Shown in pieces: positions 1-64,000 of a DNA stretch of 64,000 nt. The position numbers were made by a program, and so were the translations under genes. Under the pieces are notes generated by a model. It was not told the origin of the DNA. It searched no databases and worked only from the letters and a program-made list of their open reading frames with translations. The stretch is from Candidatus Latescibacterota bacterium. GTDB taxonomy: Bacteria > Latescibacterota > UBA2968 > UBA8231. Position 1 is the stretch's first letter. Each line of letters begins with the position of its first letter. The stretch lies in the NCBI GenBank assembly GCA_965206595.1, contig OZ242214.1, positions 4,608,001 to 4,672,000 of the forward strand. The letters are read 5' to 3'.

Positions 1-1151
1 CCCTGCGACACGCTCAGCTGCAACAGGCGGGCGGCAGCGGTGTTGGGGCTTTCCGGGGGGTTGAGGAAGAGGAAGTGCCGCGCCGCCGCCGGGGCCCCGC
101 TTTCGGCGATCGCGGTGAATTCGCGGTTGCAGAGCCTGGCGGCGAACTCGGCAGGATTGCCGATAGTGGCCGAGCAGGCGATGTAGCGGGGGTGGCTCCC
201 GCAGGCGGCGCAGATGCGGTTGAGCCTTCGGATCAGGTGCAGGACGTGGCTGCCGAAGATGCCGCTGTACGCGTGCAGCTCGTCGAGCACGACGAAGCGG
301 AGATTGGCGAGGAAGCTCTCCCAGGCTTCGCGGAAGGCGAGGATGCCGCCGTGCAGCATGTCGGGGGTGGTGATGAGGATGTGCGGTGGGTTCTCCCTGA
401 TTTTCCGGCGCTCGTGCGGCTTGGTATCGCCGTCGTAAATCTCGGCCCGCAGCTTTTCTCGGGAACCGCCGTTGAGCTCGGCCAGCAGCGACTGCAGCTC
501 GGCGTGCTGGTCCTGCTCGAGCGCCTTTAGCGGAAAGACGTAGAGGGCGCGCCCGCCGGGGTCGGCCAGCAGTGACGAGAGCACCGCGGCGTTGTAGATC
601 AGCGACTTGCCCGAGGCGGTCGGAGTCGCGACGACGACGTTGCCGCCCTCGCCGATGTGGCGGAGCGCCTCTTCCTGGTGGCTGTAGAGGCGGGGGACAG
701 CTGCCGCCTCGACGACGCGGGCAACCCCGGGACCGAGGTGATCGATCCGTTCCGCCAGTCGGCCGGGTTGCGGCGGGAGGGTGCGCTCGTGGACGATCGC
801 CTCGCCCGGTACCGTCCGTTTGAGCTGCTCGATGTAGGCGGACAGGGGTACCGAGCCGGGGGCCGCGGAGGCGAACCGGATTGGGTAGCCTGCGCCCGCC
901 GATGCCGTTGAGGGTGATGAGGCGGGCGGGCCGCCCTTCCTCGTTCCTGCCGCGGGAAGCGCCTTGCCCGGAAGAGCCGGCAGGTCACCGGGATCGATCC
1001 TGCCCTCGGCGGCGAGCTTGCGGATCTGCTCGATGCGGTCGCGCAGATCCCCGGACGCGGTTCGCTGCTCCGGCTCGGGAGGCGGCTCGGACAGACGGCC
1101 GTCCCCCGGCGGATCCTCGGGGAACTCCGAGGGATCGATCCTGCGAATCAT
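1..1151 (-). CDS. DEAD/DEAH-box helicase, MrfA/YprA (DUF1998-type) family; 3' end runs off the window
   Basis: Not in the ORF track; translated by hand on the minus strand from ATG 1151: LYSHQEEA (Q motif), VVATPTASGKSLIY (Walker A), YVFPLKALEQDQ, YDGDT, ITTPDMLH, VVLDELHAYSGIFGSHV (DExH), SATIGNP. Confidence 0.88.
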   Translation of the reverse strand, partial: MIRRIDPSEFPEDPPGDGRLSEPPPEPEQRTASGDLRDRIEQIRKLAAEGRIDPGDLPALPGKALPAAGTRKGGPPASSPSTASAGAGYPIRFASAAPGSVPLSAYIEQLKRTVPGEAIVHERTLPPQPGRLAERIDHLGPGVARVVEAAAVPRLYSHQEEALRHIGEGGNVVVATPTASGKSLIYNAAVLSSLLADPGGRALYVFPLKALEQDQHAELQSLLAELNGGSREKLRAEIYDGDTKPHERRKIRENPPHILITTPDMLHGGILAFREAWESFLANLRFVVLDELHAYSGIFGSHVLHLIRRLNRICAACGSHPRYIACSATIGNPAEFAARLCNREFTAIAESGAPAAARHFLFLNPPESPNTAAARLLQLSVSQ

Positions 1152-1669
1152 GGGATTTTCGATGCTCCTGCTGAAGCTTGCCGGCCGAGGGGGGAGGGGA
1201 AGCCGGAAACTGCACGAATGGACAAGTGCCCGCAAGTATACTGCCGGAAATCGATTCTTGGCAAACAAATTCGCGCCGGACAACCGTTGCCGCCCGAGAC
1301 CAGCCCGCGGTAACCGGAGGCAGTGCCCCGGCCCGAATGGACACCGATCCGCCAAGGCCGTGCTGCTCGCCGGAACCGAAGGCGGTCACGGTCGGCGGGC
1401 TGCGTCGACGGCGCCTTGCGGATGATCCGGCGCGGTCTCCAACTGTGCGCCTGACAGGTCGAAGCGGGTAAAGGGCGGCTGCTTCACCGGCGGTGCGCCG
1501 GAAAGATTGGGCAGGTGAGACAGGGCACAGGCAAATCATTAGCTTGAGCGCACGGTCTGACCCGCAACCGATACCCGGCGAGAAGGCAGGGTGCCGGTTG
1601 AAGCGTGAGTCACACCGAAAACCGGTTGTAATTATTGACCTTGACAGGACATGAACCCGGAGTGGCCGA

Positions 1670-3208
1670 ATGAACAAACCGAAACTGATCTATTACAACG
1701 ACGCGCGGCACTACAGCTTCTACCGCTACGACCCGCCGATGAGCCTGCACCAGCTGCGGCAACCGGTCGACGAGCTGCTCGGCACCGGGGTAGATACCCT
1801 GTCCTACGGCCTGGCCTCGGGGCAGACCTTCTTTCACGACACCCGGGTGGGTGTGCAGTGGGGGGACGTCGACGGCCGCCACAACCACGGGGTGATGTGG
1901 TGGCGGGCAGCCGAGAACGCCAGGCAGGCAATCGCCGCCGGCAACGACGTGCTGCGCGTGGTAGTCGACAGGGCTCGCGAAAAGGGGCTGCAGGTTCTGT
2001 GCAGCATGCGCATGAACGACTCGTCGACCGAATCCAACCTCTATATGATGAGCCGTCTCAAACGCGAGCATCCCGAGGTGATGATCGGGGAGGAAGCCGG
2101 CGGCGGCCATCCGCACGCGGCCACCTGCGAGGACTACGCCCGTGCCGAGGTGCGCGAGGAGCGGCTGCGCCTGATCGAGGAGGTCATGGAGTACGGACCC
2201 TGCGGCCTGGAGATGGACCCCTACGTCGGGGTTTTTTTCCAGCCCTCCCGGGCGCGCGAGAACGCCGGCATACTGACCGGGTTCGTGCGCGAGGTGCGCG
2301 CCATGTTCGACCGCCTCGGGAAGGAGCGGGGGGAGCGGCTCTGCCTTGCTTCGAGGGTGTACCCCGCGGAGGAGCAGAACCTCGCCATCGGCATGGACGT
2401 GCGCACCTGGATGCGAGAGGGGCTGGTCGACCTGGTCGTTCCCAAACCGGAGCAGATGTTGTTCCCGGAAATGGACATCGGTTGGCTTCTCGACGCCGCC
2501 GGCGAAGCCGGGACCTGGGTGTACGTGCCGCTCGGTCGCGAGCCCTACGACGACCGCCACCAGTCGCCGACCATCGCAATGCGGAGGGCAGCGGCCACCA
2601 ATTTCCACGCCATGGGAGCGGACGGGGTATACCTGTCCGACCTGAAGTGGCCGCACGGCAACGACAGCTACCAGGCGCTGCGCGAGCTCGGGGATCCCGA
2701 CATCTACGCGCGCAAGAGCAAGCAGTACCTGGTGCCGGTGCGGGATGCGGAGCCGGATGAATTCGCCCCCGAGCGGCATCTGCCCAGGGAGCTGGACGAG
2801 GGTGTCGGCGCCGCAGTGCCGTTCCTGGTCGGCGACCGCCTGCGGGACGCGGAGGCGGACGGGGAGATCGACCGCGTCGAGCTGGGCGTGCGCATCGTTC
2901 AGTACTGCCCCGAGGACGAGCTGGCGTTCACCTTCAACGGAACGGAGATAACGCCGGCGCGGACCAGCCATTTCTACGGCGGCCTGGTGTCGTACGCGGC
3001 CGCACGCGGGGGTTTGCCGGTGCGTATCGACACCCATTACTGGTTCAGCTTCGACCTGCCGAGCGCACTGGTGCTGGAGGGGGCTAACGAGCTGCAGGTG
3101 GTGTTGCAGCGCCGGTATGCGCCGCTGCAATCGACGCGGGTGCTGCAGTCGGTTGAGCTGCGGATCGACTACGTCGAGCCGTTCGCCACCGTCGGCGGGC
3201 AGATGTAG
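1670..3208 (+). CDS. Glycosyl hydrolase-like (GHL10/DUF187-like TIM barrel) protein
   Basis: 512-aa ORF with IYYNDA, SMRMND, DYARAEVRE, GLEMD and GADGVYL segments typical of this family; coding-like codon usage. Confidence 0.65.
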   Translation: MNKPKLIYYNDARHYSFYRYDPPMSLHQLRQPVDELLGTGVDTLSYGLASGQTFFHDTRVGVQWGDVDGRHNHGVMWWRAAENARQAIAAGNDVLRVVVDRAREKGLQVLCSMRMNDSSTESNLYMMSRLKREHPEVMIGEEAGGGHPHAATCEDYARAEVREERLRLIEEVMEYGPCGLEMDPYVGVFFQPSRARENAGILTGFVREVRAMFDRLGKERGERLCLASRVYPAEEQNLAIGMDVRTWMREGLVDLVVPKPEQMLFPEMDIGWLLDAAGEAGTWVYVPLGREPYDDRHQSPTIAMRRAAATNFHAMGADGVYLSDLKWPHGNDSYQALRELGDPDIYARKSKQYLVPVRDAEPDEFAPERHLPRELDEGVGAAVPFLVGDRLRDAEADGEIDRVELGVRIVQYCPEDELAFTFNGTEITPARTSHFYGGLVSYAAARGGLPVRIDTHYWFSFDLPSALVLEGANELQVVLQRRYAPLQSTRVLQSVELRIDYVEPFATVGGQM

Positions 3209-3299
3209 AGGCGGGGGAAAAGCCGGAACCGCAGGTTGGGCAGGAGTTACCTGGGCGGAGGACAGGGGGAGAGTGGCGAGGCGTAACAGGAGAATGGGG

Positions 3300-4667
3300 A
3301 TGTTCAGCGAACTGCTTGCAGAGCGTGAAGCGAAGGGGGATCCGATCCGCGTCGGCGTCATCGGCGCCGGCAAGTTCGGCAGCGGCCTGGTGGTGCAGCT
3401 CTCCAGGGTTCCCGGGATGCGCGCCGCCGCGGTCGCCGACCTGCGCCTTCAGCAGGCGCGCGATGCGTACACCAGCTGCGGACTGGAAGCCGCCGCGGTC
3501 GTCGAAGCGCGGACAGCGGGGCAGGTCGACGACGCCGTTCGCCGGAGCCGCCCGGTGATCGCCGAGGACGCGAGCCTGATCGCGAGCGCCGGGTCCATCG
3601 ACGTCGTGGTCGAGGCGACGGGGATTCCCGAGGCCGGGGCGGGCAACGCCACCGCTGCCATCGACAGCGGCAAGCACCTGGTAATGGTAAACATCGAGAC
3701 CGACGTGACCATTGGAGCCCTGCTCAAAGCCAGGGCGGACGAGGCCGGGGTGGTCTACACCCTGGTCGACGGCGACCAGCCCGGGTGCATCATGCACATG
3801 GTGGAGTGGGCGCGCACTCTCGGTTTCGAGATCGTCGCTGCCGGCAGGGGGACGATCTACATGAAGGGGGACCGCGAGGGGACCCCCGATTCGGCCGCCG
3901 CCCGCTTCCGGTTCGACGGAGAGACCCTGTCCCGGCGCCACATCAACCTGAAGATGTACAACTCGTTCCGGGACGGCACCAAGGCGCAGCTCGAGATGAC
4001 GGCGCTGTCCAACATGACGGGCCTGCCCCCGGACGTGCGCGGCATGCACGAGCCCTCCTGCAACCTCGAGGATATTCCGCGCGCCTTCAGCCTGAAGGAG
4101 GAAGGCGGGCTGCTGCACCGGCACGGGGTCGTCGAGCTCGCCAACAGCGTCGCCGCCGACGGCGTCACCATGCTGCCGAACCCGCTGCTGATGGGGGTGT
4201 TCGCGGTGATTCGCGCCGACCACCCCTTCATCCGGGAGGACCTGGCGGCTTACGACTGCCTCCCGGGCGGGGACGGCAACTTCCTGCTCTACCGCCCCTA
4301 CCACCTGGTGGCGGTGGAGGCGCCGATGTCGATCGCCCGGGCCGTCCTCTACGGCAAGCCGACCGGGGCGCCGCGCGAGGTGCCGGTCGCCGAGGTGATC
4401 GCCGTGGCCAAGCGCGGCCTGAGGAAAGGGGAGAGGCTGGACGGCGGCGGCGGATTCACCGTCAACGGGGTCATCGAGAAGGCCGAGGTTGCGCGCCGCG
4501 ACAGGCTGCTTCCCCTCGGACTGGCCAGCGGAATCGAGCTGTCGCGGGACGTCGCCGCGGGTGAGGCGATCTCTTGCCAGGACGTTATCCTGAACGAGGA
4601 GTTGCCGATCCTGAAGCTGCGTCGGGACCAGGACCGGCTGGTGGCCTCGAGGATGGCAGAAAGCTGA
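3300..4667 (+). CDS. NAD(P)-dependent oxidoreductase, homoserine dehydrogenase-like with C-terminal SAF domain (COG4091)
   Basis: IRVGVIGAGKFG Rossmann motif, VVEATG, DGDQPG, DGTK, RPYHL, AVAKR..LDGGGG SAF domain; AGGAG RBS upstream (alternative start 3294). Confidence 0.85.
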   Translation: MFSELLAEREAKGDPIRVGVIGAGKFGSGLVVQLSRVPGMRAAAVADLRLQQARDAYTSCGLEAAAVVEARTAGQVDDAVRRSRPVIAEDASLIASAGSIDVVVEATGIPEAGAGNATAAIDSGKHLVMVNIETDVTIGALLKARADEAGVVYTLVDGDQPGCIMHMVEWARTLGFEIVAAGRGTIYMKGDREGTPDSAAARFRFDGETLSRRHINLKMYNSFRDGTKAQLEMTALSNMTGLPPDVRGMHEPSCNLEDIPRAFSLKEEGGLLHRHGVVELANSVAADGVTMLPNPLLMGVFAVIRADHPFIREDLAAYDCLPGGDGNFLLYRPYHLVAVEAPMSIARAVLYGKPTGAPREVPVAEVIAVAKRGLRKGERLDGGGGFTVNGVIEKAEVARRDRLLPLGLASGIELSRDVAAGEAISCQDVILNEELPILKLRRDQDRLVASRMAES

Positions 4668-4784
4668 CCGCACCAGGAGCCGGGAGGGGTAATGCGCCTG
4701 TCAGCAGGAACTTCGAGCGCGGCCGGCTCGATCAATGCCGGCAGGAGCGAGCCCTGCCTTCCCGCGTAGCGCTCCGGGGCTTGG

Positions 4785-4814
4785 CAGCCCGTTGAATAAG
4801 TCCATCTGGGCTGC
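4785..4814 (+). repeat. Short dispersed repeat (related copies at 9933-9960 minus and 60625-60652 plus)
   Basis: CAGCCCGTTGAATAAGTCCATCTGGGCTG vs CAGCCGTTGAAAAGTCCACCCGGGCTG vs CAACCCGCTGAAAAAGCCGTCCGGGCTG. Confidence 0.55.
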
Positions 4815-4927
4815 GGCCGGTCCGACACTCCGCACCAAGGCATCGGATTTTCGAGGATATCCGGATCGCGGGAGCCGCGCCGCAGGGCCACGGCTACGCA
4901 CCGCAGTGGCGCCCGCTCCGCCGCCGG

Positions 4928-6721
4928 CTACTCCCGCACCACCGCCAGGGTGCCACGGCGTTTTCCTCCGTCGGCGTCGAGCACGTAGTAGTAGAGACCG
5001 GAGCCGACCAGCCTGCCCGCTTCGTTGCGGCCGTCCCACACAACTTCGTACTCCCGCGCCAGGCGCTTCTCGAGGTCGAGCCGGCGCACCAGCCTTCCAT
5101 CGGCGCTGAAGATCGACAGCTCCCCGGAACCGGCGCTGTCGAGCATGTACCGGAAGCAGGTCAGCGAAGGGGGGCACTCCGATGAGTGCCCATTATGCTC
5201 GTCACCCCGGCCAAGGAAGAACGGGTTGGGAAACCAATGCCCGAGGACGACCTCGGCCGGTAACCGCCCCCCCGTCATGCCGGATCCGTACTGCGCCGAT
5301 ACCGAGTACGGAAAGCCGATCCCTGCAAAAGCGGTGTTGCTGACGACGAGCACTACCGCACTGTAGAAGTTCCAGTCGACCACTTCGACCGGGGTGTTCC
5401 TGTCGAGCGCCTTCACTTCAACGCTGTCCGGCGACACCAGCGCCAGCCTGCGCAGCCAGCGCAAGCCCTCGAAATCGGTGGAGATCGTGACTCCCCCCTC
5501 GCCCAGGGGTTCCAGCACCAGGTAGGCGCTGGCGAGGTGATCGACGCGGCCGCTGTCCTCCAGCGCATCGTCGCCGACCTGGCGCGGATGCACCTCGATG
5601 ACCGGATACTTGTGGCCCTCCCCGTAGAACCCCTCCCGGTGCCGCTCCCCGGTGAAGTAGTTCCAGACCGCGAACTCGTTGACCGCCTCGCCGAGGCCCC
5701 CGAAGGATTGAAGAGCGCGCTGGAAGTTCTCCAGCGAGGCACTTTCGCGACGGGCGTGCTCTTCCCAGATCTCCCGCACCACCTGGCGGCCGTAGCGCTG
5801 GTCGAGGAAGTGGGAGAAAATCGCCGAGCCGTAGACCCGCCTGCCCGGCGATGGGCTCTCGAGCGAGCGTTCAGGCGACCGTATGAAATCGCACAGGTAC
5901 TGCAGGTAGTCGTCCGCCTCGGGGTAGGCGACGTCCTCCATCCAGGTGGCCGAGGACTCCTGCCACCAGTACCCCTCGCTCCCCCGGTAGTAGCCGAACT
6001 GGATCATGTGGAAGAACTCGTGTGCCAGGGTGACCCGCAGGGCGGTCAGCTCGCGCGCGCCGCGGGCGCCGTCGCAGCTGCTCGGGCGGCCGAAGATCGA
6101 CTCGGTGAAATTGTTGTCGATGCGCAGGTAGGAAGGCCCCCTCGGGCCGTTTCCCTCTGGCTGGGTGAACCCGTAGTAGCCGCCGAGGATCTGCTCGATG
6201 TAGACGTCGTACTCGTCCCCGCCTCCCAGGCCCCCGTCGCTGGGCGGGGGGTCGTAGCCGAGGACCTCGACCTCGAGGTGCCACATGCTGTCGATGGCGG
6301 CCGCGGTCACGTCGACGTAGTCGGGGATGCCGTTGGCGTCCCTGTCGGCAGGATCGACGGCGTGCTCCCCCTCGATGTCGAAGTGGATGCGGAAGCGCCC
6401 GGACGGGCTCAGCACCTGGCGCGACAGCGTGGGCCGGGCCAGGGCCTTGGCGAGGGCGCTGCCGTACCCGGGACTCGACCCGTCGCGGGCGTCCAGGGCG
6501 TCGAGGATCAGGGGGGTGGCGCAGCCTCGCGGCCCGGGGTTCTCATCGCGGTATTCCGCGGGAAGGGAGTCGGGCTCCAGGGTCTCGTAGACCCCGTAGA
6601 GCAGGGCGGTCTCGGTATCGAGGAGGCCGGATTCGCGGGCCTCCGCGATGAGGGGATTAGCCGGCGCCGCGTCAGGAGCGGCGGTGAGGGCGGCGATCGA
6701 CAGCAGAAAAAGGGTGCGCAA
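4928..6721 (-). CDS. Secreted zinc metalloprotease (MXAN_6640-like) with C-terminal FlgD-Ig/T9SS-like domain
   Basis: Signal peptide; GCATP, DANGIPDYVD, AHEFFHMIQFGY (HExxH), WWQESSATWMED; C-terminal FPNPF...WDGRNEAGRLVGSGLYYY. Confidence 0.8.
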   Translation of the reverse strand: MRTLFLLSIAALTAAPDAAPANPLIAEARESGLLDTETALLYGVYETLEPDSLPAEYRDENPGPRGCATPLILDALDARDGSSPGYGSALAKALARPTLSRQVLSPSGRFRIHFDIEGEHAVDPADRDANGIPDYVDVTAAAIDSMWHLEVEVLGYDPPPSDGGLGGGDEYDVYIEQILGGYYGFTQPEGNGPRGPSYLRIDNNFTESIFGRPSSCDGARGARELTALRVTLAHEFFHMIQFGYYRGSEGYWWQESSATWMEDVAYPEADDYLQYLCDFIRSPERSLESPSPGRRVYGSAIFSHFLDQRYGRQVVREIWEEHARRESASLENFQRALQSFGGLGEAVNEFAVWNYFTGERHREGFYGEGHKYPVIEVHPRQVGDDALEDSGRVDHLASAYLVLEPLGEGGVTISTDFEGLRWLRRLALVSPDSVEVKALDRNTPVEVVDWNFYSAVVLVVSNTAFAGIGFPYSVSAQYGSGMTGGRLPAEVVLGHWFPNPFFLGRGDEHNGHSSECPPSLTCFRYMLDSAGSGELSIFSADGRLVRRLDLEKRLAREYEVVWDGRNEAGRLVGSGLYYYVLDADGGKRRGTLAVVRE

Positions 6722-6742
6722 CTTCAGTGGTCGGTCGGCGGC

Positions 6743-8734
6743 TCAGCGCAGGACGGCGATCCTGTCGCGGCGCAGCAGTTCGCCGTTCTCGTCGCGGATC
6801 GAGTAGATGTAGACACCGCTGCCGACGATGAACCCGGCATCGTTGACGCCGCGCCAGCGGATCTCGTTGCTGAGCTCGTTCTGGGCTTCCTCGCGCCCGG
6901 TCCAGAGCAGTTCGCCGGCCAGAGAGGCGATCTGCACACGCGAGAACAGGGGAAGGCCGCTGAAGGCGAGGTATTTGTCCTGTTGCGGAGCAAACGGGTT
7001 CGGGTAGACGACGATGTCGTCGGCAGGCACGAGGCGCACGTTCTGGAACGCCCTGTTGTCGCTCTCGCTCGTCTCTTCGATTTCGCCCTCCGGGTCGACC
7101 TCGACGAGAAACACCATCTCGCCGTAGCGCTGCCAGGGAATGGAGATGTCGTCGACGGCGCCTGCGGGCAGCGGTCCCGGGCGCCGTTCGTCGAAAACGA
7201 CCCGGCAACCGGTGGAATCGTGGGCGCACCGGGATAGGCGGACGCGAAAGGCATCCTCCAAAGGGGCGGCCCCGATGTTGCCGACGCGGACCCTGAGGTT
7301 GTCCTCGGCATCCCCCTTCAGATCGCCGCCGGAAACCATCAGGTTCGGGAGGCTGTCGCCCGTCCCGAACTGCGCCAGGGTGGCCACGGTCAGACGGGTG
7401 ACGCCGGCGACGAGTTCCCAGTTGACGCTGTCCGGCAGGTCGCGGACGGTGTGGTACTGCGTGTTCAACCGGTACAGGCCCCCGCGCACGCCGGCGGTCG
7501 TCGAGTCTGTCGGCAGGTAGTTCTCGATCCCGAGGACGGCGTCGTAGCCGCGCGCCCAGAACGGGGCGTGATCGCTGAGGCCGGCGTACGGGTCTTCGAG
7601 CAGGTCGACGCGCAGGCCTATGCCGTAGCGCTCGTTGGCGGAGCGCAGCAGGTCGACGAGCCAGAGCGACTCGGGGTTGGAGACCAGCTCGATGCGGTCG
7701 TGGAGGTCGTTGAACCCGATCATGTCGAAGTTCAGCACCCCGAGAATGCGCTCGTCGCCGGCCAGGGCCTCGCCGGCGTAGTGGCGGCTGCCCCAGAGTC
7801 CGAGCTCCTCGCCCGACCAGGCGATGAAGCGGATCGACCAGGGAAACTGTCTGCCGCCGAGCACCCGGGCCGACTCGAGGACGAGGGCGACGCCGCTGGC
7901 GTTGTCGTCGGCCCCGGGAGCCGGATCGGTGCGCCAGTCCCAGCCGCGCGAACGGGTGCCGATGGCGTCGTAGTGGGCGCAGACGATGTAGTACCCGGCA
8001 TCCGGGTCGCTGCCGGACAGCTCGCCGATGACGTTGTACATGACGCTGTCCCCCTCGGAGATGGTGAACTCCTGCAGGCGCACGGCGTCGTCGCCGAGGG
8101 CCGCGGCGAGCTGCTCGCGAATGTAGCGGGTCGACTCGAAGGTCTCGGGACGGCGCGCGAAGCGGGTACGGAGGTTTGCCTCGACGCTGCCTTGGGAAGG
8201 GTCGATGAGCGACAGGCGCTCGATGTGATCCCTGAGCAGGTCGGTGTCGACTTCCGCGATCGCCTCCTCGACTCCGGCGGCGGCCGCAGGGGCCGTCCGC
8301 TTGTGCCGTGGGGCCGGTACCCATCCATCCACCGCATACCGGTCCGGCAAGGGGTAGAGGAAGATCTGATCGTCGTGAACGCGCCCGAAGTCGGCTTCCC
8401 CGATTTTCGACAGGCCCCAACCGCGGCGGTCCAGGTAGAGGAGTTCCTGTCCCTGCGGCAGGGGGAAATGGAGGTGGTCGCTGAGGTACCAGTCCTCGTC
8501 CGCGCCAGCGGTCCCGGTGGCGGCGATTTCGAATCCCAGCTCAGCGATCCGCGCGCGGGCGGCCGAGTCCGCCTCGACCACCGCGATCCCCGGGGCGATG
8601 TAGCGGGGGACGAGATCCTCATCCAGCGCCGCCAATTGGGACGGCTGCGACCAGCGCAGCACGAGCAGCTCCCGGGCGGAGCCGGCGCCGGCGAGAAGGC
8701 AGAGGATGACGGCGCCCGTGGCCAGCCGCATCAT
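6743..8734 (-). CDS. Secreted M28-family aminopeptidase with CARDB-like and FlgD-Ig/T9SS-like domains
   Basis: Start MMRLATGAVILCLL (signal peptide); CAHYD, PGADDNASG, SGEELGL, LNFDMIG, SDHAPF, YHT; C-terminal YPNPF...WRGVNDAGFIVGSGVYIY. Confidence 0.87.
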   Translation of the reverse strand: MMRLATGAVILCLLAGAGSARELLVLRWSQPSQLAALDEDLVPRYIAPGIAVVEADSAARARIAELGFEIAATGTAGADEDWYLSDHLHFPLPQGQELLYLDRRGWGLSKIGEADFGRVHDDQIFLYPLPDRYAVDGWVPAPRHKRTAPAAAAGVEEAIAEVDTDLLRDHIERLSLIDPSQGSVEANLRTRFARRPETFESTRYIREQLAAALGDDAVRLQEFTISEGDSVMYNVIGELSGSDPDAGYYIVCAHYDAIGTRSRGWDWRTDPAPGADDNASGVALVLESARVLGGRQFPWSIRFIAWSGEELGLWGSRHYAGEALAGDERILGVLNFDMIGFNDLHDRIELVSNPESLWLVDLLRSANERYGIGLRVDLLEDPYAGLSDHAPFWARGYDAVLGIENYLPTDSTTAGVRGGLYRLNTQYHTVRDLPDSVNWELVAGVTRLTVATLAQFGTGDSLPNLMVSGGDLKGDAEDNLRVRVGNIGAAPLEDAFRVRLSRCAHDSTGCRVVFDERRPGPLPAGAVDDISIPWQRYGEMVFLVEVDPEGEIEETSESDNRAFQNVRLVPADDIVVYPNPFAPQQDKYLAFSGLPLFSRVQIASLAGELLWTGREEAQNELSNEIRWRGVNDAGFIVGSGVYIYSIRDENGELLRRDRIAVLR

Positions 8735-9018
8735 GAGCCGCGGTCCGCTGAAAAGGCCGATTGGGGGTGCCTCGGTGGCCGCATGCGGCGCTCCATTTCC
8801 TCCCTGAAGTCCCGCTTCGATCCGGTCTGCGTCCGCGGGCGGATGCGCTCCACCTTGTCTCCGGCCTCGCGCTCCGGTGAGGTGATCCGCCCGGCCGCCC
8901 CGACGACCCGGCCCCGCCTTCATCTGCGGCTCCGTTGTCCCGTTTCGCATCCACCCCGCAGATCTCGCTGCCAATCGCCGCTGCTTCCTGACCATCCATC
9001 CAGTTCCCTGGCCCTTGC

Positions 9019-9774
9019 TCAGCTGCCGGCGAAGCGGGTGCGGTGGCTCATGACATTGACCTGCGGCCGGTACCCGAGGACTTCCCTGGCGACGGAGATG
9101 TCGAGAAAGCCGGCGTGGCCTTCCCAGACGTTTTCCGAGGTGCCGTAGGTGATGAGGAATTTCTCCTCCCCCTCGTAGTCGACGGCGAGGCCGAACAGCT
9201 GCGCCGCGTCGACCGGGGCCAGCAGGGTGCTGCAGAGGCGCAGGCTTCCCGGTTCGGGGTTTCCAGTGAAGGTGCCGATGCGGATGCTGATGAAGCGGCG
9301 GCCGTACACGTTTACGAGGTGCATGCCGGCGATCTCGGCCATTCCCTTCATGGCGCCGTACCAGCCGTCCGGGTTGAACTGGTCGGCGGTGGAGAAGACC
9401 GGCGGGTCGGCGATGCGCTCGTTCCACCCGGTGGCGTGGTTGGAGCTGGCGTAGACGATCTTGCCGGCGCCGGCCCGGTGGGCGATCTCGAACAGCTGCA
9501 TGTTCATGGCGATGTCGGACATCCCCGCATCCGGCTCGCCGATTCTGTCCGCTCTCAGGTAGACGAGGGCCACCACCACCTCCTGCTCCGCGCAGACCTC
9601 GGCGGCGAAGGCCGGGTCGGTAAGCTCGCCGATCGCGGTGCGGGATTGCGCCCCCTCGATCTCCCTGACGTCGGTGAGGGTCAGCTCGTAGCGGTCGTCT
9701 GCTTCCCAGGACCGCCACAAGGCGCTGCCGACCACGCCGGCGGCCCCGGTTACGAGCACGCGTTTCTTTGTCAT
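9019..9774 (-). CDS. NAD-dependent epimerase/dehydratase (uronate dehydrogenase-like extended SDR)
   Basis: VLVTGAAGVVG, YASSNH, PDGWYGAMK (YxxxK), SIRIG. Confidence 0.85.
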   Translation of the reverse strand: MTKKRVLVTGAAGVVGSALWRSWEADDRYELTLTDVREIEGAQSRTAIGELTDPAFAAEVCAEQEVVVALVYLRADRIGEPDAGMSDIAMNMQLFEIAHRAGAGKIVYASSNHATGWNERIADPPVFSTADQFNPDGWYGAMKGMAEIAGMHLVNVYGRRFISIRIGTFTGNPEPGSLRLCSTLLAPVDAAQLFGLAVDYEGEEKFLITYGTSENVWEGHAGFLDISVAREVLGYRPQVNVMSHRTRFAGS

Positions 9775-10006
9775 CTGATAGTCCGTTGTTGAAGGTCGGC
9801 ACGGCTGGAAGGCCGTGCAGGTCTGGGGGTGGTTGAAACTCGCTTCAACGGCGGAGTGGTGCAATCCGCCCGTGCCTGCTTGCCCCCCCCGGGCGCGACG
9901 CGGATTTTTCGGCCGAACGAATCCCGCCTTTGGCAGCCCGGGTGGACTTTTCAACGGCTGTTCAGGCGGCTCGCGCATCCGCCGCACCCAACGAGACGAG
10001 GGATCC

Positions 10007-11734
10007 ATGAACGTCCTGGTGATCGTGATTCTCGGGTTTGCCGTCTTCGCCCTGGCCAGCCGCTACTACGGAGGCTGGGTGGCTCGCAAGGTCGGCGTCG
10101 ACCCGGCAAATCCGACCCCGGCGCAGCAGATCAACGACGGCCGCGACTACGTGCCGACGCGCATCTCCGTCGTCTTCGCCCATCACTTCTCCAGCATCGC
10201 CGGCGCGGGGCCGATCGTCGGGCCGACCCTGGCGGCGATCTACGGATTCGTGCCGGCGGTGATGTGGGTCGTCCTCGGGGGCATCTTCATCGGCGCCGTG
10301 CACGACTTCACGGCGCTGTTCGCCAGCATGCGCGAGGGCGGCAAGTCGATGGCGGAGATCGCCCACAAGTCGATGGGGCGGGCCGGCTTCACGCTGTTCC
10401 TGCTGTTCACCATCGTCATGATCGTGCTGATCACCGCGGTCTTCCTCAAGCTGACCGCGAAGGCGCTGGCGTCGCTGTGGCCGCTGGAAAAGCTCGGCCT
10501 CGACAGCGCCCAGACGCTGCTGCGGACCGAGGTGCAGGACGGCGTGATGATGGGTCACATCGGCGGCATCGCCTCGACCTCGGTCATCGTCGTCACGGCG
10601 CTGGCCCCGGTCCTCGGCTACCTGCTCTACCGCCGCGGCATCCGCACCGGCATCGCCTACCTGCTCGGCGCCGGGCTCTGCGCCGGGTCGATCCTCGTCG
10701 GCCTCAGCCACCCTCTGGCCATCTCTCCGGAGACGTGGATGGTGATCATCTCGGTGTACGTGATGTTCGCCGCCGGCGCCCCGGTCTGGGTGATCCTGCA
10801 GCCGCGCGACTTCATCAACTCGCAGATCCTCTACGGCGGCATGGCGCTGATGTTCTTCGCGCTGCTGAGCGGCGGTTTGGGCGGGCTTTCCGTCACTTTT
10901 CCCGCGTTCAACTTCAGCGAGGGGATCGAGCACCTCGGGCTGATCTGGCCGATGATGTTCGTGACCATCGCCTGCGGGGCGATATCCGGTTTTCACTGCC
11001 TGGTGTCGTCGGGCACGACCTGCAAGCAGTGCAGCAGCGAGCAGGACGCCAAGCGGATCGGCTTCGACGGCATGCTCCTCGAGTGCATCCTGGCGCTGTT
11101 CGTGCTGCTGGCGATCGGCAGCGCCCTCGGCTTCGAGGATTACAAGGCCGTGGTCTGGAACGAGAGCAACCCGGTGCTCGGGTTCGCCCTGGCCGCGGGC
11201 AAGCTCGCCAACAGCGGGCTCGGATTCATCCCGGTGGCTCTCGGGACGGTGTTCGGCGTCCTGATGCTGGAGGGGTTCCTGGTGACGACCCTCGACTCGG
11301 CGGTGCGCCTGAACCGCTACCTGTTCGAGGAGCTGTGGGACCTGCTGTTCGAGACCCCGCCGGCGTTCATGAAGAAGTACTGGTTCAACGCCGGACTGTC
11401 AGTGGCGCTGATGTGGATTCTCGCCGGATCGAACGCCGCCACCGCGATCTGGCCGGTGTTCGGGAGCAGCAATCAGCTGCTGGCGGCCCTCGCCCTGATC
11501 GTGGTCAGCACCTGGCTGTTGAACCGCGGCACCCTGCCGTGGTTCACGTTGATCCCGGCGGCGTTCATGATGGCGACCACCCTGTACTCGCTGGTGCTGC
11601 TGATGCAGAAGCACATCCCCGCGGGGAACTACCTGCTGGTCGGCGCCGAGGTCGTGCTCTTCGTGCTCGCCCTCGGGGTTATCGGTATCGCGATCCGGAC
11701 CCATGTCGGCGCTCGCAGGCTCGCAACGAATTGA
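10007..11734 (+). CDS. cstA: Carbon starvation protein A family transporter
   Basis: PTPA..INDGRDYVPT, HHFSSIAGAGPIVGP, GAVHDF, LQPRD, TIACGAISGFH, TTLDSAVRL, WPVFGSSNQLLA. Confidence 0.93.
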   Translation: MNVLVIVILGFAVFALASRYYGGWVARKVGVDPANPTPAQQINDGRDYVPTRISVVFAHHFSSIAGAGPIVGPTLAAIYGFVPAVMWVVLGGIFIGAVHDFTALFASMREGGKSMAEIAHKSMGRAGFTLFLLFTIVMIVLITAVFLKLTAKALASLWPLEKLGLDSAQTLLRTEVQDGVMMGHIGGIASTSVIVVTALAPVLGYLLYRRGIRTGIAYLLGAGLCAGSILVGLSHPLAISPETWMVIISVYVMFAAGAPVWVILQPRDFINSQILYGGMALMFFALLSGGLGGLSVTFPAFNFSEGIEHLGLIWPMMFVTIACGAISGFHCLVSSGTTCKQCSSEQDAKRIGFDGMLLECILALFVLLAIGSALGFEDYKAVVWNESNPVLGFALAAGKLANSGLGFIPVALGTVFGVLMLEGFLVTTLDSAVRLNRYLFEELWDLLFETPPAFMKKYWFNAGLSVALMWILAGSNAATAIWPVFGSSNQLLAALALIVVSTWLLNRGTLPWFTLIPAAFMMATTLYSLVLLMQKHIPAGNYLLVGAEVVLFVLALGVIGIAIRTHVGARRLATN

Positions 11735-11778
11735 GCGGTACGTCAGCGCCTGGGATGGGGATACAGCCGGCGTCCGGC

Positions 11779-12300
11779 TCAGCTTTCGAGGAGCCTCGGC
11801 ATCAACTCGACGAGGTTGCACGGGTGGGTGCGGCTGTCGAGCTGCTCCGATATAATGCGGTCCCAGCCGGTGGCGCAGGCCCCCCTCGACCCGGGAAGGC
11901 AGAAGATGTAGGTGCCGTTGGCGACGCCGGCGATGGCCCGCGACTGGATCGTCGACGGTCCGATCTCCTCGTACGACAGCACGCGGAAGACCTCCCCGAA
12001 CCCCTCGATCTGCTTGTCGAGCAGGGGGACGACGGCTTCCGGGGTGCCGTCGCGGCCGGTCAGGCCGGTGCCGCCGGTGGTGATGACGACGTCGACCTCC
12101 CTGTCGCAGATCCAGCGCGAAACCGCGGCGCGGATCTCGTAGATGTCGTCCGGCAGGATCAGCTTCTCCGCGAGGCGGTGGCCCGCGGCTTCGAGGCGAT
12201 CCACCAGCAGTTTCCCCGATTTGTCCTGCACTTCGTCGCGGGTGTCGGATACGGTCAGCACCGCCAGCCGCAGCGCTACCGGTTTCTCATTGTCACTCAT
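11779..12300 (-). CDS. moaB: Molybdenum cofactor biosynthesis protein B
   Basis: AVLTVSDTR..DKSG, TTGGTGLTGRDGTPEA, IQSRA, CLPGS, HPCNLVE. Confidence 0.93.
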   Translation of the reverse strand: MSDNEKPVALRLAVLTVSDTRDEVQDKSGKLLVDRLEAAGHRLAEKLILPDDIYEIRAAVSRWICDREVDVVITTGGTGLTGRDGTPEAVVPLLDKQIEGFGEVFRVLSYEEIGPSTIQSRAIAGVANGTYIFCLPGSRGACATGWDRIISEQLDSRTHPCNLVELMPRLLES

Positions 12301-13160
12301 CAGTCTGCAATCTCCTTCAGTCGGATTTCGAACAGCCAGGGCCACAGCTTTCCGGTGACGAACAGGCGGCCGTTGGCCTCGTCCCAGGCGATGCCGTTGA
12401 GGACGTCGGCCGCGGCCTTCTCGGCGGCCGGCAGCAGGCCTTCGAGGTCGATCCAGCCCGTCACTTCGCCGGTGGCAGGATCGATGCGGGCTACCAGATC
12501 GGTTCGCCAGACATTGGCGAAGATCTCCCCGCCGACGAACTCGAGCTCGTTGAGGTCGCCGACCCGGCGGCCGTCGCCGGTCACCTCGAGACGGCCGGTC
12601 TCGGCGAAGGTTTCGCTGTCGCGAAAGCGCAGCACCGGGGTGCCGTCACTGGCGATGAAGCGCTCTCCATCGTGGGTCAGCCCCCACCCCTCGGTTTCGT
12701 AGCGGAACGTCGAGAGCAGCTCGAAGCTGTCGCGGTCGTAGCGGAAGCCGACCCGCTCGCGGTAGGTGAGCTGAAAGATGCGGTTGCCGGCCAGGGCCAT
12801 CCCCTCGCCGAAGAACTCCTGGTCGAGGTCGCGGCGGCGCAGGACCTTCCCGGTGGTCAGTTCGACCTTGCGCAGCGAGGAGCGGCCGTGCAGGCCGGTG
12901 CTCTCGTACAGGAAACCGCCGTCGTAGAACAGCCCCTGCGTGAAAGCCTCGGGGTCGTGGGGATAGGTGTTGACGATTTCGTAGGTGAACCTGGGAATCC
13001 CCGCGGTTGGGGCGCTGCCGCCGCGGGATTCGCTGCCGGCCTGGCCGTTGACGGAATCGGAAGAGGCGCAGGAGGCCAGCAACAGAAGGCAGGCGATTCC
13101 GGCGCGCGCCAGCGGTCCAGGCCGCGGGTGAAGGTCTGTTTCGCACCGGAGCTGCATCAT
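12300..13160 (-). CDS. Glutaminyl-peptide cyclotransferase (beta-propeller QC), probable lipoprotein
   Basis: Lipobox LLLASC; YPHDPEAFTQGL, ESTGLHG, FGEG, EGWGLT, LNELE, VLNGIAWD, VTGKLWP. Confidence 0.92.
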   Translation of the reverse strand: MMQLRCETDLHPRPGPLARAGIACLLLLASCASSDSVNGQAGSESRGGSAPTAGIPRFTYEIVNTYPHDPEAFTQGLFYDGGFLYESTGLHGRSSLRKVELTTGKVLRRRDLDQEFFGEGMALAGNRIFQLTYRERVGFRYDRDSFELLSTFRYETEGWGLTHDGERFIASDGTPVLRFRDSETFAETGRLEVTGDGRRVGDLNELEFVGGEIFANVWRTDLVARIDPATGEVTGWIDLEGLLPAAEKAAADVLNGIAWDEANGRLFVTGKLWPWLFEIRLKEIAD

Positions 13161-13298
13161 CGCATCGGTTCGGAACGTAACGGTTGCCCCGGGCTCTGTC
13201 GAGAGCCTGAACTGCCCCCGCCCGCCGCCCGCCGGACGGTACGGTACGGGCATTCGAGACCGCGGATGCGAACCTCCAAGTCCTTCCTGGGCGCCTTT

Positions 13299-13550
13299 TC
13301 AAGAATTACGGCTGCGCATCGATTTGCGGCGGCTGCGGTTTGGGAGCCTCGGATTTCTGTGCGGCTCGGGATCGGGTCCTATTCGCCTGACCGGGGGGGC
13401 GCCGTCCTCATCCTTCCCGAAACAAACGTCGCAGATGACCTTGCGCCCATCAGGCGCATCCATCACGAAATACATCACCTCGCCCTTTTCAACGGGTGCA
13501 TTGCAGCTGCGACAGGTCCCTCGGTACTTGGCGACCGTGCGTTTTATCAT
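13299..13550 (-). CDS. Small CxxC...CxxC zinc-ribbon protein
   Basis: AKYRGTCRSC...GE...ICDVCF; strong GGAGGGGGGAG RBS upstream. Confidence 0.65.
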   Translation of the reverse strand: MIKRTVAKYRGTCRSCNAPVEKGEVMYFVMDAPDGRKVICDVCFGKDEDGAPPVRRIGPDPEPHRNPRLPNRSRRKSMRSRNS

Positions 13551-13802
13551 CGCGGCTCCCCCCTCCGGGGTTCAAGCGCATTTCTGCGCGTTTTGTTATT
13601 GATGATGAAACTTTAGTGAACCAAAGAAATTCGCTAGTTGCAGCAAAAGGAACAGACAGGCCCCAAGGCAGCCCGGCAGCCGCTGGGAAGAGACTCCGGA
13701 TAACCCCGGGAAGGGGGGCAGCCGCGCCTCGCACAGGCGGGCAATCCAACGAGCAGGGGCCGCCAACCCGCCGCCTACGCCCATTATAAGAAAGGCACCA
13801 GG

Positions 13803-15143
13803 ATGATCGACTGGAATTCAGTGAAAGACGAAGTCACCGGTTACCTGCAGGACCTGCTGCGCATCGACACCACCAACCCGCCCGGCAACGAGACCGAGGC
13901 CGCCGAGTACATCGCCGGCGTCCTGCGGCGGGAGGGGTTTCAGCCGCTGATCACCGAGTCGGCGCCGGGCAGGGGAAACGTCACCACCCGCCTCGACACC
14001 GGGGGCGCGGAATCGCCGCTGCTTCTGCTCGGCCACACCGACGTGGTCGCCGCCGAGCCGGACAAGTGGACGCGCGATCCTTTCGGCGGCGATCTCCACG
14101 ACGGCTGCATCTGGGGGCGCGGCGCCCTCGACATGAAGAACATGGTGGCCGCCGAGCTGATGGTGATGCTCCTGCTCAAACGGCAGGGGATGGCGCTCAA
14201 GCGCCCGGTGATGTTCGCCGCCACCGCGGACGAGGAGGCCGGCAAAGGCAACCACGGTCCCGGCTGGCTGCTGGACAATCACCCCGAACAGATAGAGGCC
14301 CCGGTCGTGCTGACCGAAGCAGGAGGCCACGACCTGAGCGTGGGGGCGCACCGGTACTATACCTGCTGCGTCGGCCAGAAGGGGATCTGCCGCCTGCGCG
14401 CCACCGCCCGGGGGCGCCCCGGGCACGGCTCGCGGCCCCACGACGACAACGCCATCGTCAAGCTGTGCGCGGCCCTGGGCAAGCTCGAGGGAGGGAACTT
14501 TCCCCTGCATCCGTCGAGGACGCTGAGGGCATATCTCGAAGGGATTGCCAAATGCCAGCCGCCGGAGCTGGCCGGCAGTCTCCGCGCCGTCCTCGACCCG
14601 GCCAGTTCGGATAGTGCCCTCGCCTCACTGCCGCTGGCCGACGACTTCAAGGCGGAGCTGCGCTCCCTGCTGCGCAACACCGCGTCGGCGACCATGCTCA
14701 GCGCCGGCAGCAAGATCAACGTGATTCCGTCCGAGGCCAGCGCGGCCATCGACGGGCGGCTGGCCCCCGGACAGACGAAGGAGTCGTTCCTCGCCGAGCT
14801 GCGCGGGCAGATCGGCGACGAGCTCGAGATCGAAGTGGACCAGTACAGCCCGCCCCTGGAGGCGGATGCGGCCGGGGAGTTCTACGGGGTCATCGAGGAG
14901 GTGATGGCGCGCCACGATCCCGGGGTGCCGGTGGTGCCGTCGCTGACGACCGGGGGGACCGACGCCAAGCACATCTGCCCGCGGCGGCCCGGGACGCAGG
15001 TGTACGGGTTCATGCCCTACCGCCAGCAGCCGGGGCTCGAGGAGATGCAGCTGATCCACGGGCACGATGAGCGCACCACGGTGGAGAACCTGCTGTTCGC
15101 GACCCGGGTGATCTACGACATCGTCGTGGCGTATGCTGCTTGA
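13803..15143 (+). CDS. M20/M25/M40 family metallo-hydrolase
   Basis: TTNPPGNE, LGHTDVV, WGRGALDMK, ADEEAG, GHGS, GGTDAK, IHGHDER. Confidence 0.92.
   Translation: MIDWNSVKDEVTGYLQDLLRIDTTNPPGNETEAAEYIAGVLRREGFQPLITESAPGRGNVTTRLDTGGAESPLLLLGHTDVVAAEPDKWTRDPFGGDLHDGCIWGRGALDMKNMVAAELMVMLLLKRQGMALKRPVMFAATADEEAGKGNHGPGWLLDNHPEQIEAPVVLTEAGGHDLSVGAHRYYTCCVGQKGICRLRATARGRPGHGSRPHDDNAIVKLCAALGKLEGGNFPLHPSRTLRAYLEGIAKCQPPELAGSLRAVLDPASSDSALASLPLADDFKAELRSLLRNTASATMLSAGSKINVIPSEASAAIDGRLAPGQTKESFLAELRGQIGDELEIEVDQYSPPLEADAAGEFYGVIEEVMARHDPGVPVVPSLTTGGTDAKHICPRRPGTQVYGFMPYRQQPGLEEMQLIHGHDERTTVENLLFATRVIYDIVVAYAA
14891..15143 (+). repeat. Left copy of ~250-bp direct repeat (3' end of M20 gene; attL-like)
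   Basis: Near-identical to 18108-18361. Confidence 0.92.
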
Positions 15144-15239
15144 GGGCGGGTTTGGGCGAGCGACCGACCGGAATGCGCTATCCTTGCAGATGGAGAGCAT
15201 TCGCCGTTGTCGCGTTATCCTGCACAGGAGACAGGCAGA

Positions 15240-15269
15240 TTGACATCCGGAATAGTGGTGATATACATT
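15240..15269 (+). promoter_or_regulatory. Sigma70-type promoter for the DUF5131-HD cassette
   Basis: TTGACA (15240-15245), then TGnTATACA or TACATT -10 candidates at 16-18 bp spacing. Confidence 0.55.
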
Positions 15270-15309
15270 TGTGCACGCATGCTGACACTTGGTAGGAGCT
15301 AACCCCCTG

Positions 15310-16200
15310 ATGGCTCGCAAAAGCACCATCGAGTGGACCAACAGCACCTGGAACCCGGTCACCGGCTGCACGAAGGTCAGTGCCGGTTGCGACCATTGCT
15401 ATGCCGAGCGCTTCTCCGAACGCTTTCGCGGCGTCAAAGGGCACCCCTTCGAGTCCGGCTTCGATCTGACCCTGCGCCCGGAGCGTATCGAGCAACCCGC
15501 GCACTGGCGGCGACCGCAGCTCATCTTCGTCAACTCGATGAGCGACCTCTTCCACAAGAACATTCCCACCGAGTACATCCACCGCGTATTCGACACGATG
15601 GAGCGTGCGGATTGGCACATTTACCAGGTTCTCACAAAACGCAGTTCGCTGATGCGCCGTTTCGTCCAGGGGCGTTATCGTGACGGAAAGGCACCACCGC
15701 ATATCTGGCTGGGAGTTTCCATCGAGAACGCCGCCGCCTTGACGCGACTCCGGCACCTGAAACAGACCAATGCCTCAGTGCGCTTCGTTTCCTTCGAGCC
15801 CCTGCTTGGCCCGCCGGGAGTGGTAGACCTTGAGGATATTCACTGGGTAATCGCGGGAGGCGAGAGCGGCCCGGGAGCGCGTCCGATGGAGGTCGAGTGG
15901 GTACGCGAATTGCGCGACCAGTGCCTGGGCCAGGGGGTCGCGTTTTTCTTCAAGCAATGGGGCGGGCGCACACCCAAAGCGGGCGGGAACAGGCTGGATG
16001 GCCGGCAGTGGCTGGAGTATCCGGACAGGCAGCGTCCTCGAAGCGATCGAAGATTTCCTCGCGGAGGGGCCTTGAGCTCTACTGCTCTTGCAAACCCCGC
16101 CAAAACCAACGTGGTTCACGCCCCGAAAGAAGTTCGAGCTTCGGGCGTACTGACCACCGCTCGAAACGTGAAGCATGAAGCTTTCCAAAAGGGGAGCTAA
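15310..16200 (+). CDS. DUF5131 / phage Gp37-Gp68 family three-Cys (radical-SAM-like) protein
   Basis: STIEWTNSTWNPVTGCTKVSAGCDHCYAE, FVNSMSDLFH, QVLTKR, WLGVSIE, SFEPLL, WVIAGGESGPGARPM, FFKQWGG. Confidence 0.93.
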   Translation: MARKSTIEWTNSTWNPVTGCTKVSAGCDHCYAERFSERFRGVKGHPFESGFDLTLRPERIEQPAHWRRPQLIFVNSMSDLFHKNIPTEYIHRVFDTMERADWHIYQVLTKRSSLMRRFVQGRYRDGKAPPHIWLGVSIENAAALTRLRHLKQTNASVRFVSFEPLLGPPGVVDLEDIHWVIAGGESGPGARPMEVEWVRELRDQCLGQGVAFFFKQWGGRTPKAGGNRLDGRQWLEYPDRQRPRSDRRFPRGGALSSTALANPAKTNVVHAPKEVRASGVLTTARNVKHEAFQKGS

Positions 16201-16203
16201 GGC

Positions 16204-17535
16204 GTGGCAAAGAACGTCCACGAAATCAGGGATCCCATTCATGTTTTCGTCCGCCTCGACAACTACGAACGCGAGGTGTTGGACTCACGTCCATTCCAGA
16301 GGTTGCGTCATATCCACCAACTTGCATTGACATATCTTGTTTACCCAGGAGCGACACACAAACGTTTCGAGCATTCTCTCGGTGTAATGGAACTGGCGAG
16401 CAGGGTTTTTGATGTCGTCACCAATTCCGCAAACGTAACCGATGAGATCCGAAACCATTTGAGTCAATTGGATAAACGCGATGATTTAAGTTATTGGAGA
16501 AGGGTCTTGCGAATGGCGGCCCTATGCCACGACATGGGTCACCTCCCATTCTCTCATTCGGCCGAAGAACTATTGCCGGATGGTTGGGACCATGAAAGGC
16601 TCACTCGAGAAATCATCACCAGCGACGAGATGGCATCAATTTGGAAGCAGGTAACCCCACCTCTTCGACAAGATGACATTATAAAACTTGCCGTAGGGCC
16701 AAAGAAAGCGGCGGATCTCAAGTTTTCATACTGGGAAGCGATTCTTTCGGAAATTATAGTTGGCGATGCTTTCGGGGTGGATAGAATGGACTACCTGCTG
16801 CGCGATTCTCATCACACCGGAGTCGCTTACGGGAAGTTCGACCACTATCGCTTGATCGATACTTTGCGCATTCTTCCGACACCCCCTTCGGGTGAAGAGG
16901 ACGATTCAGAAGAGCCCGCGCTCGGCGTTGAAGAGGGCGGTATTCAGTCGGCCGAAGCGTTAATGCTTGCACGTTACTTTATGTATTCGCAAGTCTATTT
17001 TCATCATATTCGGCGAATTTACGATATCCACTTAATTGATTTTCTAAAGGAGTGGCTTTCCAAGGGTGCCTTTCCGACGGATCTGCCGCCACACCTGTGC
17101 ATGACAGATAACGAAGTGACCGCTGGGTTGCTGAAAGCTGCTTTCGAGAAAAACGAACAAGGTCATCTACACGCTGGCCGTATTGTCAACAGAGGACATT
17201 TCAAACTTATTTACGAGCGAAACCCAAAGGATATCAAAGTCAATCCGGAGGCTGGAAAAGCGGTTTATAAAGCCCTGAGCGCCAAGTACGGAGCCGAGAA
17301 CTTTCGACACGATCGGTATCGTCAGGATAGTGGAGTACCGAATTTTCCAGTGCGCATGCGTGACGACCAGATCGTTTCCTCTTTGGGGCTATCGGAGGCT
17401 TTAAACCAGGTGCCTATGGTCTCAGTTGACTATGTATTCGCCGAACGAGAGCGGTACTGGGAAGTAAACAAATGGCTGAAAAAGAATCGAGAGGAAATCA
17501 TTAAACCGGTAGAAGAGGAGAAAGATGATGGATAG
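16204..17535 (+). CDS. HD-domain phosphohydrolase, SAMHD1/YwfO/EF1143-like dNTP triphosphohydrolase family
   Basis: IRDPIH, FQRLRHIHQL..VYPGATHKRFEHSLG, AALCHDMGHLPFSH, HE, DRMDYLLRDS, RYFMYSQVYFH. Confidence 0.9.
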   Translation: MAKNVHEIRDPIHVFVRLDNYEREVLDSRPFQRLRHIHQLALTYLVYPGATHKRFEHSLGVMELASRVFDVVTNSANVTDEIRNHLSQLDKRDDLSYWRRVLRMAALCHDMGHLPFSHSAEELLPDGWDHERLTREIITSDEMASIWKQVTPPLRQDDIIKLAVGPKKAADLKFSYWEAILSEIIVGDAFGVDRMDYLLRDSHHTGVAYGKFDHYRLIDTLRILPTPPSGEEDDSEEPALGVEEGGIQSAEALMLARYFMYSQVYFHHIRRIYDIHLIDFLKEWLSKGAFPTDLPPHLCMTDNEVTAGLLKAAFEKNEQGHLHAGRIVNRGHFKLIYERNPKDIKVNPEAGKAVYKALSAKYGAENFRHDRYRQDSGVPNFPVRMRDDQIVSSLGLSEALNQVPMVSVDYVFAERERYWEVNKWLKKNREEIIKPVEEEKDDG

Positions 17536-18085
17536 ACTCAGGAGGGCGGCACTGGTTACGCGTCTAATTGAACTGTTACGTGAGCAGGGTAGTTGGTGCG
17601 GAGAAACCCACATCCAGAAATCCACCCTTTTCGTCCAGGATTTGATGCAGGTCCCGCTGGGCTTCGATTTCATTCTGTACAAACACGGACCGTTTTCGTT
17701 CGATTTGAGGGACGAACTTACAGGCTATCGTGCCGATGGGTTGATTCGGCTGGAACCGCAATGGTCTTATGGACCCAGGATCACTCCCACCGATCGCAGT
17801 AAGTACATTCAGAGCATCAGCTCGAAGACCTTGGCGAAGTACGGCGACCGCGTCGCCTTCGTGGCCAATAAGGTCGGTGCCAAAAGTGTAACCGAGCTCG
17901 AAAGGTTGGCTACAGCGTTTTTCCTCAAACAACGCGCGGAGGCTGACGTTTCAGTCGACGATAGGTCCAGGCAGCTGACAGAACTCAAGCCCCACATCCT
18001 GCTTGAAAGCGCCAAAGCTGCTGTTGAAGAGGTCGACCGGATTATTGAAGAGGCTCACGCACACTGCGCAGAAGCTGGTGGATGA
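17525..18085 (+). CDS. YwgA/Panacea(DUF4065)-like winged-helix protein
   Basis: GETHIQKSTLF...FDFILYKHGPFSFDLRDEL...LERLATAFF pattern; overlaps the HD stop codon. Confidence 0.7.
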   Translation: MMDRLRRAALVTRLIELLREQGSWCGETHIQKSTLFVQDLMQVPLGFDFILYKHGPFSFDLRDELTGYRADGLIRLEPQWSYGPRITPTDRSKYIQSISSKTLAKYGDRVAFVANKVGAKSVTELERLATAFFLKQRAEADVSVDDRSRQLTELKPHILLESAKAAVEEVDRIIEEAHAHCAEAGG

Positions 18086-18107
18086 CTCCATCCACTAACC
18101 GCCTCAG

Positions 18108-18361
18108 CATCGAGTGATGGCGCGTCACGATCCCGGGTGCCGGTGGTGCCGTCGCTGACGACCGGGGGGACCGACGCCAAGCACATCTGCCAGCGGCGGC
18201 CCGGGACGCAGGTGTACGGGTTCATGCCCAACCGCCAGCAGCCGGAGCTCGAGGAGATGCAGCTGATCCACGGGCACGACGAGCGCACCAAGGTGAAGAA
18301 CCTGCTGTTCGCGACCCGCGTGATCTGGATCTGGGACATCGTGGTGGCGTATGGTGCGTGA
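18108..18361 (+). pseudogene. Degenerate duplicate of the M20 peptidase 3' end (right direct repeat, attR-like)
   Basis: Encodes PVVPSLTTGGTDAKHIC...IHGHDER; has a 1-bp deletion, a 6-bp duplication (ATCTGGATCTGG) and substitutions relative to 14891-15143. Confidence 0.9.
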
Positions 18362-18441
18362 TGGTCAGGCAGTCGCCGAACCTGGCACTCGAAAATGGGG
18401 GGCGGACCGGTTATCCGGGACAGGGATCAACGTCGAAAACG

Positions 18442-19905
18442 GGCTATATCCGGGTTTTTCAAAGGACATTTTATAGCATGTACAGAGAGAGATATTGAGT
18501 GATTCACACGGTACGGAATCGGGCCGGAATCTGCGCAGGGATATCGAGGTCTCCGACGCACAGGTAAATGAGGTCGGCAAAGGCATCCAGAGATTTAAAT
18601 CCACTGGCTCGATTCTTGACCATGCGGATGATTCGATTGAGCCCTTCGGCGGCGGCGTTGGTCAGGTGCGTGTCGACGAAGGCCGTGATGCCGGCCGCAT
18701 GCTTGCGCACCGTGTTGACGAACCTGCGCAGGGGCTCCAGGCGGCTGCGCAGGGCCGCCGTCGTCCACTTCTTGAGGAAGCGTTCGGCGGCCCAGCGCGC
18801 CTTGTAGCGCCAGAAGTGCTCGAACTCGTCCTTCAGGCGCCAGGCGCGGTAGATGCGGCGGTTGGCCTTCTCCAGGGTTTGGAGCGTGCGCCGGTCCTTT
18901 GGCGAGCGCCGGGCGGAGTGATGCAGCAGCACCCAGCGCAGGCCCTTGAGCAGCTTGCGGTCCTCGCCGCAGGCTTGCCGCCACTGTTCCTTGCGCACCT
19001 CGTCGACGGCTTCGTTGAGGGCCTTGACGACGTGGAATCGGTCCAGGACGAGCTGGGCGTTGGGGCAGTGCTGGCGGATGGCGCCGATGAAGGTCTCGCT
19101 CATATCGCAGCAGGCCCAGCGGATACGGGCCTTCCGGAAGGCGCTGAGATGGTCCCGGAAGAACGTATCGATCGTTTCGCGGGCCTTGCCCTTGCCGATC
19201 CAGACGACACAGGAGCGCTCCAGGTCGTAGACCAGGGTGGCGTATTTATGGCCCTTGGCGTAGGAGATCTCGTCGATGCCGAGGGTCGTCAGCGCGCGGA
19301 TGCGATGGCCTGTACGCCGGCGCTCGATGAGCCGGTGCACCTGGTCGGACAGGGTCGAAGGAGCCAGGCCCAGCAAGCGCGCGGCGGTGACCTGCGGCAT
19401 CCACTGGCAGTAGGTCAGCAGCAGGTATTCGAAGCGGTAGCTGACCCGGGCCGAGGGCGCTGCCCAGGGCACCTCCTCGACGTGCCGGCCGTGGGTCGGA
19501 CAGCGGATCTCTCGAGGGCGGTGGTACAACCAGACGGTACGGCCGCAAATGCGGACGTCGCGCCAGCGGCGGGGCTCCATGATCCGTACGATCTTGCCCC
19601 GGCGCCCACACTCGGGACACCGGCACCCGTTCCTTTGGGGCTTCACCGCGACCACGACGGCCGCTTCCTCCCCGTGTCCTTCGAACCACACGCCCACAGC
19701 GCCAAACCCCTTGAACTTGAACAGCTTGGAGACGAACTTCATAGCGGTCATAGGTCGCCTTCCCTTCCCTTTCCTGGGGAGTGCTTGATGGGGATACACC
19801 AAGCATAGGGAACGACCTATGGCCTTGTCATGTACTCAGATGAACAGCAAGGGCTCAGGTACTTTCCGTACTTACGTTTCGGCGTTGAAAAACCCGGATA
19901 GACCC
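18442..19905 (-). mobile_element. ISL3-family insertion sequence
   Basis: Terminal IRs GGCTATATCCGGGTTTTTCAA and (rev-comp) GGGTCTATCCGGGTTTTTCAA; flanks CGAAAACG / CGAAACG form a near 8-bp TSD. Confidence 0.9.
18504..19751 (-). CDS. ISL3-family transposase
   Basis: CPECG zinc ribbon, EEVPWA, LGIDE, CCDMS, LDRFHVV, TNAAAEGLN. Confidence 0.95.
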   Translation of the reverse strand: MTAMKFVSKLFKFKGFGAVGVWFEGHGEEAAVVVAVKPQRNGCRCPECGRRGKIVRIMEPRRWRDVRICGRTVWLYHRPREIRCPTHGRHVEEVPWAAPSARVSYRFEYLLLTYCQWMPQVTAARLLGLAPSTLSDQVHRLIERRRTGHRIRALTTLGIDEISYAKGHKYATLVYDLERSCVVWIGKGKARETIDTFFRDHLSAFRKARIRWACCDMSETFIGAIRQHCPNAQLVLDRFHVVKALNEAVDEVRKEQWRQACGEDRKLLKGLRWVLLHHSARRSPKDRRTLQTLEKANRRIYRAWRLKDEFEHFWRYKARWAAERFLKKWTTAALRSRLEPLRRFVNTVRKHAAGITAFVDTHLTNAAAEGLNRIIRMVKNRASGFKSLDAFADLIYLCVGDLDIPAQIPARFRTV

Positions 19906-20463
19906 CGAAACGGGGGAGAGGATGTACGGTTCCATTACGGCCGGCGTCGCGTCGAAACCCTGTTGGCGTTTTTTGCCGCGTTCCTCCTCGCGTTTGTGAG
20001 TGTGGAACTGACCATGGATGCTTTTGGCTATCACGATCACGGTCATGGGATGCCCACAGCCATTGTGGAAGAAGCGGAAACCCATGGGATAGAAGACCAC
20101 GTTCACGACCACGACCATGACCAAGAACACCCCGAGGATGGCGAAGGGGGCTTAGGTCATTTGTTCTTTCTCGTCAGCGGAGTAATCGTCACTTCAGTGA
20201 TTGCCAAGGAAATACTTTTCCGCGTGACTCGGGGCAAGGGCATACGCCTGAACAGCCCCATGCTGATTGCGAAAGCATGGCATCATCGGGCCGATTCCAT
20301 CAGCGCCTTGGCGGTCCTGCTGAGCATTTTTATTTCATCCTATTTTCCGGCTTTCGCGTTGATTAATCCGGTCACCACGGTCGTGATCGCGGGCCTGATC
20401 TTACACAGTGCTTGGGAGGTTGGGAGCAACGCGGTCAAAGAGTTGATAGATTTCGCGCCCTCG

Positions 20464-21552
20464 CTAGTGTTGTGTCGCAGAGATTCGTTCGCAAAGTCTC
20501 TTGATTTTCGCGAGGATGGAATCGGCCGTAGCCGTCCACACGAAAGGGTGTGCGTTGGCGTTCCATTTGGCCGTGTAGCGTTCAATGCGCTCGATGAGCT
20601 CCGACACCTTGCGGAACGAATCGCGCCGAACCGCCTGGCGGGTAAGGATATTGAACCAGATCTCCACCTGATTGAGCCACGAAGCATAGGTGGGGGTGTA
20701 GTGAACGTGAAATCGGGGACGCCGTGCCAGCCATCGCTTGACCTTGGCCTGCTTATGCGTGGCGTAGTTGTCGACGACGAGATGAATATCGAGGTCAGCG
20801 GGGACGTGGGCCTCGATGTGGCGCAGGAACTGAAGGAACTCCTGGTGACGATGACGGGGCTTGCACTGGGTCATCACTTCCCCGGTGGCTACGTCCAAGG
20901 CGGCAAACAGGGTGGTGGTGCCATGGCGCTTGTAGTCGTGCGGTACCCCTTCCACGTATCCCAGTCCCAGGGGCAGCATGGGCTGACTTCGTTCCAACGC
21001 CTGGATCCGGCTCTTCTCGTCCACGCACAGCACCAGGGCGTGCTCGGGGGGATTCAGGTACAAGCCGACGATATCCCGTACTTTGTCGACAAAGAAAGGA
21101 TCGGTGGAAAGCTTGAAGTGCTTGTGTCGATGGGGCTGCAAACCATACGTGCGCCAAATGCGATGAACCGCGTCCTTGGTCAAGCCGGTTTCTTCGCCCA
21201 TGGAGCGCACCGACCACTGTGTTTCGTCTTTGGGCTTGGTCTTCAGGGTCTTGTATACCACCTCGGCTACCTGTTCATCCGTACTCGATCGTGGCGCCCC
21301 TGAGCGCAGCTCATCATGCAAGCCCGGGAGCCCGTTTTCGAGAAAGCGCCGGCGCCACTTGCCGACCGTAGCACGCGTCACACCCACGGCGGCGGCGACG
21401 GCTTCATTGGGCCAGCCTTCTGCGCCCAGCAGACTAATCTCGGCTCGCCGCACCAACCCGTGGGAAAGGCTCCGGGATTTGGCCATCGATTCCAATCGTT
21501 CCCGGTCCGACGGACTCAGCTCTAACGGCGGTAATGGACGCCCCGTCACCAT
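20464..21552 (-). CDS. IS630-family transposase
   Basis: N-terminal [41 protein letters not shown] (DDE). Confidence 0.95.
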
Positions 21553-21633
21553 AGGTCTCTCCTTTCAGAAAGGGGATAAGAGAAACCTACGGCACCTTCA
21601 ATTGTTTGTACAGTTAATTACACGACAGGACAC
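20467..21633 (-). mobile_element. IS630-family insertion sequence
   Basis: CTAG at both junctions (TA duplication 20465-66 / 21634-35); IRs TAGTGTTGTGTCG / TAGTGTCCTGTCG. Confidence 0.92.
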
Positions 21634-21979
21634 TAGAGACGATAGCCCTAATCGAAGAGATGGCGGAAGAGGTAGCAGGCGTAACATTTACCCACAATAT
21701 TCGCATCCGGTCCATGGGTGGTGCCCTGTATGTTGAATTAACGGCGGAAACCGATCCAGAGCTCACGGTAGCAGAAGGGTACGCAGTCGTTAAACAGATC
21801 CGTGAAAAGATAATGGATAAAGTGCCCAATGTGATCGACGTCGCCACCCAGCTAACACCGAAAGGCGAGTACATCCGGCAGTTTCTGGGATCAGAAAGGT
21901 GAATACGGGAAGAAGTGGACCTACTGGTGTGGTGGGAAGATGATGTCCCGCAAGAAACGACTGCGGATCAGGGGACCCC

Positions 21980-23215
21980 TCACCGGTCGCTAGTGCTGGA
22001 CCGGAAACGAAGATTGAACAGCATATCCTCGTAGCCGTTGCGCAGGGCACCGGCCCGAAAGCGCCAGACGATCAGAGCGATGAGGAGCAAAGCGCTTCCC
22101 CATTGCAGGAACTGAATAGCCGGCGAATGGGAGGCGTCGAGGTTCACGGAAATCGTCAGGCCAGCGGCCAGAAGCAGCGCGTCGATGGCGATGCCGAGGA
22201 TGACCGTAACCGCGATGACTGCGGCAACATAGATGGATGCGAAGCGGGAGCCGAACTGGCTGACGATGATCGCGATGGTGCCCGTATTGGTGGCCGGTCC
22301 GGTCATGAGGAAAATCAGCGCCGCACCGGGGCTGACTCCCTTGGCAACTAGTGCGGCGGCGATCGGAGTACTGGCGGAAGCGCAGATATAGAGGGGAATG
22401 CCGATCAGCACCATGATCGGATAGGATAGCCAGCGGGCATACTCGTTTGACATCAGGTCGCCTGGAATCGCCAGAAAGAGCACTCCTCCCAAGGCAACGC
22501 CCACCAGCAGCGCAAAGAGAATGTCGTCCGCTATCTCAATGAAGCCATAGCGAAAGACGTGCTTGACCAGCTTCTTGAAATCTAGACTCTGATCGTCTGT
22601 GGAGACATCGCCCGGAGAAGGATCGCTAGTGGCATTTCCCTTCAACCAGTTGACCAATAACACCTTCAATTGCGAAGGGCTGACGTAGCAATCATCTCTA
22701 TCAGCTATGAGGGATTGGTGCGAGCCATGATCGTGATCACAGTCATGGCAGTGGTCGGGGTCGCTCGCCTTGGCTTCGTCGCGGTCGTCTTTTATGAGGC
22801 CAATGCAAAAGATCCCGGCGACGATCGCGGTGATGAAGCTGATGACGGGCCGGACAATGGCAACTACGAAGCCGAAGAACGCATTGGTGACTAGAATTGA
22901 GTCCGCGCCTGTTTCCGGCGCAGTTATCAGGAAGGACATGCAGGCCGAACGGGACGCGCCCTTCCGGCGCATCTCAGCGACTACCGGTACAACCGAACAA
23001 CTACATAGCGGCACGGGCACGCCGATGGCCGAGCTTGTGGTTACGGATTTTAGACTGTCGTCGCGGAGCCAGCGGAGTATGGCCTGACGGGAGATGAACA
23101 CATGAATCAGGCCGGAAAGGAATAGCCCCAGCAACAGCATGGGTGCTAGCAACAGGAAGGATGACCAGAGGAAGTCGAAAAAACTGGTCAATATCCCAAG
23201 AAATTCAAAGGTCAC
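21980..23215 (-). CDS. SO_0444/ArsP (DUF318) family metal permease
   Basis: GVPVPLCSCSVVP, FLITAPETGADS, His-rich DHCHDCDHDHGSH, PLYICASASTPIAA, GPATN. Confidence 0.88.
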   Translation of the reverse strand: MTFEFLGILTSFFDFLWSSFLLLAPMLLLGLFLSGLIHVFISRQAILRWLRDDSLKSVTTSSAIGVPVPLCSCSVVPVVAEMRRKGASRSACMSFLITAPETGADSILVTNAFFGFVVAIVRPVISFITAIVAGIFCIGLIKDDRDEAKASDPDHCHDCDHDHGSHQSLIADRDDCYVSPSQLKVLLVNWLKGNATSDPSPGDVSTDDQSLDFKKLVKHVFRYGFIEIADDILFALLVGVALGGVLFLAIPGDLMSNEYARWLSYPIMVLIGIPLYICASASTPIAAALVAKGVSPGAALIFLMTGPATNTGTIAIIVSQFGSRFASIYVAAVIAVTVILGIAIDALLLAAGLTISVNLDASHSPAIQFLQWGSALLLIALIVWRFRAGALRNGYEDMLFNLRFRSSTSDR

Positions 23216-23326
23216 TCAATAGCCTCCTGTGCAATTGCATTGAGATAATAAGGCGACGAGACTCTTAAATATGCATATATAAGGCTATAGACGGCGCTGG
23301 GCCGAAATTTTGGTCGAGACGCCTGA

Positions 23327-26300
23327 TTAGAAGGCCACTTTTTCCCGTTCCGCCAAAAGCTCTTCCGCCTCTCCGCGATTCAGTTGCACGGCAAACCACT
23401 TGTAGAGCGCCGGCAGCACCAGCAGGGTCAGTACAGTGGAGCTGACCAGGCCGCCGACTACTACCGTGGCCAGGGGCCGCTGTACCTCGCTGCCGGTGCC
23501 GCTGGAAAAAAGCAACGGGAGCAGCCCCAGGGCGGTCGTCAGGGCGGTCATCAGCACCGGCCGCACCCGCAGACATGCACCCTGGACCGAGGCCTCGTCA
23601 AGGTCGACGCCGTCGCGGACCAGCTGGTTGAAGTAGGTCACCATCACCATGCTGTTTTCCAGGGCGATTCCGAACAGGGCGATGAAACCGACCGATGAAG
23701 GCACGGACAGGTTCTGTCCGGTCAGCCACAGGGCCACCACCCCGCCGACCAGCGCCAGGGGGATGTTGAGCAGGATGAGAATCGCGTTTTTCAGCGAATT
23801 GAAGCTGGAGAACAGAAGCAGGAAAATCACGAATAGAGTGATGGGCACGACGATGGCCAGCCGTTTGTTGGCCTCCTGCTGCAGTCGGAACTGGCCGCCC
23901 CAGGTCACGAGGTAGCCCGGGGGCAGCGCCACCCGGTCTTCTATCGCCTCCTGGGCCTCCTCGACGAACGAGCCGATATCCCTGTCGGTGACGTTGCACT
24001 GAACCGTGATGAAGCGTTGGCTCTTTTCCCGGGTGATCTGGCGCGGCCCCACCACTTCTTCGATCCGGGCCAGCTGAACCAGAGGGATCTGGACGCCCAT
24101 TGGGGACTGAACCAGGATTTGGGCGATGGCCTCGGGACTGCTGCGGAATTGCGGGGCGAAGCGCACCAGGATGTCGAAGCGGCGAATCCCTTCGAACACC
24201 TGCCCCACCATCTCCCCGCCAACGGCCGCCTGAACCACCTTCTGCACGTCGGCGACGTTGACACCGTAGCGGGCGATGGCCTGCCGGTCGACGCGGATGA
24301 GCAGCTGAGGGGTGCCGCTGATCTGGTCGACCTGGACATCGGCCGCCCCCGTGACCGTGTCGACCACCCGGGCGATTACGTCCGCCTTCTGTTTCAGCAC
24401 CTCGAGATCGTCCCCGAAGAGCTTGATGGCCAGCTCTGCCCGCACCCCTTCGAGCAGCTCATCCACGGTCATGGCGATCGGCTGGGTGAAGTTGGTCAGC
24501 ACACCGGGTATTTCCCCCAGCTCGGCGCGAATGGTTTCCTGCAGCTCTTCCTGGTTTCGAGCCTCACGCCACCGGTCCCTGGGCTGGAGCAGGAGAAACA
24601 TCTCGGCGCTGTTGATGGGGTCCGTGTGGGCGCCGACCTCGCCGCGGCCGATGCGGGAAACCGCGCCGGAGATCTCGGGGATTTTCAGCAGGCGGCGCTC
24701 GACCAGCATGGTGATGCGGGTGCTCTCCTCGAGCGAGATGGAGGGGGCCATGGTCAGCCTGAGGACCAAGGTTCCCTCCTGCAGCGCCGGGGTGAACTCC
24801 GACCCCAGCCGCGGGAAGATCGCCAGCCCGACAAGCAGAAGGATGCCTGCCGACCCCAGGGCCCAGAAGCGGTGGGCAACGAAACGAGCGACCATGGGTC
24901 GGTAAGTAGCCACGAGATGGCGCATCATCCAGCCTTCGCCGGCTCGTGCGCCCTCGCCCCTGGATTTGGGTGAGCGCAGCAAAAGGTGCGACAACACCGG
25001 GGCGAGGAAGAGGGCGAAGACCAGCGAGCCCAGCATCGCCATGGCCACGGTGTAGGCCAGCGGCCGGAAGGTCTTCCCCTCCACCCCCTGGAGGGTGAAC
25101 AGGGGCAGGAAGACGAGGATGATGATGAGGATGGCGAAGACGATGGGGCGGCCGACTTCCACACAGGCGCGGGCAACGGCCTGGACGCGTTCCTCGTCCG
25201 CTTCGCCCTGCCGCAGGATGCGGTCGACGTTCTCGACCACGACGATGGTGCCGTCGACCATTATGCCGATGGCGATGGCCAGGCCGCCAAGGGACATGAG
25301 GTTTGCCGAGAGGCCGAAATAGTGCATGCCGAGGGTGGCGAACAGGACGGAGAAGGGAATGGACAGGGCCACCACCAGACTTGGCCGGACGCTGCCCATG
25401 AACAGGATCAACACCAGCGTGACCAGAACAATGCCCTGAATCAGGGCGTCGGTGACCGTGGCCACGCATGCCGCCACCAGGGTCTTCTGCTCGTAGTAGG
25501 GAACCAGGCGCACGCCGGCGGGCAAAATGCGGTTGATCTCCTGCATCTTCGCTTCGACCCGCTCGATCACGGTGGAGGAATTGGTGCCGAAGAGCTTGAT
25601 CACCATGCCGGCGACCACTTCTTCCACGCCGTTGCGGGTCTGCACGCCGCGCCGGATCGCCCCGCCGATGCCCACCTCGGCCACCTGGTCGAGGAAGATG
25701 GGAGTTCCGTCGGACGCCTTGATGACGATGTTCTCGATGTCGGCGACCGTGGAGGCCAGGCCCACCGAGCGCACGACGTATTCCTCGGCGTCCTTCTCGA
25801 TGAACTGGGCGCCGACGTTGAGGTTATTGGCTTCGATCTGCTCGATGACGTCGTGCAGGGTCACCCCGTAGCGCAACAGGGCGTGGGGATCGACCACTAC
25901 GTGGAACTGTTTCTCGTGGCCGCCGATGCCGAGGACCTCGGTGACTCCCGGCACGGTCTGCAGGTGGAACTTGACCAGCCAATCCTGGATCGTGCGCAGC
26001 TCTTCGAGCGCGTGCTCGCCGGTGGTGTCTTCGAGGTAGTAGAAGAGCACCAGTCCCATGCCGGTCGAGATCGGCCCCAGTGCCGGTTCGCCGAACCCTT
26101 CCGGGATCTGTTCTCTGGCCTCCTGGAGCCGTTCGTTGACCAGTTGGCGGGCAAAGTAGATATCCATCCCGTCTTCGAAATAGATGTTGACGACCGAGAG
26201 GCCGAAGTTGGAGACGGAGCGGATGTTCTCGATGCCTGGGAGGCCGTTCATCACCGTCTCGATGGGATAGGTGACGTAGGTTTCGATCTCTTCCGGGGCC

Positions 26301-26467
26301 AAGCCCTCGGTGACGGTGAATACCTGGACCAGGTTGGGGGAGACGTCGGGAAAGGCATCGACAGGAAGTTGCCGGTAGCTGTAATAACCGCTGGCCACAA
26401 CCACCGCTCCCAGGACCAGCATGAGCATGCGGTTGCGCAGCGACAGCTGAATGATGCGGTCTACCAT
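23327..26467 (-). CDS. czcA: Heavy-metal efflux RND transporter, CzcA/CusA family
   Basis: LPVDAFPDVSP, SANLMSLGGLAIAIGIMVDG, EGKTFRPLA, RPVLMTA, GSEVQRPLATVV. Confidence 0.93.
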   Translation of the reverse strand: MVDRIIQLSLRNRMLMLVLGAVVVASGYYSYRQLPVDAFPDVSPNLVQVFTVTEGLAPEEIETYVTYPIETVMNGLPGIENIRSVSNFGLSVVNIYFEDGMDIYFARQLVNERLQEAREQIPEGFGEPALGPISTGMGLVLFYYLEDTTGEHALEELRTIQDWLVKFHLQTVPGVTEVLGIGGHEKQFHVVVDPHALLRYGVTLHDVIEQIEANNLNVGAQFIEKDAEEYVVRSVGLASTVADIENIVIKASDGTPIFLDQVAEVGIGGAIRRGVQTRNGVEEVVAGMVIKLFGTNSSTVIERVEAKMQEINRILPAGVRLVPYYEQKTLVAACVATVTDALIQGIVLVTLVLILFMGSVRPSLVVALSIPFSVLFATLGMHYFGLSANLMSLGGLAIAIGIMVDGTIVVVENVDRILRQGEADEERVQAVARACVEVGRPIVFAILIIILVFLPLFTLQGVEGKTFRPLAYTVAMAMLGSLVFALFLAPVLSHLLLRSPKSRGEGARAGEGWMMRHLVATYRPMVARFVAHRFWALGSAGILLLVGLAIFPRLGSEFTPALQEGTLVLRLTMAPSISLEESTRITMLVERRLLKIPEISGAVSRIGRGEVGAHTDPINSAEMFLLLQPRDRWREARNQEELQETIRAELGEIPGVLTNFTQPIAMTVDELLEGVRAELAIKLFGDDLEVLKQKADVIARVVDTVTGAADVQVDQISGTPQLLIRVDRQAIARYGVNVADVQKVVQAAVGGEMVGQVFEGIRRFDILVRFAPQFRSSPEAIAQILVQSPMGVQIPLVQLARIEEVVGPRQITREKSQRFITVQCNVTDRDIGSFVEEAQEAIEDRVALPPGYLVTWGGQFRLQQEANKRLAIVVPITLFVIFLLLFSSFNSLKNAILILLNIPLALVGGVVALWLTGQNLSVPSSVGFIALFGIALENSMVMVTYFNQLVRDGVDLDEASVQGACLRVRPVLMTALTTALGLLPLLFSSGTGSEVQRPLATVVVGGLVSSTVLTLLVLPALYKWFAVQLNRGEAEELLAEREKVAF

Positions 26468-26489
26468 CGGCCTGCCCTCCCTCCGCCAA

Positions 26490-27683
26490 TCAGTGGGCGT
26501 GGCCTTCTCCGAAAGCGCCCTTCTCCAGCTGGGCTTTCAGAACGAAGGCGCCTCGAGAGACATACGGCTGTCCCAATTTCAGCCCCGAGAGGATCTCGGC
26601 ATGGGTGGGGTTGGCGCGGCCGACCTCAACGGGTTCGGGCGCAAATCCCTCGTCGGTCTCGACAAAGACGACGGGGTGATCTTCCAGCATCTGGATGGCC
26701 GACCTTGGCACCAGGAGCGGCACGTCTATTCCCTCTACATCGATGGTTGCGGTGACAAAGGAGCCTGGCCGCCAATTGCCGTCCCGGTTGGGGAGCACGA
26801 TCCGAACCGTAGCTGTCCGCAGCGTCTCGTTGATTATCGGGCTGATATAGTCCACCGTCCCCGTCGTCGAAGGGCGGCCCTGGCTGCCTTGGACATGGAC
26901 GGTCTGGCCGACGCGGAGGAACTGCAGGTCCTTCTGATATGCCGTCAACAGGACCCAGACCGAACGCAGGTCAGCCACGACGAAGGCCTCGGAATCCTCT
27001 TTCAGCACTTCCCCCTGGGTTATGTGCTTGTAGATGATGGTCCCGGTGAAGGGAGCCCTTATTTCGTAGCGGGTAAAGCGTTTGTCGTCCTCGAAGGAGA
27101 GCTTCTCCAGGTAGGCCGCAGAATAGCCGAGGGCCCTCAGCTTCTGTTCGGCCACTCGCAGGTCGATCCGCGTTTCCGCCAGCCGGGTTCTGGCTTCGAG
27201 GAAAACCCGCTCCGAAGAGATGGACTGGGTCCACAGGGTTTCTTCCCGGTCGAAGGTTGCCTGGGCAAGCTCGAGGCGCTCCTGGGCAACCAGGTAGGCC
27301 GACATCATCTCGGAAAGCTCCTGGCTTTCGAGAACGGCCAGGACCTCGTCCTGCTTCACCTGGTCGCCGATGTTGGCGTGGATCTCGATGGCCACTCCCG
27401 GTACTCGGGGCACGATGTGGGCCAGCAGATTCGGATTCACCTGCACCTCTCCGGGAGAATTCACCCGAACTGACAATTTGCCCGAAGCGGCTTTCGCGAC
27501 CTCGATACCGAATTCGGCCCGTTCTGCCGCGCTCAGCCGTACGCTCTCCCCGGAGTCATCGCGGTCCTCGGCAGCCCAGGCCGGCCGATTCCAGGGAGAA
27601 AGGGCGGCGCCCTCTCCAAGCGCGAAAAGACCTGCCAGCAAACCTGTGATTCCCAGGCTCGCCGTGTAGATACGCATTCTCAT
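26490..27683 (-). CDS. czcB: Heavy-metal efflux RND periplasmic adaptor, CzcB-like
   Basis: IRAPFTGTI, ADLRSVWV, WRPGSFV, GAFVLKA, C-terminal GHAH. Confidence 0.9.
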   Translation of the reverse strand: MRMRIYTASLGITGLLAGLFALGEGAALSPWNRPAWAAEDRDDSGESVRLSAAERAEFGIEVAKAASGKLSVRVNSPGEVQVNPNLLAHIVPRVPGVAIEIHANIGDQVKQDEVLAVLESQELSEMMSAYLVAQERLELAQATFDREETLWTQSISSERVFLEARTRLAETRIDLRVAEQKLRALGYSAAYLEKLSFEDDKRFTRYEIRAPFTGTIIYKHITQGEVLKEDSEAFVVADLRSVWVLLTAYQKDLQFLRVGQTVHVQGSQGRPSTTGTVDYISPIINETLRTATVRIVLPNRDGNWRPGSFVTATIDVEGIDVPLLVPRSAIQMLEDHPVVFVETDEGFAPEPVEVGRANPTHAEILSGLKLGQPYVSRGAFVLKAQLEKGAFGEGHAH

Positions 27684-27727
27684 TCTCCTCGGGGAGTTCT
27701 GCAGATCAGTAGCGCTGTGCAGCTGGT

Positions 27728-29017
27728 TCAGTTCTCCGCCGAGCCCGTGACGGACAGGGGACCGGCGATCGCACGTTCCAGGGCAGCCTCGGCAGCGCGG
27801 TACTCGAACAGGAACTGGGCGAATTCCACACGCGTCCCGATCCAGGTGCGCCGGGCATCCAAAAGCTCCAGGTAGGAGGATTTGCCTTCGGCGTAGCTGC
27901 GGCCGGCCACCTCGAAGGCCCGCTCTGCTTCGGGCAGGATAAGGTCCTGGAACAGGGCCACCTGCTCCCCCGCGGTAACGAGATGCAGATAAGCCCGTTT
28001 CGTTTCGAAAAGGACTTGGTAGCGCATCGCCTCCTGTTCGGCCTCGACCCGGGCCGCTTCAGCCTTGGCTTCGGCTCGTTCGCCGCGCTGCCGGGAAAAG
28101 GCCCACAGCGGCACTTCCATGGCGAAACGCAAACGCCAGGATTTCTCCTCGTGGCCTCCGTGACGCTGTTGGCGAGCCAGGCCCACAAGGAGATCCGGCA
28201 AGTAGGCGGCCGTTGCCGCTGCCTGCCGGATCTTCAGGGCTTGCAGTTGCAGCGCGATGCCGGACAGATCGGGGCGTTGCCGCAGGGCGGCTCCGGTCAA
28301 TCGGTCGAGGTCTGCCTCGAAGGGCTGAAAGAACAGACTGTCCGATATCGAAAGCCGGGTCTGCAGCGGCCGCCCCAGGAGTGCATTGAGCTCGGTCTTT
28401 GCCACGGTCAGGTCGTTTTTCGCCGCGGTCAAACGATTGGTTGCCCGTCCGACTTCGACCCTGGCCCGCATTACATCCAGCTGGGGCACATCCCCCGCTT
28501 CGAAACGGATAGTTGCCTGGCGCAGGATGTCCCGGGCCAGGTCGAGATCCTGGCGGGCATGCTGGAGAAGCGACTGTTGCAAGGCGATCCGGTCGTAAGC
28601 CCTCTTTGCCCGCATGCCCATGTCGAGTCTGGCCATCTCGAATAGGGCGAGACGGGCCGCTTCCCCCTGACGGCGGCCCGCCCGGAAGCGATGCCACCAC
28701 TTCAGGGGGAATTCAACCCGTTGGCTTACTCCGATCGTGTGCTCACCACGATCGTCCAAATCCACTTTTGGCAGCTCTTCGAACTCGAACTCGAACTCCG
28801 GGTCCGGGAGGGCTCCGTCCAGGCGCCCCCGGGCGCGGGCGCCCTCCCAAGCGTTGCGGGCGGCTTCCACTTCCGGGTTGCGTTCGACGACCATGCGCAC
28901 GGCATCGCTCCGCGACAGGACTTCGGCATGCAGGGTTCCCTGAGGAAACAGCCCTTCCGAGAGGAGAAGCACCAGGAACAGAGGAAGAAACCTGATCGGT
29001 GACTCAGCTGATATCAT
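27728..29017 (-). CDS. czcC: Outer-membrane efflux protein, TolC/CzcC family
   Basis: LPDPE, RFEAGDVPQLD, RPDL, YAEGKSSYLELLDARR; first gene of czcCBA. Confidence 0.88.
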   Translation of the reverse strand: MISAESPIRFLPLFLVLLLSEGLFPQGTLHAEVLSRSDAVRMVVERNPEVEAARNAWEGARARGRLDGALPDPEFEFEFEELPKVDLDDRGEHTIGVSQRVEFPLKWWHRFRAGRRQGEAARLALFEMARLDMGMRAKRAYDRIALQQSLLQHARQDLDLARDILRQATIRFEAGDVPQLDVMRARVEVGRATNRLTAAKNDLTVAKTELNALLGRPLQTRLSISDSLFFQPFEADLDRLTGAALRQRPDLSGIALQLQALKIRQAAATAAYLPDLLVGLARQQRHGGHEEKSWRLRFAMEVPLWAFSRQRGERAEAKAEAARVEAEQEAMRYQVLFETKRAYLHLVTAGEQVALFQDLILPEAERAFEVAGRSYAEGKSSYLELLDARRTWIGTRVEFAQFLFEYRAAEAALERAIAGPLSVTGSAEN

Positions 29018-29111
29018 GGATGCTCCCAAAAACTAGCAGGGGCTTCTGGTCCCGGGTCGTCTTCCAGGCTTGGGGAACAAGGCAGGCCTGGAATGGCGAT
29101 CCCCTCCGCTG

Positions 29112-30545
29112 TCAGCGTTTTACGGGGGCCAGATGCGGGCTCTGGCCCCCGAACAGCTCGGCCGCTTCCATCAGGGTTTCCGAGAGAGTGGGATGCGGGT
29201 GAATGGAATGGCTCAGATCGCTGGCCAGGGCCGCCATCTCGACGGCGAGAACCCCCTCGGCGATCAGCTCCCCGGCGCCGGCGCCGGCCACCCCGACGCC
29301 TAGCACGCGGCCGCTGGGCTTGTCGAGGATCAGCTTGGTGAGACCGTCGTTGCGGTCCTGGGTGGTGGCGCGGCCCGAAGCTCCCCATGGGAAGCGGGTA
29401 ATTTCGACGTCGAGGCCATCCGCCTTGGCCTCCTCCTCGGTCACCCCGCACCAGGCGACTTCGGGATCGGTGTACACGATGTTGGGAATGGCGTTCGGCT
29501 CGAAGGCGACGCGGTGACCGGCAATGACCTCGGCGGCTACCGCCCCTTCATGGCTGGCGCTGTGCGCAAGCCCGGATCCGGTGACGTCGCCGATCGCGAA
29601 GATCGACGGCTCCCCGGTGCGGCGCTGGTGATCGGCCTCGATGCAGCCGCGGCCGTCGACCTTTACCCGGGTGTTCTCCAGCCCGAGGCCGCCCGAATTG
29701 GGGGTGCGTCCGACGGCGACCAGGAGCTTGTCGTAGCTCTCCTCGAATGGCTCCCCTTCCCGGCGCTGAAAGGCGACCCGCAGGGCATCTTCCTCCACCC
29801 GGACCGAGCTTACCGTCGTATCGACCAGGATGCGCTCGCACAGCTCCTCCAGGCGGTCGTGCAGCGGCTTGACGAGGTCGCGGTCCGCCGGGGGCACCAG
29901 CCCCGGCATCATTTCGACCACGGAGACCGCGGACCCCAGCGAAGCGTAAACCGAGCCAAGCTCCACTCCGATGGCCCCGCCGCCGACGACTAGCAGCCGC
30001 GATGGGATTTCCGGGAGCTCCAGGGCGCTGGTCGAGTCCATGACGCGGTCGCCGCCGATGTCGAAAACCGGGAGGGTCGAGGGGCGCGAACCGGTGGCGA
30101 CAATGGCGTTCTCGAACTGAAGCTGCAGGCCGTCTTCACCGTCGGCATCCACCGAAAGAGTCCGGCCATCGACGAAGTGGGCCCGGCCGCGGATGAAGTT
30201 CACCTTGCGCCCCCTGGCGAGCTGGCCGAGTCCGCCGGCCATCCTGGCGACGACGCGGTCCTTGAAAGCCTTGAGTCGCTTCAGGTCGATCTCCGGTTCG
30301 CCGAACTTTATCCCCCACGCCTCTGCCTCCCTGGCCTCGTTAAGCAGCTTGCAGACGTGCAGCAGGGCCTTGGACGGAATGCAGCCCCGGTAGAGGCAGA
30401 CGCCGCCCGGCTTGGGGTCCGGGTCGATCAGGGTGACGTCCAGTCCGAGGTCGGCGGCCTTGAAGGCGGCGACGTAGCCTCCGGGGCCGGCGCCGATGAC
30501 GGCGAGCTGCGTTTTCGTCACGGCAGGGACCGGGTTCCTACCCAC
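29112..30545 (-). CDS. lpdA: Dihydrolipoamide dehydrogenase (E3)
   Basis: IGAGPGGY, GGVCLYRGCIPSKAL, GGGAIGVE, HPHPTLSE. Confidence 0.96.
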   Translation of the reverse strand: MGRNPVPAVTKTQLAVIGAGPGGYVAAFKAADLGLDVTLIDPDPKPGGVCLYRGCIPSKALLHVCKLLNEAREAEAWGIKFGEPEIDLKRLKAFKDRVVARMAGGLGQLARGRKVNFIRGRAHFVDGRTLSVDADGEDGLQLQFENAIVATGSRPSTLPVFDIGGDRVMDSTSALELPEIPSRLLVVGGGAIGVELGSVYASLGSAVSVVEMMPGLVPPADRDLVKPLHDRLEELCERILVDTTVSSVRVEEDALRVAFQRREGEPFEESYDKLLVAVGRTPNSGGLGLENTRVKVDGRGCIEADHQRRTGEPSIFAIGDVTGSGLAHSASHEGAVAAEVIAGHRVAFEPNAIPNIVYTDPEVAWCGVTEEEAKADGLDVEITRFPWGASGRATTQDRNDGLTKLILDKPSGRVLGVGVAGAGAGELIAEGVLAVEMAALASDLSHSIHPHPTLSETLMEAAELFGGQSPHLAPVKR

Positions 30546-32163
30546 CGAGGGCGAGCAGAAACGGGTTCTCGAGAGCGTCGCAGAACCAGCGCAGAAAGCG
30601 GGCTCCGTCGGCGCCGTCGATCAGGCGGTGATCGTAGGACAGGGCCAGGGGCATCATCAGGCGCGGCGCGAATTCGCCGTCGACCAGCACCGGCTCCTGG
30701 GCGCTGCGGGCGATTCCCAGAATCGCCACCTCTGGGGCGTTGACGAGCGGGGTGAACGCGGTGCCGCCGATCCCCCCGAGGTTGCTGATCGTGAAGGTGC
30801 CGCCCTGCATCTCTTCGATGCCGAGCTTGCCGCTGCGCGCCCTTGAGGAGATCTCGGTCAGTTCGACGGACAGCTGCACGATGCTCTTGCGGTGGACGTC
30901 GCGCACGACGGGCACCAGCAGCCCGCGCCCGGTATCCACGGCGACGCCGATGTTGATGTATTTCTTGTAGATCACTTCCTCGCTGCCGACGTCGATGCTG
31001 GCGTTGAAGGCGGGAAACCTCGACAACGCCGCCGCCGCCACCTTCAGGGCGATCGCCGTCGGCGTCAGCTTGCCGCCAGCCGCCTCGACCCCCTTGCCGT
31101 ATTTCCTGCGCCAGGCCTCGAGGTCGGTGACGTCCGCCTTGTCGAACTGCGTGACGTGGGGGATGGTCCCCCAGGCGCTCGCCATGTGGCGGGCGGTGGC
31201 ACGGCGCACGTTGCTCATCGGCTTGCGCTCGACGTCCCCCCACTTCGAGAAGTCGGGGAGCGGAGCGACCTCGGCTTGGGTGCCCGCGGCCTCGGGGGTC
31301 GCGGAGCGCCGGCTGTTGAGGGCGCGCGCATGCGCCTTTACGTCTTCTGCGGAGATGCGGCCCCCTGGTCCCGTGCCCCGGACCTCGGCGATGTCGATCC
31401 CGATTTCCCGGGCCAGTCGGCGCACGGACGGGGCCGCGGGAACCAGCTTAGTGGGCGCCAGTGTATCGGTGCCGGCCGGCGCCGCGGGTGCCGGAGCAGG
31501 AACGGGGGCCGGCGGCGGCGGTTCCTTCCCGGCAGGGAGGGAGGGAGCCGCCGCGGCAGGCGCGGCTTCCGGGGCGGAAGTTCTGTTTTCGGCGGTGAGG
31601 ACCAACTGCCCGACCGCAGCCTTGTCCCCTTCGCTCACGTGGACTGCGGTGACCTTGCCGGCGAGGGGTGAAGGCATCTCCACGACACCCTTGTCGATCT
31701 CGATCTCCAGCACCGGATCGTCGATGGCGATGTCGCTGCCTGCCGAAACCAGCACGGCGACGATGTCCCCGCTCTCGATCCCCTCACCGAGCGCGGGCAG
31801 GGTTACCTCGACTAGGCGGGAAGCCGGAGCTTCTCCGCCAGCCGGGGCCGGTGGCTGTGCTGCCGGCGGCGCCGGAGATTCGGCCTTTCGCACCCCCGTT
31901 TCAGGCTCCTGCGCGCCGCCGCCGGATTGTCCTTCAACCGTCAGGATGACCTGGCCCACCGCCGCGGTATCCCCTTCGGACACCATGACCTCGGCAATGG
32001 TACCCCTCACGGAGGAGGGGACCTCTATGACCGCCTTGTCGGTCTCGAGCTCGATGACCGGCTGGTCCTCCTCAAGGGAGTCGCCGACTGAAACGAGGAC
32101 ATTGACGACCTCTCCCGCTTCGATGTTTTCCCCGAGGTCGGGGAGTTTGAATTCGGTCGGCAT
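30538..32163 (-). CDS. aceF: Pyruvate dehydrogenase E2 dihydrolipoamide acetyltransferase, two lipoyl domains
   Basis: ETDKA and EIDKG lipoyl motifs, AAPSVRRLARE, SYDHRLIDGA. Confidence 0.95.
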   Translation of the reverse strand: MPTEFKLPDLGENIEAGEVVNVLVSVGDSLEEDQPVIELETDKAVIEVPSSVRGTIAEVMVSEGDTAAVGQVILTVEGQSGGGAQEPETGVRKAESPAPPAAQPPAPAGGEAPASRLVEVTLPALGEGIESGDIVAVLVSAGSDIAIDDPVLEIEIDKGVVEMPSPLAGKVTAVHVSEGDKAAVGQLVLTAENRTSAPEAAPAAAAPSLPAGKEPPPPAPVPAPAPAAPAGTDTLAPTKLVPAAPSVRRLAREIGIDIAEVRGTGPGGRISAEDVKAHARALNSRRSATPEAAGTQAEVAPLPDFSKWGDVERKPMSNVRRATARHMASAWGTIPHVTQFDKADVTDLEAWRRKYGKGVEAAGGKLTPTAIALKVAAAALSRFPAFNASIDVGSEEVIYKKYINIGVAVDTGRGLLVPVVRDVHRKSIVQLSVELTEISSRARSGKLGIEEMQGGTFTISNLGGIGGTAFTPLVNAPEVAILGIARSAQEPVLVDGEFAPRLMMPLALSYDHRLIDGADGARFLRWFCDALENPFLLALGG

Positions 32164-32167
32164 CAGT

Positions 32168-34828
32168 TCACACGGTTACCGGGTTTGGTTTTTCCGGATC
32201 GACATCGAGGTCCTTCATCGCTTTGGCAACCTCAAGCGCCTCGATCTCCCCCTCGTCGGCCAGGGCCTTCAGGGCCGACAGGACGATGTAGCGGGCATCC
32301 ACTTCGAAGAAGTCGCGCAGGGCCTGGCGCCCCTCACTGCGCCCGAAGCCGTCGGTGCCGAGCGAAACCGGCGGCCTCGGGAACCAGCGCGCGATCGACT
32401 CCGGCAGCGCCTTCACGTAATCGGAGGCGATGACGAACACCCCCCTTTCCCCCTCCAGGGCCTGTCTGACGTACGGCCACCGCGGCTCTTCGGTGGGATG
32501 CATGCGATTCCACCGATCCACCTCCAGGCCGTCGGTGTGAAGCTGCTTGAAGCTCGTGATGCTCCAGACGTCGGCGGCGACGCCGTACTTCTCTTCCAGG
32601 ATCACCCCGGCTTCGAGCGCCATGTTGACGATCGCCCCGCTGGCGAGCAGGTGCGCCTTCTTCGCCCCTTTCGCCGACGACTCCCGGAACTTGTACATGC
32701 CGCGAAGGATTCCGTCTTCGCAGCCGTCCGGCATCGGCGGCATCACGTAGGGCTCGTTCTCCACGGTCAGGTAGTAGAAAATGCTCTCCTGTTCTTCGTA
32801 CATGCGGCGGATGCCCTCGCGGATCACCACCTCGAGCTCGTACCCGAAGGCGGCGTCGTAGCTGAGCAGATTCGGGACCGGATAGGACAGCAGCAGGCTG
32901 TTGCCGTCGCAGTGCTGCAGGCCTTCGCCGCTGAGGGTCGTGCGCCCGGCGGTGCCGCCGATCAGGAAACCGCGGCAGCGCATGTCCCCCGCCAGCCACA
33001 CGAGGTCGCCGATGCGCTGGAGTCCGAACATGGAGTAGTAGATGTAGAACGGGATGGTGTTGATGCCGTGGGTCGAGTAGGCGGTACCGGCGGCGATGAA
33101 GGAGGAAATCGCCCCCGCCTCGGTGATACCCTCCTCCAGCACCTGTCCGTCGGTGGCCTCCTTGTAGTATGAAAGAGTATCGCGGTCCACCGGTTCGTAC
33201 AGCTGTCCGACGTGCGAGTAGATTCCGAAGGGTCTGAACAGGGAGTCGAGGCCGAAAGTGCGCGCTTCATCGGGGATGATCGGGACGATCAGCCTGCCGA
33301 TTTCCTTGTCGCGCATCAGCTTGGTGAGGATGCGCCCGAAAGCCATGGTAGTGGCGGTCTCGCGGCCCCCGCTGCCGTCCTTGAACTCCTGGAAGAACTG
33401 CGGCGGGGGCGTGGTCAGCGGCTTCGCCCTGACGGCGCGCTGCGGAAGCTGCCCCCCGAGCGCATCGCGGCGCTCCCGCAGGTAGACGACCTCCGGGCTG
33501 TCGTCGGGAGGCCGGTAGAACGGGGCCTCGGCGACCTCGTCGTCGGAGATCGGGATGCCGAAACGGGAGCGGAAATGCCGCAGCTCGTCCTCGTTGAGCT
33601 TCTTCTGCTGGTGGGTGATGTTCTTGCCTTCTCCGGCTTCGCCAAGACCATACCCTTTCACGGTCTTGGCGAGAATAACCGTGGGCGATCCGGTGTGCTC
33701 GACCGCCGCCTTGTAAGCGGCGTACACCTTTTCGGGGTCGTGGCCGCCCCGGCGCATGCGCACCAGTTGCTCGTCGGAGTGGTTCTCGACCATCTCCAAC
33801 AGGCGCGGGTGGACCCCGAAGAAGTGCTCGCGGATGAAGGGGCCGTCGGAAACCGTGTATTTCTGGTATTCGCCGTCGACGACCTCCCCCATGCGGGCGA
33901 TCAGGGCCGGGTCGTCCCGTTCGAGCAGGGGATCCCAGTCGTCCCCCCAAATAACCTTGATGACGTTCCATCCGGCGCCGCGGAACGCCGCTTCGAGCTC
34001 CTGGATGATCTTGCCGTTGCCCCGGACCGGACCGTCGAGCCGCTGCAGGTTGCAGTTGATCACCCAGATCAGGTTGTCGAGTTGTTCCCTCGAGGCAAGG
34101 GTGATGGCCCCGAGGGATTCCGGCTCGTCGGTCTCCCCATCCCCGAGGAACGCCCACACCTTCGACTCGCGGGTGCTGGCCAGTCCGCGGTCCTGGAGAT
34201 ACTTGTTGAAGCGCGCCTGGTAGATCGACAGGATGGGGCCGAGGCCCATCGACACGGTCGGGAACTGCCAGAATTCCGGCATCAGCCAGGGGTGGGGGTA
34301 AGAGGACAGCCCACCCCCGTCGCGCAATTCGCGTCGGAAATTTTCGAGGTGGCGCTCGGTCAGGCGGCCTTCGAGGAAGGCGCGGGCGTAGATCCCTGGG
34401 GTTGCATGCCCCTGGAAGTAAACCTGGTCGCCGGAGAACCCCGGCTTGGGGGCGCGGAAAAAGTGGTTGAAGCCGACTTCGTAGAGGGTGGCGGCAGAGG
34501 CGTAGGTCGAGATGTGACCGCCGGGTGCCGCCTTGTCGCGGTTGGCGCGCACGACCATCGCCATGGCGTTCCAGCGAATCAGGCTTTTCAGCCGCCGCTC
34601 GATCTCCCGGCTCCCGGGGTAGTTCGGCTGCCTCGACCGGGGAATCGTGTTGACGTAGGGGGTGTTGGCGGTAAACGGAATGCCGGTGCTCTCGGCCTTC
34701 GCCAGCAGCCTGTTCAGCAGCGCCTGGACCTCCTCGGGGCTGTATGTGGCCAGGACGTAGTCGAGCGATTCCAGCCACTCCTGCTGCTCGACTTCGAATC
34801 CCTCTCTGTATTCTTCTGCCTGGATCAT
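32168..34828 (-). CDS. aceE: Pyruvate dehydrogenase E1, homodimeric type
   Basis: RWNAMAMV, GGHISTYAS, SSYPHPWLMP, GDGETDEPES, EGLQH. Confidence 0.97.
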   Translation of the reverse strand: MIQAEEYREGFEVEQQEWLESLDYVLATYSPEEVQALLNRLLAKAESTGIPFTANTPYVNTIPRSRQPNYPGSREIERRLKSLIRWNAMAMVVRANRDKAAPGGHISTYASAATLYEVGFNHFFRAPKPGFSGDQVYFQGHATPGIYARAFLEGRLTERHLENFRRELRDGGGLSSYPHPWLMPEFWQFPTVSMGLGPILSIYQARFNKYLQDRGLASTRESKVWAFLGDGETDEPESLGAITLASREQLDNLIWVINCNLQRLDGPVRGNGKIIQELEAAFRGAGWNVIKVIWGDDWDPLLERDDPALIARMGEVVDGEYQKYTVSDGPFIREHFFGVHPRLLEMVENHSDEQLVRMRRGGHDPEKVYAAYKAAVEHTGSPTVILAKTVKGYGLGEAGEGKNITHQQKKLNEDELRHFRSRFGIPISDDEVAEAPFYRPPDDSPEVVYLRERRDALGGQLPQRAVRAKPLTTPPPQFFQEFKDGSGGRETATTMAFGRILTKLMRDKEIGRLIVPIIPDEARTFGLDSLFRPFGIYSHVGQLYEPVDRDTLSYYKEATDGQVLEEGITEAGAISSFIAAGTAYSTHGINTIPFYIYYSMFGLQRIGDLVWLAGDMRCRGFLIGGTAGRTTLSGEGLQHCDGNSLLLSYPVPNLLSYDAAFGYELEVVIREGIRRMYEEQESIFYYLTVENEPYVMPPMPDGCEDGILRGMYKFRESSAKGAKKAHLLASGAIVNMALEAGVILEEKYGVAADVWSITSFKQLHTDGLEVDRWNRMHPTEEPRWPYVRQALEGERGVFVIASDYVKALPESIARWFPRPPVSLGTDGFGRSEGRQALRDFFEVDARYIVLSALKALADEGEIEALEVAKAMKDLDVDPEKPNPVTV

Positions 34829-35067
34829 TTTCGAGATTCACCTGGGTGGCGCACCGATGGCTACCGGTGACCTTGCGGCGATGCGTTTGCGCGCGCAACC
34901 GGGCAGGCCGGTAGCCCCTCTGCCGTATGGCTCCTGAGGGCCACAGAATTTACGCGAATTCGGGATAACAACCAGTTGCGATTGCCCGCAGTAGCGATTG
35001 CCCGGCTTACTGCGGAAAGCGACCTTCAAAAGGACGACTCAACGCTCAACTTTTTTCTGCCACCGCA

Positions 35068-36840
35068 ATGCGACGACGACGCGATTCGATCATCTGGCCA
35101 TGCCTGATCATCTCTTTTCTGCTGCATCTGGTGGCGGTGAACTACATCGCCCTGTCCTGGCGCGAGGCGGAAGAAGCCAAGGCATTCAGGGCGAGGATCG
35201 CCAACATCCCTGCGAGGCGCTTCGAACCGCAACGGATGCGCGTCCCGGAACCCAAACGGCTGCCCGAGTCGAGGATGGAATACCTCCGTCAGGAAGCCGA
35301 GCCGGAGGCCATGACGGAGGAGGTCACCCGCACAGAGCTCGTGCCTCGGGCCCCGGAGGCGCCCGAGGTCGACATCGCCCTCCAGGAAATCGTTACCGGA
35401 GCGCCGCCCGAAACCCTGGCATTCGTCGAGGAGCGCATGCTTTCGCCTCACGAGTATGGCTGGGCGGACACCGCAGGGCGCAGCGAGGCTCTCGATCTGT
35501 TGCGCATGGAGGATCTCGCCCGAGCAGGGAAGGTTCCCGCCACCATCATTCCCGGCCTCCACAGCCGCCGGGACGCCAGGGGGTACATCAACATCCCGAG
35601 GCTGCACCTGTACGGGGCCGGAGCCCGCGGCTTCGCTCTCGACGCCCTGGCTCGCTACGCTCGCGACCGCACGAACATTCTCGTTCAGGTCGACCAGCAC
35701 CGGCACAGCTATTTCGACTCGGAATCCCTCCTCGACGACCCGATTCACTTCCTGTTCGAGGGCGGAGGAAACCCGGTCACTACCTCCGAATACCGGGTCC
35801 GATTCCACGACAAGGAGAAAGAGCTGCTTGCAGAATACATGCGCAGCGGCGGGCTGCTCTATATCGAGGGGGTCGAGGGTCGTTATCGCTTTCTGACCGA
35901 AATGGTCGACACCCTGAAGTCGATCCTGAAAAACGACGGCGGTATCGGTCCGATCGACGTCGATCACGACCTGTATCACTCCTTCTTCGACTTCTACACC
36001 GGTTTCCCTGGAGAGGAGGGCAAGGACGACCTTCTCGAGGTGTCGGAGGGATCGTGGTACTACCCCGGCTCGGAGCGCGGCGATGCGTTGCCACCGTCGG
36101 AAGAACCGTCTTCAGCAATTGAGGAGGACACTGTTCCCGGGCTGCCCAAACTGGGGCTTTGGGGCGTCCAGCTCGACGGCCGTCTCGTGGCCATCTTCAG
36201 CGACATAGCCCTTTGGCAAAAATGGGGAGGGATGTACGAGCTCGAGGAAGAGGCGTCGGCCGCCAGCGGGCCCTTCCTCCAGGCAGGCCTGAACATCCTG
36301 ATGTACGTCCTGAGCCGCGAGGACGGTCTCACACCGGTGCGCGTGCGTCCTGCCTGGGAGGTCACGCGTCCGCGGGTCGCCCCGCAGGAGGAACCGACGA
36401 CCAAGGTCGTGAGCCGCCTTGCCGCAGAGGAAACAGCCAGTCTCGACCGGCTGGCCGACCTCGACGGCTCCCTTGCCCTGCTGCAGTCACCCCTGGGGGC
36501 GGCCGTCGCCGAAGGGGGGGTCACAATCCGGCTCGGGGGGCGCTACACCATATCCTTGCTGCGGGGGGGTAACAACGGGATCCTCCTTCACAACGTCCCG
36601 GCCGGCAGCCACTGGGTCGAAATCGACTACGGCGGGAAGGAGCGGGAAATTGAGGTGGCCGTCGAAGGGGGGCGGGTGACGACGGTGACCTTCGGCATCA
36701 GCCGGTTGGCCTTCGTCAGGCGCCTGAGGCTGAAGGAGCAGTCGGACCGCGTGCCGTTGATGGACTGGATGCTCGGTTTTTCCGACCTGGAAATCGAGGA
36801 GATGTTCCTCGCCGAAGACCGGGACAGCCTGCGCGACTGA
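35068..36840 (+). CDS. Membrane-anchored DUF4159-like domain protein
   Basis: N-terminal TM (SFLLHLV); LAEYMRSGGLLYIE, HDLYHSFFD, LWGVQLDGRLVAIFS, LQAGLNILMYVL. Confidence 0.65.
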   Translation: MRRRRDSIIWPCLIISFLLHLVAVNYIALSWREAEEAKAFRARIANIPARRFEPQRMRVPEPKRLPESRMEYLRQEAEPEAMTEEVTRTELVPRAPEAPEVDIALQEIVTGAPPETLAFVEERMLSPHEYGWADTAGRSEALDLLRMEDLARAGKVPATIIPGLHSRRDARGYINIPRLHLYGAGARGFALDALARYARDRTNILVQVDQHRHSYFDSESLLDDPIHFLFEGGGNPVTTSEYRVRFHDKEKELLAEYMRSGGLLYIEGVEGRYRFLTEMVDTLKSILKNDGGIGPIDVDHDLYHSFFDFYTGFPGEEGKDDLLEVSEGSWYYPGSERGDALPPSEEPSSAIEEDTVPGLPKLGLWGVQLDGRLVAIFSDIALWQKWGGMYELEEEASAASGPFLQAGLNILMYVLSREDGLTPVRVRPAWEVTRPRVAPQEEPTTKVVSRLAAEETASLDRLADLDGSLALLQSPLGAAVAEGGVTIRLGGRYTISLLRGGNNGILLHNVPAGSHWVEIDYGGKEREIEVAVEGGRVTTVTFGISRLAFVRRLRLKEQSDRVPLMDWMLGFSDLEIEEMFLAEDRDSLRD

Positions 36841-36869
36841 CCGGCGCAGGCCATGGCGTAAAAAGCGGA

Positions 36870-38324
36870 CTACCTGTAGCGGGTAATCCGGCCCTCCTGC
36901 AGACGTTGCCAGTAATCCTGGAGACAGGCCTTGATTTGCGGGCTCAGGAGCACGCCGCCGAGGATGTTGGGGAAGGCCATGCCGAGGATCATCATGTCGG
37001 TGAATCCGATGATGTTGTCGAGAGCCGTCACACTGCCGAGGAAGACGAAAAGAACGAAAATGAAGCGGAAGAGGATAACCGTGGCGGGGCCGAAGAGATA
37101 TTCCCAGGCGCGTTCGCCGTAATACGACCAGGAGATCATCGTCGAATACGCAAACAGGGTGACAGCCAGGGCCAGAACGTATCGCGCCCCGGGGATGAAG
37201 GACTCGAAGGCCGCCGCGGTCATGCGCGCCCCCACGATGGAGCCCCCGGAGGACTGGAACTGCGGATCCTGGTAGACGCCGGTCAGCAGGCAGACAAGCG
37301 CCGTCATCATGCAGATGACGATGGTGTCGATGAAGGGGCCGATCATGGCGACGATCCCCTCCCGCGCCGCTTCGTTCGTCTTGGCAGCCGCGTGCGCGAA
37401 GGCCGCGGACCCGAGTCCGGCTTCGTTGGAGAAGGCCGCACGGCGGATGCCCCAGACCAGGGTGTAGATGAAGCCGCCGCCGACCGCGCGGCCTGTGAAG
37501 GCGTCTTCGATGATCAGGGCGATCATGCCCGGCAGCTCGCCGATGTGGGCGAGGATGATGAACAGGCAAACGGCGACGTACAACACGCACATTAACGGCA
37601 CGATCCGCGAGGTGACGCGGCCGATGCGGCGGATGCCGCCGATGATGACGAGGCCGACGAGGAGAGCCATGAGGAGGCCGACCGCCCAGTTGAAGTCGCG
37701 AAACCCCGGGTGCACGGTTCCCAGTACCTCGAGTGTCTGATTCGCCTGGAACATGTTGCCGCCTCCCAGGCTGCCGCCGATGGTCAGCACGGCGAAAAGC
37801 ACCGCCAGGGTACGTCCAAACTCCAGCCAGCCCTTGGCGCCGAGGCCCTGCTCCAAGTAGTACATGGGGCCGCCGGCGATACGGCCGCCGGGGTGGATAC
37901 GACGGTACATCACCGCCAAGGTGCAGGAGGCGAGCTTCGAGGCCATGCCGAAGAGGGCGGTGACAACCATCCAGAAGACGGCCCCCGGGCCGCCGACGCT
38001 GACGGCGATGGCAACTCCGGCGATGTTGCCGAGGCCGATCGTCGCCGACAGGGCGCTGGTCAGGGCCTGAAAGTGGGATATCTCCCCCGGGTCGGAGGGG
38101 TCGTCGTAGCGGCCGCGAATGACGTCGATGGAATGGCGAAAGGCGCGGATCGTCAGCCAGGAGAAGTAGAAGCTGTAGTAGATGCCGCCGAGTAGCAGGA
38201 CGGCGACGATAAGGGGCAGGCCGCTGCCGAAATCGGCGAACAGAAAGAGGTTGAGGACCTCGACGACACTGCCGAACAGGGTGTCGATGGCGGCGAGCTG
38301 CTCGTGAATCCAAGCGTTATTCAT
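36870..38324 (-). CDS. Alanine/glycine:cation symporter (AGCS family)
   Basis: GEISHFQAL..ALSATIGLGNIAGVA, GGPGAVFWM, GGPMYY, FSNEAGLGS, PFIDT. Confidence 0.94.
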   Translation of the reverse strand: MNNAWIHEQLAAIDTLFGSVVEVLNLFLFADFGSGLPLIVAVLLLGGIYYSFYFSWLTIRAFRHSIDVIRGRYDDPSDPGEISHFQALTSALSATIGLGNIAGVAIAVSVGGPGAVFWMVVTALFGMASKLASCTLAVMYRRIHPGGRIAGGPMYYLEQGLGAKGWLEFGRTLAVLFAVLTIGGSLGGGNMFQANQTLEVLGTVHPGFRDFNWAVGLLMALLVGLVIIGGIRRIGRVTSRIVPLMCVLYVAVCLFIILAHIGELPGMIALIIEDAFTGRAVGGGFIYTLVWGIRRAAFSNEAGLGSAAFAHAAAKTNEAAREGIVAMIGPFIDTIVICMMTALVCLLTGVYQDPQFQSSGGSIVGARMTAAAFESFIPGARYVLALAVTLFAYSTMISWSYYGERAWEYLFGPATVILFRFIFVLFVFLGSVTALDNIIGFTDMMILGMAFPNILGGVLLSPQIKACLQDYWQRLQEGRITRYR

Positions 38325-38495
38325 GGTCCAACTTTAACCATGGACGCGGGTGATCACAAATCGGGATAAATCTCCGGGGATAGCAGACAGGGAGGGCGCT
38401 TGCAATCCCTGTTAGCAAATTGAAAGGCACTGCCCTGCTCCGGCTGACTCTGGCTCGCCAACGAGCTCCGGGGCCGGGAGACGCAAGGCATCCAC

Positions 38496-39212
38496 CTAAG
38501 GGCTTCTTCCTTCGGCAGGCATCCAATCGGGCAATCCGCCCTCGATCCTGACGGTGAGCCGTTCCGGCCTGGCGGCGTCGGGCTCGAAGGCGCGCTCGAT
38601 CACGAGCAACGCCATCGGGACGCGGTGCAGGCGCGCTTTCCGCATCGCCGCGAAGAAACGCAGGTTCTCGCGCTCGACCAGGTCCGGTTCAGGTGAGGTT
38701 CCGCTGCAGATCAGCAGGCAGACCTCGAGGCCGCGGCGCTCCGCCGCCTCGAAGGTGAGAGCGGTGTGATTCAGCGTCCCGAGGCCGGGACGGGCGACGA
38801 CGGCCAGGGCGGCGTTGAGGCGCAGGGCGAGGTCGGCGAAATCCCGCTTCTCATCGATCGGCACCAGAAGCCCCCCCGAGCCCTCCACCAGGGTGAGGTC
38901 GTGAGACGCGGCCACGGACTCGCACTGCCCCACCAGGGTCTCGAAGTCGAGCCGCAGCCCGGCGCGCCGGGCTGCGATCAGCGGCGCCAGCGGTTCGGGG
39001 AAAGAGGCCAGCGTCCCCAGGGTCACGTCCATTCCGTGGAGGGCGGCGCGGTAGAACGCCTCGTCGCCGTCGACCTCCGGATCGGCGCCGGTCTGGACCG
39101 CCTTAATCAGGGCAACCCTTCCCGCCTGCGACGCTTTCCACGCGAGCCAGGCGGAAGCGACCGTTTTGCCGACGCCGGTGTCGGTCCCGGTCACGAGCAC
39201 GACCCTACCCAC
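38496..39212 (-). CDS. bioD: Dethiobiotin synthetase
   Basis: VTGTDTGVGKT, KAVQTG, VEGSGGLLVP, LGTLNHT. Confidence 0.93.
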   Translation of the reverse strand: MGRVVLVTGTDTGVGKTVASAWLAWKASQAGRVALIKAVQTGADPEVDGDEAFYRAALHGMDVTLGTLASFPEPLAPLIAARRAGLRLDFETLVGQCESVAASHDLTLVEGSGGLLVPIDEKRDFADLALRLNAALAVVARPGLGTLNHTALTFEAAERRGLEVCLLICSGTSPEPDLVERENLRFFAAMRKARLHRVPMALLVIERAFEPDAARPERLTVRIEGGLPDWMPAEGRSP

Positions 39213-40386
39213 GGAAGGATTCCATCGCCGCCACGACCTGCTTCAGGTGCTCTTCTTCGTGAGCCGCGGTGACCCCGAAGCGGATCCGCGACGTCCCCCG
39301 GGGAACCGCAGGAGGCCGCACCGCCCGCGCCAGGATGCCGTGTGCCTTGAGATGCTCTTCGGCGGCGGCGGCGGCGGCTGGCCTGCCGAGGATCACCGGC
39401 ACGATCTGCGAGGTGGAGCAGGAGGGTGGGTAGCCGAGGCGCATCAGCCCGGAGCGCAAGGCCGCCCCAAGGTCGAGGACCCGCTTCCGTCGCCACGGCT
39501 CCTCCCGCGCGACATCGAGCGCGGCGCCGGCCGCCGCCACCGCCGACGGCGGCAGCGCCGTATCGAAGATGAAGGTGCGGGCGCGGTCGATGAGGAAGTC
39601 GACGAGGCCCTGGTCGCCGGCGACGAAGCCGCCGATCGAGCCCAGCGCCTTCGAAAGCGTACCGGTGACCACGGCCGGGACGTCGAGGTCGAAGCCCCCC
39701 AGGAGACCGGAGCCGCCGCCGAAAAGGCCGATGGCGTGGGCCTCGTCGACGACCAGCATGGCATGGTGGCGCGACGCCGTTTCTCCCAGGGCATCGAGGG
39801 GCGCCAGGTCGCCGTCCATGCTGAAGACGCTCTCGGTCACGACCAGGCGGCGGCGGGCAGGGGTCCGCCGCAGGAGATCGTCGAGGCGGCCGGAGTCGTT
39901 GTGCGGGTAGGGTAGGGCAGTCGCTCCCGACAACCTGGCGCCGTCGATGACCGAGGCGTGGGCGCGCTCGTCGTAGAAGATCGCGTCCCCGCTTCCGGCC
40001 AAGGCGGAGAGCAGGCCGATGTTGGCCATGTACCCCGAGCTGAACAGCAGGGAGGACTGCCGCCCTGTCATCCGCGCCAGCCGTTCCTGCAGGTCGTCGT
40101 GGAGGGGAGTGGAGCCGTGAAGTAGCCGTGCCGACCCCGCCCCGGCGCCGAATCGGCCGGCGGCCTCGCCGGCCGCTGCAGTCACCTCCGGGTGTGCCCC
40201 AAGCCCGAGGTAGTCGTTCGAGGTGAAAAGGACGCATTCGCGGCCGGCGAGGCAGGCCCGGACCCCGGTGCGGCTCTCCGGAGTCACCACCGACCGCCGC
40301 AGTCCGAGTCGCTCGAGACGGTTGCGTTCCGAGCGCAGGAAGTCAGCCCAGGGTCGAGGTGGACCGGGCGACGCTGTCGAGTCCAT
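39205..40386 (-). CDS. bioF: 8-amino-7-oxononanoate synthase
   Basis: SNDYLGL, HASVIDG, ESVFSMDGD, DEAHA, GTLSKALG. Confidence 0.94.
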   Translation of the reverse strand: MDSTASPGPPRPWADFLRSERNRLERLGLRRSVVTPESRTGVRACLAGRECVLFTSNDYLGLGAHPEVTAAAGEAAGRFGAGAGSARLLHGSTPLHDDLQERLARMTGRQSSLLFSSGYMANIGLLSALAGSGDAIFYDERAHASVIDGARLSGATALPYPHNDSGRLDDLLRRTPARRRLVVTESVFSMDGDLAPLDALGETASRHHAMLVVDEAHAIGLFGGGSGLLGGFDLDVPAVVTGTLSKALGSIGGFVAGDQGLVDFLIDRARTFIFDTALPPSAVAAAGAALDVAREEPWRRKRVLDLGAALRSGLMRLGYPPSCSTSQIVPVILGRPAAAAAAEEHLKAHGILARAVRPPAVPRGTSRIRFGVTAAHEEEHLKQVVAAMESFRG

Positions 40387-41695
40387 ACCTCACCGCCGCG
40401 CAGATCTGCGCGAGCTCGTTCTTTTCAATGGAAAGGGGGGGCATCAGCACCACGGTGTCCCCGAGCGGCCTCACGAATACTCCCCGGTCCCGCGCTCTCA
40501 TGCATGCCCGCCATCCCGCATGCTCCGAGGCGGGCAGCGGCCGCTTGGTGACGCGGTCGGCGACGATATCGACAGCGGCCATCAACCCCTGCTGGCGAAT
40601 CTCCCCTGCGAGGGGATGCTCGCCGAGCACTTCGCGCAGGTTCTCGCCGAGGAAGGAGGCGCGCCTGGCGACCCGGGCGAGGACGGGCTCGCGCTCGAAG
40701 ATATCGAGACTCGCCAGGGCCGCGGCGCAGGCGATCGGGTTTCCCCCGTAGGTATGCCCGTGGAAGAGCGTCTTGCCGTAATCGTGCGGGTCGTGGAAGG
40801 CGTCGTACACGCGATCGCTCGCCACCGTTGCCGAGAGGGGCAGGCAGCCGCCGCTGATCCCCTTGCCCAATACCATGATATCAGGGGTTACTCCTTCGAG
40901 GTCGCAGGCGAACATGGCGCCGGTTTTTCCGAAGCCGGTGGCCACTTCGTCGGCGATGAGCAGCAGGTCGTGTGAACGGCAGAGGTCGGCGACAAGGCGG
41001 AGGTGGCCTTCCGGGGCGACGATCATTCCCGCCGCACCCTGGACCCGCGGCTCGACGACCACCGCGGCGATCTCCCCGGCGCGCGCCGCGAGGAGACGCT
41101 CCAGCGAACCGACGCAAGCGAGGCTGCAGCCGCTTTCCGGCGAACAGAGCGAACAGCCGAGGGCGTGCGGATTGGCGAACCGCAACGGCTCGAACAGGGC
41201 GGCCTCGTACGGCTTGCGGAAGGGCCCGTCGCCCCCAAGAGACGCAGCACCGAGGGTATCGCCGTGGTACGCCATCTCCATTACGGCGAAGCGGCGGCGC
41301 TCCGGGCGGCCGCTGTTGACCCAGAACTGGAGCGCCATCTTGAGCGCCACCTCGACCGCGCTGGCGCCGTCGGAGCTGTAAAAGAAACGGTTCAATCCTT
41401 TGGGGACGTGGGCGGCGAGCCGCTCCGTGAGCTCGATCGCCGGGGTGTGCCCGGCGCCGAGAAGGGTGCTGTGTTGCAACCGCTCCGCCTGGCGCCTGAT
41501 CGCTTCGACGATGTGCGGATGCCCGTGGCCGTGAACAATCGCCCAGAGCGAGGCCACGCCGTCGATGTACTCACGTCCGTCCCTGTCGATGAGGCGGTTG
41601 CCCTCGGCTCGGTCGACGATCAGCCTTGGTTCGCTGTCGTAGCGAGCCATCGGGGTGAAGGCGTTCCAGATGCCAGCCGGGTGCTTTCGAGTCAC
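40343..41695 (-). CDS. bioA: Adenosylmethionine-8-amino-7-oxononanoate aminotransferase
   Basis: GTG start overlapping the bioB stop; IWNAFT, YHGDTLG, DEVATGFGKTG, GKGISGG, HGHTYGGNP. Confidence 0.94.
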   Translation of the reverse strand: MTRKHPAGIWNAFTPMARYDSEPRLIVDRAEGNRLIDRDGREYIDGVASLWAIVHGHGHPHIVEAIRRQAERLQHSTLLGAGHTPAIELTERLAAHVPKGLNRFFYSSDGASAVEVALKMALQFWVNSGRPERRRFAVMEMAYHGDTLGAASLGGDGPFRKPYEAALFEPLRFANPHALGCSLCSPESGCSLACVGSLERLLAARAGEIAAVVVEPRVQGAAGMIVAPEGHLRLVADLCRSHDLLLIADEVATGFGKTGAMFACDLEGVTPDIMVLGKGISGGCLPLSATVASDRVYDAFHDPHDYGKTLFHGHTYGGNPIACAAALASLDIFEREPVLARVARRASFLGENLREVLGEHPLAGEIRQQGLMAAVDIVADRVTKRPLPASEHAGWRACMRARDRGVFVRPLGDTVVLMPPLSIEKNELAQICAAVRYGLDSVARSTSTLG

Positions 41696-42684
41696 GCCTC
41701 TTCGACCTCGAACCCCATGTCCTCGATCATCTGCAGCGCCTCCCTGGTGCCTTGACCCGGGGTGGTGAGGTAACCCTCGACGAAGATTGAGTTCGCCGCG
41801 TATAGGGCCAGCGGCTGCAGCGACCGCAGATGCAGCTCGCGTCCGCCGGCGACGCGGATCTCCCGGTGGGGATGCAGCAGCCGCGCCAGGCAGAGGATCC
41901 GCAGGCAGTGGAGGGGGCTCAGCCTCCACGTCCCCTCGAGGGGTGTGCCGGAGATGGGATGGAGGAAGTTGACCGGTATCGACCGCGGCTCGAGGTCGCG
42001 GAGCGCCATGAGGACGTCGATCACGTCCTCGTCCGTTTCCCCCATACCGAAGATCGCACCGCTGCAGAGGTCGAGCCCGGCCTTGCGCGCGGCCTGCAGC
42101 GTCTTCACCCGGTCGTTGTAACCGTGGGTGGTGACGACGCTGGGAGTGAACCGCTCGCTGGTATTCAGGTTGTGGTTCAGCTGGTCGATCCCGGCCTTTT
42201 TCAGCGCCCTCGCTTTCTCCTCGTCGAGCAGTCCGACACAGGCGCATATCCCGATATCGACCTCCTCGCGGATGTTGCGCACGGCGTCGGCCAGGTATTC
42301 CACCTCGCGCCAGGACGCCCCCCGTCCGCTTGTAACGATGCAGAAACGCTTGGCCCGGGAGCGCTTGGCTGCCCGAGCCTCTGCGAGCAACTGCTCCTGG
42401 CTCACCATGGGGTATTTCTCGATGGCCGCCTCCGAGACCCGCGATTGCGAGCAGTAGCCGCAGTCCTCGGGACAGAGACCGCTTTTGGCGTTCATCAGGA
42501 CATGCAGGTGCACCTTGTCGCCACAGAAGCGGCGGCGCACCCGGTAGGTCTCGGCGAGCAGGGCGGGCACCTCGCTGTCCTGAGAGCCGAGAACCGCGGC
42601 GCACTCCGCGTGCGTCAGGGGCTCCCCGGCGATCGCCTTGTCGGCCAGGGCTGGGAAGCTGGGAATGGTGGAAGTCGTATTCAT
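41692..42684 (-). CDS. bioB: Biotin synthase
   Basis: NAKSGLCPEDCGYCSQS, NHNLNTS, CSGAIFGMGE, PVNFL, AGGRE. Confidence 0.96.
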   Translation of the reverse strand: MNTTSTIPSFPALADKAIAGEPLTHAECAAVLGSQDSEVPALLAETYRVRRRFCGDKVHLHVLMNAKSGLCPEDCGYCSQSRVSEAAIEKYPMVSQEQLLAEARAAKRSRAKRFCIVTSGRGASWREVEYLADAVRNIREEVDIGICACVGLLDEEKARALKKAGIDQLNHNLNTSERFTPSVVTTHGYNDRVKTLQAARKAGLDLCSGAIFGMGETDEDVIDVLMALRDLEPRSIPVNFLHPISGTPLEGTWRLSPLHCLRILCLARLLHPHREIRVAGGRELHLRSLQPLALYAANSIFVEGYLTTPGQGTREALQMIEDMGFEVEEA

Positions 42685-42731
42685 TCTATAGGTGTCCTGT
42701 TGGTAATGTTGCAGGATATGGCGGGATGCCT

Positions 42732-43967
42732 TCAGGGCGCGGGGGCGGAAAAGAGGAGGACGGCGTTGTGGCCGCCAAAGCCGAACGAGTTCGAAAGCAC
42801 CCGTGCGAGCGGCCTTCGGAGCACCTCGCCGCGCACGCAGGAGATGCCCATTTCGTCGATGCTCTCGCAGTTGATCGTCGGCGGGACGGACCCCGACTCG
42901 ACAGCCTTGGCCGCGGCGACCGCCTGGGCAGCTCCGGAGGCGGCGAGCATGTGGCCCGTCATCGACTTGATCGCGGTTACCGGAACGGGGCCCAGCGCTT
43001 CCCCGAGGGAGGCGCCCAAGGCGCGAACCTCGGCCTCGTCGCCTGCCCGGGTGCCGGCTGCGTGGGCGAATATCGCGCTGACCTCGCGAGGACCGGTGCC
43101 GGCCTTCTCCAGTGCCCGGGAGATGGCCTTCGCCGCGGCTGCACCGTTCGGTTCCGGCCTCGTTTCGTGCACCCCATCGGTCGTTGCGCCGTACCCGGAG
43201 AGCTCGGCGTAGACGCGGGCGCCCCGTCTTCTGGCATGATCCAGCTCCTCGAGAACGAGGACTGCGGCACCCTCGGCGAGCACGAATCCGTCCCGGTCGC
43301 GGTCGAAAGGGCGGCAGGCACGCTGCGGCTCGGCGTTGCGCCGCGACAGCGCTCCGAGAGCGTGGTCGCCGGCCAGGGTCAGCGGGGTTATGCAAGCCTC
43401 GGCGGCGCCGGCGACCATCACCTCGGCATCCCCCCTGCGGATGATCTCGGAAGCCTCGCCGAGGGCGTGGCCACCGGTGGCGCACGCGGAGGAGAGGGCG
43501 AAGCCAGGGCCGCGGAGGTCGAGCAGCATCGCGGCCTGGGCGGCGGCCATGTTGCTGAGCATGCGCGGGATCAGCAAGGGACTCGCGGCTTTTCGACCGG
43601 GGATCGGACCGAGGGCGGCGGCGGCCTGAAGGGCTGTGTTTTCGCCGCCGTGGCTGGAGCCCAGCACGATCCCCGAATCGTACGGATCGTGAGCTTCGAT
43701 TCCGGCGTCCTGCCAGGCCTGCAACGCCGCCCCGACTCCGAACAGGGCGTACCTGTCGAGGCGCCGGGCACGTCTGCGGTCGATTTCGGCAGGGAGCGTG
43801 AATTCCGTGACCTCGCCGGCGATGCGCACCGGGAAGGCGCCGGCATCGAAGAGAGTGATCGGACCGACCCCTGACTGCCCGGCGCACAGTCGGTCCCAGA
43901 AACGGGCGGCACCGGAACCAAGTGGAGTCACGGCCCCCAAGCCGGTGACGGCCACCCTCCGGCTCAT
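42732..43967 (-). CDS. Beta-ketoacyl-ACP synthase, FabF/FabB-type
   Basis: VAVTGLGAVTPLG, SSACATG (Cys), PFDRDRDGFVLAEG, AHAAGT (His), KSMTGH (His), NSFGFGGHN. Confidence 0.92.
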   Translation of the reverse strand: MSRRVAVTGLGAVTPLGSGAARFWDRLCAGQSGVGPITLFDAGAFPVRIAGEVTEFTLPAEIDRRRARRLDRYALFGVGAALQAWQDAGIEAHDPYDSGIVLGSSHGGENTALQAAAALGPIPGRKAASPLLIPRMLSNMAAAQAAMLLDLRGPGFALSSACATGGHALGEASEIIRRGDAEVMVAGAAEACITPLTLAGDHALGALSRRNAEPQRACRPFDRDRDGFVLAEGAAVLVLEELDHARRRGARVYAELSGYGATTDGVHETRPEPNGAAAAKAISRALEKAGTGPREVSAIFAHAAGTRAGDEAEVRALGASLGEALGPVPVTAIKSMTGHMLAASGAAQAVAAAKAVESGSVPPTINCESIDEMGISCVRGEVLRRPLARVLSNSFGFGGHNAVLLFSAPAP

Positions 43968-44313
43968 GGTGTCACTGTCTTTGGTTCTCCCGGCCGGATG
44001 GGGCAACGGGAAAGCGAGGCGTGACCGCATATCGGTTCGCGCCGAAGCGTTTCAACGCCCTTCAGGAGGTACGCCTCCAAGGCAGAATTCCCGCGCCGCC
44101 CCGGATAGGCCGGGGGGCCGGAGCCCTGGCGGGGGAAGCCAGCGGAACTGCGGCCGCGGTTGCGGCCGCGAACTCCAGACCTGGGGAACCCTTTCATGGA
44201 TCGATCAGACCCTTTTACAGCTCGTTTTTTTGGTCATACCGAGAATATACACCGGCTGAAGGAGTCCCGTTCGCCGGCAAAACGGGAGCCGCCGGAGGCG
44301 CCGACCATCCTGC

Positions 44314-44342
44314 TTGACAGCCTGTCGATACCACCTTAGCCT
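44314..44342 (+). promoter_or_regulatory. Sigma70-type promoter upstream of nqrA
   Basis: TTGACA-N17-TAGCCT. Confidence 0.55.
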
Positions 44343-44353
44343 GTAAGGCTTGA

Positions 44354-45759
<1,406 letters not shown>

Positions 45760-45760
<1 letters not shown>

Positions 45761-46971
45761 TGAAGCTGCTCAGAGACCTTCTCGACCAGGCGGCGCCGCT
45801 TTTCGAGCGCGGCGGCCGCCTCGAACGCCTCTACCCGGCGTACGAGGCGGGCGACACGTTCCTGTACACGCCTGGAGAGATCACCCGGGGTGCTTCACAC
45901 GTGCGCGACTCCCTCGACCTCAAGCGCATGATGATAACCGTCGTGGTCGCCCTGGTTCCCTGTATCTTCATGGCGATGTGGAACACAGGGTACCAGGCCA
46001 ACCTGGCGATGGCGGAGATGGGGCTGACCTCGGCGGGCGGGTGGCGCGGGGTCGTCATCGACGTCCTCGAGATCGGCTACGATCCCGGCAACATCATCGC
46101 CAACCTGTTCCACGGAGCCCTCTACTTCATCCCGGTCTTTCTCGTATGCAACATCGTGGGGGGTACCTGGGAGGCGCTGTTCTCGACCATTCGCCGCCAC
46201 GAGATCAACGAGGGTTTCCTGGTTACGGGGATGCTGTTTCCCCTGACCCTGCCGCCGACTATTCCGCTGTGGCAGGTGGCCATCGGCATCAGCTTCGGCG
46301 TCGTCATCGGCAAGGAGATTTTCGGGGGCACCGGCAAGAACTTCCTCAACCCGGCCCTGACCGCGAGGGCGTTTCTGTACTTCGCCTACCCGGTGGAGAT
46401 CACCGGCGACAAGATCTGGGTCGCGGTCGACGGCTACTCCTACGCGACCCCCCTGGGCAAGGTGCCCGCCGCCGGCATCGCCGCCCTGAGCGCGACGTCC
46501 CTGTGGGATGCCTTCCTCGGGACCATACCGGGATCGATGGGGGAGACCTCCTTTCTCGCCTGCGCCATCGGCGCCGCCATCCTGATCGCAACCAAGATCG
46601 GCTCGTGGCGCATCATGCTCGGAATGACTCTGGGCACCCTGGTCTTCGGCTGGCTGATGACGCTGGTCGAAAGCGACACCAACCCGATGTTCGCCATGAG
46701 CCCGCTGTGGCACCTCTTCCTCGGCGGTTTCGCCTTCGGTTGCGTGTTCATGGCCACAGATCCGGTGTCGGCGGCGTTCACGAACCGCGGCAAGTGGTTT
46801 TACGGCGGCCTGATCGGGGCGATGACGATTCTGATCCGCGTAGTCAATCCCGCATTTCCCGAGGGGGTGATGCTGGCGATCCTGTTCGGCAACGTGTTCG
46901 CCCCCGTAATCGACTATTTCGTGGTACAGGCAAACATCAAGCGGCGCCTGTTGCGAACGGCTGCCGGTTGA
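45760..46971 (+). CDS. nqrB: Na+-NQR subunit B
   Basis: [57 protein letters not shown]. Confidence 0.96.
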
Positions 46972-46993
46972 GCCAGGGAGGCGAGCGAGCACC

Positions 46994-47773
46994 GTGCCCA
47001 AAGAGACCATCGGCAAGACCTTCTTCGTCGCCGCGGCCCTGTGCGTGATCTGCTCCGTTCTCGTTTCCACCGCGGCGGTTACGCTGCGTCCGACCCAGGG
47101 GGTCAACAAGCTCCTCGACAAGAAGCGGAACATCCTGACCGCTGCCGGCCTCTTCGACGAGAGCAGGCCGATCGACGAGCTGTTCGAGAGCATCGAGGAG
47201 AAGGTCGTCGATCTCGCCAGCGGCGAATTCGTCGACCTTGACCCGGACGAATACGATCAGCGCAACGCCGCCCGCGACCCGGACCAGAGCGTCGCCATCC
47301 CCGCCAAGCGAGACCCGGCAGGCATCAAGCGCCGAGCCAAGTTCGCCGCTGTGTACCTCGTGTACAGGAAGGGCGAGGTCGACAAGGTCATCCTGCCGCT
47401 ACATGGCAAGGGGCTGTGGTCGACCCTCTACGGTTTCCTCGCCCTCGACATCGAAGACGTCAATACCATTCGCAGTCTCGTCTACTATGAACACGGCGAG
47501 ACTCCCGGGCTCGGGGGCGAGGTCGACAACCCTCGCTGGAAGGCGCTGTGGAACGGCAAACGCGCTTTCGACGACGAGGGCAGGGTCGCCATTGAGGTGG
47601 TCCGCGGGCTGGTCGACGCCAACAGTCCGCAAGCGGTCTACCAGGTCGACGGGCTTTCCGGGGCGACGATAACCTCGCGCGGAGTGAGCAACACACTTAG
47701 GTACTGGTTGGGCGAGGACGGGTACGGCCCCTTCCTCGATCGCCTGAAGGAAAAAGGAGCTGCCCATGGGTAA
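46994..47773 (+). CDS. nqrC: Na+-NQR subunit C
   Basis: [28 protein letters not shown] (FMN site). Confidence 0.96.
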
Positions 47774-48392
47774 AGCCAGGGAAACGCTGCTGCATCCCGT
47801 ACTGGACGATAACCCGATCGCCCTGCAGATCCTGGGGATCTGTTCGGCTCTGGCCGTGACCAGCAAGCTCGAGACCTCGGTCACCATGTGCCTGGCGGTG
47901 ATCTTCGTCCTCGTGTTTTCGAATGCCGCAGTCAGCCTAATCCGCGCCTACATCCCGACCAACATCCGCATCATCGTTCAGATGACGATCATCGCCTCGC
48001 TGGTCATCATCGTCGATCAGTTTCTCCGCGCCTACGCCTTCGATATCAGCAAACAGTTGTCGGTCTTCGTCGGCCTCATCATCACCAACTGTATCGTGAT
48101 GGGCCGCGCCGAGGCGTTCGCGATGAAGAACGGCCTCTTCATGAGCATGCTCGACGGGCTCGGCAACGCCTTGGGTTACAGCCTCATTCTCCTGGTGGTC
48201 GGGGTGTGCCGGGAGTTGTTCGGCTCCGGCAAGCTTTTCGGAGTCGAGGTGTTCAGGCTCGCGACGGAAGGTGGCTGGTACGCCCCCAACGGGCTGATGC
48301 TCCTGCCTCCGAGCGCTTTTTTCATAATCGGCGTCTTCATATGGGTCCTGCGTTCGTTCAAGACCAAACAGATTGAGAAGGAGGGTTTCTGA
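47766..48392 (+). CDS. nqrD: Na+-NQR subunit D
   Basis: [34 protein letters not shown]. Confidence 0.96.
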
Positions 48393-49003
48393 TGCTCGAA
48401 GCCTACCTCAACCTGTTCGTGAAAGCGGTGTTCGTCGAGAACATCGCGCTCGCCTTTTTCCTGGGGATGTGCACCTTCCTGGCGGTGTCAAAGCGGGTCT
48501 CGACTGCGTTCGGCCTGGGGGTTGCCGTGGTCGTTGTTCAGGGCATCACCGTCCCGATCAACAACCTGGTTTACCAGCACATGCTCAAGGCGGATGCCCT
48601 GGCCTGGGCGGGGCTCACGGGAGTGGATCTCACTTTCGTCGGCCTGATCAGCTACATCGGGGTAATTGCCGCCAGCGTTCAGATCCTCGAGATGTTCCTC
48701 GACAAGTACGTCCCCTCGCTTTACAACGCCCTCGGCATATTCCTGCCGCTGATAACCGTCAACTGCGCCATCCTCGGCGGGTCGCTGTTCATGGTCGAGC
48801 GCGACTACGACTTCGGCGAAAGCGTGATCTTCGGACTCGGCTCGGGAGTCGGGTGGGCGCTGGCGATCGTCGCCCTGGCCGGCATCCGCGAAAAGCTCAA
48901 GTACAGCGACGTACCTCCGGGGCTGCGCGGACTGGGTATCACCTTCATGACGGTCGGGCTGATGGCGATGGCGTTCATGGCCTTCTCGGGTATTCAACTG
49001 TAA
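48392..49003 (+). CDS. nqrE: Na+-NQR subunit E
   Basis: [36 protein letters not shown]. Confidence 0.96.
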
Positions 49004-49039
49004 TGGAACCGACCTCTTTATTACGGACAGTTCGCAGCC

Positions 49040-50281
49040 ATGACTGAGATCGTCTCCGGGGCAGGCATGTTCACCGGCGTCGTCCTCGTGCTGGTGGGGA
49101 TCATCCTGATTGCCCGGTCGAAGCTCGTTGCCACCGGCGACGTGCGCATCCTGATCAACGACGACGAAGATCGCTCGCTCACCATACCGGCCGGCGGCAA
49201 GCTGCTCAACGTCCTCGCCGACAACGAGATCTACGTTTCCTCGGCCTGCGGCGGCGGCGGCACCTGTGCCCAGTGCCGGGTCAAGGTGCACGATGGAGGC
49301 GGGGAAATCCTGGCCACCGAGCTCGAGCACGTAACCCGCCGCGAGGCACGCGACGGGGACCGCCTCTCCTGCCAGGTCACCGTCAAGCAGGACATGAAGA
49401 TCGAAGTGCCTGCCGAGGTCTTCTCGGTGCGGCGCTGGGAGTGCGAGGTGGTGTCGAACGAAAACGTCGCCACCTTCATCAAGGAGTTCGTGCTGAAGCT
49501 GCCCGAGGGGGAGATCCTCGATTTCGAGTCCGGCGGCTTCATCCAGATCGAGGTGCCCCCGTTCGAGTGCAGCTTCCGCGAATTCGAGGTCGACGAGCGC
49601 TTCCATGAAGACTGGGACCGGTTCAACGTCTGGAACCTTCGCACCGTCAATCAGGACCCGGTCTTCCGCGCCTATTCGATGGCCAACCACCCGGCCGAGG
49701 GGAACATGATGATGCTCAACATCCGCATCGCCACCCCGCCTGTCGACCGCGCCACCGGAACCTGGGAAAAGGTGAATCCCGGTGTAGTATCGTCCTACAC
49801 CTTCAAGCTGAAACCGGGGGACAAGGTGACGATCTCCGGGCCCTACGGGGAGTTCTACATCCAGGATACCGACCGCGAGATGGTCTACATCGGCGGCGGC
49901 GCCGGCATGGCCCCGTTGCGCTCCCACATATTCCATCTGTTCCACACCTTGCAGACGAAACGCAAGGTCTCGTACTGGTACGGGGCGCGCTCGAGCAAGG
50001 AGCTGTTCTACGAAGAGCACTTCCTCGACATCGAGAGGAGCTTCCCGAATTTCTCCTGGCACGTGGCGATGTCGGAGCCTTTGCCCGAAGACAACTGGAC
50101 CGGGCACACCGGCTTCATTCACCAGGTGGTGCTCAAGGAATACCTGAGCAAACACCCGGCTCCCGAAGACGTCGAGTACTACCTGTGCGGCCCGCCGATG
50201 ATGTTGCAGGCGGTGCTGCGCATGTTCGATGATCTGGGCGTCGAAGAAGAAATGATCCGCTTCGACGATTTCGGTTCCTAA
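49040..50281 (+). CDS. nqrF: Na+-NQR subunit F
   Basis: [42 protein letters not shown]. Confidence 0.97.
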
Positions 50282-50379
50282 GGAGCGGCTGCGCCCCGGA
50301 AAAACGAATTTGCCCGACCCGGGCAGGCAACTGCCCGGGCGGAAACGCCGCGTGCGTCCCGCCGCCGCAGGTGAGGTCG

Positions 50380-50619
50380 ATGGAAACATTCCTCTCAGCT
50401 CTCGTGGTTTTCACCCTCGTAATTTCCGCCATGGCGGTCGGGGTCATACTCGGCAACCGCGCCATCAAGGGTTCGTGCGGGGGCTTGGGCGCCCTGCGCG
50501 ACGAACTCGGACAGCCGATGTGCGAGTGCGGAGCCGGAGAAGGGGATTCCTGCGCCGGTGGCCGGGAAGGCTCCATGTACCGACCTCGGCTGGAGTCGGG
50601 AAAGGCGGTCGCTAGCTGA
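50380..50619 (+). CDS. nqrM: Na+-NQR maturation protein NqrM
   Basis: Single TM followed by IKGSCGGL...CEC; located after nqrF. Confidence 0.85.
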   Translation: METFLSALVVFTLVISAMAVGVILGNRAIKGSCGGLGALRDELGQPMCECGAGEGDSCAGGREGSMYRPRLESGKAVAS

Positions 50620-50802
50620 GGTGATCGCCGCGCGGGATCCCGCCGCGCAGCGGGAATCCGGTACGCATCGGCTGGGTCTCGGGCGCGATGGGAACGGCAC
50701 CCCGGAAGCGCCCCCCCGGATCCCACATCAGGCCGCAGATCAACCCTGTCGAAGGGCCGCATTCATCCCGCAGGCCCCTGCCCTCGCTGTGGATTCAGGA
50801 AT

Positions 50803-51093
50803 ATGACAGACTCGGACCCAGCCAGCCCGGATGAAAAGGGCCAGACTGGCAAAGCCCTCAGCTCCTTCGCGCAGGCCGGGGGCTACATCGGATCCGGCTT
50901 CCAGTTTGCCGCCGCGATTGCCGTCGGGTTGTTCGCCGGGTGGTGGCTCGACGCCAAGCTCGGGACCTCCCCGCTGCTGCTGATCGCCGGATGTCTGGCT
51001 GGCGCAGTGTCAGGTTTCTGGTACCTCGTCCGCAGTCTCGGCGGCAGCACCGGGAAAAAGGGCGGACACGGAAGAGGAGGGACCCCGCGCTGA
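50803..51093 (+). CDS. AtpZ/AtpI-family protein
   Basis: GFQFAAAIAVGLFAGWWLDAKLGTSP pattern; heads the atp operon. Confidence 0.85.
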   Translation: MTDSDPASPDEKGQTGKALSSFAQAGGYIGSGFQFAAAIAVGLFAGWWLDAKLGTSPLLLIAGCLAGAVSGFWYLVRSLGGSTGKKGGHGRGGTPR

Positions 51094-51404
51094 TGTGGGA
51101 GAGTGTTCTCTTCGGCCTGGGGCTCGCTGCCGTCAACGCCGCCGCCGCGTGGCTGACGATACAGTGTTCGTGGAAGCGCAGCCCGGCCTTCCTCGTGCAG
51201 GCGTTCCTCGGGGGCATGTTGGCGCGTCTGCTGGCGATGGGCTTGGCGCTTGCCCTGATCTTCAAGTTTTCCGCCGTGGAAAAGGCTCCCTTCGTCGCCG
51301 CTTTCGCAGCGGCTTTTCTCGCCTTTCAGGTCGCGGAGATCGCTTTGGTAATTCGCAGGCGCGAAACCGAACGCTCCCGTCCAGAGGGCTTCGGCGGACC
51401 CTGA
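51093..51404 (+). CDS. ATP synthase protein I-like membrane protein
   Basis: TGATG coupling to the upstream gene; hydrophobic with GGMLARL; upstream of atpB. Confidence 0.7.
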   Translation: MWESVLFGLGLAAVNAAAAWLTIQCSWKRSPAFLVQAFLGGMLARLLAMGLALALIFKFSAVEKAPFVAAFAAAFLAFQVAEIALVIRRRETERSRPEGFGGP

Positions 51405-51435
51405 TTCCCAGGGTGGAGATTGCAGTCGAGGCCAT

Positions 51436-51463
51436 TTGACAGAAGCGGTGGTCCCCTTAAGTT
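51436..51463 (+). promoter_or_regulatory. Sigma70-type promoter upstream of atpB
   Basis: TTGACA-N16-TAAGTT. Confidence 0.5.
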
Positions 51464-51550
51464 TACCCGGCTGAAAATCCCGCAGTCGAAGTATCCGATT
51501 CGTTTCCGCGAAAATAGTGCCGGTTCTGGTAGCCATCGAGTTGGGGTTGA

Positions 51551-52384
51551 ATGGCAAACGATGCGAGCGCGGCTGACGCCGCGGATGGGAAAATAGATAT
51601 CATCGGGCACGTCATGGATGCCAGGCATCTCGAGGTGCCCTTCATCAATGCCCACCACATTCTCGACGGTAGAATAGAGCTCCCCCAGTTCGAACCCGTT
51701 TTCGGCATAGACCTTTCCATAACCCGCCACGTCGTGATGATGTGGGTTGCCAGCGCCCTGCTGATCGCCCTGCTCCTCAGCGCTTTCCGCAAACCCGGGC
51801 TGGTTCCAGGCGGCCTCGCCAACTTTTTCGAAGCGATTATCCTGTTCATCCGGGACGAAGTGGTGCAACCGGTGATGGGGGATCACGGCCGGCCGTTTCT
51901 GCCGTTTTTCCTGACTCTCTTTTTCTTCATCCTGTTTCTCAACCTTCTCGGACTGATTCCCTACAGCGCCACCGCTACCGGAAACGTATCGGTCACCGCG
52001 GCTCTCGCACTGGTAACCTTCGCCATAACGCAAGTGGTGGGAATCGCCAACAACGGTCCCTTGGGTTACGCCAAGAGCCTGGTGCCGTCTGGCATGCCGG
52101 TCTGGCTGCTGCCGATCATGGTTCCCATCGAAGTGCTCGGCATGCTGGTCAAACCGTTTGCGCTGTGCATCCGCCTGTTCGCCAACATGATCGCCGGGCA
52201 CGTAGCTATACTGGTGTTCCTGGCGATGATCGTAATGTTCAAGAGCTATTTCCTCGCGCCGGTGTCGGTGGTTTTCGCCGCCGCGATATACCTGTTCGAA
52301 ATCTTCATTGCCTTCGTTCAGGCATTCATTTTTACCCTGTTGTCGGCGCTGTTCATAAACATGGCCGCTCACCCCGATCACTGA
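51551..52384 (+). CDS. atpB: F0 subunit a
   Basis: NLLGLIP, ATGN, KPFALCIRLFANMIAGH, VQAFIFTLLS. Confidence 0.96.
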   Translation: MANDASAADAADGKIDIIGHVMDARHLEVPFINAHHILDGRIELPQFEPVFGIDLSITRHVVMMWVASALLIALLLSAFRKPGLVPGGLANFFEAIILFIRDEVVQPVMGDHGRPFLPFFLTLFFFILFLNLLGLIPYSATATGNVSVTAALALVTFAITQVVGIANNGPLGYAKSLVPSGMPVWLLPIMVPIEVLGMLVKPFALCIRLFANMIAGHVAILVFLAMIVMFKSYFLAPVSVVFAAAIYLFEIFIAFVQAFIFTLLSALFINMAAHPDH

Positions 52385-52411
52385 CGGAGACCGCGGCCCC
52401 CCCCAAGCTGA

Positions 52412-52672
<261 letters not shown>

Positions 52673-52828
52673 GGCCGCCTGTTCACGCAGGAGTCCGCGG
52701 CGGACGATCGCCGGATCCGGGCCGTCGCCGGTCCCGAACCGGTTTACGAGACTCTACCCGCGCAGGACTCGTCGTGGGCTCAAGGCACCTGGCGGTGCGA
52801 AACCCGACCTAACCTGTAAGAGCGGATC

Positions 52829-53326
52829 ATGTTGCTGGAGCCTCACGCAGGCCTGATTGCCTGGACGATAATCACCTTCGCGGTGGTGCTGATTGTACTC
52901 AAGCGATTCGTGTGGACGCCCCTGCTCGAAGCCCTCGACGAGCGCCAACGCCGCATCCGCGAAGCCTTGGAAGGAGCGGAAAGGGCGCGCGACGAAGCCC
53001 GCGCCACCCTGGCCGAACACCAAGAAGCCCTCGCCGGGGCCGAAGCCGAAGCCCGGGACATCGTCGCGCAGGCGCGGGAAGCCGCCGAGCGGGTGCGTTC
53101 CGACCTGGTTTCCCACGCTCGCCAGGAAGCCGAACAGACACTGGAGCAGGCGCGCCGGACCATAGAGAGCGAAAAGCTCGTCGCCTTGGGGGAGCTGCGC
53201 CGGGAAGTCGCCGACCTCGCGGTGCGTGCGGCCGGGGAGATCCTCAACGCCAATCTCGACGACAAGCGCAATCGCCGTCTCGTCGACGACCTGATCGCCG
53301 ATGTTCCCGACAATCCCTCAGGATGA
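52829..53326 (+). CDS. atpF: F0 subunit b
   Basis: WTIITF..LKRFVWTP..LDERQ followed by coiled coil. Confidence 0.95.
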   Translation: MLLEPHAGLIAWTIITFAVVLIVLKRFVWTPLLEALDERQRRIREALEGAERARDEARATLAEHQEALAGAEAEARDIVAQAREAAERVRSDLVSHARQEAEQTLEQARRTIESEKLVALGELRREVADLAVRAAGEILNANLDDKRNRRLVDDLIADVPDNPSG

Positions 53327-53365
53327 CGGGAAGGATCTGAAAGCAATGCGGGGTGGTTCGCACTC

Positions 53366-53908
53366 GTGAGAGCCCAGGAGGTCGTCTGCAGGTACGCCGT
53401 CACGCTACTGGAGGCGTTGGAAGAGAGGGGTGTCGGCGAGGCGGAGATGCGCCGGGACATGGAGGGGCTGGATGCTGCGCTGCGGAGTTCGGCGGAGCTG
53501 GTGGAGTTCCTGCGGAATCCGCTGCTTCAGCTGGAAGCCAAGCGCTCCGGTCTCGAAGCGTTGTTCACCGGCAAGGTTCAGCCGTTGACCCTCAACTTTC
53601 TCAGGCTGCTGGTGGAGCGCCGCCGCATCGGCTTGCTGCCGGAAATCGCGCGCGGGTTTCTCGACCTCCTCGACCGGCGGTCGGGGGTGGCCACGGCGCA
53701 GGTGACCTCGGCGGTGGCGTTGACCACGGATCAGGAAGAGCGCCTGCGGACGCGGCTGGCCTCGTTTACAGGACTGCAGATCCGCCTCGACACGAGCGTC
53801 GATCCCGACCTCGGGGGAGGGCTGGTCGCACGAGTCGGCGATCTCGTGTTCGACGGCTCAGTGGAAACTCAGCTCGAGCGTCTGCGCGTACGATTGATGG
53901 AAGCTTGA
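53366..53908 (+). CDS. atpH: F1 subunit delta
   Basis: RYAVTL, NFLRLLVERRR, VTSAVAL, VDPDLGGGLVARVGD..DGS. Confidence 0.95.
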   Translation: MRAQEVVCRYAVTLLEALEERGVGEAEMRRDMEGLDAALRSSAELVEFLRNPLLQLEAKRSGLEALFTGKVQPLTLNFLRLLVERRRIGLLPEIARGFLDLLDRRSGVATAQVTSAVALTTDQEERLRTRLASFTGLQIRLDTSVDPDLGGGLVARVGDLVFDGSVETQLERLRVRLMEA

Positions 53909-53951
53909 TTCTCTCGTAAAAACCCTACGTCCCCAGAATGCCCGGTTTGTT

Positions 53952-53999
53952 ATACAACATATAGTGTATGCCTTGTCTTAGTTGGCCAATATATAGTGG
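53952..53999. promoter_or_regulatory. Tandem NrdR-box-like operators upstream of atpA
   Basis: ATACAACATATAGTGT (53952-53967) and GGCCAATATATAGTGG (53984-53999), starts 32 bp apart; match to consensus acaCwAtATaTwGtgt. Confidence 0.7.
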
Positions 54000-54120
54000 C
54001 GCTCTAGTGTGCTGAATCGCTGAACATCCTGAAAATGGGGTTAATACGAAGGAGTCAAGCTTGATCAAGGCAGTGGTAGCACATACCGAATTCGATACGG
54101 AGCGCAGGAGGATGTAGGCG

Positions 54121-55647
54121 ATGCCCGCAGAGGCAATGGTGCAACCTGACGAGATATCCCGGATACTCAAGCAGCAGCTGTCGGGATTCGAAAAGGAAAT
54201 AGATGTTTACGAAACCGGGACGGTCCTGTACGTCGGGGACGGGATCGCGCGCGTGCATGGATTGTCCAACGTGCGCGCTACCGAACTCGTGGAGTTCCCG
54301 CACGGCATCATGGGCATGGCGCTAAACCTCGAGGAGGACAACGTCGGCTGCGTGCTCTTCGGCGACGACACCCTGATCAGCGAAGGGGACCAGGTGAAGC
54401 GCACCGGACGCATTGTCGAGGTGCCGGTGGGGGAAGAGCTGCTCGGGAGAGTCGTCAACCCCTTGGGGCAGCCGATCGACGGCAAGGGAGAGGTCAACGC
54501 CGGCCGTACGCTTCCCGTCGAGCGCAAGGCCCCCGGGGTCATCGAACGCCAGCCCGTCCACGAGGCCCTGCAGACCGGTATCAAGATCATCGATGCGACG
54601 GTTCCGATCGGCCGCGGACAGCGCGAGCTCATCATCGGGGATCGCCAGACCGGAAAAACGGCGATCGCCGTGGATACGATCATCAACCAGCACGACCAAG
54701 ACGTGAAGTGCATCTACGTCGCCATCGGGCAGAAGGCGTCGACGGTAGCGAAGGTCGTCGCCGAACTCGAGGCCAACGGAGCCATGGAATACACCGTCGT
54801 GGTGTCGGCGACGGCCTCGGACCCGGCGCCGCTGCAGTTCCTGGCTCCGTACGCCGGGGCCTCGATGGGGGAGTATTTCCGAGACAATGGGCAGCATGCC
54901 CTGATCATCTACGACGATCTCTCGAAACAGGCGTGGGCGTATCGAGAGATGTCTCTCATTCTGCGGCGCCCACCGGGCCGCGAAGCCTACCCGGGCGACG
55001 TCTTCTATCTGCACTCGCGGCTGCTTGAGCGCGCCGCGAAAATGAGCGATGAAAAGGGGGGCGGCTCCCTGACGGCGCTTCCGGTGATCGAGATTCTCGA
55101 GGGGGACGTTTCGACTTTCGTGCCGACAAACGTCATCTCGATCACTGACGGCCAGATCCTGCTCAAACCGGAGCTGTTCTACAGCGGCAACAGGCCGGCC
55201 ATGGATGTCGGCGCCTCGGTGTCGCGCGTCGGCAGCGACGCCCAGACTAAGGCGATGAAGGCGGTTGCGCGCTCGATCAAGGGGGACATCTCGCGATACA
55301 ACGAGGTGAAAGCGTTCGCCCAGTTCGGGACCTCTGATCTCGACCAGTCGACGCGGAACCTGCTCAACCGCGGCGAGAAGCTCATGGAGATCCTCAAACA
55401 GGGGCAGTACTCGCCGCAATCCCTCGAAGAGGAGACCGTGGCCCTGTCCGCCATCGATCACGTGCTCGATCTGCCGACCGCCGACGTGATGCGCTTCGAG
55501 CAGGAGCTGCTCGCCCACATGCGCGACCGCCAGCCAGACCTGATGCGGGAAATCGGGGAAAGCCGCGATCTCGAGGACGAGACGAAGGAAAAGCTCGCCG
55601 CGGCCATCGAGGAATTCAAACGCGGCTTTCGCCCCTCGGAGGGCTGA
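54121..55647 (+). CDS. atpA: F1 subunit alpha
   Basis: [38 protein letters not shown]. Confidence 0.98.
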
Positions 55648-55663
55648 GGGCGGAGACTGATCG

Positions 55664-57992
<2,329 letters not shown>

Positions 57993-58012
57993 TGAGCGAG
58001 GCGAGCTCCGGC

Positions 58013-58414
58013 ATGGCTGCCTACCAGTTGGAAATCGTCACTCCGTCCGGGACCGCCTACTCCGGTTCCGTGGAGAGCTTGCAGGCTCCCGGAAGTCAGG
58101 GCTCGTTCGGCGTGCTCGCGCGGCACGCCCCGATGATCGCCGGGATGACGACCGGCCCCCTCGCCTTCACGGAAGCAGGGGCCGAGGGGCGAGTCATGGC
58201 CTGCAGCGGCGGCTTCGTCGAGGTGCTCGGCGACCGGGTCACGGTGCTCGCTGAGGCCGCGGAATTCGGTGACGGGATTGATCTCGCCCGCGCCGAGGCA
58301 GCACGCGACCGCGCCCGTCAGAGACTCGCCCAAAAGAGAGATGTGGATCGGGTTCGGGCGGAGGCAGCCCTTGTGCGAGCCCTTGTCCGAATCCAGATCG
58401 CCGGCGGGGCCTGA
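58013..58414 (+). CDS. atpC: F1 subunit epsilon
   Basis: LEIVTP, GVLARHAP, SGGFVEV, VTVLAE (alternative GTG start 57992). Confidence 0.95.
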   Translation: MAAYQLEIVTPSGTAYSGSVESLQAPGSQGSFGVLARHAPMIAGMTTGPLAFTEAGAEGRVMACSGGFVEVLGDRVTVLAEAAEFGDGIDLARAEAARDRARQRLAQKRDVDRVRAEAALVRALVRIQIAGGA

Positions 58415-58415
58415 A

Positions 58416-59474
58416 ATGCCCGGTTCGAAGCTGTCCCCGGAACTGCAGGATTTTCTGCGGCGTCACGTGCCTCTTATAGAAGAGGAGATGTTCTCCTTCC
58501 TGCCAGTGCAGGAGCCGGAGGAGTTCATGTACCGTCCGATGCGCGACTACCCCGAACGCGGGGGAAAGCGCCTGCGGCCGACCCTGGTCCTGCTCGCCTG
58601 CGACGCTCTGGGCGGCGACCTGCACAAAGCGGTCCGCACCGCCTCGGCGTTCGAGATGTTCCAGTCCTTCGCCGTCATCCACGACGACATCGAGGACGAC
58701 TCGGAGTTCCGCCGGGGAAAGCCGTGCATCCACAAGCTCTACGGCATTCCCTTGAGCATCAACGTAGGCGATGCCCTCTACGCGAAGGTGTTCGAGATCC
58801 TGTGCGCGAATCGCAACCTCCTGGGCTGCCAGAAAAGCATGGAGCTGATCGACGAAATGATCCGCGGGTCCAAGCAGACCTTCGAGGGCCAGGCGTACGA
58901 CATCGGCTGGATCCGCAAGCAGCATATCCCCACGGAAGAAGAGTTCATGGTTATGGTGACGAAGAAGACGGGATGGTACACCGGCCGGGGACCCTGCACC
59001 GCGGGAGCGATCGTTGCCGGCGCCGGGGATCGCGAGCTCCGTCAGATAGGGGATTTCGGCGAAGCGATGGCAATCGCCTTTCAGATCAGGGACGACGTCC
59101 TCAATCTGCTGAGCCCGGCGCAGGACGAAGAAGAAGCACCCGGATTGACTTCGGGCGGTTACGGCAAGGAGCGCGGAGGCGACATCGCCGAGGGCAAACG
59201 CACCCTGCTGGTTATCGACCTGCTGCGCAATTGCACCGCAGAGGAGCACGCCGAGGTCCTCGAGATCCTCAGCCTGCACCGCGACCTGACCACGCAGGAC
59301 CAGATCGAGCGGGTCATCGGTCTCATCGAGTCGTACGGTTCGCTGCAGTACGCCGACGAGGTCGCTACTCGAAAAGCGGACGAGGCGCTGGCCCTGCTGG
59401 AACGGACCCAGCCAAGCGCAGCCCGAGATCTCCTGAAGGAGATGCTGGAGTTTTTCGTCCAGCGCGCTTTCTAG
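58416..59474 (+). CDS. Polyprenyl diphosphate synthase (GGPP-synthase-like)
   Basis: GGKRLRP, FAVIHDDIEDDSEFRRG, GQAYD, KKT, FQIRDDVLN, DIAEGKRT. Confidence 0.92.
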   Translation: MPGSKLSPELQDFLRRHVPLIEEEMFSFLPVQEPEEFMYRPMRDYPERGGKRLRPTLVLLACDALGGDLHKAVRTASAFEMFQSFAVIHDDIEDDSEFRRGKPCIHKLYGIPLSINVGDALYAKVFEILCANRNLLGCQKSMELIDEMIRGSKQTFEGQAYDIGWIRKQHIPTEEEFMVMVTKKTGWYTGRGPCTAGAIVAGAGDRELRQIGDFGEAMAIAFQIRDDVLNLLSPAQDEEEAPGLTSGGYGKERGGDIAEGKRTLLVIDLLRNCTAEEHAEVLEILSLHRDLTTQDQIERVIGLIESYGSLQYADEVATRKADEALALLERTQPSAARDLLKEMLEFFVQRAF

Positions 59475-60108
59475 CCATGGGCCGGGCCGGCGCCAGCTGG
59501 CCGATCACTTCCTCCGCCAGGGGACGAAGATTGCGCTGCAACCTGCTTCGCCCCCGGTTGACCCGCGACTTCACCGTGCCCACGGGACATTCGATGATCT
59601 TGGCGATCTCTTCGTACGAGAGGCCATTCATGTCCCGGAGCAAAACAGCGTCACGGAACTCGTCCGGCAGGGTCTGAATGGCCGTCTCCACGGACTGGTG
59701 GACGGTGTTGGTGTCGGTCACTTCACCAGGCAGGGCCTCGCCATCCACCGGCTCGAAAAACGGGGTGCGCTCCTCATTTTCCGAGGGACCTGTGGGCACC
59801 CAGTGCCAACGCTTGCGGCGTCTGAGCTCGGTCTTGGCCAGATTGCCGGCGATGGTGTACAACCAGGTCGACACCTGCTCGATGACGGGGAACTGCTTGC
59901 GGTGGCGCAGGCATCTCAGAAAGGTTTCCTGAACGATGTCCTCCGATGTTTCCCGGTCACCGACGAAGCGATTTACGAAGTTGTGCAAAGGGACGCGGTA
60001 GCGGCGCACCAGAATCGCCAGGGCGCTCGAGTCCTTCACCGCGGCCATCAGCACCGCCTTGTCGGATAGTTCTTCGGTTCGATCCTGGTCCACGGTGTTT
60101 GCTTTCAT
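59365..60108 (-). CDS. ECF (sigma-70 group 4) sigma factor
   Basis: SEDIVQETF, STWLYTIAGN, LSYEEIAKIIECPVGTVKSRVNRGR; AAAGGGG RBS. Confidence 0.92.
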   Translation of the reverse strand: MKANTVDQDRTEELSDKAVLMAAVKDSSALAILVRRYRVPLHNFVNRFVGDRETSEDIVQETFLRCLRHRKQFPVIEQVSTWLYTIAGNLAKTELRRRKRWHWVPTGPSENEERTPFFEPVDGEALPGEVTDTNTVHQSVETAIQTLPDEFRDAVLLRDMNGLSYEEIAKIIECPVGTVKSRVNRGRSRLQRNLRPLAEEVIGQLAPARPMARKRAGRKTPASPSGDLGLRLAGSVPAGPAPRPLFE

Positions 60109-60855
60109 CGCTGCTTCCCCCTTTGTCTGCCGCCGCGAATCCGGTTTCGGGGTGGCTCTAAGAAGAGCAAGCAATCGCCGTACCATTTTCACCGGGATGG
60201 AACACAGGCCCCGTGATTGTCCCCGCATTGCCAGGCGAACACGCGCAAAGCGACCTTTTTCCGGCCCTTCGGGATCTTTCGGGGTTTGCCTGGTGGCGAG
60301 GGTGGGCGGGTAGTCGAATTTCCCTCTGATCCCGCTCGTGAAAGCGCCCGATTCCGGAGATTTCACAAGCTGTTCCCAATGAGCTGTTCGTCACCCCGCC
60401 TGCTGCAGACCGTCGGTCCGGATTTTCGTTTTGGGATCTGTCGGGAATCACGCCAAAGGAGGCGAAACCTCCCGGACTGCCCGTGGTTTTGCCGCAGATC
60501 AACTCAGTAATCTGAGGCTCCTCAACAATCTGATGCCCACAGACGCATTGCGCTTGAACTCCGACCGCTTCGTTTTGACGGCTTCTCCGGTTTGCGCCTA
60601 TCCTTCCCGAATCGCTGATCAAAACAACCCGCTGAAAAAGCCGTCCGGGCTGAGCCCGGTCCGGACGGCCGCGAATCCTCCGGGTTTGTGTCGGGGGCGG
60701 CTTGGCAGTTCCCTGACACTAGGAAGAGCGTTCCGCAGCCGGCGTTGCGCTCCCTCCCCGAATTCCCTGCGCATCCGACTCGGTCGCACGCCTCGTTTTG
60801 GGCTACCATGAATCGGCCTCGCCTGCAGAGCAACTGTCAATGAGCTGAAAAGGGA

Positions 60856-61620
60856 GTGCGCGTGGAAGAATCGCAGGACAGACTGGAAGAATTTTGCGCT
60901 GCCCACGGCATCGAGCGCTTTTCGCCGGCGGAGATCATCGAGCTCCTGGAGGATGGCGAGGAGGTCGGCTGGATCGTCGAGCAGGTTGCCGCAGGTGCGG
61001 ATGCCTCCGGCCAGTTGGCGAGCCTACTGACGGAAATCGCCGCGGAGACGGCCCCCTCTACGGAAGCGATGGCTCCTTTTTCGGAGGTGGAGTCCTCCGA
61101 TCTCGAGGAGGTGGGCTCTTCGGGGCGAGAGGCTGCCGCAGCGGCCGAGGCTTGGGATGAAGCTGCGACAGCCCCGGCGGATGAACCCGGAGCGCCCCCG
61201 ATGCCGGCCGCAACCGCAGGCGATCTTCAAGCCGGGAGTCTTTCCGATCTCGATGCTCTGAAGGATATCGAACTGCCGGAAGGCATCGACCGGGGGCAGG
61301 TCGAGCAGTTGCTCTCCTCTCCGCAAGGGGCCTTGCTGGCCGATTTCGGACTGTTTTGTCAGGAGAAGGGGGTTTCCCCGGATGAAGCCGCGGCGATGGG
61401 GAAGAAGGAGGGAGGACCAATGGCAGAGCTGCGCGAGGAATGGCTCACAACGCCGCGCGCATCGCTCGACGGGCGCAGGCCTGCCGATCTGCTTGAGGAA
61501 GGTGGGATGTTCGGCAAGGTCGGGACCTACCGGCGCGAAGTTCCGAAAATCGGCCGCAACGACCCGTGTCCGTGCGAAAGCGGGAAGAAATACAAGAGAT
61601 GTTGCGGCAAGGGAGAATAG
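60856..61620 (+). CDS. SEC-C motif (zinc-binding) domain protein
   Basis: C-terminal [21 protein letters not shown]; WLTTPR..LDGRRP. Confidence 0.8.
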
Positions 61621-61624
61621 AGGG

Positions 61625-62170
61625 ATGAAACTGCGGCCCTCCGATAAGATAGACGGGGTGGCCATCGCGGAGCTGGAGGCGTTCGGGGACGAGCGGGGTT
61701 GGTTCGCGGAATCCTTCCGCAGCGAGTGGTTTCCGGACATCTTCTGGGCCCAGCTCCAGTGCAACCGTTCCGAATCCAGGGCGGGAACCGTGCGGGGGCT
61801 GCATTACCATCACCTGCAAGTCGACTACTGGCAGTGCCTCGCCGGAAGCCTGCGCGTCGGCCTCTACGACCTGCGGCGCTCCTCTCCCACCCGCGGACGG
61901 GGCGAGATTCTGCATCTTGATCATCGGCAGCCGCAGGGGCTGTTCATTCCCTCCGGCGTGGCGCACGGCTTCCTGGCCCTGGCCGACGTCACCCTGACCT
62001 ACGTGGTCAACCGCTACTACGACGACGGCGCCGACGAGTTCTCCCTCGCCTGGGACGACCCGGACCTGGGGTTTGCGTGGGACGTGGGGGAAGCGGAGGT
62101 CATCGTCTCGCCACGGGATGAAGCCAGCCCGCGGCTCGGTCAGCTCGAAGAGGCGGACCTGCCGGAGTAG
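61625..62170 (+). CDS. rfbC: dTDP-4-dehydrorhamnose 3,5-epimerase family
   Basis: FGDERGWFAE, VRGLHYH, DLRRSSPT, IPSGVAHGF, WDDPDL. Confidence 0.88.
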   Translation: MKLRPSDKIDGVAIAELEAFGDERGWFAESFRSEWFPDIFWAQLQCNRSESRAGTVRGLHYHHLQVDYWQCLAGSLRVGLYDLRRSSPTRGRGEILHLDHRQPQGLFIPSGVAHGFLALADVTLTYVVNRYYDDGADEFSLAWDDPDLGFAWDVGEAEVIVSPRDEASPRLGQLEEADLPE

Positions 62171-62180
62171 GGGATTCGAA

Positions 62181-63059
62181 GTGGTGGAGCGCAACGACAG
62201 CTGCCGGGCAAACCTGATCGAGCAACTGATCGGTCGCCATGCCCTGCGCATAGCCCCTGCCGGAGAGGTGTACTGGTACACCTCGGGCACCGTTGGACCG
62301 TACTACATAAACACCCATTACCTGTTCGGCGGACCTGATAAAGCCGGGGAGCTTCTGGCCTTCATCGACGCCGAGAAGGAGAACGTCGATCGCTTCCTCC
62401 CGGAGCTGTCCGCTCGATGCCGCGACATGTACGGCAGCGACCCGGTCTACGAGAACGTGGTCGACTGTCTCGCCGCGACTCTGAGGCCGAAGAGGGCATC
62501 GTTGGCGATGATTTCCGGTGGCGAGCGCCGCGACTGGTTTTTCTCGGTTGCGGTCGCGCATCAGCTCGACCTGCCCCATCTCTACCTCTACAAGGACCAG
62601 CGGGGGTTTCTTGTCGGGAACGGAGCTGCGGTCGAGGCGAGGGACCTTGCCGGAAAACGCTCCGCTCATGTCGCCGACCTGGTCACCGAGGCGTCGAGCT
62701 ACTGCAATGCTTGGGTGCCGGCGCTGCGCAGCCGCGGGGGGTATCTCGCCTGCGCAGCGAACGTCATCGACCGCGCCCAGGGAGGCGCGGAGGTTCTGAA
62801 ATCACTCGGGGTCGAGGCCTGGAGCCTGCTGCGGGTGGACGAAGAGCTGTTCGCCGAGATGCTGCGGAAGAACCTGATCGATGCGGATCAGAAGTCTGCC
62901 CTGGAGGCCTACTGCCGCGACCCCCACGGGGCGATGCGCCGCTTCCTCGAGAGCCATCCCCGGTTTCTGGAGGCGGCCCTGGACAGCGACGATCCCCGCA
63001 CCTCGGAACGGGCCAGGCTGCTGGTGAAGCAGGACATCTACGGGCTCCACTCCTCCTGA
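62181..63059 (+). CDS. Orotate phosphoribosyltransferase-like PRTase
   Basis: WYTSGTVGPYYINTH, ISGGERRDWFFS, HVADLVTEASS, IDRAQGG. Confidence 0.75.
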   Translation: MVERNDSCRANLIEQLIGRHALRIAPAGEVYWYTSGTVGPYYINTHYLFGGPDKAGELLAFIDAEKENVDRFLPELSARCRDMYGSDPVYENVVDCLAATLRPKRASLAMISGGERRDWFFSVAVAHQLDLPHLYLYKDQRGFLVGNGAAVEARDLAGKRSAHVADLVTEASSYCNAWVPALRSRGGYLACAANVIDRAQGGAEVLKSLGVEAWSLLRVDEELFAEMLRKNLIDADQKSALEAYCRDPHGAMRRFLESHPRFLEAALDSDDPRTSERARLLVKQDIYGLHSS

Positions 63060-63076
63060 GGACGCCGCGCGGGCTT

Positions 63077-64000
63077 TCAGCCCGCGGCCTCTCCGAGAGC
63101 TTCCGGTTCCATCTGCACAGACACCATCTGCGAGACACCCTCCTCCAGCATGGTAACGCCGTGGAGGGTGTTGGCCGCCGACATGCTGAGCTTGTTGTGG
63201 GTCACCAGGATGAATTGCGTCGACTCGGCGAACTCACTGACCACGCGGATGAAGCGGCCGATGTTGACGTCGTCGAGGGGGGCGTCGACCTCGTCGAGGA
63301 TACACCACGGACTCGGCTTCACCTGGTAGATGGCGAACAGCAGGGCGATCGCGGTCAGGGCGCGCTCGCCACCCGACAGCAGGGCGATGCTCTGCAGGCG
63401 TTTTCCCCGCGGGCGGGCGGTGATTTCGATGGCCGCTTCGAGCGCGTCGACGTCAGGCTCGAGTGCGAGATCGGCTTCGCCTCCTGGAAAAAAGCGGCTG
63501 AAGGTCTCCTTGAACTTTCCGCGGATCTCCTCGAAGGTCTCGCGGAACATGCGGCGCGCAGTGCGGTCGATCAGCTGCAGAGTCTTGCGCAGGTCTGCGG
63601 CGGCGGCAAGCAGATCGTCGCGGTGTTGAACGAGGAAATCGTAGCGCTCCCGCTGCTGCTCGTACTCCTCGATGACCCCGACGTGTACCGCGCCAAGGCG
63701 CTCCAGTGAACGCCTCACCTGTTCGAGCCGCTCCTCGGTCGCCTGCGGATCGAACTCCTCCTCGACGACGGGTCCCTGCGGCTCGACCTCGACCTTCACC
63801 TCTTCCCGGAGTCGCTGGCGAATGCGCTCGGCGTCGTTCTGCAGCTCCGCGAGCCGGAGTTCGAGCTCGTGGCGCCGCTCTCGCTCCGCGGAAAGCGCTC
63901 TTTGCAGTTTGCCTATTACCCCTTCCAAGTCGCGGGAGCGGGTGACGACATCCTGCCAGGCCAGCTGGCTCTCGTCGCGGTTTCCGGCAAGCTGCTCGCG
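63077..64000 (-). CDS. smc: Chromosome segregation protein SMC, C-terminal part (5' end outside the window)
   Basis: Coiled coil, PRGKRL, LSGGERALTA, CILDEVDAPLDD, FILVTHN, GVTM. Confidence 0.95.
   Translation of the reverse strand, partial: REQLAGNRDESQLAWQDVVTRSRDLEGVIGKLQRALSAERERRHELELRLAELQNDAERIRQRLREEVKVEVEPQGPVVEEEFDPQATEERLEQVRRSLERLGAVHVGVIEEYEQQRERYDFLVQHRDDLLAAAADLRKTLQLIDRTARRMFRETFEEIRGKFKETFSRFFPGGEADLALEPDVDALEAAIEITARPRGKRLQSIALLSGGERALTAIALLFAIYQVKPSPWCILDEVDAPLDDVNIGRFIRVVSEFAESTQFILVTHNKLSMSAANTLHGVTMLEEGVSQMVSVQMEPEALGEAAG

Follow-up and report, generated by a model that had tools for sequence, protein, structure and literature searches.

A biotin operon headed by a FabF-like ketosynthase

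The window described here is a 64,000-nt stretch of the genome of Candidatus Latescibacterota bacterium (GCA_965206595.1, contig OZ242214.1, positions 4,608,001 to 4,672,000), and coordinates below are window positions. Five genes on the minus strand are arranged in the order KS-bioB-bioA-bioF-bioD, and the first codes for a FabF-like ketosynthase (KS; 42732-43967, 411 aa; PF00109 and PF02801) belonging to the His108/Asp202 clade described below. Its ATG start at 43967 is backed by a conserved ATG/GTG-AGC-CGG start among its relatives. The KS gene is separated by 47 nt from bioB (biotin synthase, 41692-42684, 330 aa; TIGR00433, 389.3 bits, cutoff 225), whose stop codon abuts the GTG start of bioA (40343-41695, 450 aa from the GTG at 41695; TIGR00508, 487.7 bits, cutoff 405), with an alternative bioA ATG start at 41650. 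bioA overlaps bioF (8-amino-7-oxononanoate synthase, 39205-40386, 393 aa; TIGR00858 and PF00155) by 44 nt, and bioF overlaps bioD (dethiobiotin synthase, 38496-39212, 238 aa; TIGR00347, 123.2 bits, cutoff 83.3) by 8 nt. The bioF product scores 405 bits against TIGR00858, slightly below the NCBIfam cutoff of 426.45. An initial reading of the DNA letters (the sequence-only reading) had described five co-oriented, tightly packed fabF-like and bioBAFD genes with neither an ACP gene nor further fab genes in the vicinity; coordinates and NCBIfam/Pfam families bear this out, and tblastn searches with E. coli AcpP and FabG (E ≤ 1e-5) found no homologs of either in the 64-kb window.

The operon is flanked by unrelated genes, a Na:alanine symporter gene to the left (36870-38324, minus strand; PF01235) and the divergent nqrA-F genes to the right, beginning with nqrA (44408-45760, plus strand; NqrA domains), and these form the borders of the locus at which a replacement is proposed below. 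The intergenic region between the divergent KS and nqrA genes (43968-44407) presumably contains the promoter(s). Alignment of six upstream regions shows some blocks that are conserved within the genus only, with no operator identified in the KS-nqrA intergenic region, and a consensus scan of the region upstream of KS found no sigma-70 consensus sites.

Paralogy to the housekeeping FabF

By Pfam, the KS has only KAS I/II domains and no KAS III domains. It scores 446.6 bits against the fabF equivalog TIGR03150 (NCBIfam), below the cutoff of 493.75, and passes the broader subfamily NF005589 (433.5 bits, cutoff 387). The AF2 model (pLDDT 93.4) matches FabF structures at a TM of 0.96 with an rmsd of 1.5 Å, and the protein has the thiolase-type KAS I/II fold, the Cys-His-His triad, Lys335, and the GFGG gate loop, with C162, H302, H339, K334, and F397 aligning with E. 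coli FabF C163, H303, H340, K335, and F400. The sequence-only reading was thus correct that the triad is intact, and also that the AHGTST motif reads AHAAGT, as seen at residues 301 to 306 of the window KS. Of these motif changes only G304A is clade-wide; T305A is specific to the subclade of the window, and the clade has Thr in 62/87 and Ala in 22/87 sequences.

The KS is 41 to 47% identical to FabFs from many phyla and 44% identical to the housekeeping FabF of its own genome. The genome carries three KS genes, including the bio KS, and the housekeeping fabF (607.1 bits against TIGR03150, above the cutoff) lies within a fabH-fabD-fabG-acpP-fabF cluster at 6.80 Mb. The bio KS is therefore a paralog of FabF and not the sole fabF of the genome, a point that the sequence-only reading had proposed checking. 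The FabH model matches two other genes of the genome and not the bio KS; a second FabH-like gene is present.

A discrete clade with an altered acyl pocket

The KS is a member of a discrete clade in which the catalytic residues are kept and the hydrophobic acyl pocket is, to judge from the alignments, remodeled by the introduction of His, Asp, Glu, and Arg. The clade branch has an SH-aLRT of 100 and a length of 0.52, and all 46 rows within it have His or Arg at position 108. We compared 87 clade sequences with 29 canonical FabF sequences, using E. coli FabF numbering. Position 108 is Ile in 29/29 canonical sequences and His in 86/87 clade members, the remaining one having Arg, and position 202 is Phe in 27/29 canonical sequences and Asp in 86/87 of the clade. 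At least 10 further positions are altered across the clade, among them L111E (87/87), Arg at 136 (76/87), A193C (81/87), M269E (82/87), S271R or S271H (84/87), and E349Q (86/87); C163, H303, H340, K335, F400, D265, and T270 are kept. We take residues 111, 136 to 138, and 193 to contribute to the pocket. Residues I108 and F202 have been named the "back gate" of the acyl pocket in FabF, with gate identity setting chain length (bioRxiv 10.1101/2021.02.13.431092), and the window KS has His and Asp at these positions in place of the hydrophobic pair. The sequence-only reading had suggested modeling the pocket for a carboxylate-binding Arg or Lys; what the clade has is a replacement of I108 and F202 by His and Asp throughout, accompanied by further charged residues.

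The clade is linked to bioB

Members of the clade are almost always encoded beside bioB, often overlapping it. A DNA pattern built on KS-internal motifs retrieved nine metagenome contigs, in eight of which bioB is directly beside KS, and in a sample of 401 genomes from the phylum to which a Chloroflexia MAG belongs, three carry a clade KS gene, two of the three being bio-linked. The unlinked member G417 is identical to L163, so that the two unlinked cases represent one sequence. Among the 11 distinct contexts defined by the contigs, which were chosen solely by KS-internal motifs, and the three Chloroflexota genomes, all outside the family of the window, KS abuts bioB in 10, in the arrangement bioF-A-D-B-KS, and the linkage that the sequence-only reading had proposed surveying is thus conserved outside close relatives. 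Gene order is the same in all 10 linked contexts, however, so that few independent events may lie behind them. Of six mapped clusters, four have a 31-nt overlap between bioB and KS and a fifth has a 1-nt overlap; in the sixth no bioB ORF was called.

Canonical FabF loci provide a control: in 80 of these, AcpP is adjacent in 57 and FabG in 42, bioF, bioA, and bioD are absent throughout, and bioB occurs once, unlinked. The usual company of FabF (acpP, fabG, fabD, and fabH) is absent from the window and from 18 clade loci, and AcpP and FabG searches of the same loci at E ≤ 1e-5 found no homologs. We identified no other conserved neighbor of the clade clusters, whose flanks are unrelated (e.g., RNR, UvrD, ComEC, and HrcA). 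In one locus, L158, an alpha/beta-hydrolase gene is located downstream of KS.

The gene order KS-B-A-F-D in the window differs from the F-A-D-B-KS order elsewhere. The BioB and KS trees agree, and all KS-linked BioB proteins form a single clade (SH-aLRT 97) that includes the window BioB, away from the BioB proteins of the same family.

Distribution within the family and proposed replacement of the locus

KS is present in all three genomes of its own genus, and in genus g18 it is present in 4 of 10 genomes, exactly the four that have bioB. Other genera have different arrangements. A full-length BioC-like gene lies 2 to 3 kb from bioB in 31 of the 31 g14 genomes with both genes on one contig, and likewise in g13, whereas no full-length BioC-like gene was found near bioB in the KS-bearing genera of the family. 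At the same site between the Na:alanine symporter and nqrA, g14 has bioF-hydrolase-bioC-bioD-bioA/bioB, with bio proteins only 36 to 40% identical to those of the window, and in the sister-genus loci L147 to L150 the different bio cluster has the same symporter and nqrA neighbors. It is plausible that the five genes constitute a portable module and that, in this lineage, it has taken the place of a BioC-type bio cluster at the same site. We note that in the sister genera g9, g3, and g11 bioF-bioD-bioA/bioB occurs but a BioC-like gene and a clade KS are both missing; a recognizable route is thus commonly lacking here, and its lack does not by itself assign the pimeloyl role to KS.

Search for known pimeloyl routes in the genome

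The 7.05-Mb genome, a single contig, gave no above-cutoff match to BioC (best 61.6 bits, cutoff 184.95), BioH (best 37.9 bits, cutoff 206.95), or BioW, and no match to BioG, in agreement with the expectation of the sequence-only reading. The BioC model has 20 weak matches in the genome, to generic methyltransferases, and the BioH model has five. Both models are narrow, only 2 of the 14 control genomes reaching the BioC cutoff, and a divergent methyltransferase or esterase could thus be encoded elsewhere. The three Chloroflexota genomes with a clade KS all have bioB, no BioW was found in them, and their BioC matches are partial only (top scores of the three genomes, 63.7 to 67.7 bits).

Proposed function and alternatives

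The KS clade probably supplies the seven-carbon biotin precursor in a way that has not been described, a view drawn from gene content and protein comparison. Specifically, we propose that KS is a condensing enzyme derived from KAS II (FabF) and dedicated to biotin synthesis, supplying the pimeloyl moiety for BioF, and we place the probability of this reading at about 0.6; that KS acts in pimeloyl supply at all is likely. The suggestion of the sequence-only reading that a dedicated KAS II-type enzyme extends a dicarboxylic primer, in functional analogy to BioZ, gains support from the paralogy, the conserved linkage, and the failure to find a known route, with the function itself deduced from these.

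In the proposed scheme, a short acyl-ACP with a free omega-carboxyl would acylate KS and be condensed with malonyl-ACP. In the first round, malonyl-ACP would give 3-oxoglutaryl-ACP, which would be reduced to glutaryl-ACP, and in the second, glutaryl-ACP would give 3-oxopimeloyl-ACP and, after reduction, pimeloyl-ACP, with the reductions provided by the housekeeping ACP, FabG, FabZ, and FabI. Capped by His108/Asp202, the pocket would end at about C5 to C7, and the cap would hold the carboxylate, so that the methyl-ester disguise provided by BioC/BioH would not be needed. FabF-type enzymes normally decarboxylate malonyl-ACP and do not prime with it, and the first round is thus the weakest step of the scheme; we regard this two-round, malonyl-primed version as having a little under an even chance of being correct. 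Housekeeping FAS II is reported to reduce free-carboxyl 3-ketopimeloyl-ACP to pimeloyl-ACP (PMC12625853). More tentatively still, the clade may represent a further, single-gene route in which a His-Asp-capped, Arg/Glu-lined KS primes with undecarboxylated malonyl-ACP and performs two rounds with ordinary ACP and reductases, within a bioF-A-D-B-KS module that is mobile between phyla.

A single BioZ-like round, with the housekeeping FabG, FabZ, and FabI then completing the pathway, would avoid the difficult malonyl priming, and the bio linkage and polar pocket fit it equally well. KAS II enzymes prime with acyl-ACP and not acyl-CoA, however, and the clusters have no conserved transacylase or CaiB-like neighbor; we consider such a round unlikely, even with the BioZ precedent that one extra KS and FAS II are enough when glutaryl is available (PMC7645780, PMC12625853). 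A canonical methyl-ester route would require an unrecognized methyltransferase and esterase elsewhere, with KS doing no more than elongating the malonyl-ACP methyl ester better than FabF. The weak BioC- and BioH-model matches, the strictness of the BioC cutoff, and the L158 hydrolase are compatible with this, but a methyl ester imitates a hydrophobic chain and KS has a polar, charged pocket, none of the clusters has a conserved methyltransferase neighbor, and BioC-linked and KS-linked clusters are mutually exclusive within the family, all of which make this explanation very improbable.

A further alternative is that KS has no role in pimeloyl synthesis. It would then be a FabF paralog serving a different purpose, for example the making of a special short-chain lipid or of octanoyl for lipoate, or a hitchhiker found beside bioB by descent. 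The biotin genes of relatives work without a clade KS, one clade member is unlinked, and with a single gene order in the 10 linked contexts outside the family the linkage could simply be inherited. Yet it has outlasted both rearrangement (KS-B-A-F-D versus F-A-D-B-KS) and transfer between phyla, it commonly extends to the 31-nt or 1-nt bioB/KS overlaps, KS follows bioB exactly among the g18 genomes, and bioF, bioA, or bioD accompanies canonical FabF at 0 of 80 loci. We therefore regard the absence of a pimeloyl role as quite unlikely, and retain the reading of KS as a dedicated condensing enzyme.

Comparison with known systems

Within biotin synthesis, the formation of the pimeloyl moiety is the part that varies and is not yet completely described, and a 2025 account counts four routes: BioC-BioH, BioI-BioW, BioZ, and BioE (PMC12704756). 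The list of known routes in the sequence-only reading is incomplete: it omits BioE-BioL (PMC12704756) and the Desulfovibrio bio-fab cluster (PMC10102598). Descriptions matching the present clade were not found in the literature searched by full text, a body with most subscription journals outside its coverage. The clade provides a minimal and directly testable case, with a single extra gene beside bioFADB, and its signature (GSSHGGE plus Asp202) can be used to annotate genomes currently scored as having no pimeloyl route. It is also a natural experiment in which a ketosynthase pocket appears to have been retuned from hydrophobic chains to a charged dicarboxylate, with bearing on KS engineering and the production of odd-chain diacids.

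The closest precedent for a FabF-type KS in a bio cluster is reported in Desulfovibrio vulgaris, where DVU2560 to DVU2563 in the bio cluster code for FabZ-like, FabG-like, ACP, and FabF-like KS proteins and are needed for growth without biotin, as determined by transposon fitness (RB-TnSeq) (PMC10102598). [quoted passage not shown] In contrast to the reported Desulfovibrio arrangement, KS stands alone here: neither the window nor the 18 clade loci have a dedicated ACP, FabG-like, or FabZ-like gene, and we see no evident nitroreductase-like partner. In a phylum sample of a Desulfobacterales MAG together with four other "delta" MAGs, no KS was found near bio genes at 62 bioF-family and four bioB loci.

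BioZ is similar in being a condensing enzyme of fatty acid synthesis that is encoded in a bio operon and replaces BioC-BioH (PMC7645780, PMC8024396), and KS likewise lies in a bio operon, in a genome in which neither BioC-BioH nor BioW was found above cutoff. BioZ is reported to pass 3-oxopimeloyl-ACP with a free carboxyl to the housekeeping FAS II (PMC12625853), as we propose here. As reported, however, BioZ is a KAS III enzyme (FabH-like, Cys-His-Asn, with an acyl-CoA primer), whereas KS is of the KAS II type (Cys-His-His, FabF fold at a TM of 0.96), and the glutaryl pocket of BioZ is described as largely hydrophobic with two Ser residues bonding the carboxyl (PMC12625853), whereas charged residues replace the hydrophobic gate in the KS clade. 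KS has the same fold as the housekeeping FabF and belongs with it to a dimer-type enzyme family; the two also have in common the Cys-His-His triad, K335, the F400-containing GFGG loop, and, in loop 2, D265 and T270. KS differs in scoring below the equivalog cutoff, in its changed back gate, and in being encoded almost always beside bioB and never beside acpP/fabG. The BioC-BioH(G/K/J/V), BioI-BioW, and BioE-BioL routes likewise end in a pimeloyl thioester for BioF, but their enzymes (methyltransferase and esterase, P450 and ligase, and diiron oxygenase, respectively) are unrelated to KS. The genome codes for one P450, located 370 kb away.

The biotin operon and its flanks

The FabF-like ketosynthase (KS) heads a KS-bioB-bioA-bioF-bioD operon on the minus strand of the window, which spans 4,608,001-4,672,000 of a genome that is a single contig of 7.05 Mb with a G+C content of ~65%. 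The five genes are co-oriented, with the KS gene (42732-43967; 411 aa) separated by 47 nt from bioB (41692-42684), the GTG of bioA (40343-41695) directly abutting the bioB stop, and overlaps of 44 nt between bioA and bioF (39205-40386) and of 8 nt between bioF and bioD (38496-39212). BioB, BioA, and BioD score above their NCBIfam equivalog cut-offs and BioF slightly below (405 bits versus a cut-off of 426.45). The KS has both PF00109 and PF02801 and scores 446.6 bits against the fabF model TIGR03150, short of that model's cut-off of 493.75, yet passes the cut-off of the broader KAS II subfamily. The flanking genes are unrelated, with a Na:alanine symporter, a DUF4159 protein, and pyruvate dehydrogenase E1/E2/E3 to the left and a divergent nqrA-F operon to the right. 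Gene coordinates, family scores, and flanks bear out every detail of the operon layout described in the sequence-only reading; the alignment shows the Cys-His-His triad of the KS to be intact and its motif to read AHAAGT, and the remark that no ACP is nearby holds for the whole 64-kb window, in which there are no AcpP or FabG homologs.

There are no sigma-70-like sites upstream of the KS, no BirA-type operator was identified in upstream regions, and the conserved blocks upstream of the KS are confined to the genus; terminator-like sites number 5, against 3.3 expected. Contigs of 156 to 228 nt from a sponge metatranscriptome, the one RNA-labelled run in which any of the stretch is seen (a share of 0.05), are 85 to 97% alike to bioA, bioB, and the KS (positions 40236-44074), and place the operon of a relative in an RNA library, with DNA carry-over possible; no contig of this run bridges the KS-bioB junction. 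Three runs marked "RNA?" contribute only 30- to 75-nt pieces of unrelated contigs, and all these runs are uninformative on operon transcription, for or against. We note that positions 16001-18000 (G+C content of 0.51) and 20001-24000 (0.56 to 0.58) depart from their surroundings (0.65 to 0.69), and these stretches may be foreign DNA.

Other ketosynthases and pimeloyl routes in the genome

The fabF model matches three genes in the genome: the bio-linked KS, a third KS (285 bits), and a housekeeping fabF (607 bits, above the cut-off), which is located at 6.803-6.808 Mb within a cluster of the classical fabH-fabD-fabG-acpP-fabF type. A separate housekeeping fabF, for which the sequence-only reading had proposed a search, is thus present and the bio-linked KS is a paralog. 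Of bioC, bioH, and bioW, which it had reported as lacking from the operon, none was found above its cut-off in the genome as a whole, in which the BioC model gives 20 weak partial matches (the best with 61.6 bits versus a cut-off of 184.95), the best BioH match has 37.9 bits (cut-off, 206.95), and the BioW and BioG models have no match. The models for BioC and BioH are both narrow, and a divergent methyltransferase or esterase may be present elsewhere. There is one P450 gene, 370 kb from the operon.

A second FabH-like gene is part of a self-contained mini-FAS cluster, which also codes for an SDR protein, a FabA-like protein, a KS, an ACP, and an acyltransferase of the PlsC type (G000:C1:2690437-2695989, in the window's own genome but outside the window). 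We considered whether this cluster (2.690-2.696 Mb) might be a concealed pimeloyl pathway of the Desulfovibrio type and set the idea aside as improbable, because homologs of its KS occur in two relatives, G019 and G009, that both lack bioB; it probably makes a specialised lipid.

Conservation of the linkage to biotin genes

Matches to the KS at E<=1e-110 are present in 9 of 168 genomes of the window's phylum. Seven are orthologs with 85 to 100% identity, in all three genomes of the window's own genus and in four of the ten that represent a second genus, g18, in which the four KS-bearing genomes are precisely the four with bioB; the remaining two have 45 to 47% identity and resemble canonical (housekeeping) FabF. 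The KS-bioB-bioA-bioF-bioD order is complete in five of the six neighbourhoods fetched from the window's family, and the sixth begins at a contig end, with KS-bioB-bioA visible. Further afield, a sample of 401 genomes from the phylum to which a Chloroflexia MAG belongs includes three that have a member of the same KS clade, defined by His108 and Asp202 (E. coli FabF numbering), with 55 to 61% identity. The clade KS adjoins bioF-bioA-bioD-bioB in two of these Chloroflexota genomes and not in the third (G417), where bioB is elsewhere. None of the three has BioW, and BioC matches are partial, with best scores of 63.7 to 67.7 bits per genome.

Metagenome contigs were scanned with a DNA pattern composed only of KS-internal motifs at fixed spacing (Met140-Ala141, Thr-Pro-Leu-Thr-x-x-Gly-Asp202, and His-Glu269-Thr), which identified nine contigs. 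In eight of them bioB directly adjoins the KS, with the gene order bioF-bioA-bioD-bioB-KS; the ninth codes for a KS identical to that of G417 and is not bio-linked. The bioB and KS genes overlap by 31 nt in four of six mapped clusters and by 1 nt in a fifth. The neighbourhood survey proposed in the sequence-only reading thus finds bio linkage in 10 of 11 distinct clade contexts beyond the window's family. As a control, 80 canonical FabF loci among the matches listed (mean, 11.9 kb) have AcpP alongside in 57 cases and FabG in 42, and bioF, bioA, or bioD in none, with a single locus having bioB 6 kb away on the opposite strand; AcpP and FabG homologs are absent from all 18 clade loci. The genes flanking the clade clusters vary (ribonucleotide reductase, UvrD, ComEC, HrcA/GrpE, a solute-binding protein, and, at one locus, an alpha/beta hydrolase), so that nothing but the KS is consistently added to bioFADB. 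The linkage of the KS to bioB is near-obligate and often translationally coupled; the linked contexts are related and have one common gene order. One Chloroflexota genome has two small open reading frames between the KS and bioB (L141:10144-11023, minus strand). One codes for a DUF5615 protein of 119 aa and the other for a protein of 169 aa without a Pfam match, and together they resemble a pair of the toxin-antitoxin type.

A distinct KS clade with a remodelled acyl pocket

The KS has 44% identity to the FabF of its own genome and 41 to 47% identity to FabFs of many phyla among the matches listed in genome contigs; a search of 5.8 billion proteins gives a graded family, from 96% to about 49% identity. 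The phylogeny that had been suggested for bio-linked FabF, a maximum likelihood tree of 94 KS sequences with the third KS and FabB of E. coli as the root, places the proteins with the signature described below on a single branch (SH-aLRT, 100; length, 0.52) of 46 rows, all of which have His or Arg at position 108. Its sister group is canonical FabFs, with named members from Chloroflexota MAGs (support of 91 at a weak fork), and the FabF of the window's genome is placed elsewhere.

Alignment of 87 clade sequences from the search of 5.8 billion proteins with 29 canonical FabFs, including those of E. coli and the window's genome, reveals a consistent signature. Ile108, invariant in canonical FabFs (29/29), is His in 86 clade members and Arg in one; Phe202 (27/29) is Asp in 86 of 87; and Glu349 (29/29) is Gln in 86 of 87. 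Position L111, which is Ile, Val, or Leu in canonical FabFs, is Glu in all 87, and Arg is present at position 136 in 76 of 87 (mostly Met in canonical FabFs), Cys at A193 in 81 of 87 (Val/Ala), Glu at M269 in 82 of 87 (Ile/Val/Met), and Arg or His at S271 in 70 and 14 of 87, respectively (mostly Ala). The clade has further changes, N301F, G304A, S333A, and D289K; C163, H303, H340, K335, F400, D265, T270, and T307 are unchanged. We take residues 111, 136 to 138, and 193 to line the FabB/FabF acyl pocket. The sole clade member with Arg108, P0056, has His in place of Asp at 202, and this paired change, a single case, hints that the two positions touch each other. One study describes Ile108 and Phe202 as a "back gate" to the pocket in which FabF binds acyl chains, and the identity of this gate as shifting chain-length specificity (bioRxiv 10.1101/2021.02.13.431092); another describes Ile108 as steering the acyl chain and residues 138 to 140 as differing in the pocket (PMC4606726).

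Built on the alignment of the clade, an AlphaFold model of the KS has a high pLDDT (93.4) and fits FabF structures with a TM-score of 0.96 and an rmsd of 1.5 A, so the residue equivalences should hold. The substitutions point to a clade acyl pocket that is polar and charged, with the catalytic apparatus intact. Where the sequence-only reading had proposed modelling the pocket for a carboxylate-binding Arg/Lys, the alignment shows His108 and Asp202 in place of the hydrophobic back gate, and further charged residues (Arg136 and Glu111). A profile of the clade alignment searched against 1.84 billion representatives has mostly giant multi-KS polyketide synthases among its best 150 matches, and none of nine proteins fetched from these has the full signature. 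One, P0264, has it in part, with GSSRGGE (Arg108 and Glu111), yet it retains Phe202 and the canonical His-Gly-Thr motif, and may be an intermediate or an independent form. Look-alikes of the KS in the ESM Atlas are generic KS clusters only.

A possible route to pimeloyl-ACP

BioF requires a pimeloyl thioester, and E. coli masks the omega-carboxyl by methyl esterification, since hydrophobic chains are what FAS enzymes expect. We infer that the bio-linked KS would accept an omega-carboxy acyl-ACP for condensation with malonyl-ACP, and that His108/Asp202 would close the pocket and bind the carboxylate. We favor two rounds starting from malonyl-ACP, which would use ordinary ACP and reductases. Two-round malonyl-ACP chemistry is of the Desulfovibrio type (PMC10102598), and housekeeping FAS II is reported to reduce 3-ketopimeloyl-ACP with a free carboxyl (PMC12625853). 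The weakest step would be malonyl priming, as FabF enzymes normally decarboxylate malonyl; a speculative possibility is that the N301F and G304A changes beside His303, together with E349Q, bear on this. The chief alternative would be a mechanism like that of BioZ, with a single round and glutaryl-ACP or glutaryl-CoA as the primer.

The Desulfovibrio cluster (PMC10102598) is the sole precedent we found for a FabF-type KS among bio genes. A bioB search of five "delta proteobacterium"/Desulfobacterales MAGs (4 loci) and a bioF search of 201 genomes of the phylum of one such MAG (30, 12, and 20 loci inspected) show no KS beside bio genes. Full-text literature searches with thin coverage of subscription journals yielded no account of a FabF-type KS standing alone in a bio operon, and a 2025 paper lists four pimeloyl routes, none of the KS-clade type (PMC12704756). 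KS-based, methyl-ester-free pimeloyl-ACP synthesis is itself a known kind of route; the stand-alone KS would add a form of it with a clear signature, and the proposal is directly testable.

Probable replacement of the locus and transfer of the module

Four sister genera of the same family have a different bio cluster at the site flanked by nqrA on one side and by the Na:alanine symporter with panB on the other. In g14, bioF is followed by genes for an alpha/beta hydrolase of 228 aa and a methyltransferase similar to BioC, and then by bioD and bioA, with bioB lying opposite; in g9, g3, and g11 the site contains bioF-bioD-bioA with bioB and no methyltransferase. A full-length BioC-like gene (106 to 141 bits, below the strict cut-off) is present in all 31 g14 genomes and all five of another genus, g13, and is 2 to 3 kb from bioB whenever the two are on one contig; the KS-bearing genera yield no BioC-like gene at E<=1e-25. 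In this distribution, the KS and BioC exclude each other within the window's family.

The Bio proteins of the sister genera have 32 to 41% identity to those of the window, compared to 57 to 66% for BioB, 44 to 49% for BioA, and 46 to 48% for BioF in KS-linked clusters of other phyla. In the BioB tree, all KS-linked BioB proteins (6 from the family and 10 from elsewhere) form one clade (SH-aLRT, 97), which is sister to the BioB proteins of the window's own class. Same-family genomes that lack the KS (loci L147 to L150) have a BioB on a very long branch (1.78 changes per site) separate from all other sampled BioB, and this appears to be a different BioB type. The BioB clade and the closer identities to clusters of other phyla suggest that the KS and the late bio genes travel as one module, which thus appears to have crossed phyla and displaced a BioC-type cluster at this site. 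As to the donor, the two trees disagree, with the KS tree pointing weakly to Chloroflexota and the BioB tree having BioB of that class as the sister group. At the same site, L148 (genome G010), L149 (G004), and L150 (G012) have neither a BioC-like gene nor a His108 KS, and these relatives show that the absence of any known route is common in the window's family.
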